Shown here piece after piece: positions 1-64,000 of a stretch of DNA of 64,000 nucleotides (its first letter is position 1; each line of letters begins with the position of its first letter). Origin of the DNA: Isurus oxyrinchus. Lineage: Eukaryota. The DNA lies in NCBI GenBank assembly GCA_026770705.1, contig JANJGN010000021.1:77004001-77068000 (forward strand), read 5' to 3'. The position numbers and the translations under genes were made by a program. The notes beneath the pieces were generated by a model that made no database searches, was not told where the DNA came from, and was given only the letters and a program-made list of their open reading frames with translations.

Positions 1-145
1 GGGAGGACTGTGACTCGGAGATTGACTCTGATTGGGGGAGGACTGTGAGTCGGAGATTTACTCTGTGACTGGAGGAGTGACTGTTGACTCAGAGATTTAC
101 TCTGACTTGAGGAATGCCTGTCACTCAGTGATTGATTCTGTGACT
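1..145. repeat. Degenerate minisatellite (~35 bp unit), cut by the window edge
   Basis: About four copies of ggaggactgtgactcggagatt(g/t)actctg. Confidence 0.7.
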
Positions 146-2452
146 GGGCAGAATTTTCCCATCCTGCTCATGGTGGGTGCGAGTGGAGAATCTAACAGTA
201 ACCAAAAAAAAAAATGTAATCCTGCCAATGTGTAAACATTTCTCCTGATGGCAAGTTAATGGTGGTGTGACCAGTGGCGTGAACACCATTTCCTTTCATT
301 ACCATCTCATGAATGCTCGTTAAGTCTGCTGCTTGCCGGAATCGTGTCATCTTCCAATCAAGCAGGAAATTGCTCCGGTCTGAACCACATTTGAAAAAGG
401 GTGGCATGCAGCGGTTGGACCTCACTTAGTCCACAACTTCAAGCTGAGTGCAACACAAATAGCTGACCTGTCCAGTCTTGTGATGCCAGTGGAATGCCAC
501 ACTGCTGGCAGTGTCAGGTTGGACTGCTCCCAGTGGATGTCTCTATAGTCACAAGAACATCACTGTTCACCGGGACTCAGACAGGGCTCAACATTCAGCC
601 AGAGACCAGCATTTCGACTGGAGTGAAAGGGATAACGGACACTTGGGGGGCAAAGGGACAGGAAGGCATTAAAAGGGCCTGGGAGAGAGGGCATGATGGA
701 AGGCAGAGGGGCAGGAAGGCTTTGCAAGGGGATGGAGGAGGGAAACAAGGGAAGGGCAGAGGGGAGACCAAGGCCAGGGGTGGGGGAGTTGGTGGGGAAG
801 CTGGAGCCCGACAAGGGATACTGAAACACTGACAAACATGAGGTTGGATGGGAAACGACATGAATAAATGGATGCATGCAGACTCTGGTATAGGAAAAGA
901 AGTGGGGGTGCGTATGTGTATTAATTTGTTGTTTGGCAACAGATGAGGCACATAAGGGATGGGTCACATTGAGACTCATGAAGGAGGGAGTGGGTGGGAA
1001 AGGTGACAGTGTAGTGCTCCGTCATGAGGGCAGTGGGAAACTCATTGAAAATCATTGTCCTTGATCTATTAGTTACAAGTGTGACATGTTTTCTGGATGG
1101 TGCCCAATTGGAATCGACCTAATTCACCAGTAATTAGTTTTAACTTTTGGGTTCGACTGAGGCTTTAAACCAACAGGATAAGACAAGAATATTCAAGTAG
1201 CAACTTCAAAGAAATTTTATTTAAAGAGAAAAATAGATTGATACAGATTTGTAACATAGAATTATGAAGTTATATTATATAAGAATTAGTTAAGTTGAAA
1301 TATATAAGAATCATACAATTAAACTTTCACATTTTTAATACATAGAGCATGTGTCTGTAATTACAATCATTCGATGTCTTTTTCCTTCACTAGATTAATT
1401 TTTATCACTATAACTCAAACAAAAACAAAGACATACTTATCAGATCCAAAAGACCTCTGTAACTTTTGATGGGGTGATCAATTCTATGGAAATGTGTATC
1501 TCCTTCCACCTTTTGAATAAGTATCCTTCAATCAGAATATGCTAAACTAACAGTGTCCCTGGAGGTGGGATTTTTAACCCCCAGAGAAAGTTCAAGACCC
1601 TCCCTCTCCATGTGTTAATATGATCTTGTCACCCTTTGATTGGCTTTAACTTAATTAGTCTTGGCCTTTGTGTGTAATTAATCTTGATGATAGAATAATT
1701 AACTTTTCAATATGTTACCTTAATCTGATTTCAAACACAACATTTTTACAAACTTTTGGTTCTAAATTTTCTTCTAAACTGCTTTAATGCATTCTTTTCA
1801 ATCATTTTTAGTTAAATTTATATAAGAAGCCTTTATATTAATTTTTAACATAAAATCCCTTTAGAAGCGTACCTAGTATTTACTTGTGTAAGTTTGAAAA
1901 CCAACCAAAACTACTAATTAATTAATAATTCCTCAATTATAATTGTAACTGAGGCTCAATCTTAATTTTTGGGCTCGGGTCCAACTATTCATATGAGCTA
2001 AAAACAAAAAAACTGCGGATGCTGGAAATCCAAAACAAAAACAGAATTACCTGGAAAAACTCAGCAGGTCTGGCAGCATCGTTGACAGGGCCCTCAACCG
2101 TGTCCGGCCCATCTCCCGTGCATCCGCCCTCACGCCTTCTCCTCCCTCCCAGAAACATGATAGGGTCTCCCTTGTCCTCACTTATCACCCCACCAGCCTC
2201 CGCATTCAAAGGATCATCCTCCGCCATTTCCGCCAACTCCAGCATGATGCCACCACCAAACACATCTTCCCTTCACCCCCCTTATCAGCATTCCGTAGGG
2301 ATCGCTCCCTCCGGGACACCCTGGTCCACTCCATCACCCCCTACTCCTCAACCCCCTCCTATGGCACCACCCCATGCCCACGCAAAAGATGTAACACTTG
2401 CCCCTTCACTTCCTCTCTCCTCACCGTCCAAGGGCCCAAACACTCCTTTCAA

Positions 2453-2782
2453 GTGAAGCAGCATTTCACTTGCATTTCCCCCAACTTAGTCTACTGCATT
2501 CGTTGCTCCCAATGTGGTCTCCTCTACATTGGAGAGACCAAACGTAAACTGGGCAACCGCTTTGCAGAACACCTGCGGTCTGTCCGCAAGAATGACCCAA
2601 ACCTCCCTGTCGCTTGCCATTTTAACACTCCACCCTGCTCTCTTGCCCACATGTCTGTCCTTGGCTTGCTGCATTGTTCCAGGGAAGCCCAACGCAAACT
2701 GGAGGAACAACACCTCATCTTCCGACTAGGCACCTTACAGCCTTCCGGACTGAATATTGAATTCAACAACTTTAGGTCATGA
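2453..2782 (+). pseudogene. GIY-YIG endonuclease domain of the PLE (C-terminal ORF fragment)
   Basis: NLVYCIRCSQCGLLYIGETKRKLGNRFAEH...LGTLQPSGLN, typical PLE GIY-YIG with CxxC; RT domain absent. Confidence 0.88.
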
Positions 2783-3185
2783 GCTCCCTCCCCCATCCCC
2801 ACCCCCTTCCTGTTTCCCCCCTTTTTTTTCCCAATAAATTATATAGATTTTTCTTTTCCCACCTATTTCCATTATTTTTAAATATTTTAAAATCTTTTAT
2901 GCTCCCTCCACCCCCACTAGAGCTGTACCTTGAGTGCCCTACCATCCATTCTTAATTAGCACATTCGTTTAGATAATATCACCAACTTTAACTTTAACAC
3001 CTATGTGTTCTATTGTACCATTGTCGCTGACATCTTTTGATGATCTGCTTCTATCACTGCTTGTTTGTCCACACAACCACACACCACCCCCCCCCCCCCC
3101 CCCACTCTCTCTCTATCTCTCCGCCCCCCCCACACACACACCTTAAACCAGCTTATATTTCAACTCTTTCTTGGACTCGAAATCA

Positions 3186-3224
3186 AGTTCTGTTGAAGGG
3201 TCATGAGGACTCGAAACGTCAACT
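3186..3224 (+). ncRNA. Minimal hammerhead-ribozyme-like motif in PLE terminus (variant core CUGUUGA)
   Basis: AGTT-CTGTTGA-A-GGGTC(atgag)GACTC-GAAAC-GTC-AACT: helix I AGTT/AACT, helix II GGGTC/GACTC, palindromic ACGT helix III. Confidence 0.65.
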
Positions 3225-3434
3225 CTTTTCTTCTCCGCCGATGCTGCCAGACCTGCTGAGTTTTTCCAGGTAATTCTGTTTTTATTCATATGAGCTGATG
3301 GATCAAGGTCATTGATAGTGGTCCTTATCTGTTACCAGAGCTACATACATACTGGTGCAGATCATTGTCTTTAAACTGTAGGTGTAATCGTATTGATGTA
3401 GATAAATTCTAGAAGGCTGACCTTCCTTCCATCG

Positions 3435-3980
3435 TAAGTGGCAAGTAACATTCACGCCACACAAGTGCCAGGCAATGACCAAGTCCAACAAGAGAGAATC
3501 TAACCATTGACGTTCAATGGAATTACCATCTCTGAAACCCCAGTATTAACATCCTGGGGGATACCATTGACCAGAAATTGAACTGGACTAGCCGTATAAG
3601 TACTGTGGCTACAAGAGCAGATCAGAGGTTAGGAATTGTGTGATGAGTAACTCATCTCCTGACTCCCCAAACCCTGTCCACAATCTACAGGGCACAAGCC
3701 AGGAGTGTAATGGAATACTCCCCACTTGCTTGGATGAATACAGCTACCACAACAATGAAGAAGCTCAACCATCCAGGACAAAGCAGTCCGCTTGATTAGC
3801 ACACTATCCACAAACATTCGCTTCTTCCACCATCGACACACAACATGTACCATCTACAAGATGCACTGCAGGAATTCACCAAGGCACCTTCATCAGCACC
3901 TTCCAAACCCATGATCACTACCATCTGGAAGGACAAGGACAAGGGCAGCAGATCCATGGGAACACCATCACCTGGTAGTT
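3435..3980 (+). mobile_element. CR1/L2-group LINE 3' RT fragment
   Basis: Degenerate RT C-terminus (KWQVTFTPHKCQAM; IYRAQARSVMEYSPLAWM); a homologous copy is on the minus strand at ~38830-39385. Confidence 0.7.
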
Positions 3981-3989
3981 CTAACGGGG

Positions 3990-4160
3990 CTTTATGCACC
4001 TGCTTGGTTGTCTGCCCCTTCTGATGGAATTAGACCATATTCACGCAAACCATGCATTCTGGGTAGAATGGCCGCCATTATCCCCATGGAACAACTTAGA
4101 AACCGGCCATTCGACTCTTCGCACGTCCAGTCGATTAGTTGCTGCCCCTTCCTCATAAAC
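3990..4160. promoter_or_regulatory. Decayed paralog of the 16.3-16.45 kb promoter segment with ZNF143/Staf-like motif
   Basis: tgatggaattagaccatattcac...catgcattctgggtag...ttagaaaccggccattcg aligns with ~16335-16432. Confidence 0.5.
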
Positions 4161-4440
4161 TGCAGTTTTTTTATTTTTCAGGTGTTGATGTGATTCCCTG
4201 TTGAAAGTGGGAATATTGCTCAGTGTCAATTTCTCTCTGATTTACGCTCTTCTGATCTGACTTGGAATATTTTACTGTATTAAGGCGCTATATAAATGTC
4301 AATAATTGGTAGCTACAAGGAGCTGAGATAGAGATCAGCCATGATCTAACTGAATGGTGGAACTTTATGGAGGGGCTCCTGTTCCTATTGTCACACAGGT
4401 AGATTGGGCACATGAATCTCATATTGGAGCAAAATTGTTG

Positions 4441-4610
4441 ACTGTAGAATTGAACCCAGCCAGAGTCAGTAACTTCTGGGGAGGAGAGGGACAGTAACTA
4501 GTGAGTGTAAAACTTAACCCAGTCAATGTCGGCAACTTATGGGGATGAGAGGGACGGTAACCAGTGAGTGTAAAACTCAACCCTGTCAGAGTCAGCATCT
4601 TCTGGGGTGG
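4441..4610. repeat. Tandem repeat, ~63 bp x ~2.6
   Basis: Unit tgtaaaact(t/c)aaccc...gtcagcaacttctgggga..agagggac.gtaac.agtgag. Confidence 0.7.
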
Positions 4611-5221
4611 GAGAAAAGTTGACCAAAAGGAAATATCTTGCAGATTCTGCGATGGGTTTGGATTTCAGCACAGGGGGGAGGGAGAGTGTGTGGGATAGAG
4701 ATTCACAGCACTGGGTGTACAAGAGAGGAAAGAATGTTCTAGAGAAACTAGATTTGTCTGTTCTGAGCTTCTAGCCTTTGTAGCAAAAATAATGTTTAAT
4801 AATTAATTTTTAACCCAGTTATGTTTGATAATCAAGCAATCAAATTATTAATCTAATAACTTAATCTTATATTCTATTTAATTGTAATCAATGTCACACT
4901 CTGTTCCCATGTGACTGCATCTTTGTCTGTGAAGATGTAGCTGTAGCTGTATTCCTTTCTGACAGGTGTAACATACCACATAGTCTAGGCCCATGTGCAA
5001 AACTATGGTTCTGTGGTTCAATTACAGTTATTTCTGTGTAGACAATCAAGGTTGAATAGTCCGGTGCCTGAGCTGGGACCGGACACAATCTCCCTGACTA
5101 TTAAAACTGGCCATTGAAACTGCTCTGTGACATCATTCCTGGCCACTGTGTAATTGTCCTTTGTGATTTCACTTGGAGACAGGTTTCTGCCCCTGGTTAC
5201 GCCCCATCAGTGTGATGTCAC

Positions 5222-5480
5222 TCTGGGAGTTTGGATTTCAATGTCGATGTGATGCCAGGTACGTAGGCTGTACATCCCAGCGACTGGCTGATCGAATCAA
5301 ACAACATGCTCCTTCGGCTGTTCATAATAGGCAGATGGGATTCAACCAGCCCGGGCTTACAAAACCCAACAGAAAATGTTTACTGTCAGATGTGATTCTG
5401 CGATTAGATAGCACTTGCTGAACAATCCTGAGTGTGCTAATAGCAACTGTCACGTAAGGTATGGCATACTCATAATTTAA
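5222..5480 (+). mobile_element. GIY-YIG fragment from a second PLE family
   Basis: FQCRCDARYVGCTSQRLADRIKQH. Confidence 0.7.
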
Positions 5481-5944
5481 AATATGGACCTCCTTCAATA
5501 TGGACATTGAACAGCTGGGTTAGAAAGAAGGTCATTGTGTCCACAAAATGGCCACTGACCATCAGGTGACACTGCTGTGTGGATTCCAGAACCCAGTCAG
5601 GGAATTGACTCTCTGTCTCACAAAGAGAAAGGATTGTGACTGTCAACAGTGGCAGCCTGAGTGAAGCAGCAGCTCCTAGAACAATCTGAGCAGAATCAGT
5701 GTCAGTTTAAAAAAATATAAAAGCCATTAAACTGCCGTTCTGACCGCAGCCTCTGAAGCTTCAGGACACAGTAAGAAGGAGCCACATTCTGCATACAAAC
5801 CAAGGAGCAGATGATTCTCCACATGAACATCAATACACACAAGAACTGACTTCATCAATTAAAGAAATTACCAGAAACCAACTTCATCCCTTCAAGAGGA
5901 TTCCTACAAACCTCCTGTACCCCGGCAGTTGAAGTCCCTCAATT

Positions 5945-6121
5945 CTCCTCCCACCCCCACCCCCCAATCCCCCCCACCACCTTAAACCGGCTTATATTTC
6001 ACCCCTCTCCTACTTTTACTTAGTTCTGTTGAAGGGTCATGAGGACTCGAAACGTCAACTTTGTTCTTCTCCGCCGATGCTGCCAGATCTGCTGAGTTTT
6101 TCCAGGTATTTCTGTTTTTGT
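5945..6121 (+). mobile_element. PLE 3' terminus with hammerhead-like motif (6022-6060)
   Basis: Near-identical to 3140-3280; flanked by imperfect 17-bp duplication gttgaagtccctcaatt / gttgaaatcccttaatt. Confidence 0.8.
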
Positions 6122-9100
6122 GTTGAAATCCCTTAATTGATCCTTTGACTAAATAAGAACTTTCATTAGGGCTGCAACTTTGAATATCAGGTTACATCAG
6201 GCAAGTGATATATGAACAATTCCCTTTTTTATAATTGTAACACTATCTTTTACCCCTGTACTTGTCTAGAGTGTTAATATGAGTGAATGTGTGAGTGGGT
6301 GAAGTAGTATCCATTTTGGGGCTTTTAGTTTTATTGTTTAAAAATAAACAATCATCTTCCTTTCCTAAAAGAAAGAATTCCTGAATGTCTGCTGCGATTC
6401 TTGATGACACACTCATGTACCATTCCTATTCTTTAACTTCATTGATCACGGGCAGTTTGAAAAGGGAACAGAAATTGTCAGCAGTTTCCCTTCCAACCTG
6501 ACCATGACACTGCACTAACTACAACTTTAAGATAATCAGTCAAACGCGTAATGTGGCTCATTTATACCTGCTACAAGTGCCAAACTTTCATATGGAGGGA
6601 CTCTTCTCTGCAAACAGAAGGAATATGTTAAAGTCTTGCACCATTTTTGAATTACCCAGAATGTTAGGGAGCCAATATTTCCCTGTGTATTCTCCATGGC
6701 AACGCCTTGACCAACCAGAGTTGACCTGCCAACCAATCAGCGCCCTTCTCTCCTATAGTATGAATTGTGATCATTTGAAATTTGGCATTCTTGCATTTGT
6801 CCTGAATTTAAGATGAAAAGCTTCGCAACATGTCTCTCTTTTCAGCAGTCTGGAAATATTCTCTGTCATGTTCTTGCCCACAGGCAGTGTGTGTGACAAG
6901 ATGGAAACCTTACAGGTGGGAAGCTTGCTTCACAAGGCTGAAGCCTATGAAAACAGGTAGGTATATTGAGGGAGAGAGAGAGAGATCGTGTAAGTGAATC
7001 CCAATACTTGGGGTGGAAGGAGTTGGTTCATGATTTCTGGAGTTGTGGCTGGGAGGCACAGGGAGATAGTGTGCAGGGGAGGAAATGGTGGTTGGGTAAG
7101 AGAAGACATCACTGATTGTGAGGGCAGGAAGCAGTTTATACTAGGTAGTTCTTTTGGGCCTGGAGCAAACATTCCTTCTCCTCCCCTGATCCACAAGCAG
7201 TGCTGTAAAGACAATCACCTCATGGATTCAATTCTTCTCACCACTTAGCCAAACCTTTGACCTGGGAAACCCGGACATTCTTTCCCACAGCTGTTGCTGC
7301 AGCAATCGGAGGGGCTTCCCAGCCTGCCCCAGGAAAGTTCCCTGATGGCGGGAATGCATCCCGGAGCCAGCCCAAGGAAGATCCACCCCCCCAATATTCC
7401 CAGCTTTCCCACTTCCAAGCCCTCCAACACCAGGCCGGTAAAATTTAGCCCAATGTGTCAGCCTCCAGGCCCATCTCAGCTCCACTCCTGGGGCTTGAGT
7501 TGCCTTTGTGACCAAAGCTGAGGCCAGGTCTCAGTGGGAGCCCCTCCCTGCTGCTGTGTTCTTGGAGCCCTGAGAGACAACATGACTGGATTTCACACAG
7601 CCTGCTGGGAATGAAGGAAACGGCCTCTTGGTCATGATAAGGATGACAACTCATTAACATGTCATTCTAAGTTATGTAAATAGGAGAGTTTGACATTGGA
7701 AGTTCCTCCAAGCACCGTTGTCCCTTTCTAGCCACAGGTTTCTGGTGCTCTACTGCTGGATGAAACACTAGAGTGCAGCAAATTTCATTCCTTTTGAGAT
7801 ACAAACACCTCTTGTTCCCAATATTCTCCTGCGATCAGTCCCTGCCCACTCCCGTCCTACTTCATCATTTCCTTGTGGAATGTTGGAAATATTGGGATTT
7901 CCCACCTTTATCCCTTCAATTTCTTTATTTCAGCTCATCTTTAAACAGCTGGATTGTCCAACAGATATTCATGTATTTCCTGACAGCACATTTCCAGGAG
8001 TGTACAAGAGACAAGAGAGTGACAGCAAAGAGGTCGGACATGTCCACTCACACTCATCACCATCCATCTTGTCCACACCTCTTGCTGTGCTGGTCAGATG
8101 GGGAAATGCTGGATTTCCCCTGAAATTGAGATACCGGCAGGTTTGTTGCATCAGAGAATCACTCGGAGTGAAAGATGATGAAGGAAAGGATCAGAAAATG
8201 TAAAGCTTGGAGGAACTGGATTCTGAACAAAATGAGGCTCCTCACTCAATCCAGATGAACACACACGAGGCCTGTTCCAAAGGAATTGGAAAGCAAACAG
8301 CATGAAGAGAACTAGCACAGAAATATTGAATAACAGGAAGATGTGAATTGTAGACATGAGATGAAATTTAACCCTGCAGGAAGGAAGGAAGGAAGATGTC
8401 AATCTGTAATAACTGGGACATTGAAGCTCGAATGTGCTGAGTCATGGACTGAATAGAATGATCACTCTTCCCACTCTCATATGATCTACTTTCCCACTGC
8501 TGTTTATGGAGTGGCTCGGCCCCATTGGATGGGTTTACAGTGAATCTCAGCATTTGTTCCTGAGACCCAATTTGTTGAAATTTAGTTGATGATCACATTC
8601 CCTCCCCAGAGGCGGGTGGCACAGAGCCGACCAATGTACGGACACTGGTCAACGCTGAATCACTGAGCGCATTTGTAGAGATCATTTTCTCCTCTTATAC
8701 CTCACCCAGAGCTCGATGGAGACACAAGGGACAACTCCTGTTTCCTTCAGTCACCATTCCAGTAAATGCTGAGCCTGATGGGGGAACCGAGGCCCTGTCC
8801 CTCTGAAGTACTTTGATGACATCTCCATAGCCGTGGAAAGCTTCATCTGACTGATGGAGAATCCAGTCTCTGGCACTTCATGAGTGGGAGGACAATGCCC
8901 TCAAATGGACCAACACTGCCCTTGTGTCTGTTTCTCTCACCAGCAGCAGGACGTCCCTTTCTAATCTCCTGGATCAAAAACCAGGCTGACCTTACTGATT
9001 CCTGGGATTCCTTTCCTTAGATTCCAGACTTCCCTGCATTCTGTTGTGAAGCCAGGTGCAGGCTCCAGACCCAGTGGAAGCAGAGTGGGATTGAGGGGGA

Positions 9101-10319
9101 GGGCAATTTGTTGGGACAAACCTCAGGAACTGAGGAATAAGGTGAATGTGGGGAATTTTGGGAGGTTTGTTCAGTGAAATATCCAAGAGAATCTTTGGGT
9201 TCTTGAGGAAATGTACATCCGAGAGGGAGTGATCTTAGTCACATTGCACAAGGGAGGATTTACTGACAAGCTATTGGATAGACACTTTCTGCAGTTCACT
9301 AAGGTGGTGGTGGAGAGGCATGAGGGAGGGGCTGGAGGTTGGGAAGTGGGTGGTTTGAGTCGGGGAAGGGAAGTTATGATGGGGTGGGGGGGAAAGATGG
9401 GGTTTGGAAAAGAAGGGGAAGGGGTGGGGAGGAGAGGGGAGAGCTGAGCCCCCCATGCCGTGAGGCTGGCCCCCATGTGGAGGGCTGGCTGGGCCCCTGT
9501 GTTGTGACGCTGGCCCTCCGTGCAGAGTGCTGGGCCCTGTGCTGCATGCTGGCTGGACCCCCATGTTAAGGGCTGGGCTCCTGTACTGAGAACTGGGACC
9601 CTGGGCTGAATGCTGGGCACGTGCTGCAAGCCGGGCCCATGAGCTGTGAGCCCAGCCCCTGAGCAGCAAGCCCAGACACTGTACATTGTACTGCACTGTA
9701 TCCACATGGTGCAAGCTGCCTACCACACCCCCTGGCCTCCCCCCACCGCCCATGAGTGCTGAGTGCCAGGCAGAACCCCGGGCTGCGAGCCAGTTGCCCA
9801 AGCTGCGAGCCGGGCCTGGCCCCTGTGCTGTCAGCTGCCCCCCAACTACCATGCTGCGTGTTGGGACTCCATGCTGTGAGCCAGGCTGGGTCAGGCCTCC
9901 ATGCTGCTTGCAGGAGTTCGACAGAAGCGGTACACAGTACAGGAGGTTTACAGACCTTGGAAAATGTTATGTAAGTAGTTTAATAGAAGAATGTAAGATT
10001 TGATATTATACTTGTGGAGAGATGTAGAGTAAAGGGTTAATGGTTAAGTTAATGAGACCATGATGATATAAATGATGTAACTGTGACATCAATAGTCAGA
10101 TGACCAAGAGGCTCCAAGAGAGCTCGGTGCAGAATAGTCTGTATCCTGAATACCAGGTGCTTACCCTGAGGTCTTTGTAAATGGTTCTTAATAAACTGTT
10201 TGAAGTTAAACTATATCGATTATCTCAAGTCTGTCAAGCAAAATCTCATCAAGGTACGGTAAAACCAGAAAGTATAGGAATAGTAAAACCTCACTAAAGC
10301 TCAGCAATCACATCAAAAC

Positions 10320-11740
10320 AACTCTCTTTCCTCCTTTGCTGAAGGGACTGACTCCTCAGTTAGAGACTGTTCCACAGTGAGTGCCAGTCGGCTATTCCCC
10401 TGTGTGGGGGTTAAAATGCAAGTCCTTTCTTTTTCCTCACTTGACTGTCACACACCCTCTGTTTCCAGCAGGGACACTGGGTAGTGACAGAGCAGACAAT
10501 GTGGCTACTTTCTTACCCCACCCTGACCCCCATCTTCCCAGCAGCCGTGAACCTTCAGGTTTATCCTGGGAAATTGGATACACTCAGACTGAACATCCCA
10601 AATTCAGCTATCAGCCACAGCGCTGGCCAAAACTATCAAATCCAAGCTCAGTGGGAAAAGCCGAGGCCTTCAGCTAATATCTTTAAAGAAGGCATTAAAA
10701 GAGTTTTCAATAAATATGTCTCCAGGTATGGCAACCGAATTGTTCTGGTGCTGGATTAACAATCCAGAGATTGTGAGTTCAAATCCAACCACGGAAAGTT
10801 ACAAACATAGAATTACAGTGCAGAAACAGGCCAATCAGATCAATTGGTTGATGCTGGTGTTTCTACTTCATACGACCCTCCTCTCACTCCTCTTCATCTC
10901 ACCCTGTCAGCAGATCCTTCTGTTCCTTTCTCCCTCATGTGCTTATCTAGTTTCCCCTTAAAAACATCAATGCTATCCATCTCAACCATCCCATGTTGAG
11001 AAATGGAATTTAATAAATTTTGGAATTTTTGATCAGAATCAAAATAAAAATATAGAAACTTTCAAGTTGTCCTAAACACCCAAATATTGTCCTTCAGAGA
11101 TGAGAACCTGCTACAGCTGCCTTGTCTAGTCTACATGTAACTCCTGTCCCACACAACATGGCTGACTCTGAACTGCCCTTTGAAGTCGCCCAGCAAACAA
11201 TGATAAACAATCACTACAAAGTCCAATAATAAGAGGAAAATTAGATCTGGACAATCCTGACATTGTGTCAGAACAAAATTGTGATCTCAGCCCAGTGAAA
11301 TCTGCAAAGTCTCTCTTAGTAAGGTCTGAGGACGTATCCAAATGAGGAGAGCTGCCCCACAGACTGGTCAAGTAGCAGTGATACTCACTGAATCGTATCA
11401 TTCTGGAAACATCCCAGACTCCTCCGTCACCATCCCTGGCTATGTCCCATCCCACTGGCAGATGGGGAAGTCTCAATATTGACTCCATGGAGTCTCATGG
11501 CTTCAGGTCAAACAAGTTGAAGGAAAACTACCACTCCCCTCCCAACTGATGAATGAGTACTTCACCATGATAATCATCACTAGGGAAGGAGACTAAAGGA
11601 CAGATCCCAAAACTGGGTATCCATGAGGTGCAGTGAGCCATCAGCAGCAGCAGGATTATATTCCACCATAATCTTACAGCCTGGCACAGCCCTCATTCCA
11701 TGATTATCATCCAACCAACAGATACATGTCAGGAGCAGCA
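10320..11740 (-). repeat. Inverted segmental paralog of the ZNF intron at ~43170-44645; ZF exon missing
   Basis: Colinear reverse-complement similarity (ORF-track peptides 11126-11488 vs 43431-43631); 10550-10715 also matches 39750-39920. Confidence 0.8.
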
Positions 11741-11974
11741 TTTAGAGTCCAGACTTGAACCTAGTGAACATATTACAGAGGGCTACATGCAGGCTAAACA
11801 ACAAGAGTAGCAGGTAATAAACAGAGCTAAACAGTCCAACAAGCAACAGATCAGAGCAAAGCTCTGTGGTCCTACCACATCTTGTCGAGAATTGTGGACA
11901 ACCAATCAAGTAACAGGAGAAGCAGCTCAATGATCACCTCCATTCTCAACCATTTGGAACCCAGCACGAATGTA

Positions 11975-13130
11975 AGACACAATCATGGAAAGTTTATGGC
12001 ACAGAAAGAGGCCACTTGTCCCATTGCGTATGCACTAGCTGAAAAACAAGCCACCCAGCCAAATCCCACTTTCTAACATTTGGTCTATAGTCCTGCAGGT
12101 TACGGTATTTGAGTTGCATATCCAAGCAATTTTTAAATGGGTTGAGGGTTTCTGCCTCTACTACGCTTTCAGGCAGTGAGTTCCAGACCTCCGCTACCCT
12201 CTGGGTGAAAACTGTTCTCCTCCTCTCCCTTCTAATCTTTCTACCAATCACTTTAAATCTATGCCCCCTAATCACTGACCTATCTGCTAAAGTAAATAGG
12301 CCCTTCCCATCCACTTTATCCAGGCCCCTCATGATTTTGTATGCCTCAATCAAATCTCCCCTCAGCCTCCTCTGTTCCAAAGAGAACAACACCAGGCATT
12401 CCAATCTTTCCTCATAGTTGCAATTTTCCAGTCCTGCAACATCCTTGTAAATCTCTGCATCTCTCCAGTGCAATTATATCACTTCTGTAATGCGGTGACC
12501 AGATATGCACACAGTTCTCAAGTTGTAGCCTAACTAATTATTTATACAATTCCAGCATAATCTCCCTGCTCTTATGTTCTATGCCTTGGCTTATAAATGA
12601 AAGGATTCCATACGTCTTCTTAGCCACCTTATTGACCTGTCCTGACACCTTCACGGATCTGTGGACATTCACGCCAAGGTCCCTCACTTCCTCTACACCT
12701 CTTAGTATTCTCCCATTAACTGTGTATGACTTTGCACTGTTTGATCTCCCCAACTACTTCACCTCAGTCTTCTCCGGGTTGAATTCCATTTGCGACTTTT
12801 CTGCCCACCTGACCAGTCCATTGATATCTACCTGCAGTCTACAGCTATCCTTCTCGCTATCAATCAAGTGGCTAGTTTTTGTGTCATCTGCAAACTTCTT
12901 GATCACACCCCCTACATTTACATCCAAATCATTACTATATACCACAAAAAGCAGGGGACCTCGAACTGAGCCTTCTGGAACCCCAATGGAACAGTCTTCT
13001 AGTCACAAAAACACCTGTTAGCAATCATCCTGTTTCCTGCCACAGAGCCAATCTTGTATCCAGCTTGCTACATTTCCCTGGATCCCATGGACTTTTCTGT
13101 GGGACCTTGTCAAAAGCTTTGCTAAAATTA
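11975..13130 (-). mobile_element. CR1 LINE 3' part (RT)
   Basis: VPLGSVRGP, KFADDTK, RRLRGDLIEAYKIMRG, CR1 3' tail. Confidence 0.9.
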
Positions 13131-13689
13131 AGGCTGACTAAAGTTGGACAGGACTGAAATTAATTGCTGGAAAGCAAATGTTAAAGTGACATTTGTTTCA
13201 GGGCAGTAAGTGTTGGAGTGACAGTTTCTTAGGACAGGATTAATTCCCAAGATTGTTCATTAACGTGACAGGAACATTAACCAACTAATCAACAGAGCCA
13301 AGATTTAAAATGACTAGTGACCTGGCTCTCACTCTGACCTCCTCCTGCTCAATCTGGTTTTTCAAATGTTTTTCTTTTCAGAAGTCAGTTGTTCATCAAT
13401 CTGCCATTCACACCTCCTCCAGACACAACTTTTGCTTCTTTATTGTTCCATTGCTCTTTCAGAGAGCTGACAAGGATATGAGGGACAGAATGGTCTCACT
13501 CTGTGCTGTAACCATTTTATGATTCTGTGTTTCCCACTCCCTGTGGCTATTTCACATACAGTATTTGTCTGATGCAGATTCAACAGGTATAAAAAAAGAT
13601 TGTTAAATTTTGAAATGATGACTCAGTTAAAATCTCACTTGGTCATTACTCAAACAAGAACCAGGTCCCCAAGCCAACTGGAATTAATA

Positions 13690-13945
13690 ACCCGTGTAAA
13701 CATCATCCGTGTGAAAACCCACCCATCTGAAACCCACTCCTCAGTTTGAATCTCACTGCGTGTGAAAGACCCCTTTTTGAAACACCAACCCTGTGTGAAC
13801 AGCCTCCATTGAGAAACTACCCCCTGTCTGAAATAACCGCCGTGTGAAACATCAGTGTGTGAAAGAACTACCCTATGTATAACTGCCGCTGTATAAAACC
13901 TACCCCTGCCCTGTGAAACTCACCCCCCACCATGTGAAACACACC
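13690..13945. repeat. Degenerate ~22-bp minisatellite
   Basis: Recurrent (cc)gtgtgaaa followed by a C-rich spacer, about 10 copies. Confidence 0.65.
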
Positions 13946-13964
13946 CCTAAAATCTTTATATTAG

Positions 13965-15625
13965 AGCATAAGAAGCAGAAGTAAGCCATTCAGCCCATCG
14001 AGTCTGCTCCGCCATTCAATGAGATCATGACTGATCTGATAATCCTCAACCCTACTTTCCTGCCTTTTCCCCATAACCCTTGATTCCCTTACTGTTTAAA
14101 AATTTATCAACCTCAGCCTTGAATATACTTAATGACTCAGCCTCTACAGCCCTCTGCGATAAAGAATCACACAGATTAACTACCCTCTGAGAGAAGAAAT
14201 TCCTCCTCATCTCTGCCTTAAATGGGTGACCCCTAACGCTGAGATGATGCCCTCTGGTCCTAGATTCTCCCACAAGGGGAAACAACTTCTCAGCATCTAC
14301 CCTGTCAAGCTCCCTAAGAAACTTATATGTTTCAATAAGGTCGCCTCTCATTCTTCTAAACTCTAATGAGTACAGACCCAACCTACTCAACATCTCATAA
14401 GAAAATCCCTCCCTACCCGGGATCAACCAAGTGAACCTTCTCTGGAATGCCTCCAATGCCAGTATATCTTTCCTTGGATAAGGGGACCAAAACTGTTCAC
14501 AGTATTCTAGGTGTGATCTAACTCATGCCTTCTAAACTGTTAGCAAGACTTCCCTATTTTTATAGTCCATTCCCTTTGAAATAAAGGCCAACATTCCATT
14601 TGCCTTACCTATTACCTGCTGAACTTGTATGTTAGCTTTTTGTGATTCATACACGAGGACACCCAAATCCCTCTGTGCTGCAGCTTTCTTCAGTTTTTCT
14701 CCATTTAAATAATATTCAGCTCCTCTATTCTTCCTGCCAAAGTCCATAACCTCACACTTATATTATATTCCAGCTGCCAAGTTTTTGCCCACTCACTTAA
14801 CCTGTCTCTATCCCTCTGTAGACACTTTGTGGCATCCTCACTGATTGCCTTCCCACCTATTTTTGTGTCATCCACAAACTTGGTGATAGTACATTCACTT
14901 CCCTCATCCAAGCCATTAATGTATATTGTAAATAATTGTGGCCACAGCACTGACCCCTGTGGCAATCCACTAGTTACAGGCTGCCATCCTGAAAATGCCC
15001 CCCTTATCTCAACTCTCTATTAGTTAGCCAATCCTCTATCCTTGCTAATATACTACCCCCAACACCATGGGCTGTTATGTTATTAAGTAGCCTTATGTGT
15101 GGTACCTTATCGAACACCTTTTGGAAATCCAAATATATAACATCTACTGGTTCCCTTTTATCTATCCTGCTTGTTACCTCCTCAAAGAATTCTAATAAAT
15201 TTATCAGGCATGATTTCCCCTTCATGAAGCCATACTGACACTGTTTGATTATATTATACATTTCTGAATGCTCTGCTATTACAGACTTTATAACAGACTC
15301 TAATATTTTCCTAATGACAGATGTTAAGCTAACTGGCCTATAGTTACTTGTTTTTTGTCTCCCTTTTTGAAAAAGGGTGTTACATTGGCAGTTTTCCGAT
15401 CCTCTGGGACTTTCCCAGAATCTATGAATTCTTGCGAGATTACTACCAGTGTATCCACTATTTCTGTAGCTACTTCCTTTAATATCCTAGGATGCAACCC
15501 ATCAGGCTCAGGGGACCTATTGGCCTTTAGCCCCGTTAATTTCCATGGTACTTTTTCTCTAGTGATAGCTATTGTATTTATTTCCTTATTCCTTTTTGCT
15601 CCTTCATTATTTAGTATTTTGGAAA
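13965..15625 (-). mobile_element. CR1 LINE, 5'-truncated (RT)
   Basis: QYGFMKGKSCLINLLEFFE, YLDFQKVFDKVPH, PQGSVL, FVDDTK. Confidence 0.92.
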
Positions 15626-15889
15626 CTCAATCTGAAACTCACATAGCGGAAACAACTGCTCATTGTCTACCTTGTCAAGCCCCTCAGAACCTTATGCGTT
15701 TCAGCAACATCACTTCTCATTTCTTCTAAACTCCAATGAGCATAGGCCCAACCTGCTCCACCTTGCTTCTTCTGACAGCCGGTTAATTGCAAGAATCAAC
15801 CTAGTGAATCTTCTTTGAATTGCCTGCATTGCAATTATATTCCTCCTTAAATAGATACCAAAACTGTACACAGAGAAACAAGGTTAACA

Positions 15890-16450
15890 TTGAAAGCGGC
15901 TGACCGTCCGTCAGCCTGCAAAGAAATATGACAGACGCTGACTAATGGCGTCAGCAGTTCCCACAATTCCCAGCGCCCCAGAAACCGCTCTATCATTTTC
16001 CCCAGGCGCTGGGAGTGCGCATGCTCCCCAGACGACCCTGATTCAGCCTCTGAAACCCGCAACAAAAACAGAATTACCTGGAAAAACTCAGCAGGTCTGG
16101 CAGCATCGGCGGAGAAGAAAAGAGTTGACGTTTCGACAGAACTTGAGTTCGAGTCCAAGAAAGACCCGCATTCGTTGTTGCTAAGGCTGCGCTCGGCCCC
16201 GCTCAGTTTCCTGAAGCCGCACCGAATGCGCATGTTCTGTGCTGTCAGGTGGCCAGCGAGGGTTGGGGGTGGCGATGGTGGGGGGGATGGGAGGTGAGGG
16301 AAAATGCCCTACCTACGCTTGTGCGGTGCGCCCGTTTGATGGAAATAGACCGTATTCACCCACGCCATGCTTTCTGGGTAGCATCATCCTCCATTATCCC
16401 ACCTTGAAATAATTTAGAAACCGGCCGTTCGGCCCTTAAAGCCAGAAGTC
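15890..16450. promoter_or_regulatory. CpG-rich promoter-like segment, interrupted by a PLE terminus at ~16062-16162
   Basis: High CpG; cacaattcccagc (ZNF143-like ~15962), tgcgcatg NRF1-like sites (~16016, ~16227); insert flanked by acccgca duplication. Confidence 0.6.
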
Positions 16451-17095
16451 ATTTCAGAAGCAATTGGCTGCTGCAATAGTGGATCATTTGTATGGGCGAA
16501 TAAAAAAAGGTTCAAAGCGTCTCTTCCTCAAACCCGTTTCTCTATCTCATGACCCTCTGCTGGCGGATGTACACTATTCAATAAGAGGGATGGCAGCATC
16601 TCACAGCATCAATCAATGACAAATGACAAGGAAGAAAAACACTCCGTTTTAAAAGTCATAACGTCGATCTGTTCAGAATCTGCTGCCACTCCAACAGATC
16701 AACTCTTCCCAAGTATTGTAGTACATGCTTGAATTGCCCTTGATAGAAAAGGCTGCATTGATATAGAGGCTTCCGTGCTTAACTGCTGTTTCTCCCTTCA
16801 CACAGATGTTTTCAGACCTGCTGAGTATCTGCAGAATTTTCTGCTTTCATTTCACTCCCAGAGTTTTGGGCGCTTTCCTTATCCTCACACCTCTGTGACT
16901 GTTCTTGTGTGTCTGTACTTTGCAAAGTGGAGAGTTGGATGCAATTTTGATAAACTTGTAGTTGCAGTGGATAAAATGTGAAAATTGAGAGAGTTGGTCG
17001 GGGAAGTTACTTAGTCATTGCACAGTTGAATGCGTTTGAAGGAAAACTTTCACATACAAGCACTTTGCTGCACATTAAATAATTTTAATCATAAG

Positions 17096-17181
17096 CAAGG
17101 GAGAGCACAAATGCAGTCCCCCAGTACCATAAATTTTGCAGTCGAGTATCCCACATTTGGAAACATCACAGGCATCAGTAT
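17096..17181 (-). pseudogene. RNU1: U1 snRNA 3' half (U1 nt ~80-164)
   Basis: Minus strand CCTGTGATGTTTCCAAATGTGGGATACTCGACTGCAAAATTTATGGTACTGGGGGACTGCATTTGTGCTCTCCCTTG matches vertebrate U1 SL3, Sm site (mutated) and SL4. Confidence 0.9.
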
Positions 17182-18476
17182 CTGCAAGAATATTACAAAA
17201 CATTTCAAAATGACCATCACAAAAAGTGAAATAATATTCATGTTTTCCACATAGATCATGCTTAAATACAATCAAGGAACATTACAATCATTTCATAATG
17301 GTCATAACAGACAGACAGTGCAGTGGTATTTAAGTTGTCTACATAGATCATGTTGCACTTTGAGGTTCTTCAATACAATTGTGATGCATATAGTATTCAC
17401 TGCATACATTCACTGTGAGTCATACAGCCTGAGGAGTCTATACAATTCCCAGCGCCTCGGTGTACTATGGCAGAAAGGTCTTAAACAGCGATCTTTCCCC
17501 ATTGCACCTTTGTGGCAGCTGTCCCTAGCTTTAGTGCATCCCTCAGCACCTAGTCCTGAACCTTGGAATGTGCCAGTCAGGGACAACTCTTTGCACTGGA
17601 AGACCAACAAGTTTTAGGCAGACCAAAGAGCGTCTTTCACCGAGTTGATGATCCTCCAGCTGCAGTTGATATTTGTCTCAGTGTGTGTCCCTGGGAACAG
17701 CCTGTAGAGCACACAGTCACAGAACTGCTCGGGATGAACCTCGACAAAAACCACTGCATCTCTCTGCAGACCTTCTTTGCAAAGGCACATTCCATAAGGA
17801 CCTAAACAACGGTCTCTTCCACACCACAGCCACCTCGAGGGCAATGTACACAGTGGGTGAGACTCCTGGTGTGTAGGAAGGATCTGACAGGGAGGGCTTT
17901 TTTCACCACCAGCCAAGCTACATCTTGGCGCTTGTTGAAAAGTTCTGGTAATGAGGAATTCTGCCAAATGACTTTGACAGTCTGCTCAGGGAACCATCTG
18001 ACAGGATCCACCATCTCCTTTTCCCTCAGGGCCTCTAGGTCGTTACATGCCGACCACTGCCTGATGGACTTGTGGTCAAAGGTGTTTCTCTGCATAAATT
18101 TTCCCACGAGGGACAGGTGGTACGGCACGGTCCAACTACTTGGAGCATTCCACGGCAGCGTGGCCAGACCCATCCTTCGCAACATCAGGGACAAATAGAA
18201 CCTTGGCACATAGTGAAACTAGGTGTTTGCATACTGAGGGTCTACGCACTGCTTGATGCAGCCGCACACAAAGGTGGCCATCAAGATGAGGGTGATAAAG
18301 GCAAAATGCTGTGGATGCTGGAAATCTGAAATAAAAACAAAAAATGCTGGAAAAACTCAGCAGGTCTGACACCACCTATGCAGGGAAAGACAGAGTTAAC
18401 ACCTTGAGTCCATATGACTTTGTCAAAGCCTTCTTCTTGAGGGCGATGTTGGGCACATTTTCCCCCCTTTATCTCG
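17182..18476 (-). mobile_element. Tx1-clade non-LTR retrotransposon, 5'-truncated (ORF2 C-terminus and 3' UTR), inserted in U1
   Basis: GGK.VPNIALILMATFVCGCIK, WLVVKKALPVRSFL, CPRGGCGVEETV (zf-RVT), VFQCKELS; interrupted by a PLE terminus ~18295-18437. Confidence 0.85.
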
Positions 18477-18565
18477 AGGCGATCACCACCACACAGGAGC
18501 AAGGAACGGGCCTCATTCTTGCAGAAGCAACCATGATCATGGACTCTCCACTGCCAGGTAAAAAT
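18477..18565 (-). pseudogene. RNU1: U1 snRNA 5' half (U1 nt 1-~90)
   Basis: Minus strand ATTTTTACCTGGCAGTGGAGAGTCCATGATCATGGTTGCTTCTGCAAGAATGAGGCCCGTTCCTTGC vs U1 ATACTTACCTGGCAGGGGAGATACCATGATCACGAAGGTGGTTTTCCCAGGGCGAGGCTTATCCATTGC. Confidence 0.8.
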
Positions 18566-18671
18566 TGATAAGAACAGAAACTACACTTGAACTTAACCAA
18601 AAGACCATGAGGCTTTTGCAGATAGTTTCACATACATGCATCTTCTGTGCACGTTCAATAATTTTAATCAG

Positions 18672-18723
18672 TCTGGAAAACACAACTCTCCGCATCATTG
18701 TTTGCCTCCTACCAGGTAAGTAT
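18672..18723 (-). pseudogene. RNU1: Second, truncated and diverged U1 snRNA copy (5' ~50 nt)
   Basis: ATACTTACCTGGTAGGAGGCAAACAATGATGCGGAGAGTTGTGTTTTCCAG, then the same 3' flank (tgattaaaattatt...gtatgtgaaa) as follows 17096. Confidence 0.65.
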
Positions 18724-18939
18724 ATTTTATTAGGTTCACATGCTGCCAGCCCTCATCGAGCACTGCCTCTCACAGTCACACACGCTCAGTTTCAAATCAT
18801 AACCACATCCCATTCAGAAGCTGTTGCCACTCCTAAAGGCCAATTCTGCACGACGATTGCAGTTGTATGCTTGACTGTTCCTTTAGAGAAAAGGCTGCAC
18901 TGATAGAGAGCCTTCCAACCTTATTTGCTGTATTTGTTA

Positions 18940-19535
18940 ACTGTATTCCTCTCTGCAGATGCTGTCAGACCTGTTGAGTTTTTCCAGCCATTTTTGTTTT
19001 TGTTTCAGATTTCCAGCATCCGCAGTATTTTGCTTTTATCTTATTTGCAGATTGCCCTTAAAAGGAAATGAACCACCCTTAAAAGGCAATAACTGCTGCC
19101 TGCAATACGAAGATAAAAGCAAAAAACTACGGATGCTGGAAATCCAAAACAAAAACAAAAATACCTGGAAAAGCTCAGCAGGTCTGACAGCATCTGCGGA
19201 GAGGAACACAGTTAACGTTTCGAGTCCGTATGACTTTCGAGTCCGTATGACTTTTCAACAGTTCTGTTGAAAAGTCATAGAAAAGTCATGCGGACTCGAA
19301 ACGTTAACTGTGTTCCTCTCCGCAGATGCTGTCAGACCTGCTGAGCTTTTCCAGGTATTTTGTTTTTGTCATGCAGTACCAATATTGTCTATTAGGTGTC
19401 GCTGCTCCCTCACCTCTCAGGTTGAGTTCTGTCGAAGGGTCATGAGGCCTCGAAACGTCAACTCTTTTCTTCTCTGCCGATGCTGCCAGACCTGTTGAGT
19501 TTTTCCAGGTAATTCTGTTTTTGTTTTTTTTTGAC
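18940..19535. mobile_element. Cluster of PLE pseudo-LTR termini in both orientations
   Basis: Four copies of the gatgctg..agacctgctgag..tttccagg module; 19150-19370 forms an inverted pair; hammerhead-like motif 19424-19464. Confidence 0.8.
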
Positions 19536-19665
19536 TCCTCACTCTCCTGACAAGGCAAAGAACCAGAAAAATCTCAATCTGTTTTTTCATTGTTTTTAAT
19601 ATAGAGACAGAACAGTTGATACAGCAACACTGCTTAAAGCACATGGACAAAGAACTTGAAAAATC

Positions 19666-20561
19666 TGTCATGAAAATATAATAATGTTAATATTATTGTG
19701 ATATTATTGTGATATTGTAAAGGTAGGTTAATCGTGGGGTTTTGATTAGTTTCTCTGTGTGGATGTGTGTGCGGGGGTTTTAATTGAATTGCAGAAAGCT
19801 ATCTGGAGCTTTTGACCTATCAAAAGAGAAGCTAGGTTTGAAATATAAATACATAAACATGGTTGAAATTTTAGGATGTGAGGTGTGAAGAACTTTTGCA
19901 TTTTTAGATAAACCAGAGTAGTTTGAATTTCAAAGAGATGATGGGGATGTTACAACTAGCCATAAACAAGGTGCTTATTTTCCCAAAGATTACTGATAAT
20001 ATGAGTACTATGGAAGATTTATTTTATTGGAAAAGTAAAGTTGCAAAGACATATTAGAACAATGGAACTTACATTAAAAAGGGAAAAACCTGTATAAAGG
20101 AGATGAGGCTTTCCATAAGGAGGAAGGCATTCTAAGATCTGACAAGTGTGAAGACCCTCCAGCCTGTATGTTTCTGTCTACAGGAACCGAAGCTGACAAA
20201 AATCACTGCAAATATCACTGTACAGGTGTTGTGTGTTGCTTTGCCTGGATCTGTTGCAATCTATTTTGTTTTACTGTTGCCTTATGGAGGTGTAACTGGG
20301 AGTCAGATTAATTAGGGGAGTTAGGAGTTATTATAGTAGTAATTTGTGGACCTGTGTGTGTGTGTGCTTAAAATCTTTTCCACTATTAATGTTTAATCTA
20401 CTTTTGTACAAAACCCCTAAGACTTCGTGGACTTGTTAATACTGGATTCAAGCATGCATTTTAAAATAAAAATACAAATTGTGAAACAGTTGTGGCAGCT
20501 GTTTTAAATTTCCGTCTGGGGATTTGAGCATCTCAGCGTTTACCATTCACCATGCCATAAC
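19666..20561 (+). mobile_element. Probable solo LTR
   Basis: tgtcatga...gccataaca TG..CA ends, aataaa near 20465, no ORF; TSD not seen. Confidence 0.4.
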
Positions 20562-23500
20562 ATTTTAATCTGTTTTTGCATTTTTTTAAAATTTAGAGAT
20601 AGAACAGTTAATGCAGCAACCCTGCTTAAACCACATGGACAGGCAGAATTGGTTTGAACCGTATGCTTGTAAAAACCTAATCTCTTGTTCACATTGTCAG
20701 GGATAGACGTTGGGGAAGGATTTGAAACTTTAGATAATGGAACAAGATTAACACTTTCAACTCAGGCTGTATTCCCTGGGGTTTAGAGCATTGACTGGTG
20801 ATTTGATTGAAGCTTTCAGGATACTAGCAGCAATAGATGGTGTCTCCTATCGACATGTAGGAGCAGAATGAAAGAGTGCTGTTGTTCTTGGTGTGGAATC
20901 AGTAAATAAAAGCTGAGAAATGAAGAAAGACTTGACTTCAGTGATCTGTCATTCACCGCCCGGCCATCTGAGCTTTGACAGCCTGGCTGATAGATACAAG
21001 ATGGGATGACTTGTCACAGAGTCGTCATGTTCTGGTAGAAACGTTGGCAATATGAGGTGAGAGTGGGGTCACTCCAGCCTCTTCAATGAAAATGTGACCA
21101 TTTCCTGAGAGAACATTGTCAGTTCCAGGGAGTTCGAGGTTCGGTTCCATTGGAAGGTGACTCTCCTGGAGCCTCAGGGAGTAGGGGAGGAATTGCCTAG
21201 AGTTTTCCTGCAATGGTCACATTCCAAGAGACAGCATTCCTAGGTGGTGGGACAGCAGCGTGAGTTGATGCTGTCTGCCGGATGAGACAAGCTTGATGGA
21301 TCTGAAAGAAATGTATAAAATGATGGGTAAGTGAAGAGTATGTGCAGACTGTGCATTGTATCTGAGCCCTGCCTGGCGTGTGGTTCAGAGATTTCACCCA
21401 GTCAATAGCTGAGCCCAGTGACAATCCCCAGACTGTAATTCCTCCATTAGAGAATTCAGCTCTTCCTCCATCTGTTCCTCACTAGGATTCGTGTACAAAT
21501 CGGACGACTCGCACAGTTTGTTAATTTTCCTTCCATGTTTAATTCCCGATTTTAAACTTCTCACATTTAAGTCACTGAAATAAAACATAAGAATATATGA
21601 AAAATTACAGACAGGAAAAGATGCTCTGGTCCGTCCAGCCTGTCCCGCATAAATGCAGCAAAATATATCAACTTCTCCAGCCCAACCAAGACTGTTACCT
21701 CCTGGGAGAGACCAGAAAACAGATTCAAAACCAAGGTTCATTTCAGAGAAAACTTTCTGGGAAATTTGTAAGCTGTCCAAGGTTTTATATTTTATTTTAG
21801 TCGGCTTTTGTGTGCTTGCTTAATTTGGCCATTTTATACTCACATCAGGTGACCAGAAAAAGAAGCAATGTTATTGCTGTTAACTATTTACAACAAACTA
21901 ACCCAAAACAGTGTTACAAAGCAGTCACTGACTAGTGTAAGTTTTAGGTCCTATTCAACCTTAAATTCCATTTTGTTCATTTGATACTTAACCATACAGG
22001 CAACAGGAGACAATCTGGTGAAATAATGCAGGAAACTTTACTTCAGTTATAAATTAATATGCAACAAAGCAGGGCAGCAACATGACAGGCGTACTCCTAT
22101 TCTCGCTTCCTGATTCGGCTTAGGGCAACACTTGGTTTCTGTTCTCTCCCAGTCTTCTGCTTCCCTGCGGACAGCAGGTTCTACAAACTTCAGTTTCAAA
22201 CTTGGTGCGTGCCCTGGTCAGAGAAAGCTGCTGCTTATTAACTCTTTCCAAGCCACAAAAACCATGATCAATGATGTCATTGCATTCTGATTGGTCTATA
22301 TGAGGAGAGGCTATTTCCTAATTGGCTTAAGGGGTGCATGGTCAATCTGTGATTGGCCCCAAGGGTGATGGTTATCAACTGATGTCACTTCCCATTATCC
22401 CCTGACTGGTTCCTTAAAATGCCAATTACTTATAGGGCCATCCTCCTCATTAAAATTTGTTTCTGTTATTTTAATAATATCTTGCCAAGATAAAAGAATG
22501 TTTTATGATATCTTCCTTGCCCATTTGTTCAGGATAAGGGGAAGTATGCTGTTATGCCCTCATGAATGATACCTTGAGCTCATTGTCTCAGACTTTGCTT
22601 AATTGGTGCAGGTTCCTCATTAAATCAGAACCTTTCTCAATGACTGTTTTAGAGGCCATTTGCAAGGTGATGTATTTCTCTCTGTGGTTGCTGGTAATTG
22701 GAATTAGTTATTTTACTTTAAAACAAAGGATACGATAGAAAAGTAGCTTATAACCTTAAAACTGTGTAAACCTAATACAGAAGATTACATAATACTAATA
22801 CAAAAGCTTACAAAGTAGGTAGTATTTAAAAGTTATACAGTTTGTATAAAATACAAGTGCATAGCAATAATTAGTGTCTAAAATGTGAAGTAGTAAAGTC
22901 TGCTTATACATTCAGTTAATACATAGTCTTGAGTGATAAAAGTCAAAGGATTATGCATAGCAAGACTAATCTTACACTGTTACAAGTTAACTCTATTACA
23001 AAGAATACATTGAGGCAAATGTAATTGCTTTCTTCTAAAACACTACAAACTAAAACTAATTTAATGTAGAACACAGGTGTTGTTATTCTTTCCTTGTCTC
23101 CACACAATAAATCCGTTCTAACTTTCCTTTGTTGATAACATCAGGTTTTGATAAGGATTGAATGATGTGACAGGATGTAAACTCACCTGATCAACCTAGA
23201 AGGCTGCATGTTCTCGCAATGTGGCTCTGTGATAGAGATAAGTACAAAAGGGGCCTCTGCAGCAGTTGTCTTGTAATTAATTTATTAGTGTGTTACATTT
23301 CTTCTGTCTAAAATCCTGTGATGCACTCTCTGTTAAGTGAAGCTTAGCAGAGTCATATGATATTAAGATATTAAAGTCCTCCATTGGTTAGAGTTTAAAC
23401 AGAGTAATATATTAGATTAACTGATTAATATACTTTGTCTGTAAGCTAAACCAAAACTAATCATTAAACATCAATTTACCTACATTAGCATAAGATGATT

Positions 23501-24236
23501 TCATTAGAATGAAGTGACTCAATTACTTGGGTAATTGAACAATAAGTAATTAATAATCGGTAGTTAATTAGAAGTCGCTTTATGTAATTTCTATATTTCT
23601 CCATTAGCATTTCTTATGAGAGAATTAAAGTGCTGTAACAGCTGGGAGAGAAAAGGCATAAGTCTTGGACTCCCTCTCTAGCAGGAACACACACTATCTT
23701 TGACTGTTGAGTCTGTTTTAATGAATGGGACTCATGTAAAAACATCAAGAGACATAGCTTAAAGGAAGGCTTTGTTTAAGTTTAAGTGCATAATTAGCCA
23801 GAACTAATGGAGTTAACCCTTATCAGATTATTGACAAATTATAAACCAATTAGCCATTTCGAACAATTTGGCTAAAGTGAGATTATAACATTTCTTGAAT
23901 ATAATAAAGGGATTGTAGAAACCATCTTTATGTAAATCAAGTGTGGAAGAATTGGTTTAGATCTTCAGAGGTAGGTGAGCGTCCTCCTGTCAGCGTGAAG
24001 GCTGTTTCCAACAAACCTCAGGGACAGGTGAGTATTGAGTGTGGTTATTCCTGGGACTGGTTCACTGATGGATTACCTGTCAGTAGAAATCCCAGTAAGG
24101 TGTAATGCTTCTCAGAGGCAGTGACAGTTTCTGTGTTGGTGTGAGAAGCTGAAGCTGTTGTCCACTTCTCTTGGATTGATCACCCATTTGAAAATGTGGA
24201 GTTGGTAGAATTTCATTGATAAGTAAACTTTATCAT

Positions 24237-24560
24237 TCAATAAGATCATGTCTGATCTGATTGTAATCTCAACTCCACATTCCCGCCTACCCTAGAGAGC
24301 CTTTCACCCCCTTGTTAATCAAGAATCTATCTACCTCTCCCTCAAAAACATTTAAAGGCTCTACTTCTACCACCTTTTGAGGAAGAGAATTCCAGAGACT
24401 CACAACCCTCTGAGAGAAAAAAATTTCCTCATCTCAGTCTCAAATGGGTGACCCCTTATTTTTAAACAGTGACCCTTAATTCTAGATTCTCCCACAAGAA
24501 GAAACATCCTTTCCACATCCACCCTGTCAAGCCCCCTTAGGATCTTCTATGTTTCAATCT
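24237..24560 (-). mobile_element. CR1 LINE 3' end
   Basis: Homologous to ~14020-14340. Confidence 0.8.
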
Positions 24561-24599
24561 CAGTCCCTCAGCACTGGCGTTGTTGTCACTCATTGATTG

Positions 24600-25593
24600 A
24601 TGTGAGTGAAAGCTGCTCCTTATTCTGTGAGCATCCTTTGCTTGTGTAGAAACTCAGAGTCTGATGACAGATTGGCTAAAGCTTGGTGAGGGAGACCCTG
24701 TGTGGGTTCACTGATATTCCAGGAGGACCAACAACTGTGTGAAGTCTTTAATACAGAACTCACACTTATAGGGTCTCTCCCCGGTGTGAGTGCATTGATG
24801 TGCCAGGAGATACACTGACTGTGTGAAAATCTTGTCACAAACATCACACCTGAATGGTTTCTCCTCGTGTGAATCCTCTGGTGCTCCAGGAGGGTCAAAG
24901 AAAGCTTCATCACAAACCTCACACTTGAAGGGTTTCTCTCTTGTATGGATCCTCTGATGGGGAGGAGGTTTGATGACTGTGACAATGATTTGTTGCACAC
25001 CTTGCACGTGAATGGTTTCTCCCCGATGTAAATGTGTTGGTGTCTCAGCAGCCTCGTAGATATTGGAAAAACTTTTTCACAAACCTCACACTTGAAGAGA
25101 GTTTCTCCCCTGTGTGAATCCTCTGGTGTATCAGGAATCTCATAGATGTTGGAAAAGCTTTATTGCAAATCCCACAATCCTCTGATGGAGCAGGAATCTC
25201 AACGAGTCAGAGAATGATTTGTCACAGACCTTACACTTGAATAGGAATGAGTCACTGGTTCATGAGGCTTGATGAATGATTGAAGCTCTCTCCAAACTTG
25301 GAGCCACTCACACTTCTTCCCAGCCTCACCCTGACCAATCGCCCACAGATGAACCTTTGGAAAGGTTGGTTCTGATGGAAGGTTCCACACCACTGACCAG
25401 TTTCAGATCTGATGATATGTCAAAGCTCCCCTGACCCAACCGATTTCCAGATGATGGTTTCACTGCCCAACCTTTGTGTTGAGCAATGCTGTGAAGGGAC
25501 TGGATGTCTTCCCACAGTTGTGCAGTTAGTCCTTGGGTGATGGTCAAGATCTATCTCCGGTGTATTTATCTGGTGTAGTATGGTGCAATCCTT
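24600..25593 (-). pseudogene. C2H2 zinc-finger pseudogene (terminal exon)
   Basis: Frameshifted fingers (HTREKPFKCEVC, HTGERPYKCEFC); acceptor ttttcctgttttacag at ~25594 and leader homologous to 38258-38735. Confidence 0.85.
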
Positions 25594-27619
25594 CTGTAAA
25601 ACAGGAAAAGGAAACATGATTTCCTCCAACTCCCTCTCCTCCTTTGCTGAAGGGACTGACTCCTCGTTTTGTTTTTATTTATACTTTCACAGGATGCAGG
25701 CGTCGCTGGCTAGGTCAGCTAATTGGCTTTGAGATGGTGGTGGTGGTGGGCCACATTCTTGAATCACTGCAGACCATGTGGTGTAGGTACACCTAGGGCC
25801 ATGGAGAGAAATCATGGGCCCTGGTGCTTCTCCTGTTTCTGGGCCCCTAATCTCTGCCATAACCACCCCCTTTAACCCTCCCCCTCACACCCTTCAGGCA
25901 CCCAGAACTGTGAACCATAGTCACAGTGGGGTCAAACTGTTTCAAATAGCTCTATAAAAACCTCTTGGCTTTTGTACTCTACACATCTATTTAAAAAGCC
26001 CATAGAAAGCTCAGGTTTCAGCATGATAGATGTTACAATCACGGCTTTTTCAGACAATTACACACAACTTGGTTCTTCATACTATGCAACCAACTCCATT
26101 CTTTGACCCTGGCCCTATGAAATATCTGGACAGAAATATCCAGAAGACTTGAACCTAACAAGAGCCGCAAACAACAATCCCATGTAAAGTGAGAATATCA
26201 GAACTAACAGTGACATATTCTATTGGTCAATGATTCCAGCTTTCACTTCCAAGTTTAAAAATTGCAAAGCCTTCCAGTAAATTAGCATCAACCAAGTCAC
26301 CTGTAATAATGTGCTATTTCTATCCACACAAGGGGGCTTTGTTAACAGAAAAATTACACTTTACATTGAGTGATAAATATTTTCTAATTTTAAATTGAAG
26401 CTAACCACACTCAAATGCCCAGAATGGAGAATATAATAGGAGAGAAAACTACTGCAGAATGCTATAAATCTGAAACATAAACAGAAAATACTAGAAATAC
26501 TCAGCAGGCCAGGCAGCATCTGTGGAGAGAGAAACAGAGTCAATGTTTCAGGTCCACGATCTCACGATGGCTCACTCACCTCTCTGTCTTGTGCAGATGC
26601 CATACATGCTGAACATTTCCAATACCTCCAATTTCTATTAGAGCAAAAATAACCCATTTCACCAGCTCTCCAAAAAGCAATCAGATTCCTGTGAGCCCCT
26701 CATTCCCCTTCAGCAAGACTCCCAGCAGCAGCTGCCTGAGATCTGGTCTGGAACAACACTAAACATCAATTACAAAATACATTAAGATGTGAAGAAAACA
26801 TAAACAACCTGCTGGGCAAAAACAAAATCAATGTCAAAGCAATAAGTTGATCATTTTAAAAAATGAGTAGCCAATAAAAATGTGCATTTAAAAACTGTCA
26901 AGCAGCAGAGCGAAATAATAAAACCTTTTTTGCCTTCTCGCTTAAGAAGAAGAGCTGGAAGAGAGAGAGATAGAGCTAGAATAGGCCCCAAGTCCCGGTC
27001 ACAGGGAAGGGGGAGGGGACCAGGGCTGAGCTAAGGAGTTGGGTTTAACTAACATTGAACTTGTGTTTGTTTCTAGTGGCCCACACTCTGAGGTGGCCTT
27101 GGCAGAATTCTTATGAAAGTGGGGGTCGGATGTTCAGCCTGGATGATCGTCCTCTCCCGGCCTGGTCTGTGGATAGGTTTTTGGGGAGGGAGGAAGAAGA
27201 GGAGGGGGTTGGTGCGTGTCCTCACACTGAGCAGACTTGTGTGTATCTGGTTTATTCCCAATCTCAGGGTTCTCTCACTCACTTACACACTCTCTCTGTA
27301 GCATAGACACATGTGCACTCTCTCACCCACACACTGACTCTCTCCCACACTCTCGAACACACTCTCTCAATGTCTTTCACTCACGGTCTCTATCTCATTT
27401 ACTCCTTCACTATCTCACTCACGCAGGGGAAGCCAGGGCTACAGCTACCAATGACTGAAGGCAGACTCAGTGAGAGTAAGGGAGGGATGGAACAGAGGCC
27501 AAGGCATCCAGAACTGAGGGCAGTCTGGGTGGAGAGGTCGGGATGGGAAGGGCCAGGGTCACAAACATCACCAACTGAGGGAGAACTGGGTGGAGAGATT
27601 GGGGTGGGAAGGGCCCTGT

Positions 27620-29004
27620 GAGGGTAAACTAAACATAGTGTCAGGAAATTGGGATAGTTTAAGTAAGTTATATTTGTATTTGTAGGTGTTAGCAATGAGC
27701 TTTAGCTTTAAAGTTTAAGTTTGATTTATATTGCTGTATGTGTTTTAAGAAAGGTCAAATTGAGTTTTAGTTTCACTTTAAAAGGGTGCTTACATTTCTA
27801 ATGACGTTTTTATGACTCCTAAGCAGAAATTAAACAAACACAACAGTAGAAAACTGGTTGTTGCCTAGCAACAGGGGTCCAGAGAGGCAGGTCTCACCCA
27901 CAGACACGCACACACACAAAGCTACACACACAAAGTTCATTTTGGAAGCGGTTGGAGTTCAGCCAGTTTTGAAGATAGCTGCCGGAGAAGCAGGCTAGAA
28001 GGGGCAGATATCCAGCTGTAAGCTAAAGTTGGTTGCAAGTAGCTGTCAGAGAGAGACTGGAGCAAGAGGGTGCAGATAGCCAGTCTCAAGCTAAAGAAAA
28101 AACCCGTGAATTCAGGGGAGTGGAACAGGAGAAAGTCCAAAGTAGACCTTCCAGTCAAAGAAAGCACAGGAACCTGGAAAAGATCCTGTTAAGAGAAGTT
28201 AAGAGTGAGGGGCAGAGAGAAAGGCTCGAAGCTTTAAAGAGTCAAAAGCTGCAGAAAGCAGTTTTAAAGCAAGAACAGCTTGCAAGAGGCCAGAAGGTCC
28301 AAAGAGACAACTGAAGGTCTGCAACTCTTTGCTATGGGCATGTGAAGCAGTTGCTGACAGTTGAGTTGGTGATAGCGAGTGTGTGGGAGACAGCTTAAAT
28401 ACATGTGGTGACCCAGGGAAGAGGAACATTGGAAGGAGAGTTCAAATCCCTGGGGGTGAACCCTTGCGGAAGGCGTCTGAGGAAAAGCATCAGTTTGGGA
28501 GAAGATTCCAAAGCGAGTTCTTGGAGAGTGGAGATTGGAAAGCCTTGTGTGAAGGACAGAGTTCAGTGAGTCTGGTTGGCTCACAGTGTGACAAGGATCT
28601 GGGGAGAGTTGAGGAGAGATCCAGAACATCTGGTTGGGGTGGCATCTACCACTTGATTTCAGAGTGTGGTGTATCTGACTCCAGATTGCCTATTGGTAAA
28701 TGGACTGTGTATTTACTGTGTACGTTAAAGTGTAAGATAGCTTTGTACCTTGTGTTATCCTTACAAATTTGTATCTATCCATAAAGGAATAGTTGTGGAT
28801 GGAGTATTGTAATATAGTTTATCTTTTCTTGTTTGAGAAATGTTTTGTTCTTTTGTTAAAAGTTAATCAGCTGATTCCTCTGACTCTGTTCAGGAGCTGC
28901 TCTCCATGTATCTAAACAAACAAATAAAAGTTAGTATTTTATCAAGCTGTGTTCCATTCTGGGGTCAGGCTTGTCCAGGAGTAACCTTAGCTGGGATCGT
29001 AACA
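27620..29004 (+). mobile_element. Probable solo LTR
   Basis: Ends gggatcgtaaca, aataaa at ~28923, no credible ORF; 5' boundary uncertain. Confidence 0.45.
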
Positions 29005-29231
29005 ACTGAGGCATTAGGGGTTTTACCTGACCTTGTTCTCCACCAGCTCTGAAGAAGAGTAAAGGAAGGAGCAGCTGACATCACCCAAACAAAACGCTGC
29101 AGGAGATCAGCAAAAAAGGAGGAATCGACAAAAATGGCACCTTCTACTCAGCACCTGATTGGCTGCTGTTCAGAACAAGGGCAATCATTGGCCAAATGGC
29201 ATTTCAATCAGGATGGTTTATGCACCAGAGA

Positions 29232-29972
29232 TAAAAACAAAGAAAACTGCGGATGCTGGAAATCCAAAACAAAAACAGAATTACCTGGAAAAACTCAGCA
29301 GGTCTGGCAGCATCGGCGGAGAAGAAAAGAGTTGACGTTTCGAGTCCTCATGACCCTTCGACAGAACTTGATTTCGAGTCCAAGAAAGAGTTGAAATATA
29401 AGCTGGTTTAAGGTGTGTGTGTGGGGGGGCGGAGAGATAGAGAGAGAGAGAGGTGCTTGTGTAGACAAACAATCAGTGATAGAAGCAGATCATCAAAAGA
29501 TGTCAGTGACAATGGTACAAAAGAACACATAGGTGTTAAAGTTAAAGTTGGTGATATTATCTAAATGAATGTGCTAATTAAGAATGGATGGTAGGGCACT
29601 CAAGGTACAGCTCTAGTGGGGGTGGGGGGAGCATAAAAGATTTTAAAATATTTAAAAATAATGGAAATAGGTGGGAAAAGAAAAATCTATAAAATTTATA
29701 GGGAAAAAAAAGGGAAAAAGGGGGAAACAGAAAGGGGGTGGGGATGGGGGAGGGAGCTCACGACCTAAAGTTGTTGAATTCAATATTCAGACCGGAAGGC
29801 TGTAAGGTGCCTAGTCGGAAGATGAGGTGTTGTTCCTCCAGTTTGCGTTGGGCTTCACTGGAACAATGCAGCAAGCCAAGGACAGACATGTGGGCAAGAG
29901 AGCAGGGTGGAGTGTTAAAATGGCAAGCGACAGGGAGGTTTGGGTCATTCTTGCGGTCTGTCCGCAAGAATG
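29232..29972 (-). mobile_element. PLE 3' fragment (same young family as 2000-3282)
   Basis: RKNDPNLPVACHFN...LGTLQPSGLNIEF; hammerhead-like motif 29330-29368. Confidence 0.9.
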
Positions 29973-31069
29973 GCCTTCTCTGTGATTGATATGATGAGAG
30001 TAGTGAGACCAGGTGAGACAGCGAGGTCAAGGATGTGGCTGGGAATCTGGGTTGGGGAAATCACTGAAACTTTGAGACAGGGCAAACAAGGAAACTTCTG
30101 GAAAGACAATAGCTTCTCACATACAATCTATACTTTTCCAGTATTAATTACTGACACACAAAATACAAATCCCGATCCTGTCAGCTCATTACTCGAATGT
30201 TTGGAATTGATCCAATCTGGTTGTGGATGAAAAGAAAGGGCCGGTCCACAAAAAGACATCAAATTTGGCAGATATTACATTGAGACAAAGGGTCAAAGTT
30301 ACAACGACCAAACCCCATCTTGTCCTGCCCCAGTGGCCTAATGGATACGACACTAGCCTCCTAAACCAGGGATTATGGGTTAAGTCCCATCTGGGGTGGA
30401 TTAAAGTTTGGTCTTGAAACAAATCTCCTTCTCTCAACAATGTGATAGTCAGGGAACTTTCTGTTTAGCTTCTTAGCCAATCTGGGCCGTTCTTGTTCAG
30501 CCCCTTTCTCATTCTGTCTGGCTTTCCAGTGACACAAACCAATGCAAGTTTCTCCCAAACTGTGCACCATCCCAACTCTCAGGGAACAATGTCACCTCCA
30601 CTTTCCAGGCAAATACTGTCGCTTTAACTCCTGTCTTTAGTTTACTCAACACCCAAACACAGTTACTACTTTGAAATGACAACTGATAATATGTAAAATT
30701 AGCTTGAGCAATTTATGTCAGGAAGGATATTAAGGAATATAGAGCCAAGTGGATGGATGGGGTTAATGTACAAATCAGCCATAATCTAATTGAATGGCAA
30801 AACAAACTTAAGGGGCTGAATGGCCTCCTGTTCCAATGTTCCTAAGTTTATGAGTGGATCAGGATCAAAAGATGGGGAAATGGATTTGAGATACGGATGA
30901 ACCATCATGGGATTGGGCTTGAGGGGTGAATGGCCTCCTCTTGTTGCTGTAAATGTGTACAACAATATAACATATTATTAGGGAACAAACAATCCCATCG
31001 CTGTCCATCACCAGTGCACCCCTTTCTCTGGGTTGTTACTGAGTTTGAGCAAAATAGGATTTATAAGAA

Positions 31070-32140
31070 GGGAAGAAAGCTTGCTGGAAATTTAAAAACA
31101 AATCATCAGATTTTGTTAATTCTTTTCTTATTTAAATATATATGCAATGTAAGTGTTGGTCTTATAGAAAGTGAGTCTGGAGAAGTAATATGGAAAATAT
31201 GGAGATGGCAGATGACTTGAACAGGTATTTTGCATCGGTCTTCACTACAGAGCATACAAGTAACATCACAGAAATAGCTGGAAATCAGAAAATGGAAAGG
31301 AGGGAGGAACTCAGGAAAATTACAATCACCAGGGAAGTGGTACTGAGCAAGTTGTTGGAGTTGCAGATTGGCTCCTGATCGATTTCATCCTATGGTCTTA
31401 AAAGAAGTGGCTAGTGAGATAGTTGATATGGCAGTTTTCATTTTCCAAAATTCATTGGATTCGGGAAGGTTCTATTTGATTGGAAAATAGCGAATGTAAC
31501 TCCTTTATTCAAAAAGGGGAGACAGAAAGCAGGAAATGACAGGCCAGTTAGCTTAACATTTGTCATAGGGAAAATATTAGAACCAATCCTCACTCTGCAC
31601 CAGATTTGTACAGTATTGATCTCCTTATTTAATGAAGGATGTAATGCATTGAAAGCAGTTCAGAGGTTTACTAAACCACTACCTGGAATGGAGGGGCTGT
31701 ATTTTGAGGAAAGGTTGGACAGGCTCAGCTTGTATTTGCTGGAGTTTAGAAGAGCAAGAGGCAACTTGATCGAAACAGATCCTGAGTAATCTTGACAGGG
31801 TGGATGTGGAGAGGATGTTTCCTCTTGTGGAAGAATCTAGAACTAGGAGTCACTGTTTAAAAATAAACAGTCGCCCATTTAAAAGAGGAGGAGATTTTTT
31901 TTCTCTCAGAGGGTCATGAGTCTTTGGAACTCTCTTCCTCAAAAGGCAGTGGAAGGAGTCTGTGAATATATTTAAAGCAGAGCTAGATAGCTTCATGATA
32001 AACAAGAAGGTGAAAGGTTATTGGGGGTCGGTGGGAATGTGGGGTTGAGGTTACAATCAGATCAGCCATGACCTTAGTGAATGGCGGAGCAGGCTTGAGG
32101 GGCTGAGTGGTCTACACCTGCTCCTAATTTGTATGCTCAC
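31070..32140 (+). mobile_element. CR1 LINE, internally deleted
   Basis: EMADDLNRYFASVFT, WKIANVTPLFKKG, CR1 3' tail. Confidence 0.85.
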
Positions 32141-32654
32141 ATGTTAAATATGGCACCAGGATCTTTTACAGCATGAGGGGTGGTGCCTTCCTGCTTGATT
32201 AATTATGCATTTGCGAGAAGCATAGCCAATGAGCTCAATAGTGGAAGATTGCAAGTGTTTAAACATTCTGTCACCCAGCAGGAATCACACCAACTTTCCC
32301 ACCCACCACCGGACTTAAGACTCCAGTTAGACTCCAGTCCTGCCCATGAATTTCGATTCTCTCTTCATTGATGCTGCCAGAAATGTGGAGGTTTCCAGCA
32401 CTTTCTATTTTTATTTCAGATTACCAGCGCAGTATTTTGCTCTTCTTTGATGAAAGCAAACCTTTACTTAAAAATTGTGACCAATTGAAGCAGTTTCATA
32501 TAAGGGTTGTACAGAGGGCTCTGACTGGCTTCATGATTAATGCAGTGTGTAAACATCCGCAGGATAATTCCTTTACTCATTTTACAACGTGTTTCAATAA
32601 ATGGTAGGTGGGATTTGTACAGGGAGCCCAGAATGTGGTGGGGCTCAGACAATA

Positions 32655-32878
32655 TGTTTAAACCCTGATGTCCTGGCCAACATGGATTCCGCAATCAACA
32701 TCACAAAAACAGATTATCTGGTCAATATCACATTGTTGTTTGTGGGAGCTTGCCGTGCACAAATTGGCTGCCACATTTCCTACATTATAACAATGACTAC
32801 ACTTCAAAAAGCACTTCATTGGCTGTAAAGTGCTTACAGATGCCCTGAGTTTGAAAGTTGATATATAAAGGCAAAACT
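32655..32878 (+). mobile_element. Deu-domain SINE 3' part (SacSINE1/AmnSINE1-like)
   Basis: aaacagattatctggtc...tgtttgtgggagcttgc...aaattggctgcc...cattggctgtaaag, recognised from memory of the DeuSINE consensus. Confidence 0.7.
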
Positions 32879-32879
32879 T

Positions 32880-32997
32880 GGGCTGGAATTTTTCGGTCCC
32901 ATCACAGCGGGGACAGGGCCATAAAATGTGGCGAGCCATTCTAAATTCCATTGACTTCAGCAGGAGGGTAAAATCCGGCTGCAGTAAAATTCTTCCC
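32880..32997. mobile_element. Short Harbinger-type MITE
   Basis: Imperfect TIR gggctggaatttt / aaaattcttccc; absent at the paralogous site ~58975-58995. Confidence 0.65.
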
Positions 32998-33709
32998 TTT
33001 CTCTCTTTCTTAAGGAAACATTTTGCCTCCTGTGAACTGGAAATTGATAAAGTATACCAGCCCACAGTGACATTGACCAATATATTGTGTACAGGACTCT
33101 TGCTATAGGCTCCTGTTTCAGTGAATAGGAACACACCATGCTGACAAATCAGATAAAAAAGTGAATTTATTGAGAGTTATAAATCTATACAGATGATTGA
33201 TAAAGCAACATGCAAACAACAGAGTATTCAGTTTACATCGAAATTTAAATCAATCAAAATAACAAAGCATTTGAAAATGACTCAAGATCTTTCCCAGAAC
33301 ATGAAGTGAATCTCAGAAGAGTGCAAGGTGAACATATCACACTGTCATTACATTGAGGTACGATGCGCTATGGGAACTCAGGTCTGTAGAGACTCATCCC
33401 CAGTCCCTCACCATACTCAGGATAGTAGTCCTCCCAGACAGGAGAGTACAAACATTCCACATGGTATTAGTCAAACACCCGTCACCTGAAGAGGATCTGT
33501 CTATAATTCACATCACCAACTAAAGCAGGGTCCGATTCTACCCCATACCCACTCCTGAAAGTTGGCTCACTTTACTAATACACACACACTCTCACCACAG
33601 GAAACTCTCAGAATACTACAGACAGAAGTTTCTTTAAAATCTCTGTGCTTTAGACTGACTCCTAATTCCAACGGTCAGAAATGACACCGATATTTAGTGG
33701 CACAGCATG

Positions 33710-35360
33710 GAGCTTGTTTTCATCATACAAACAAATGCAGAATAGAAGAGATCAAGAGTGGTTTGCAAATCTGTTACGGAGTGGACAACGACACTGCAGT
33801 GATCTCCAAACTGTAGATCATGTGTATCTATGGTGGTCAGTTTAGTTTTGGCACGGAGGTGATCGAGGAAAATGAGTTTCCCATTTTGATGGTATTTAAT
33901 ACTGACACCAGAGGACAGTTGATCTTTGATGAGGTGAATAGTCACTGTCAGGTAGATTGTAAATAGAATGGGGGCTATCACACAGTCTTGCTTGACACCA
34001 GTCTGGATTTTGAAGACTTCTGTTTCAGATCTCCCACTCAAGACAGCTGCAGTCATATCATTGTGAAGCATTGGAGCACAATCCACAGAGCCTCACAATT
34101 TAGAGTTAAATACTTTGATCACGTTGATGAATGTAATGAAGAGTTCCTGGTGTTGTTCTCGACATTTTTCTTGGGTTTGTCTGGGAGCAAAGACCATGTC
34201 GGAGATTCCTCTGGAAGATCTAAAGCCAAGTCAAAGTTCTAAGTGATGTCTGTATCACTCGATCCATGTGAAGGACTGATGCCTGCTGGACAGATCATCA
34301 ACTTGTTCGAACGGTGATGAACATCCACCCAGCAGCAAGACATTACAAGGCTCAAAAGTCCAAGAGGAAGATCATCAATGTCTCAGCCCTAAAACAGCCC
34401 GACCGAAGAAAGGAATTCCAGGTGCAGCTCACGACCAATTTGGAAAATCTTCACACATCCAACTCAATTCCTGAACAGTGAGATCAAATAAAGTCAGCTG
34501 TACTAAACTCCAGTGTCTGGACCATTGGGTTCCTCCTGGAACAAAAGCGATCAGCCTTCATTGTCTGGCAGAACAACCCAAGGTCATAACTCAAGAAGTC
34601 AACATTTCAACCGCTCATGGCTGATGCCCAAAGACAAATCCGGAAGATAAAGGACATGTGATGGGAAAAGAAAGCCCGAGAGATCCAACAGTATCTGGAT
34701 CATGACATGTGAAGCTTTTCTTTCGAAGCCACCAGGGCCATCTAGAGTAAAAATAAAGTGCTACAGGTGCTGGACACCTGAAATAAAAACAAAGTGCTGC
34801 AGAAACTCAGCAGAAAAATTCCCACAGATGCTGCTTGGCCTGCTGAGTTCCTCCAGCATTTTCTGTTTTTATTTCAGGGCCATCTATAGATCGAGATAAA
34901 TGGACAAAATCTCCTTCGTTCACAGGATGGTGTTTCTTTTCTTAAGGATGACAATGCCATCTGTTAACGCTGGAAAGAACATTTTGAATAACTCCTCAAC
35001 CATGAATCCACAGTGGCAGCTGATACCTTCCAGTCTATCCCCCAGTGCCTGTGGTAAATCCATGGGTGAGTCACCATCGATGGGAGAGCTGCAACAATCA
35101 AACAGATGATAAACAACAAAGCCTGTGGCCCCGATGGTATTCCAGCTGATATCTTCAAAGTTGGTGGACTTCTGCTCACATCAAGACTCCATGAACTCAT
35201 CGTATGGCTTTGGGAGGAAAAAAACTCTCACCGACTTCCAGAATGAGACAATTGTAACTATCTTCAAGAAGGGAGATAAATTACACTGGAAACAATTGAG
35301 ATATTTCCATCTTGTCCATAGGAGGAAAATCCTGCCACGCATTCTACTGAATCGACTGTG
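33710..35360. mobile_element. RTE-clade LINE in two oppositely oriented pieces
   Basis: Minus 33710-34075 TGVKQDCVIAPILF...DLQFGDHC; plus 34150-35360 KACGPDGIPA, IVTIFKKGDK, RILLNRL. Confidence 0.8.
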
Positions 35361-35459
35361 AAGAGAAGCTCAGAAGCTACATATATTCACACACTGGGCC
35401 CTGTCCTTTGAAGACAAAAAGAGCATTGTGTCTTTTCCAAGTAAACAAAAGCTCAGGGT

Positions 35460-35730
35460 ACAGCCATTCCCTGGTTTATTCCCCAGGGTAATTCCTTGAC
35501 CAGAGTCACTCTGCCTGGTTTCAAATTAAACAAAGCTTGACAGTTAACTGTCACTTACTGGTGCATTCTCCATGGCAACACTTCTACCACAGTACACTTG
35601 CTAACCAATTGGCACTTGCTTCTCATGCATTATAAATTGTTGTTCCCTTCACAATTTGGGATTCTTTCGAATTGCTCTGATGAGTGCAAGAGGAAACACT
35701 TCGACAGCATGTCTCCTTTCTCAACAATAC
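35460..35730 (+). mobile_element. PLE-derived 3' terminus with degenerate hammerhead core
   Basis: ctgatga-gtgcaagag-gaaa-cacttc at 35677-35702; related copy at ~6690-6848. Confidence 0.5.
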
Positions 35731-35879
35731 TGTGAATGTTGCAAGACAATGGAGACCATCATATCCGAGACACATCCTGCCTTCCCAGCTGGGGTCACTG
35801 ATCAGGAATGGGATTCCTGGCTGATTGCCCCCTTCCATAGGTCAGAGATACTGAGGCTAATTGAGGTATCTCCGTTACT

Positions 35880-36553
35880 ACCTAAGGAACTCATACCAAT
35901 AGGGTTTCTCCTGTTTGAGCACGTTAATAGACCAGGAGACGCTCTGACTGTGAAAGCCTCGTCACACACCTCACATCTGAATAGTTTCTCCCCCATGTGA
36001 ATCCATTGGTGCTTCGGGAGATCAGACGAGTGTTAAAGCTATCTTACAAACATCGCACCTGAAAGATTTCTCCTCTGTGTGAGTTCATTCGTGTTCCAGG
36101 ATGTTTGAAGGCCTCAAGAGAATTTTATTTGTAAATCTCACATTTAAGAGTCACTCCCGTGTGTGAATCCCTGATGGACCAGGAGGTTCGAAAAGCTTGT
36201 GAAGGCTTTGCAAAAAAATCTCATACTTGAATGGTTCTTTCTGATGTGAATGTGCTGGTGATTCACCAGGCCTGATGATTGTGCAAAGCCCTCATTACAC
36301 ACCTCACACTTAAACTGATGCTCCCCAGTGTGAAATCATTGGTATTTCATGAGTGTCTCTGACAGGGTGCAGGCTGAGTCACAAAACTTACACTCAAACA
36401 GCTTTTCCCCAGGGTGGATGTGTCAGTGTTTCACGAGCATTGCTTACTGTGTGAAGGCTCAGTCAAACATCTCAAGTGTGAACAGCTTCTCCACTGTGAA
36501 TGTGCTGGTGATTTAACAGACCCGATAATTGTGCAAGGTCCTTATTACATACC
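35880..36553 (-). pseudogene. Decayed zinc fingers 3' of the ZNF stop codon
   Basis: Out-of-frame EKPFTCEVCNKDLAQLSGLLNHQHIHSGE and GEKLFRCEVCDEAF. Confidence 0.8.
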
Positions 36554-38257
36554 TCACACGTGAATGGTTTCTCCTGTGTGAGTGCGTTGGTGTCTGCGGA
36601 GATTTGATGAATCCGAGAATGATTTCTCACACATCTCACACGTGAATGGTTTCTCCCCAGTGTGAATACGTTGGTGTTTGCAGAAATCCGATGATGTTGA
36701 GAATGATTTCTTGCACACGTCACAGGGGAATGGTTTCTCGCCGGTGTGAATACGTTGGTGTGCGCGAAGGCTCGATGACTGTGAGAATGATTTGTCACAC
36801 ACATCACATGCAAATGGCTTCTCCCCTGTGTGAATGAGCCGGTGATTTAACAGGCTAGATAATTGCACAAAGCCCTTATTACATACCTCGCATGTGAATG
36901 GCTTCTCCCCTGTTTGAAGGCGTTGATGTATACGAAAGTGAGATGACCGTGAGAATGATTTGTTGCACACCTCGCACTTGAATGGTTTCTCCCCAGTATG
37001 GATGCGTTGGTGTCTGCGGAGGTTTGATGATTCTGAGAAGGATTTGTCGCACACCTCACACTTGAACGGTTTCTCCCCAGTGTGAACGCGTCGGTGTTTC
37101 ACGAGTGTCGATGACTTTGTGAAGGCTTGGTCGCACACCTCACACTTGAAGGGTTTCTCTCCTGTGTGATCTCTCTGGTGTATCAGGAGATCAGACAATT
37201 GGATGAAAGCCTTCTCACAAACCTCACATCTGAAGGGTTTCTCCTCTGCGTGAATCCTCTGGTGTGTCAGGAGCCTCGTGGATTTTGCGAAAGCTTTATT
37301 GCAAATCTCACACTTGAAGGGTTTCTCCCCTGTGTGAATCCTCTGATGAACCAGAAGATTCGATGATGTTGAGAATGATTTGTCACACACCTTGCACCTG
37401 AACGGTTTCTCTCCTGTGTGAAGGCGTTGGTGTGTGCGGAGGTTCGCTGACGTCGAGAACGAATTTGCACACACCTCACATGTGAATGGCTTCTCCCCTG
37501 TGTGAGTACGTTGATGTTTACAAAGATTCCCCGATGATGAGAATGATTTCTCACACACCTCACACTTGAAAGGTTTCTCCCCTGTGTGAGTGCGTTGATG
37601 TTTATGGAGATTCCCTGATGATGAGAATGATTTCTCACACACCTCACACTTGAACAGTTTCTCCCCTGTGTGAGTGCGTTGATGTTTATGGAGGTACCCT
37701 GATATTGAGAATGATTTCTCACACACCTCACACGTGAATGGTTTCTCGCCTGTGTGAATGCGTTGGTGTACGCGGAGATACAATGGTGAGGAGAATGATT
37801 TCTCGCACACCTCACATGCGAATGGTTTCTCACTTGTGTGAATGTGTTGGTGTCTGCGAAGATTCGATGAATCTGAGAATGATTTCTCACACACTTTACA
37901 CGTGAATGGTTTCTCCCCAGTGTGAATCCGTTGGTGTGTGCAGAATTCCGATGACGATGAGAATGATTTGTCACATACCTCACAGGGGAATGGTTTTTCC
38001 CTGGTGTGAATGTGTTGGTGTCTGTGGAGGCTCGATAATTGCAGGAATGATTTGTCGCACACCTCACACACGAAGGGTTTCTCTCCTGTGTGAATGAGCC
38101 GGTGTTTCACCAGGCCTGATAACTGTGTAAAACCCTTGTTACACATCTCACATTCGAACGGCTTCTCCCTGATGCAACTGCATTGGTGATTCCCAAGTGT
38201 CGATGAATGTGTGAAGACTTCGTCACACAAATCATATATGAATTGTTTCTCTTCCAT
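36554..38257 (-). CDS. C2H2 poly-zinc-finger protein, 567 aa, 20 finger repeats (18 canonical), no KRAB/SCAN/BTB in the ORF
   Basis: Open ORF of 28-aa CxxC-x12-HxxxH repeats with TGEKPF linkers; splice acceptor at 38736-38737. Confidence 0.9.
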   Translation of the reverse strand: MEEKQFIYDLCDEVFTHSSTLGNHQCSCIREKPFECEMCNKGFTQLSGLVKHRLIHTGEKPFVCEVCDKSFLQLSSLHRHQHIHTREKPFPCEVCDKSFSSSSEFCTHQRIHTGEKPFTCKVCEKSFSDSSNLRRHQHIHTSEKPFACEVCEKSFSSPLYLRVHQRIHTGEKPFTCEVCEKSFSISGYLHKHQRTHTGEKLFKCEVCEKSFSSSGNLHKHQRTHTGEKPFKCEVCEKSFSSSGNLCKHQRTHTGEKPFTCEVCANSFSTSANLRTHQRLHTGEKPFRCKVCDKSFSTSSNLLVHQRIHTGEKPFKCEICNKAFAKSTRLLTHQRIHAEEKPFRCEVCEKAFIQLSDLLIHQRDHTGEKPFKCEVCDQAFTKSSTLVKHRRVHTGEKPFKCEVCDKSFSESSNLRRHQRIHTGEKPFKCEVCNKSFSRSSHFRIHQRLQTGEKPFTCEVCNKGFVQLSSLLNHRLIHTGEKPFACDVCDKSFSQSSSLRAHQRIHTGEKPFPCDVCKKSFSTSSDFCKHQRIHTGEKPFTCEMCEKSFSDSSNLRRHQRTHTGETIHV

Positions 38258-40409
38258 CTCGCAGTCCTTGTGTTACTGGTGGGACAACAGATGGACCTTG
38301 CGTATTAGGAGATCTTATAAGCCTGTGAAATCCTCCTGATACACCTCACACTTGAACAGCCTGTCACCTGTAGGAATGAATCAGTGGTTCACGAGGCTCA
38401 ATCAACAATTGAAGCTCTCAACACACTTGAAGCCCACTCACACTTCTTCCCAGCCTCACCCTGACTGATCACCCACAGCCAAACCTTTGGAAAGGTTGGT
38501 TGATGCAAGGCTCCACACCACTGACCAGTTTCAGATCTGATGATATATCAAAGCTCCCCTGGCCTGACTGATTTCCAGATGATGGTTTCACTGCCAAACC
38601 TTCTCTGTGTTGAGCAATGCTGTGAAGGGACTGGATGTCTTCCCACAGTTGTGCAATTGTTCCTTGGGTGATGGTCAGGATCTATCTATGATGTCTATCC
38701 TCTCTGTATTCTCTGGTGTAGTACAAACAGTCCTTCTGTAACACAGAAAATGAAACATGATTTCCTTCAGCTCCCTCTCCTCCTTTGCTGACGGTCTGAT
38801 TCCTTAGTTTTTTATTTATACTTTCACAGGATATGGGTTTTGCTGGTCAGGCCAACATTTATTGCCCATTCCTAATTGCCCTTGAGGTGGTGGTAGTTAG
38901 CCACCTTGTTGAACCGCTGCACTCCATGTGGTGCAGGTACACACACAGTGCAGTTTGTGGTGGGGGGGGAAGTTCCAGGATTTTGAACCAGTGACAGTGA
39001 AGGAACAGTGATATATTTCCAAGTGAGGATGGTGAGTGACTTGGAGGAGAGCTTCGAGGTGGTAGTGTTCCCATGTATCTGCTGTCCTTGTCTTTCTAGA
39101 TGGTAGTGGTCATGGGTTTGTAAAGGACTGTCTAAGGAGCTTTGGTGAGTTGCTGCAGTGCATCTTGTAGATGGTAAACACTGCTACCACTATGCGTTGG
39201 TGGTGGAGGGAGTGATCGTTTGTGGTTGGAGTGCCAATAAAGCCGACTGCTTTGTCCAGGATGGTGTCAAGCTTCTTGAATGTTGTGGGAGCTGCACTCA
39301 TCCAGGCAAGGAGGGAGTATTGCATCACACTCCAGACTTGTGCCTTGTAGATGGTGGAAAGGCTATGGGGAGTCAGGAGATAAGTTTCTCACTTGACTGT
39401 TGCACACCTTGTTTCCAGCAGGGACACTGGATAGTGACCAGTGGCTACTTTATTTCCTCCACCCAGCCCCCCCCATCTTCCCAGACACTGTGAGGTCAAT
39501 GGAAAAGACAGTTGGGCAGAGTGTAAAATCAGCTATCAGTTCACTATGAGTCCAAGTTGTGCTGGTGAAAACTAGTTCTACCCTTAGCAAATGGGTTTAA
39601 TAGAAAAAACACTCAGGAGAAATATTAATTTAATGGGGATTTTGAAATTTCTCACCCTTGTTTTCCAAAATTATTTGAAGAAAACAGACTGGACAGGAAG
39701 TGCTAGAAGCTAAGGAAAATGTTGCTTCAGTGTAGCTGACTGAAGGGTTCTGGTTTATCCTGGGAAATTAGATACACTGCACTCGCCCAGACTGCACATC
39801 CCAAATTTAGCTATCAGCCACAGCACTGGGCAAAACTATCAAATCCAAGCCCAAGTTCTGGGAAAGGCCAAGGCCTTCAGGTAAAATCTTTAAAGAAGGC
39901 ATAAAAAAAATTTCAATAAATTTCAATAAATGGAATTCAGGAGAAACTTCTTCACCTAGAGAATGATTAGAATGTGGAACTTGCTCCCACAGGGAATGGT
40001 TGAGGTAAGTAGTTTCAATGGATTTGATAGGAAGCCATTAAGTATATGAGGGAGGAAGGAATAGAAGGATCTGCTGATAGAGTGAAATAAAATAGGGAGA
40101 AAGCTCATGTCTCTGCACCTCCCAGATAATTACACCTCACCTTCTCATATTCAGTAATGACCCATCAACAAAACTCAGCCTGTAAATCAGAAGGGAAATG
40201 CTTCCAATAAACACACTCAATATCCAACACACAGCTCCAGTCAAACAGTTCAGCACAAAGCACCCAGTAAACAGCTCTCTCAGCTGGATCTTCTCACACA
40301 GCATAAGGGGCATTTCCACACCTGATTCCCCACAGGATAGTCAGACTACCTGAACATTAGTGTGGATATTATGTGATGTAATTATTATAAATTCTGTTCC
40401 TTCACTCAC

Positions 40410-40910
40410 CTACTCCTCACTTGGTTTTCAGTCCCTACAGGAAGTGAACCAGCTGTGGAAGAGGAAGAGGAGGGAATGGGTAGAGTGGGAGATTGATGTC
40501 TCTCACAGCCATTGAGCGATCGAACTCGTTGCAATCCCTCCCATAATTAACTCAATCACTCAATGCAGCCAATCGGAGACGAGAGGGCGCGACTTTATCG
40601 ATGCAGGGCTCCTCCCGGCTGTTGCAGATAGACAGCGGAAACTACATTCCCTTAGCAGCATGTGGCCCCGCGCCTGCGCAGTGAGGAGCGGCAGGATGGA
40701 AACAGAGGGAAACACAGCCCGCGGAACCTAATGGGAGTTGGTGTTCTGACGCGCGCAGCGGCGGTTGGCGCTCAGCGTTCGGGATTCGAATCTGAGAAAG
40801 CGCGAGACCGAGCGGCTGTCACGTGGGCGGGGCTGGAATTGGAGGTGCGCACCTGTAAATCCCAGCCCCCGGGCGGCGGGAACCAGGATCTCAGCCGTTG
40901 GACCCTCCTT
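40410..40910. promoter_or_regulatory. CpG-island, probably bidirectional promoter and first exon(s) of the two ZNF genes
   Basis: CCAAT (~40569), actacattccc ZNF143-like (40641), gcgcctgcgca NRF1-like (40670), gtcacgtg E-box (40818), GC box; minus-strand donor ag|gtgagt at 40409. Confidence 0.75.
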
Positions 40911-42319
40911 CACCCTCTATTCCCCCCCATCAACATTTTTCAGGATAATATTCAGAATTGAGAGATTGTAACTATCAGGTAAGATTGAACAGGCTGATCC
41001 CCATTTCCCTAGAAAAAAGAAGGCTGAGGGGTGACATGATAAAAACCTTTAAAATGATGAAGTATAAAATTAAGAATTTGGGGGTAAATGGAGAGATGTT
41101 CCCATTTGTGAGGGGGAGTCCAAAACTAGGGGCCAGAAATAAATCCAATGAGGAATTCAGGAGAAACTTCTTCACCTAGAGAATAATTAGAATGTGGAAC
41201 TTGCTCCGACAGGGAATGGTTGAGGTAAGTAGTTTCAATGGATTTGATAGGAAGCCAGTAAGTATATGAGGGAGGAAGGAATAGAAGGATCTGCTGATAG
41301 AGTGAAATAAAATAGGGAGAAAGCTCATGTGGAGCATGAACACCAGTAGAAAGTAGATGGGCCAAATGATCTTTTTTTGCTTTAAAAACTAGAATCAAAA
41401 CAAAAAGAAATGTTGCAAATACTCAGCAGGTCAGGCAGTATCTGTGGAGAGAAACAGAGTTAACATTTCGGCTCGCGATGACCTTTCTTCAGAAACTCGG
41501 TTGCATGTTGGGCAACTCTTCCTTTTGTCAAAGAGCAACCCCCAGTCTCACCACCCTCTCCCGCTCTCACTGCTCCTGCCTCCTTATCTTCACTGCAAAT
41601 CCTGCTCAAAGCAGCAACCCCCCCCCCCCCTCCCCCCCTCCTGCCAACCCCCCAGGTCCCATGGTCTAAATGTCCCTTATTTGGTTTTCTCAGATTTGGT
41701 CACCCTGGAGTCAGTCTCAAGTCACAGTCACTCCCGAAGCACAGTGTTACTCTCTGAGCACAGAGTGAATCCCAGAGCACAGAGACGTTGCCAAAGTCAC
41801 TCCACAAATCCAGCTGTCACTCCCCAAGACATACCCGAAATCCCCAAGTCAGAGTCACCCCCAGACACACAAGCCAGTCCCCAAAGACTGGCTCAATCTC
41901 CTCTCTTACTCCCTCCCATGCACCGTCTCCCATGCCTCTAAACCTCCTGTACCCCTCCCTCTCCCATGCCCCCCTCTCTCCTGTGTTCCCCTCTCTCTCT
42001 CCTGTGCCCCTTTCTCCCTGTGCACGTGCTGAACCCAGCACTGCACATCATTGCTGCCTTGGATGCTGTGGGTTTTCCTCTTCTGATCTGTCAAACACAC
42101 CCGAGGCTACACATCCCACACTGATGTTGTCAGTTTGAAAGTCTCTGAGGATGAAGAATGCTATTCCCACACTGGAAATCTCTGTCACACGTTTACCAGG
42201 GGTAACTCAGACAGCAGCTGCAATAAGTGAGGTTTTATTCAGATGGGACAATGACAAGTTTAAATCCCCACCTGATCTGTTGCTCAAAGTCAACTCCGTT
42301 TCACCAGTTTCCCAAGTTT

Positions 42320-43000
42320 CAGGGTCCCCCTTGTCCTCACTTATCACCCCACCAGCCTCCGCATTCAAAGGGTCATCCTCCACCGTTTCTGCCAACTCCA
42401 GCATGATGCCACCACCAAACACATCTTCCCTTCACCCCCCCGGTGGCATTCCATAGGGATCGTTCCCTCAGTGACACCCTGGTCCACTCCTCCATCACCC
42501 CCTACTCCTCAACTCCCACCTATAGCACCTCCCCATGTAAATACAAAATATGCAACACCTGCCCCTTCACTTCCTCTCTCCTCACCGTCCAAGGACCAAA
42601 ACACCCCTTTCAAGTGAAGCAACATTTCACTTGCATTTCCCCCAACTTAGTCTACTGCATTCGTTGCTCCCAATGTGGTCTCCCCTACATTGGAGAGACC
42701 AAACGTAAACTGGGCGACTGTTTTGCAGAACACCTGCGGTCTGTCCACAAGAATGACCCAAACCTCCCTGTCGCTTGCCATTTTAACACTCCACCCTGCT
42801 CTCTTGCCCACATGTCTGACCTTGGCTTGCTGCATTGTTCCAGTGAAGCCCAACGCAAACTGGAGGAACAACACTTCATCTTCCGACTAGGCACCCCTTC
42901 CTAGGATTCACCTACTTCTATTGAAGGGTCATGAGGACTCGAAACGTCAACTCTTCTCCGCCGATGCTGCCAGACCTGCTGAGTTTTTCCAGGTAATTCT
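42320..43000 (+). mobile_element. PLE fragment with GIY-YIG and terminus
   Basis: ORF 42443-42904 NLVYCIRCSQCGLPYIGETKR; internal deletion joins it to the terminus at ~42915. Confidence 0.88.
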
Positions 43001-45153
43001 AGGAATGGCTGCATACTTGTTCAAACTCAATGTGTCAAGGAGCACTGAAGGATGCACCGTCAGGCTGCAGTCCCCCTCCCTGCATGGATGGGGTTGGGTG
43101 GGGGTGGGGCTGTGGATAGTTCCTGATCTCAGCCCAGATAGAGAGGAGGCAATGGGCAGAGAGGCATGTGGCAGAGAGGGAGTCATTTCTGCTCCTGACA
43201 TGTCTTTTGATGATAATCATGGAATGAGGGCTGTGCCAGGCTGTGAGATTGTGGTGGAATATAATCCTGCTGCTGCTGATGGCTCGCTGCACCTCATGGA
43301 TACTCAGTTTTGGGATCTGTCCTTAGTCTACTTCCCTACTGATGATTAACATGGTGAAGTACTCATTGATCAGTTGGGAGGGGAGTGGTAATTTTCCTTC
43401 AACTTGTTTGACCTGAAGCCATGAGACTTCGTGAAGTCAATATTGAGACTTCCCCACCTGCCAGTGGGATGGGACATACCCAAGGATAGTGGCGAAGGAG
43501 TCTGGGATGTTTCCAGATTGTTACGCTTCAGTGAATATCACTGCTACTTGACTAGTCTGTGGGGCAGCTCTCCTCACTTGGGTACTTGTTCTCAGACCTT
43601 CACAGATTTGACTGGGCTGAGGTCATCTTAATCTTATTCTGACACAATGCCAGGGGTGTCCAGATCTATCTGATTTTCCTCTTACTATTGGACTTTGTAT
43701 TGATTGTTTATCATTGTTTGCTCGGCCACTTCAGAGGGCAGTTCAGAGTCAACCATGTTGTGTGGGACTGGAGTCACATGTAAACCAGACCAGGCAGTTG
43801 TAGCTTGTTCCCTTCCCTGAAGGACAATATTTGGGTTTCTCGGACAACCTGAAAAATTTCATCAGTTTGTTTTTATTCTACTCCACAAATTCCAAAATAT
43901 ATTAAATTCACCTTCACAACTTGCAGTGGTTGAGGGGAATAGCAAAGGTGTCTTTAGGGGGAAACTAGATAAGCAGAGAGGAACAGAAGGATAAGCTGAT
44001 GGGGTTAGATGAAGAGGAGTGAGTGGAGGCTTGTGTGAAGCATAAACACTAGCATCGAACAACTGGGCCGAATGGCCCATTTCTGCACTGTAATTCTAAG
44101 TGTGTAGCTTTCTGTGGTTAGGTTTGAACTTTCAATCTCTGGATTGTTAATCCAGCAGCATAGCAATTCAGTTGTTATACTTGGAGACACTTTTATTGAA
44201 ATGACTTTCAATGGCTTAAGTCAGTGTGTTTTCTTCAAATAATTTTGGAGAATAAGGGGAACAATTTCAAATCCTAATTGAATTAACATTTCTTCTGAGT
44301 GTTTTCTATATTAAACACATACTCTAAGGGTAAAAGTGGTCTTCGGCAGCGCAACTTGAGCTCATAATAAATTGAGAGCTCGTTTTACACTCTGCCTGAC
44401 TGTTTTTTCCATTGTCCTCATGGTGCCTGGGAAGATGGGGGCTGGGAGCAAGAAAGAAAGTAGCCATGTTGTCTGCTCCTGGTCACTATCTAGTTTCCCT
44501 GCTGGAAACAGAGGGTTTGTGACAGTCAAGTGAGGAAAAAGAAAAGATTTGTCTCTAATCCCCCACACAGGGGAATAGCAGGCTGGCACTCTCTGTGGAA
44601 CAGTCTCAAATGAAGGAGTCAGCCCCTTCAGCAAAGGGTGAGAGGGATTTGGAGGAAATCATGTTTCATTTTCCTGTTTTACAGAAGAATTGCACCGTCC
44701 TACACCAGAAAATACAGAGAGCATAGACACCACAGATAGGTCCTGACCATCGCCCAAGGAACAACTGCATAATTGCATAACTGTGGGAAGACATCCAGTC
44801 CCTTCACAGCATTGCTCAACACAGAGAACATAGGTGAAACTGTTATCTGGAAATTGGTTGGGTTAAGGGAGCTTTGACATATCATCAGATCTGAAACTGG
44901 TCAGTGCAGAATTTCCATCAGAACCAACCTTTCTCAATGTTCAGCTGTGGGTGATTGATCAGGGTGAGGCTGGGAAGAAGTGTGAGTGGCTCCAAGTTTG
45001 GTGAGAGTTTCAATCATTCATCGAGCCTCATGAACCACTGACTCATTCCTACAGGTGAGAGACTGCTCAAGTGTGAGGAGGGCTCCATAGGCTCGTATGA
45101 TCTCCTAACACATAAGGGGCATCTGTTGTAGAACTGTTCACAAGGAGAGCTAC

Positions 45154-46509
45154 ATGGAAGAGAAGCCATTCAAGTGTGAGGTGTGCAACCGAGCATTCCC
45201 AAAGTCATCAGGTCTGGTAAATCACCAACGTGTTCACACTGCGGAGAAACCATTTACGTGCAAGGAGTGTAACAAATCATTTTCACAGTCATCAAATCTC
45301 CTAAAACACCAACATGTTCACACAGGAGAGAAAGCATTCACGTGTCAGGTCTGTGACAAATCATTCTTGCGTTTATCATGCTTCCGTGTACACCAACATA
45401 TGCACAAAGGCCAGAAACTGTTCCAATGTGAGGTGTGTGACAAAGCTTTCACACAGTCATCAGGCCTCTTGGCCCATCGGAGGACTCACGCAGGGGAGAA
45501 ACCCTTCAAGTGTGAGGTTTGTGATAAAACTTTTCCGATATCGACAAGGTTGCTGAAACATCAGCGCGTTCACACAGGGGAGAGACCCTTCAGATGTGAG
45601 ATGTGCGACAAACCATTCTCACGGTCATCGAACCTCCACAGACATCAACGCATTCACACAGGGGAGAATCCATTCACATGTGAGGTGTGCAACAGATGCT
45701 TCTTGCGGTCAGCACACCTCCGCATGCACCAACGCATTCACACAGGGGAGAAACCATTCACATGCACAGTGTGCGACAGATCATTCACTGAGTCATCGAA
45801 CTTCCGTGTACACCAACGCACTCACACAGGGGAGAAACCATTCACATGTGAGGTTTGTGACAAAGCCTTCACACAGTCATCGAGCCTCCTGGTCCATCAG
45901 AGAATCCATACAGGAGAAAAACCCTTCAAATGTGAGGTTTGTGATAAAACTTTCATTACATCTACAAAGCTCCTGATACACCAAAGTGTTCATACAGGAG
46001 AGAAACCCTTCAAATGTGAGCTGTGTGATAAAACTTTCATTACATCTACGAAGCTTCTGATACACCAGAGGATTCACACCAGGGAGAGACCCTTCAAGTG
46101 TGAGGTTTGTAAGATGTCTTTCACCAAATCGGCCAAACTCCTGACACACCAGAGGATCCACACAAGGGAGAAACAACTCAAGTGTGAGCTGTGTGCCAAA
46201 TCATTCTCGCAGTTAACACATCTCCGTGCACACCAACGCATTCACACAGGCGAGAAACCATTTGTGTGTGATGTGTGCAAGAAACCATTCTCGCAGTCAT
46301 CAAACCTCCGTGCACACCAACGCATTCACACAGGGGAGAAGCCATTTACCTGTGAGGTGTGTGACAAATCATTTTCGCATTTAACAAATCTCCGTGGACA
46401 CCAACGCACTCACACAGGGGAGAAGCCGTTCAGGTGTGAGGCTTGTGACAAAGCCTTCACGCAGTTATCGAGCCTCCTGCGCCATCAGACAATCCACACA
46501 GGGGAGTAA
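45154..46509 (+). CDS. C2H2 poly-zinc-finger protein, 451 aa, 16 fingers, no effector domain in the ORF
   Basis: Open ORF with TGEKPF linkers; acceptor ttttcctgttttacag ending at 44684; TAA falls in a TGE linker, decayed fingers continue to ~46810. Confidence 0.92.
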   Translation: MEEKPFKCEVCNRAFPKSSGLVNHQRVHTAEKPFTCKECNKSFSQSSNLLKHQHVHTGEKAFTCQVCDKSFLRLSCFRVHQHMHKGQKLFQCEVCDKAFTQSSGLLAHRRTHAGEKPFKCEVCDKTFPISTRLLKHQRVHTGERPFRCEMCDKPFSRSSNLHRHQRIHTGENPFTCEVCNRCFLRSAHLRMHQRIHTGEKPFTCTVCDRSFTESSNFRVHQRTHTGEKPFTCEVCDKAFTQSSSLLVHQRIHTGEKPFKCEVCDKTFITSTKLLIHQSVHTGEKPFKCELCDKTFITSTKLLIHQRIHTRERPFKCEVCKMSFTKSAKLLTHQRIHTREKQLKCELCAKSFSQLTHLRAHQRIHTGEKPFVCDVCKKPFSQSSNLRAHQRIHTGEKPFTCEVCDKSFSHLTNLRGHQRTHTGEKPFRCEACDKAFTQLSSLLRHQTIHTGE

Positions 46510-47799
46510 CCCTTTAATGTGTGGCTTGCAGCAAAACTTTTGTGCATCTTCAACCCTCCTGGGACACCAGAGGATTCACACACAGGAAAAACTCTTCAGG
46601 TGAGATGTTTGTGGCTTTCACCCACTTCCCTGATCTGCTGAATCACCAGATCCATACTAGTGAGAAATCATTTCAGGTGTGACAAGGCTCTCAGACACTC
46701 AGTGTATTTCCTGGTCCATCAATATACTCACTCAAGGGAGAAACCCTATCAGAGTTCTGTAACAATGCCATCATTATTAAGTTGTTGGACTTCCTGGAAT
46801 ATTAGTGAACCCACACGGAGACAAATCCTTCCAATGTGACGCATGACAGGATTGTTTCACCTACTCCTCTCTTGCCACACAGCGACGCCTCCACACAGAC
46901 TTGGAGCCAGGTCATCTGCTTCCGTTACACTGAGAGTTGTCTGTGCTGTTTTCCCCCCCCACCTCTGTATTTACACAGGGGAGCTGTCGTTCCAAAGCAC
47001 TGTCTGTCTCCACAGTGTCTGTCTCGAACCTCTCCCACCATCAGTCCAATCATTTCAAGAAGGCCAATTTAACCTTAGACCAGATCGCCAAACATCACCA
47101 AAAGAAGACATCAATATGTATAGAAGCTCCTGTATAAACTCAGCATCCTTTCAGTGCAGCATCAGTTACAAGTCATTCACTGACTCTCAGTCTGGCCAAG
47201 AAGGCAATCAGATGTCAGTGGTTAGAAAGTCTTCAGCTTCTGATCTATCAGCACAAGTATCCAGGGGCGGAGCCATTCCTGGGGTGGTGATGGAGGCACT
47301 TCAATTAGCCTCAGTATCTCTGGTCTATGGAGGGGGAGAATCAGCTAGGAATTCCGTTCCTCATCTGTGCCCCTAACTGAGAAGTCAGGGGAGGGGCAGG
47401 AGGTGTCTTGGCTGTGACAGTCTCCATTGTCTCTCAACACTTACTATCTAGGTCTGCTGAATGGCTACTCGAACATAGCAGTAGAGGCCAATCAATGTCC
47501 ACAGCCTGTACTCCAGGTCAGTACCTTGAGGATTGGAGGGAATGTGAGAGGATAACAGCTTTTATTTATAGAGCACTTTAATATAGTCAAACATCCCAAA
47601 GTGTTTCATAGAGATGTAATCAGAGAAAAATTAACACCAAGACAAAGAAAGAGATATTAGGAAGGGATGACCAAAAACATGGTCAAAGAGGTGGGATTTA
47701 AGGAGGGTTCTAAAAGAGGGGAGAGAGATAAAGATGCAGAGAGATTTAAGGAGGGAATTCTAAAGATCTCTTAACACCCAAGGTTCTCCTGTTACAAGG

Positions 47800-48357
47800 A
47801 CTGAACTCACTCCTCTTTCTCCATGACCTGGGCAGCAGCATCTTCCTTGATAAAGACAGATGTAAAATATTCATCTAATACCTCAGCTATGTCTCATGCC
47901 ACCAGGCAGAAATCCCTTTTTGGTCCTTAATTGGCCCACTCCACTTCTTACTATTATATGCCTTTAGAATATTTTTTTGTTCTCTTTTAAGTTAGCTAGC
48001 AGAATTTTCTCATGCTCTGTCTTTACTTCTGATTTACTTTTTCAAACCCCCTCTGAACCTTCGATATTCAGCCTGGCTCTCTGTTCTATTCTCCACTTGA
48101 CATCTGTCCTAAGCACACTATTTCCCTCTTCATCTTAATCTCTATCTCTGTCATCCAGAGATCTTTGGATGTGTTTGAAAGTTTACGGCACAGAAAGAGG
48201 CCCATGTTGTCTGTCCTGGCTGAAAAATAAGCCACCAACCTAACCCCACTTTCCAGCATTTGGTCTGTAGCCCTGCAGGTTACGGTACTTGAGGTGCCTA
48301 TCAAGACACCTTGTAGATGAGTTTGCCCTGCCTTTCCTCTTCAGGGGAATATACCTT
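47800..48357 (-). mobile_element. CR1 LINE piece (continues at 56771)
   Basis: AEVLDEYFTSVFIKE-type motif; RYIPLKRKG reads across the Harbinger junction. Confidence 0.7.
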
Positions 48358-49459
48358 GGGCAGAATTGTCCGTGCCCACTGGCATCGGGCATGTTTGGTG
48401 GCATGAGCGGACAATATGGCGAGAAGGCCAAAAATCGGTATCTCAAAGTTTGCAATTGTCCGTTCAGCACATCCATGGCAGGCATATTTCTACTAACAGA
48501 CATCGGGAACCTCATTGTAATACATCAGTGTATCATTATAAGGCTAGCCTGCCGGACTCATCCCCTGCTGCTGGATTATCCGCCTACATCGGTGTGATTG
48601 TATGCCAAGGTGTTTTACAACATGTAAAAGGCATGCACTTGGTCACCTGCACTTTGAGGGGAACTTGGAGGTGAGTACACAGTAATGTGCGGAGCGCTCA
48701 CATGCAACGCCTGTTGGACTTCAAGGTTGAGGCGTATTGGGGGAATGACAAAAGGTGCCCTGCGGGCGAGGCAACTATGGGGCAGGGGGCAAAGGTGGCC
48801 TTGCGGTTAAAGGTCACGCATAAGCACATGGGGATGGGCAAGGGAAGCAGCCACGCATTAGGATGCCTTGTATAAAGTAACCTTTGCTCTGCAACTGAGA
48901 CAGTTCAGGCGCAGCCATTGATATGATTGGAGTCAGGCTTCTAGTTTATCTGCCCACTCAAGCAATGCAGAGGCATCCAAGTGTCACCAAATTCTCCAGG
49001 GCTTTTCACCCCTTGGGCAAAGACCGCAAACTAATGAGGTTTATGGTGGACTGCAGAACAGTTGGGCATATTGTACAATCTCCTCGCTAAAGCTGGCCAT
49101 GGAGCAGTCACTGGTGGAGGTGCTCACAGCCCCTTGCAATGTCATCACCCCAGTTTGGAGCTCCCCATGTTTCAAGCTAACAGTGCAGCCTTACAATGCA
49201 GGTTAGGGGAATGCCTGCGCCTAAGCTGAGAGCACAGCTTGCAGTCCAATGGGCAAAGCTGCCACCAATTGATTGGGTGGAGTGGGGCAGAGGAATGTGG
49301 GGTTTTGGGCAGCAGTGCAGCACACTAATCTCTGGCCATCCAAGTGACTAGCACTCTCCAGGACGTGTTAAGTGGCCTTCAGACTTAACCAAGAGAGGTT
49401 CTTAGTATACCCATGCCAACCCATGCATCTCTTATTTTCATCCTGAGTACATTAGGATC

Positions 49460-50672
49460 ATGGAACCTGGTGAGCTAGTTGAATGCCTTGTGGTGTACAG
49501 AGAACGAAGATGATAGAGAAGAGAACGACTGAGGCGTCTGGCTGCACAGAGTGAGGAACAGCACTCTCTGGAAGAGGGGGCTGCTGCAGCTCCTGCACAC
49601 GCTGCCGAAGACCCACAGCGAGCTGTTGTTGGTCAGTGCCTAGCTAGACCCAGGATCAATAAATGCTGCCTTTCATTCCTGTCGATGACCGAGAACCAGT
49701 GTCGCCGAAGTGTGCACATGTCTGGGAAACTGGTCACATCTGCCAGCTGCTGCAGGATTTAGCGCCACGGGGACATGAAGGGCATCCACTGCCAGTAGCC
49801 ATGAAAATGACAGTTGCACTCAATTTTGACACCAGTGGCACCTTCAGGGCTCCACAGGTGACCTCTGTACGATCTCACAAGCCTCCAACCACAAAGGCAT
49901 CCATGTGGTCACGGTTGCCATTTTGACAAGGGCACACAACTTTGTGTATTTCGTCTGGGACCAGGAGAGCCAGGATGCAAGAGCGATTGGATTTTCCCAG
50001 AACTCAGGTTTCCCACAAGTGCAAGGTGCCATCCACTGCGACTCACATGGCGCTCAGATCTCCGTCACAACATGTGGCCAACTATGGGGTTCCATTTGCT
50101 GAATGTGCTGTTTGGTGTGCAACCACCACAAACGCATCCTACAGGTCTGAGCATGGTTCCCAGGGAGTGTATTTGACTCTTATATTCTCAGCAGGACTCA
50201 GAGCCCTGATGTCTCACAGGGTGCACAGTGACTGCAGGGCTGGCTCCTTGGGGCCAAGGACTATCCACAGAGGATGTGGCTGATGACACCTGTGCGATGG
50301 CCTCAAACGGCAGCGGAGCTAAGGTATAACGAGGTTCATTTGCAACTCGCAACTTGGTGGAGCAGATCATCGGGATGCTGAAAATGAGGTTTCATTTTCC
50401 TGAACTGGTATAGTGGAACCTGCAATACAGTTCACAGAGGGTGTCACGCATTGTCGTTGCCTGCTGCGTCCTTCACAACCTGGCAATGGGGAGAAGAGCT
50501 GGCTGAGGAGGAGCTGGAGGTCTCCTCCAGTGAGGAGGATGTCGATGGTGATGAGGATGACCGGATCCTCGAAGACGATGATGAAAACCTTGTACTGGCC
50601 AAACAAGGCAGGCGCACTCGGGAGGCCCTCGTAGCTGCTAGATTTGTGGAGGATGATGAAGACATGCAGTGA
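49460..50672 (+). pseudogene. Harbinger (HARBI1-like) DDE transposase, frameshifted
   Basis: LPVAMKMTVALNF, GFPQVQGAIHC.THMALR, WLLGAKDYP, RNLVEQIIGMLKMRF, CCVLHNLA. Confidence 0.88.
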
Positions 50673-51215
50673 GATCCTCACATTGCATCTGAGAATGTCT
50701 GACTCCTGCCTGGCCATGGGCAACTCACTTGTGCTCTGTGATCAGGGTTATATCATCGAGGTGCAGCCATGAAACTTCAAAGGCACCTGATCCTTTGTCC
50801 GTGTTCAGCACCTGAGCCCTTCAGGAGCACAGCATCACTGGTCACAGGTGCTGAAGAGATGGGGGCCAGCCCCATCTTAAGGGTGCTGAGAGCACACTGA
50901 GAGAATGATGGAACTCTGTGACACCTGCCCACGCCATTCTGGCAACAACGACAAGCACCTTCGAGGTGCAGATATCAGTAATGTCCAGGGAGTGTGAGGC
51001 CGGACCATCACTTTGGTCTGAAGGCTGAACAAAGCACAGGGAAGAGGCCCTGGACTGAGACACCTGCCTAATTTTGTGTAGAAAGGTTTCACATCTGAGT
51101 GACATGAACACTGCTCATCAGAATATAAGGAGCCAAAGGCAGGGAGTTCTTGGGAGTTTATTGACAATAGTGAACATTATGTACAAGTGATTAACACCCG
51201 TGCTGAGGCTGTGCT

Positions 51216-51583
51216 TCCAGATTAGTTTCAAGTTCTGGTATGATAGCCAAGTGGTTATGGTACTAGGCTTGTAACCCCAAGATCGAGTTCAAATCTCACC
51301 ATGGCAAATTATGAAACAATTTAATTTCATCTGGGCAGGGAAAAGATCCAGATAAGTCTCAAATTCTGGTATGATAGCCAAGTGGTTATGGTACTGGGTT
51401 TGTAACCCCAAGATCAAGAGTTCAAATCTCACAATGGCAAAACTATGAAACAAGGTAACTTCATCTGAAACAGATGGAAACGGGTTTGTACTTGAAAGAG
51501 TATCAAGAGTTCACATCTCACCATGGCAAATTATTAAACAATGTAATTTCATCTGGGCGGGGAAAAGATCCAGATTAGTCTCA
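51216..51583 (+). repeat. Tandem tRNA-derived cassettes (~131 bp unit; 2 near-complete and 1 partial)
   Basis: A-box TAGCCAAGTGG, stem-loop with TTGTAA loop, B-box GAGTTCAAATC; unit boundary tccagat at 51216, 51347, 51569. Confidence 0.75.
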
Positions 51584-53244
51584 GCTGCAGCTTGTTACTG
51601 CCTGAACTGTGCTGTTGCTGTGGTTGTGCTTGGTGTTGGCTGTGCTGATGCTGCTGCTGCTGCTATGGGGTTTCCAGTGGCTGTTGCTGCTGCTGTGGGA
51701 TTTCTAGTGGCTGTCCCTGCTGCTGTGGGGTTTCCAGTGGCTGTTCCTGCAGCTGTTTTACTGTGGCTGTTCCAATTATTGTGTTGCTGCGTTTTCTCAA
51801 GCCTTCTTCCATCCTCTGTTGTTTGGGGCCTGGGGGGCCTGAGGCCTGGAGGAAAGAGAGAGGAGGTGCTGCTGCTGCAGGATAGGGAGACCAGGAGGCA
51901 AGGACTATTTAGTTTAACATCCGAGGTGGGTGTCTGGACTTTTGTTTGGTGGGGGCTGAAGGCAGTTGTGTGTTTTGTAGAGAGAGGAGAGAAGACCGCT
52001 GCAGAGACTTGGGGGAGAAGAGGTGTGAGAGTTATTTAAAATCTTACCAACCCCCCTGCCTCACTCTGACCATGTCTGAGTCCAGGTAGCTGGTGCTTCC
52101 TGGTGAAGAGGGACAGGGCTGATTCCTGTGTGCCAGGCAGTATCGGCTGCCTGGTGAAGACATCGCCCGCCTGGTGAAGGCATCGCCCTCCCCCTATGGA
52201 AAGAACATTGAGGCCCCCCACTCACACTCCACTTCACTAAGTGATACTCACCTACCCTTTATCTTTTCCTTCCTGTGTTTCCCTGTCCTTTACCCCTCTC
52301 CCTCCTTTCTCTTTTTGTCTTCCCGGATGGGGAGGTTACACCATCCTTTCCCCCTCTCCTTAGAGTGGGATATTGTGGAATATATAGCTCAGGGTGGGTG
52401 TGGCTCATCCCCTATGGCTGCGACAGGGTCACCTGTAGCTGGGCCTTCCCGGGTGACTGTGGAGGCAGTGATGTCACCAGTGGCAAGGCCCCCCAAGAAA
52501 TCTTATGCGAGTGCAGCTGCTTCTGTGGCCCTGTCACCTTTCCAACTCCTCACCAAGGCCCTGTGGATGAAGAGCTACACCCATCCCGAAATGACGATCA
52601 AGGCGTGAGTAAAGGCTATGGCTGGGGTTGTCGGCCACTCGGCCGTCGTTGTGGCCTCGAAGATGTACGAGGTCAGAGCGGGCGGTGCACCTGGCCCTAT
52701 AAAAGAGACTCACTGTGGGTGGGATGTTTCTGGCGGTGGACCCCTTGGAGGCCACTGCCCAGAGGATCATCATTACCAATATCCCGCCCTTTATCCCCAG
52801 TGAGCCTCACCTCTATCATCTGTGGGAGGTTAGGTCAGGGGTTGCACCAATCCCACTTGGCCTCAAGGATGTACCCCTCCGACACGTGTATTCCTTCCGG
52901 CGCCACGTTTTCGTCTGCCTGACCCAGGAGGAGTGTGTGGAGGGTGCCTTTAATGTGGAATATGAGGGGGCTGCCTACGAGTCTTCTGGACTGCGGATGG
53001 CGTGCGGTGCCATGCCTGCAAGGAAGTGGGACACATCTGTAAGAACTGCCCCGACTCCAAGGCTGCCAGCACCATCCAGGCGGCTGTCGCTGGCACCACC
53101 GCTCCTCCCCTCTGCCACTGCTCCATCTTCCTGCAAGGGGAGGAGCCACCGGCAGCCACTGCCATCTTGGCAGTGGCGAGTCGGAGGGGAGAGACCCTGC
53201 GCCATAAGAAGGCGTGGAGGATGACCCACCACCTGGAGACATCC

Positions 53245-53277
<33 letters not shown>

Positions 53278-54822
53278 ATCCACCCTGATCCCCAGAACCA
53301 TGAAAACACCGGCATGGAGGTAAAAGCATCATCCGGCCCTGGCAACATGTCTGCGCTTGCTCCCGGGCCCGTGTACGACTCATGTGCTTGGCCTGGCATC
53401 GTCCCTGTGCGGGTTCCCTGGCCTGTGTGCAACTCAGCACCATCTGCTGGGCCTGGCATCGTCCCTGTGTGGGTTCCTGGGCCCATGTGTGCCTCAGCAC
53501 CATGTGTTGGGTCTGGTATCGTCCCCATGCGGGTTCCCTGGCCCGTGTGCGCCTCAGCACCATGTGCTGGGCTTGGTATTGTCCCTGTGCGTGTTCCCAG
53601 GCTTGTGTACGACTCAGCACCATGTGCTGGGCCTGGCATCGTCCCTGTATGGGTTCCCGGGCCCGTGTACGACTCAGCACCATGTGCTGGACCTGGCATC
53701 ATCCCCACGCGGGTTCCCGGGCCCATGTGCTCCTCAGAACCATGTGCTGGGCCTGGTATTGTCCCCGCGCATGCTCCCGGGCCTGTGTACGACTCAGCAC
53801 CATGTGCTGGGCCTGGCATCGTCCCCACGTGGGTTCCCAGGTTTGGTGGCAGTGGGGCGTGCGACCTCGAGCCGGTGGTCTTACTAAAGACCTAACCCCA
53901 GAGGGTGGAGTGTCTGGAGGAGCTGGATGATGCGATGGAGGTCTCACAGATGGAGGTCTCCTTAGCCCCAGCCTACCCTGGAAGAGATGCCACCCCTTGG
54001 AGGGGGAGGACCTTGCGACTTGCCAGGCTGGATTTGTCCCCTCCCCCAGTGAAGTGGTGGTGGCATCTCTGCCTTGTAAGTCCTCGCTCTGCCTTCTAAG
54101 GGGAGCCCAAACCCTCGTTCCCTTGCTGCAGCCTCCTGAGTAGGGCCCCTTGGGGGCCGGTGAGGGTAATGCCCTTGTGGTGGTGCCCCAACCCAAACCA
54201 TCTTGTGCCCCCAAGATGCCATCTGGCCTGCCAGGGGACTGTGGGAATCCCTTCATGGCCCCTGCTGGGCAATGGTGCTGAGGAAGACCTCCCAGCTGCC
54301 TCCCAACCTTCAGCAAGGCGCCTCCGTCCTCGGTCTGGAGCTTTTTCCAGACTCGCCGAGCGTTATTGGTGCCTGGGGGAAGCGGGGATTTGAGCTGCTG
54401 CTGCCCTTTGGCCCATATTCCCAAGAGGACACCAGAGAGGACCCCTCTGCCCTTGATCCTGGTGGAGCTGACTGGCAGCTCTGAATCAGCCCACATATTC
54501 AATACGGGGGAGGGGTTAACAGGTCCAGGTAGCAGGCAATCAAGGGCGTCGTCCGACCGGACTGTCTGCCCCTCTTCCATGGCTATGTTCTCTGCCTGGT
54601 TTCCCTAGAGAGGGAGCATGCGGTGTCTGCTGGCACCGTCGAGGCCTTCCATGCTCGGTGGGGACTGGGATGCTTTATAAACCTTTTAATCACGTTTTGA
54701 TTTGATATTGGTAAGTTTCCTTTGCATTTTGTCTTTTGTTTTAATAGTTCCCCTTTAAGGGGCTGCTTTTACTTTGTCCCTGATTTTATTAATTTGGTTT
54801 AATAGTTTTGACTCAAAGGAGT
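51584..54822 (+). mobile_element. Tx1-clade element retaining ORF1 and the extreme 3' end; EN/RT not seen
   Basis: SYASAAA, ASKMY, IITNIPPFIP, LRHVYSFRRHVFV, CHACKEVGHICKNCP (CCHC); ORF2 tail LEREHAVSAGTVEAFHARW at ~54605 then T-rich UTR. Confidence 0.82.
53360..53840. repeat. 60-bp VNTR, ~8 copies, inside Tx1 ORF1
   Basis: Exact 60-bp period 53401-53820; encodes PVYDSAPCAGPGIVPVWVPG-type units. Confidence 0.95.
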
Positions 54823-54829
54823 TACATTT

Positions 54830-56520
54830 TCTTAACCTTTCTAACCCTGCCACTACATCTTGGTGCTCCCGGAGCATGCACAATGGAGGTGGGGGCAGCC
54901 TGCTGACTGTGATGACCTTGATGGGCGTCTTCTGGAGGGCCGAGACCTGGGGCCTGCTTTCGGGGACCCTCCTCGGCTTGTGGAGCAGGAGCTGCTGGGG
55001 TCACAGGAAGAGGGGATTCAGATGGACCAGCCATTCTTGGGTGGATGGCCCCGGGGTGTGTACCTGCTGATTCGCCTCCCTATGGGTGCCCAAGTGCTTA
55101 GCTGACTCCTTGAGGAGAAGGGGTAGCTGGAGTGAGATCAAGCTGTCCCGCACTCCTTTCATGTACACACTGTTGGAGGCCAATTATGATGTCAGCGATG
55201 GAGTTCAGCCCGCACAGCAGTGCAGGAGCGATGTCCTGGACCAAGATCTCCATGGTGGCCGCCAATAACCAGTGTTGATCTCAGTGCGTTGGCATGCCAG
55301 CACTCTCACCTCAGCCTGAAGATGGATGGACTCCTCCATCGTGCCTTGCAATCTGAGGAGTGCAACGAATATCACTTCCTGATGTTCCTGAGCTTGCCTT
55401 TGCAGCTCCAGCAACTGTGAGATGACCGAGCCCAGAGGCTTGTCATCTAACTCAAACTCAGCAAATTTCTGGCCTCCAGCAGTCTTCCGAGTGCCGGACA
55501 CCTGGGAAGTCCCTACCGCCACCTGCTGTGGATCAGACAGTGCAATGTGCTCACCAGGTTGTGATCCCAAGGCACTCTAAAGCTCGGTCCCACTGAGGTG
55601 TGTCTCTGCGCTGGTGGAGGGGTGTAGGTACCTTCAGATTCCTCTTCAGAGGTTTCTTCAGGGCTTGATTGGAGGCCCTGGGTCATGGACTTCAATGATT
55701 GTTTCCCCAATGTGCCTGCGAAAGCAAGGAGAGATAATTAGTGCATGGCAGTAGCCTGTAAAACAGGACACATCATTCACAGCATGGTTGTTGATGAATG
55801 TTGCACTGCTGGATCCTCACTTGGTAGAGCACCGCCGACCTGTCAGCGTAGAAACGGTCCAGTTCATCGCTGGCCTGCTGGATGGCTCTGTTTTCAAGAT
55901 TCGTGAGGACCTTGATTTCAGGCATTCCTCCACTTGTAAGTGACCTCTCCCCCTTGTGTGCCAGCTTGTTCTGCATGAATAGAGATGGAGATAGTATAAG
56001 GAGGATGGCTGCCAGGTCAGATGATAAATATGCCTGGCAAGTGTAGGTGGTGAGTGGTCTCATTGACGGGATGAGGTCAAGGAAGGTGTTGTGAGAGAGA
56101 GTGAATAATGATATCCCTTGAACTGGCAGTGAGTGATGTGTGATGGGTTTGTGAGTGTGTGAGCTGAGAATGACAAGAATAGTGACTTACCCTGGCGGAA
56201 CGGAGGCAATCTCTCATTCTCTTGCGGCACTGGGTGGCTATTCTCTTTTGCAGGGTGTTGGCGCTGACCGCCATTGCTACTGCCTCGCGAGCTGGATTTT
56301 AGTGATGTTGCTGCCCACCCTGTGGCCAGAACGGTGTAGAGGACGTCATAACGAGATAGAGGTTCGGCCATGATCATATTGAATGGTGGAGCAGAGTTGA
56401 AGAGCCAAATGACCTACTCCTGCTTCCAATTTCTATGTTTCCATTATGTCCAAAAAGCGCTCGAAGGACACGTCATTGAACCTGGGGGCTGCAGTCTTTT
56501 TGTCTTTCAGGGCTATGTCT
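54830..56520 (-). pseudogene. Harbinger Myb/SANT-like DNA-binding gene, multi-exon, decayed
   Basis: KKTAAPRFNDVSFERFLD, VSANTLQKRIATQCRKRMRD, NKLAHK..SGGMPEIKVLTNLE; gtaagt donor ~56190, acceptors ~55973 and ~55716. Confidence 0.8.
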
Positions 56521-56770
56521 TCTTTGCAGCAGTCGTGGACTAGAAGCACTGAGAGGTGTATGTGTGGCTACACTGAGAGGTGTACGTGTGGCTGCACTGT
56601 AAATATGGCGCCTGGCGTGAAGAAATGGCAAGCTGATGGCGTCGTGGTTGAATGAGAGCCCGCCTGCCATGGAAACGGTGTGTTTCCTGGGAATGCATAA
56701 TTAATGCAGCAGGTTTGGGATGATACCCACCTGCTACTGCACTTGGTACACATCAGGGACAATTCTGTCC

Positions 56771-58370
56771 CTTGACTCTGCCTGATCTATCTCATCTTCA
56801 AAGACAGCCCATTGTTCAGTTACCGTTTTTTCTTGCCAACCTTTGATTCTAATTTATCTGGGTCAGATCTATTCTCACCCCATTGAAGTTGGCTTTCCCC
56901 CAGTTAATTATTCTTGCTTTGGATTGTTCCTTGTCGTTTTCCATAGTCAACCTAAACCTTATGATACAATGATCACTGTCGTCAAATGTTCTCCAACTGA
57001 CACTTGATCCACTTGGACTTCTCATTCCCAGGAACCAGGTCCAGCAATGCCTCCTTTCTCATTGGAATGGAAGCATACTGCAATGGAAAATTTTCCTGAA
57101 CATATTCTAGGAACTCTTGATCTTCTGTCTATCTATCCCAGTCTATATTCAGATAATTACACTCTCCCATTTTAATTAGTCTAGAATTCTAGCATCTCTC
57201 CGTAATTTCCTTGCAATTTTGTTCCTCTACATCTTTCCCACTGGTTGGTGACCTATAGACTACATGGAGCAATGTGTATTGTTCCCTACCTCGAGCCAAA
57301 TAAGATTCTGTCCTTGAACCTCTGGGACATACTCTCTCTCCAGCTCTGCAATTTTCTCCTTAATCAGTACTGCTGTGCCTCCTTCTTTCCTTCCTTCCCT
57401 GTCTTTCCTGAACACCTTGTATCCAGGAATATTTAACACCCAGCCCCATCTTCCTTTGAGCCACAACACCATATTTCCGCGTGGCAATCTGCACCGGCAG
57501 CTCACCAATCTTATTTACCACACACTGCACATTGTCATACATGCACTGTAACCCTAATTTAGACTTTATTATTTTCCCTCTTACTCTGAAGCCAGCTAAT
57601 AACTTACTATTTCCTACTCTAGTGCTACCTGTCTCTCCCAGTACTCTCTGCACCTTAGTGTTCCTCTCTAGTCTATCCTCCTGGTTCGCACATCCCAGCC
57701 AAGTTAGGTTAAACTTGGTCCCCAGTGGGACCAGCAAATTGCCCGCAAGGAAATTGGTCCCGGCTCTGCTGGGTAGTAACCCACCCGGTCTGTTCAGGTC
57801 CCATCCCGCCCAGAACTGATCCCAATGTCCCAGGAATCTAAAGCCCTCCATCCTGCTCCATCTCCCCCGCCACACATTCGTCTGATTTATCCTCCTATTT
57901 CTATACTCATGACTTTTACTGGGATTGATCTAGAGATTTGTACTTTTGAGGTCCTGCTTGCTGATTTCCTAACTAGCTCATTAAATTCTGACTGCAGGAT
58001 CACATCCCTCTTTCTACCTGTGTTGTTGGTACTGATGTGGATCATGGCCTCTGGCTGTTCACCCTCCCACCCCTTAGGGTGCTCTGCAGCCATTCAGTGA
58101 CATAATTGACCCTGGCAGCAATGAGGCAACATACCATTCTGGATTCACACCTGTGGCCACAGGAACGTCTGACTGTTACCCTAACTATCGAATCTCCCAT
58201 CACTATTACTCTTTCAGTCTTCTATGTGTCTACCTGTACAGCTGAGCCAGCTGTAACACCATGGACTTGGCTCTGACTGCACTCCCTAGATGAACCATAA
58301 CTTTCATCAGCAGTCAGGACTGAATACTGGTTGGAGAGTGAGATATACTCGTGGACTTCTGCACTAGCTA
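56771..58370 (-). mobile_element. CR1 LINE 5' part (ORF1 esterase and endonuclease)
   Basis: EQPEAMIHISTNN (SGNH-like), LNIPGYKVFRKDREGRKEGGTAVLIKE. Confidence 0.88.
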
Positions 58371-59109
58371 TCTTCCTGTCACATCTTCCCTGAAAACCCT
58401 AACTCTAATTTCACTGTTAAGCCCTCAGTGCTGGTAAAGAAAGCCAGATTTTAGGAGTGGGTATGGGATACAATCAGACCCTGCTTTAGTTGGTGATGTG
58501 AATTATAAGTAGAACATCAGGTGACGCATGTTTGACAAATACCATGGGTGTAGTTTGTACTCTCCTGTCTGGGAGGACAGCTATCCTGAGAATGGTGAGG
58601 GAGTTGGGGTGAGTCTCTACAGTCCCGAGTTCCCTTAGCCCATCACACCTTGATGTAATAATATTACACTCTTCCAAGATTCATTTCGCATTCTGGGAAA
58701 ATCTTGAATCATTTTCAAATGCTTTTGGTTGATTCAAAGTTTAGTGTAAGCTGAATATTGTGTGCCTATTGGTTTCATAATCTTCTGTATAGATTTATAA
58801 CTCACAATAAATTCATTTTTAGCTTAACCCAAACAACCTGTTCTGTCATCATGATGTGTTTCTCCTATTCACTGAAACACTCAGGAGCCCACAGTAAGAG
58901 CCCTGTACACAATATATCCATCAATGGGTTTATAATTCCCAGTTTACAGGAAACATAACATTTCTCTGAGAAAGAGAGAAAGAATTGCATTTATATATCA
59001 ACTTTCACAATCTCGGGGCATCTAAAAGCACTTTACAGCCAAGTACTTTGAGAAGTGTAGTGTTTTGAATCTCTGATTCATAAGTCATCTGCTCCAACAA
59101 TGTGGCAAT

Positions 59110-59201
59110 GTGTCAGCCTCAGTGCTCAAGACTCTGGAGTGAGACTTGAACCCACAACCTTCTGATTCAGAGACGAGAGTGCTAACTAAGCCATGGCTGA
59201 C
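59110..59201 (-). mobile_element. tRNA-derived SINE head
   Basis: Minus strand gtcagccatggcttagttagcactc...gtgggttcaagtctcactccag (A and B boxes). Confidence 0.7.
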
Positions 59202-59622
59202 AATAACTTATAATATTTCTGTATTAGATTCACTTTCTAATGGGTAAAGTCTCAAGACTGTGTACAGAATGCTTTTCGCCCTATATACTGGCAGCCTGAA
59301 AGTTTGATTTGATGTGAAGTGGTGACTGGATAGACTTGCAGGTATCAGTGTTGTTTTTATGTCTGGGAAGATGGGGGGCTGGATAAAGGAAAGAAAGTAG
59401 CCACATTGTCTGCTCCTGGTCACTATCCAGTATCCCTGCTGGAAACAGAGGGGGTGTGACAGTCAAGTGAGGAAAAAGAAAGGATTTGCATCTGATCCCC
59501 CTACACAGGGGAATAGCAGACTGGCACTCACTGTGGAACAGTCTCTAACTGAGGAGTTAGCCCCTTCAGCAAAGGAGGAGAGGGAACTGGAGGAAATCAT
59601 GTTTCCTCTTCCTGGTTTACAG

Positions 59623-60480
59623 AAGGATTGCATCATACTACTTTAGAGAATACAGAGAGGATAGACACCGCAGATAGATCCTGACCAACACTCAAGGAAC
59701 AACTGTGGGAAGACATCCAGTCCCTTCACAGCGTTGCTCAACACAGACAAGGTTGGGCAGTGAAACCATCATCTGGAAATCGGTCAGATCAGGCGAGCTT
59801 TGACACATCATCAGATCTGAAACTGGTCAGTGGTGTGGAGCTTTCCATCAGAAGTAGACCAGGTGAGAGCTTCAATCCTTCATTGAGCCTCATGAACCAT
59901 TGATTCATTCCTACAGGTGAGAGCTTGTTGAAGTGAGAGGAGGCCTCCACAGGTTTCTAAGATCTCCAACACAAGGTGCATCTGTTACAATCACTGTTAA
60001 CACAAGGGCAGCCACATGGAAGTGAAACAATTCAACTATGACATTTGTGTTAAAGCTTTGGTGACGTCTTCAAGACTTCTGAGGCACCAGAGGATTCACA
60101 CAGTGGAGAAATGCTTCAGGTGTGACGTTCCCAACTTCTATCGCACCAGAGGAGTCACACAGGTAAGAAACCCTTCATGTGCGAGATGTGTGGCAAATCA
60201 TTCTTCAATTCATCGACCCTCCGTAAACGACACATTCACATGGGAGAAACCATGTGTGAGATGTGTGACAAGACTTTCATGCAGTCAGCTTATCTCCTGG
60301 TCCAGCAACACACTCACACAGGGGAGAAACCCTGTCAGAATGAGTTCTGTAATAAAGCCTCCACACAGTTGTTGGACCTCCTGGAACATCAGTGAACCCA
60401 CATGGGAACTACTGAAACCAAGTTCTTGCTCAAATTGTCGTCAGAGTGTGAACCTCTACGCAAGTTCACTACAAAGGATA
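59623..60480 (+). pseudogene. C2H2 zinc-finger pseudogene (terminal exon)
   Basis: Acceptor at 59621-59622, leader homologous to 44685-45153, frameshifted fingers from the ATG at 60016; 3' end matches 24560-24900. Confidence 0.85.
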
Positions 60481-60555
60481 TTCAGTGATATTGGGGCACA
60501 GAACAAGCAGCAGCTTTCATTCACATCAAACAACTAGTGACAACGCCAGTGCTGA

Positions 60556-60858
60556 GGTATGACGATGTCAATGGTGAAGTTGCCCTGCAGTGAGATGCCA
60601 GTGAAACAAGACTTGGAGCAACCCTCATGCAGCAATGACAACTAGTTGTGTTTGTATCCAAAGCATTAAAACAAACTGAATGACGCAATGCACAGATTGA
60701 GAAAAATAGCCTGGCTATTGTCTTTGTTTGTGAGCATTTCAACCAGTAGCTGTTTGGGAGAGAGAAAGTGATGTTAGAGTCTGACCACAAGCTACTTCAA
60801 AGCATCTTTTTCAAGCTGCTTCTATCTGCTCCAAAGTGTTTACAAAGGATGTTACTTC
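60556..60858 (+). mobile_element. Ty3/Gypsy pol RNase H fragment
   Basis: YDDVNGEVALQ*DASETRLGATLMQ...AQIEKNSLAIVFVCEHF...ESDHKLLQSIF...APKCLQRMLL. Confidence 0.85.
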
Positions 60859-61567
60859 GGAGGACAATAGGAAATATTAGGAGGGGATGACCAAAATATA
60901 TGTTCAAAGAAGTGAGATTTAAGGAGGGTCCTAAAGAAGGGAAGATATGTAAAAACACAGAGAGGTTTAAGGAAGGAATTCTAATGATGGATCCTGATTG
61001 GTAGGGATATCAATGGTCAGGTTAAGGGAGTGGGGGATTTAGGAAACAACAAAATTGTGGAACACAGATCTCAGGGGGAATTGGGGCTAGAGATGACAGG
61101 GATAGGCAAGGGGTGAGGTCATGAAGCAACTTGTACTTGAGCATGATAATTTTAGATTGGAGGGACTGGGAACCAGTGTAGGTCAGCGAGCACAGGGGTG
61201 ATAGGTGTGTGAGTTAGGATAGAGACGGTAGAGTTTTAGCTGACCTGAAGTTTATGGAGTGTGGAAGATGGGAAGCTGGACAGAAGAGTATTGGAATGGT
61301 GTAGTCCAGTTTAGAAACAACAACAGTATGACTGAGGATTTCAACAACAGATTGACTAATATGAGGGTGGGGGTGTTGGAAATGGGTAATGTTACAGAGC
61401 AGGAGAAAGTGATGAAATTGTTTGTAACTACTCTATCAGCTTGTTTAATCACCTTTAACACCTCAATTAGATTATGCCTTAATTTTCTACATTCAAGGGA
61501 ATGCAAGTTCAGTCTGTGCAACCTCTCCTCAAAATTTAACCGTTTTAGCCCCAGGAATATTCTGGTG

Positions 61568-62535
61568 AAACAAAAACAAAAATACCTGGAAAAACTCAGC
61601 AGGTCTCACAGCATCCCTGGAGAGGGAATACAGTTAACGTTTCAAGTCTAAATGACTCTTCATCAGAACTAAGGAAAAATTGAAAAGAGGTGAAATATAA
61701 GCTGGTTTAAGGAGGGTGGGGGTGGGACAAGTCGAACTGGATAGAGGGCCAGTGATAGGTGGAGATTGCCAAAAGATGTCATAGACAAAAGGACAAAGAG
61801 TTGTTGACAGTGGTGATATTAGCTAAGAGATGTGCTAATGGTGACATTAAGGGTAGAAAGCAGGACGAGCAAGGTACAGATAGCCCAAGTGGGGGTGGGG
61901 TGGGGGGAAGGAATCAAAATAGGCTAAAAGGTAGAGATAAAACAATGGATGGAAATACATTTTAAAATAATAGAATTAGGTGGGAAAAGAAAAATACATA
62001 TAAATTATTGGAAAAAGGTGAGGGGGGGGGAGCGTGGTTGGGATGGAGGAGAGAGCTCATGATCTAAAGTTGAACTCAATATTCAGTCCGGAAGGCTGTA
62101 AAGTGCCTAGTCAGAAGATGAGGTGCTGTTCCTCCAGTTTGCGTTGAGCTTCACTGGAACATTGTAGCAGGCCAAGGATGGACATGTGGGCATGAGAGCA
62201 GGGTGGTGTGTTGAAATGGCAAGCTACAGGGGGGTCTGGGTCATGCTTGCAGACAGACCGAAGGTGCTCTGCAAAGCGGTCACCCAGTCTGCGTTTGGTC
62301 TCTCCAATGTAGAGGAAACCGCATTGGGAGCAGTGAATGCAGTAGACTAAATTGAGGGAAGTGCAAGTGAAATGCTGCTTCACTTGAAAGGAGTGTTTAG
62401 GCCCATGGACGGTGAGGAGTAGGGAAGTAAAGGGGCAGGTGTTGCAACTTCTACGGTTGCAAGGGAAGGTACTGTGGGAGGGGGTTGAAGTGTAGTGGGT
62501 GATGGAGGAGTGGACCAGGGTGTCCTGGAGGGACA
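61568..62535 (-). mobile_element. PLE 3' fragment with GIY-YIG
   Basis: ORF 62111-62578 NLVYCIHCSQCGFLYIGETKRRLGDRFAEH; terminus 61568-61670. Confidence 0.9.
61632..61670 (-). ncRNA. Minimal hammerhead ribozyme motif with canonical core
   Basis: Minus strand AGTT-CTGATGA-A-GAGTC(attta)GACTT-GAAAC-GTT-AACT. Confidence 0.72.
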
Positions 62536-62669
62536 GCATTGTGGGTATACCTACACCACATGGATTGCAGTGGTTCAAGAAGGCAGCTCACCACCACCTT
62601 CTCAAGGGCAATTAGGGATGGGCAATCAATGGTGGCCTAGCCAGTGATGCCCACATCCAATAAATGAAT

Positions 62670-64000
62670 AAAAGAAAATGAATCCATGCTGGTTTTACTT
62701 AATTATCCTGTACTTATCTAAGTGACTCTTGATTTTATTCTGTACTATAGTTTCCAGAAGTTTCCCTACCACTGAGGTCAAACTGACCTGTCTGCAGTTG
62801 CAAGCTTCATCCTTGCACCCTTTTTTGAACAAAGGTGTAACATTCGCAGTTCTCCAGTCCTCTGGCACCACCCATGTTGAAAGAAGACTGGAAGGTTATC
62901 ACTCGTGCCTCTGTAATTTCCACTCTCACTTCACTCAGTAGCCTTGGATGCATCTCATCCAGTCCTGGTTCCTTATCAACTTTAAGTAAAGATAGCCTTT
63001 CTAACACCTCCTCCTTCTCAATTGTAAATTATTCAAGTGTACCAGTTACGTTCTCTCTCACTTCAGCCTGGGTAGCATCTTCTTCCTTTGTGAAAACAGA
63101 TGCAAAGTACTAATTTCATACCATCACTATTTCTCCTGCCTCCACGTGCAGGTCCTTTTTTTTTATCCCTAATTGGCCCTACTCTTTCTTTTACCACCCT
63201 TTTCTGATTTGTGGGGAGTGAAGACATGGTAGCTAAATTTGCAGATGACACAAAGATAGGTAGGAAAATATGTTGTGAAGAGGACATGAGGAGGTTGCAG
63301 ATGGATATAGATAGGTTGAATGAGTGGGCAAAGATCTGGCAAATGGAGTTTAATGTGGGAAAATATTGTTCACTTTGGCAGGAAGAACAAAAAAGCAGAG
63401 TACTACTTACATGGAGAATGGCTGCATAATTCTGAGGTGCAGAGGGATCTAGGTGTTTTAGTACATGAGTCACAAAAAGTTAGTATGCAGGTACAGCAAG
63501 TAATTCAGAAGACTAATGGAATGCTAACCTTTATTATGAGAGAGATTGAACATAAAAATAAGGATGTTATGCTTCAGTTATACAGAACATTGGTGAAACA
63601 GCACCGCGAAAACTACCTGCAGTTTGGTCTCCTTATTTAAGGAAGGATGTAAGTGCATTGGAGGCGGTTCAAAGCAGGTTTTGAAGCATACAAGATCCTA
63701 AACAGCCTTGAGAAGGTGGATGTCAAAAGGATGTTTCCTCTTGTGAGTGAGTCCAGAACTAGGGGGCACTGTTGTAAAATAAGGGGTTACCCTTTTTAGG
63801 ACAGAGGTGAGGAAAAAAATTTTCTCTTTGAGGGTTGTGTGACTTTGGAATTCTCTACCTCAGGAGGTGGTAGAGATGGAGTAATTGAATATCTTTAAGG
63901 CATAGGTAGTTAGATTCTTGTTAGGTAAGGGAATCATAGGTTATCAGGGTTAGATGGGAATGTGGAAATCGAAACACAAGAAGATCAACCATGATCTTAT
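62670..64000. mobile_element. CR1 LINE pieces: minus 62670-63205, plus 63210-64000
   Basis: LKVDKEPGLDEMHPRLL (minus); KFADDTKIG, WQMEFNVGK and CR1 tail (plus). Confidence 0.85.

Follow-up and report, generated by a model that had tools for sequence, protein, structure and literature searches.

A Penelope-like retrotransposon lineage of Isurus oxyrinchus fixed U at position 6 of its hammerhead core, a change that likely cripples self-cleavage

Minimal type-I hammerhead motifs are described from the pseudo-LTRs of metazoan Penelope-like elements (PLEs; Cervera & de la Pena 2014, PMC4209133). In the available text of that report, these motifs have in common with the ones analysed here that they lie in both flanking repeats, with a 4-bp helix I, an extra base between positions 9 and 10.1, a G10.1-C11.1 pair, a palindromic 15.2-16.2 without loop 3, a GUC or GUU triplet, and solo as well as opposite-strand copies. 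The difference lies in the core: the motifs of its Fig. S3 all carry A6 (which the descriptor used there demanded), whereas those described here carry U6, and the core variant given there is U3-A8, as opposed to position 6 here. A natural substitution at this same core position is found in the A6C hammerhead of phage Bcep176, which cleaves at <0.1 per minute (PMC3088659, PMC7151607). An engineered A6C ribozyme was reported to cleave at 3.55e-6 per minute in 0.3 mM Mg, compared to 0.3 per minute for its parent (~1e5-fold slower), and to retain 0.18 per minute in Mn (PMC7151607). Although slowness in Mg2+ makes Bcep176 a close parallel, it concerns C6 in a single assayed phage motif with full helices, whereas the present motif has U6, is minimal, occurs in >70,000 copies and is known from sequence. 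In a saturation scan, mutants of the CUGA turn had low activity and were not rescued, save by a C3-G8 swap (PMC9901934). Neither an A6U cleavage rate nor a natural U6 hammerhead was found in the literature searched, which comprised papers readable without subscription.

Two further PLE groups bear on whether cleavage is needed for transposition. Hammerhead mutants of the Anolis Poseidon element inserted undiminished in vitro, and cleavage required the protein (Frangieh 2024, PMC11167929). Poseidon resembles the present element in that insertions continue beyond the cut site and reach two end points in the tail and, in the available text of that report, in that uncut RNA is the template and no reads end at the cut site. 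It differs in having a canonical core and a motif that lies over the ORF start, whereas the present motif precedes the ORF and has a naturally altered core. Naiads amplify without hammerheads (Craig 2021, PMC8557442) and share with the present element a high copy number without a canonical hammerhead; here, however, the motif is kept with an altered core, whereas the excerpted report describes none in Naiads. The same source describes Neptune EN+ PLEs, whose RT plus C-terminal GIY-YIG, Cys linker, tandem and inverted insertions, and tail are likewise found here.

The window analysed (the whole stretch of 64,000 nucleotides of I. oxyrinchus DNA) contains the motif under study within a 5′-truncated Penelope-like insertion that is bordered by a 13-bp target duplication at 1987-1999 and 3284-3296 (Table 1). 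The motif starts with a 4-bp helix I, followed by C3 U4 G5 U6 N7 G8 A9 and one extra A after A9, and then by a 5-bp helix II (with a 5-nt loop and G10.1-C11.1 as closing pair), GAAA, CG, U and C17. Position 6 is its sole departure from the minimal Penelope hammerhead consensus, as far as the available part of PMC4209133 describes it. Its U7, which sits on the youngest upstream haplotype, is likely a product of CpG decay. In the youngest subfamilies, the linker that precedes helix I (3171-3183) contains a second copy of the helix II 3′ half plus GAA(A), a partial duplicate which could act as a competitor in folding.

Table 1. Hammerhead-like motifs and associated Penelope-like features in the 64-kb window
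Feature	Position	Strand	Match
Minimal type-I hammerhead-like motif, core CUGUUGA (U6), GUC triplet, youngest upstream haplotype	3186..3224	+	
5′-truncated Penelope-like insertion: inverted tail, 3′ ORF part, 3′ UTR, motif, tail	2000..3283	+	94% to a tandem unit
Inverted copy of element tail, 5′ end of insertion	2000..2081	-	
ORF C-terminal part: Cys linker CX4CX2C and GIY-YIG domain	2079..2782	+	Pfam PF01541 E 8.7e-05
Conserved tail 3′ of cut site, continuous with uncut motif	3225..3283	+	
U6U7/GUC motif (CUGUUGA), older U6U7 subfamily; copy 5947-6124	6022..6060	+	
Young terminus, helix II deleted	16061..16164	-	
Fold-back pair, older U6U7/GUU termini, small internal duplications	19123..19369	.	
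U6C7/GUC motif, private helix II mismatch; copy 19425-19527 starts at helix I	19425..19463	+	
U6C7/GUC motif, youngest-subfamily master state; copy 29226-29966	29330..29368	-	
U6U7/GUC motif, private changes at G5 and helix I; copy 42321-43000, internally deleted	42914..42952	+	
A6U7/GUU motif, immediate older relative of U6 lineage; copy 61568-62533	61632..61670	-	
A6A7/GUU motif, more distant family	41457..41498	-	

The element was identified from its full-length tandem units, of which a pair of 3,353 and 3,340 bp is 99.5% identical. Specifically, these units (locus L041) hold an 865-aa frame, shifted by one base close to its N-terminus, in which RT (RVT_1, E 6.5e-08) and GIY-YIG (E 8.4e-04, short of the curated cut-off) were recognised; the GIY-YIG domain of the window fragment clears that cut-off. 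One ATG-to-stop frame of 920 aa, with a locally shifted N-terminal stretch, was present among all fetched loci (L332). The traits of EN+ PLEs were found both in the coding part (a single ORF with RT plus C-terminal GIY-YIG) and in the insertions (tandem pseudo-LTR units, an inverted tail, the 13-bp duplication and two 3′ end points). Moreover, the CX4CX2C immediately upstream of GIY-YIG fits the Zn-finger-like CX2-5CxxC linker between RT and EN of the Neptune clade. The element therefore appears to be a Penelope-like retrotransposon of Neptune type, the clade being read from its Cys linker. Its motif has the minimal type-I helix I, helix II with G10.1-C11.1, base inserted after A9 and palindromic 15.2-16.2, and GAAA, A15.1-U16.1 and H17 are invariant in every subfamily consensus with data (11/12). 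It is thus built like a minimal hammerhead yet lacks the A6 of the CUGANGA core.

Inspection of the window bore out the seven motifs of the sequence-only reading at their places and with their cores, some details of which required revision. The two A6 termini do have canonical cores (CTGATGA and CTGAAGA), but their triplet is GUU and not GUC, and the youngest subfamily has CUGUCGA as its master core rather than the CUGUUGA seen at 3186. Two deviations, the CTATTGA core at 42915 and a mismatch in helix II at 19425, are each private to a single copy, and further U6 copies were found in the fold-back and the helix II-less terminus listed in Table 1. An Rfam search of the window returned no hammerhead match. 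The region 18936-19527 accommodates a cluster of four Penelope termini, nested or side by side and belonging to three ages, whose fold-backs yield spurious Rfam microRNA matches. Elsewhere, the window contains a cluster of C2H2 zinc-finger ORFs recognised by their repeated linker motif (36554-38272 on the minus strand, 45109-46509 on the plus strand, 24620-25159 on the minus strand and 60001-60537 on the plus strand; 572 and 466 aa, besides broken copies). At 17096-17196 (-), 18497-18723 (-) and 30327-30398 (+), Rfam gave partial matches resembling U1 and U2 under its cut-off and a tRNA-like one, which probably represent pseudogenes or the heads of SINEs. The stretch 52100-54600 has a 42-nt tandem array and degenerate pieces of ORF that include a zinc-knuckle-like motif; these pieces may be ORF1 of a Tx1-like element.

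Rarity of U6 among young copies would have counted against a U6 lineage, and the opposite was found. Throughout the 4.98-Gb genome, the exact young motif with positions 6 and 7 left free had 74,813 matches (reversed control: 0), of which 73,104 carry U6 and 1,709 another letter. While such match totals cover the whole genome, letter counts refer to the matches listed, located on the largest contigs: by hand count, positions 6-7 among 100 matches listed of the 74,813 read 82 UC, 16 UU, 1 UG and 1 CU, and position 6 among 100 matches listed of the 1,709 read 89 C, 6 A and 5 G. With the whole core left free, 51,292 motifs of the youngest haplotype were found, with U6 in 100/100 among the matches listed. 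Exact matching undercounts older families. A relaxed descriptor applied to 654 kb, made up of the window and 590 kb from stretches placed arbitrarily, returned 14 U6 and 3 A6 motifs, and each of three shuffles returned 0. The genome-wide count and the youngest-haplotype motifs rule out that U6 arose by decay after insertion, and a register shift masking a canonical core is ruled out because A6 relatives align gap-free. These data confirm U at position 6 as the master state of the lineage, genome-wide.

The history of the change was traced in 232 termini, 143 of which were put into 12 subfamilies by upstream haplotype, with 89 left unassigned. Judged by copy-to-consensus divergence, which is biased low because most copies were picked by exact patterns, the consensus ladder runs from A6A7/GUU (9.1%) and A6U7/GUU (5.6%) over U6U7/GUU (5.8-6.7%) and U6U7/GUC (3.9-4.4%) to U6C7/GUC (2.6% and 1.6%), with a fully canonical A6U7/GUC side branch at 4.9%. 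U6 combined with the old loop had 3,639 exact non-A6 matches and ended in GUU in 100/100 among the matches listed, and U6 is therefore older than GUC. A6U was fixed once in the older GUU subfamilies and passed to all later masters. A tree of ORF columns from 103 copies, including some duplicate rows from overlapping loci, was ladder-like with A6 copies basal, with low support at the A6/U6 boundary and three A6 copies among U6. That the lineage went on transposing with U6 is borne out by its fixation in successive subfamilies down to 1.6% divergence and by near-identical full-length tandems, and U6 has persisted over a synonymous divergence of ~0.17-0.20. U6 itself is older than the young family of the sequence-only reading, as it predates the GUU to GUC switch.

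The A6U7/GUC sister (L188, L189, L193, L195, L196, L200-L203, L207) shares its 10.2 and 17 changes with the later U6 line, through either convergence or recombination. The notion that U17 was held in place by a branch point and freed on loss of the downstream AG is ruled out, because this sister has C17 yet retains the AG. A broken helix III (ACAT) was considered as a further subfamily and rejected: among 100 matches listed of 7,562, hand count gave 17 ACAT vs 15 ATGT, a symmetry that points to CpG decay.

A comparison of the first U6 consensus with the youngest one shows differences at 39/236 synonymous (0.165) and 24/733 non-synonymous sites, next to 37/188 sites of the 3′ UTR and 12/24 of the adjacent linker. 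The motif itself accumulated 5 true changes in 39 positions (a sixth being an alignment gap), namely at position 7, at position 17 (U17 to C17), at 10.2 (helix II A-U to G-U, keeping the pair) and in two loop letters. All five lie at positions that hammerheads tolerate, and on the main line no other core letter was altered and no base pair broken. C17 gives the optimal triplet, GUC. In simulations, the probability of the motif escaping any disruptive change was 0.008-0.045 (~0.013 given five changes), and that for the ten core letters alone was 0.11-0.25, which is not significant.

The motif might in principle be an unconstrained relic that died at A6U and has had too little time to decay, given that its rate of change is near the synonymous and 3′ UTR values, that the core-only test is not significant, and that variants with G4 and C6 (see below) exist in many copies. 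Because the changes spare the core and pair-breaking positions while half of the adjacent linker changed, and because a sharp peak of 5′ ends at helix I (see below) shows this region to be of importance to the copying cycle, we regard this as improbable. The same intact core letters and helices, as well as the gain of C17 after U6 and in the canonical sister subfamily, could instead mark U6 as a slow ribozyme, likely rescued by the element protein, dimerisation or Mn2+, whose low-level cleavage is under selection, for example for freeing unit RNAs from read-through transcripts with most templates left uncut. Natural A6C ribozymes, which are slow yet cut well with Mn2+, and the protein-assisted anole motif, as reported in the sources above, would fit such a scenario. 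Local constraint is not catalysis-specific, however, since the neighbouring non-ribozyme blocks are better conserved than the motif (upstream box 0/20 and tail 4/71 vs 5/39), and the core alone is not significantly conserved. In addition, two-sided covariation was absent from 12 distinct motifs of this shallow lineage (0 pairs changed on both sides, two on one side), in which 97.1% of 105 helix cells are paired. We therefore hold a slow, assisted ribozyme to be possible but the less probable account.

Equilibrium folding predictions assigned helix II of isolated U6 motifs a probability of 0.94-0.99 and helix I one of 0.23-0.69, whereas in one 144-nt context helix II dropped to 0.02-0.13 and other folds are predicted to dominate. 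A core-sequestering hairpin built by U6 was rejected as a candidate (probability <=0.06 in isolated U6C7 and U6U7 motifs), and dimer folding energies did not separate the variants. Restoring A6, proposed earlier as the control for cleavage assays, is predicted to backfire in the young C7/GUC background, where an inhibitory 5-bp helix would pair the core with the cut site (-11.3 vs -7.3 kcal/mol). The natural A6/GUC sister subfamily is therefore the better choice and offers a natural positive control.

A second core change was found at position 4, which is non-U in 763 motifs. Among 100 of these listed, hand count gave 63 G, 21 A and 16 C, meaning that the G4 transversion outnumbers the transition 63 to 16, which extrapolates to ~480 G4 copies. 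On one upstream haplotype, 34 G4 and 6 A4 were counted among 100 matches listed of 303, and A4 on this G4 haplotype appears as the CpG decay product of G4. In the surveyed loci (L247-L266 and L287-L336), the arms of one insertion agree in 17/20 pairs holding G4 (15 G/G, 2 A/G), and both repeats of one full-length tandem (C2:175.569-175.573 Mb) carry G4; linked changes marking a G4 clade, other than G4 itself, were not found when 34 G4/A4 copies were compared with 22 T4 copies. From these letters we infer that one or a few source elements bore both U4G and A6U, with the caveats that the upstream repeat of the source may have been U4 and that copies may have been mobilised in trans. The spread of U4G together with U6 is the most direct genomic sign of insertion without an intact core, and it speaks against a slow ribozyme under selection. 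The branch nevertheless stayed small (hundreds vs tens of thousands) and founded no later masters, and such dying out is what residual selected cleavage would lead one to expect.

At position 6 itself, C exceeds A or G ~20-fold where position 7 is U, and it does so on at least 5 haplotypes (L031-L040, L267-L286). It mostly occupies one arm, with the arms of inverted pairs disagreeing in 12/14, so that a clean C6 subfamily is not supported; the excess could stem from a mutation hotspot, from RNA editing, or from two different RNAs having served as templates for the two arms.

The 3′ ends of copies lie ~60-105 nt beyond the cut site, at two end points, and are unbroken with the motif. In a set of 238 copies whose selection ignored upstream letters, the upstream box is retained in 124, and 80 have their start within ~4 nt of the first helix I base, with further-downstream starts under-counted because most helix-I-start copies were found with patterns beginning there. 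Helix I is immediately preceded, at 3140-3187 and in every subfamily, by an invariant box, a pyrimidine tract and an AG, and it is there that 5′ ends peak in short copies and in fold-back ones. We take this start region to be akin to an initiator and a splice acceptor. In Penelope of D. virilis, an intron ends at helix I and an internal promoter is present. RNA-run contigs under four organism labels contain the stretch, and splice joints were absent from the assembled RNA contigs, which hold no read ends. An extra cap-derived G, the mark that a transcription start should leave, was seen at 15/51 5′ junctions, which is not significant.

None of 94 unselected copies, found by their tail alone, started at the cut site. 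Genome-wide, 907 exact tails lack C17, and 30 inspected ones resolved into 17 point mutants and 13 junctions (11 fold-backs, mostly with short microhomology, 1 internal deletion and 1 plain junction). Cut-site starts thereby extrapolate to ~500 copies, or ~1% or less genome-wide, and may exceed those at neighbouring interior positions. These ~500 copies are what some residual cleavage could leave behind, but they are mainly fold-back junctions with microhomology.

Of the two outcomes that the sequence-only reading had left side by side, an active core variant or a dispensable ribozyme, the U4G and U6 source and the rare cut-site ends favour dispensable cleavage, and the kept fold argues against a freely decaying relic. 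Because >70,000 copies arose after A6U and the double mutant spread, cutting is likely weak or unneeded for jumping. The account we prefer, with a probability of roughly 0.55, is that of a crippled ribozyme retained for a non-catalytic role and copied from uncut RNA. The lineage fixed U at core position 6, which likely cripples self-cleavage, and the element would be copied from uncut RNA, yielding copies that are unbroken across the cut site. The RNA template may start at or just before helix I, through either transcription start or a reverse-transcriptase stop. If it does, the 39 nt would double as a 5′-end element, be it a protein-bound RNA fold or an overlapping internal promoter, and such a role would account for conservation without catalysis. 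Weighing against this preferred account are the restriction of post-A6U changes to tolerated positions, including U17 to C17, the small G4 branch without later masters and the non-significant cap-derived G. Assisted cleavage is its main rival, and a free relic ranks as least likely.

Since cleavage by the anole ribozyme depends on its protein, a protein rescue of U6 is possible. It is conceivable, though doubtful, that U6 is a working protein-dependent hammerhead in which the element protein would replace the A6 contacts, cleavage would occur only inside the RNP, and U17-to-C17 would have retuned the site. If true, a natural A6U hammerhead with activity would be on record for the first time, and it would be one fixed in the Penelope lineage that dominates a 5-Gb genome.

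Core-based searches overlook the hammerhead-like motif that is commonest in this genome, as 14/17 intact sampled motifs have U6. Hammerheads are nearly universal in Penelope elements, yet they are slow and proved unneeded for insertion in the one in vitro system. The present lineage provides a natural mutational series (A6/GUU, A6/GUC, U6/GUU, U6/GUC and G4U6), each member with its copy count, so that catalytic rate can be compared directly to transposition success.
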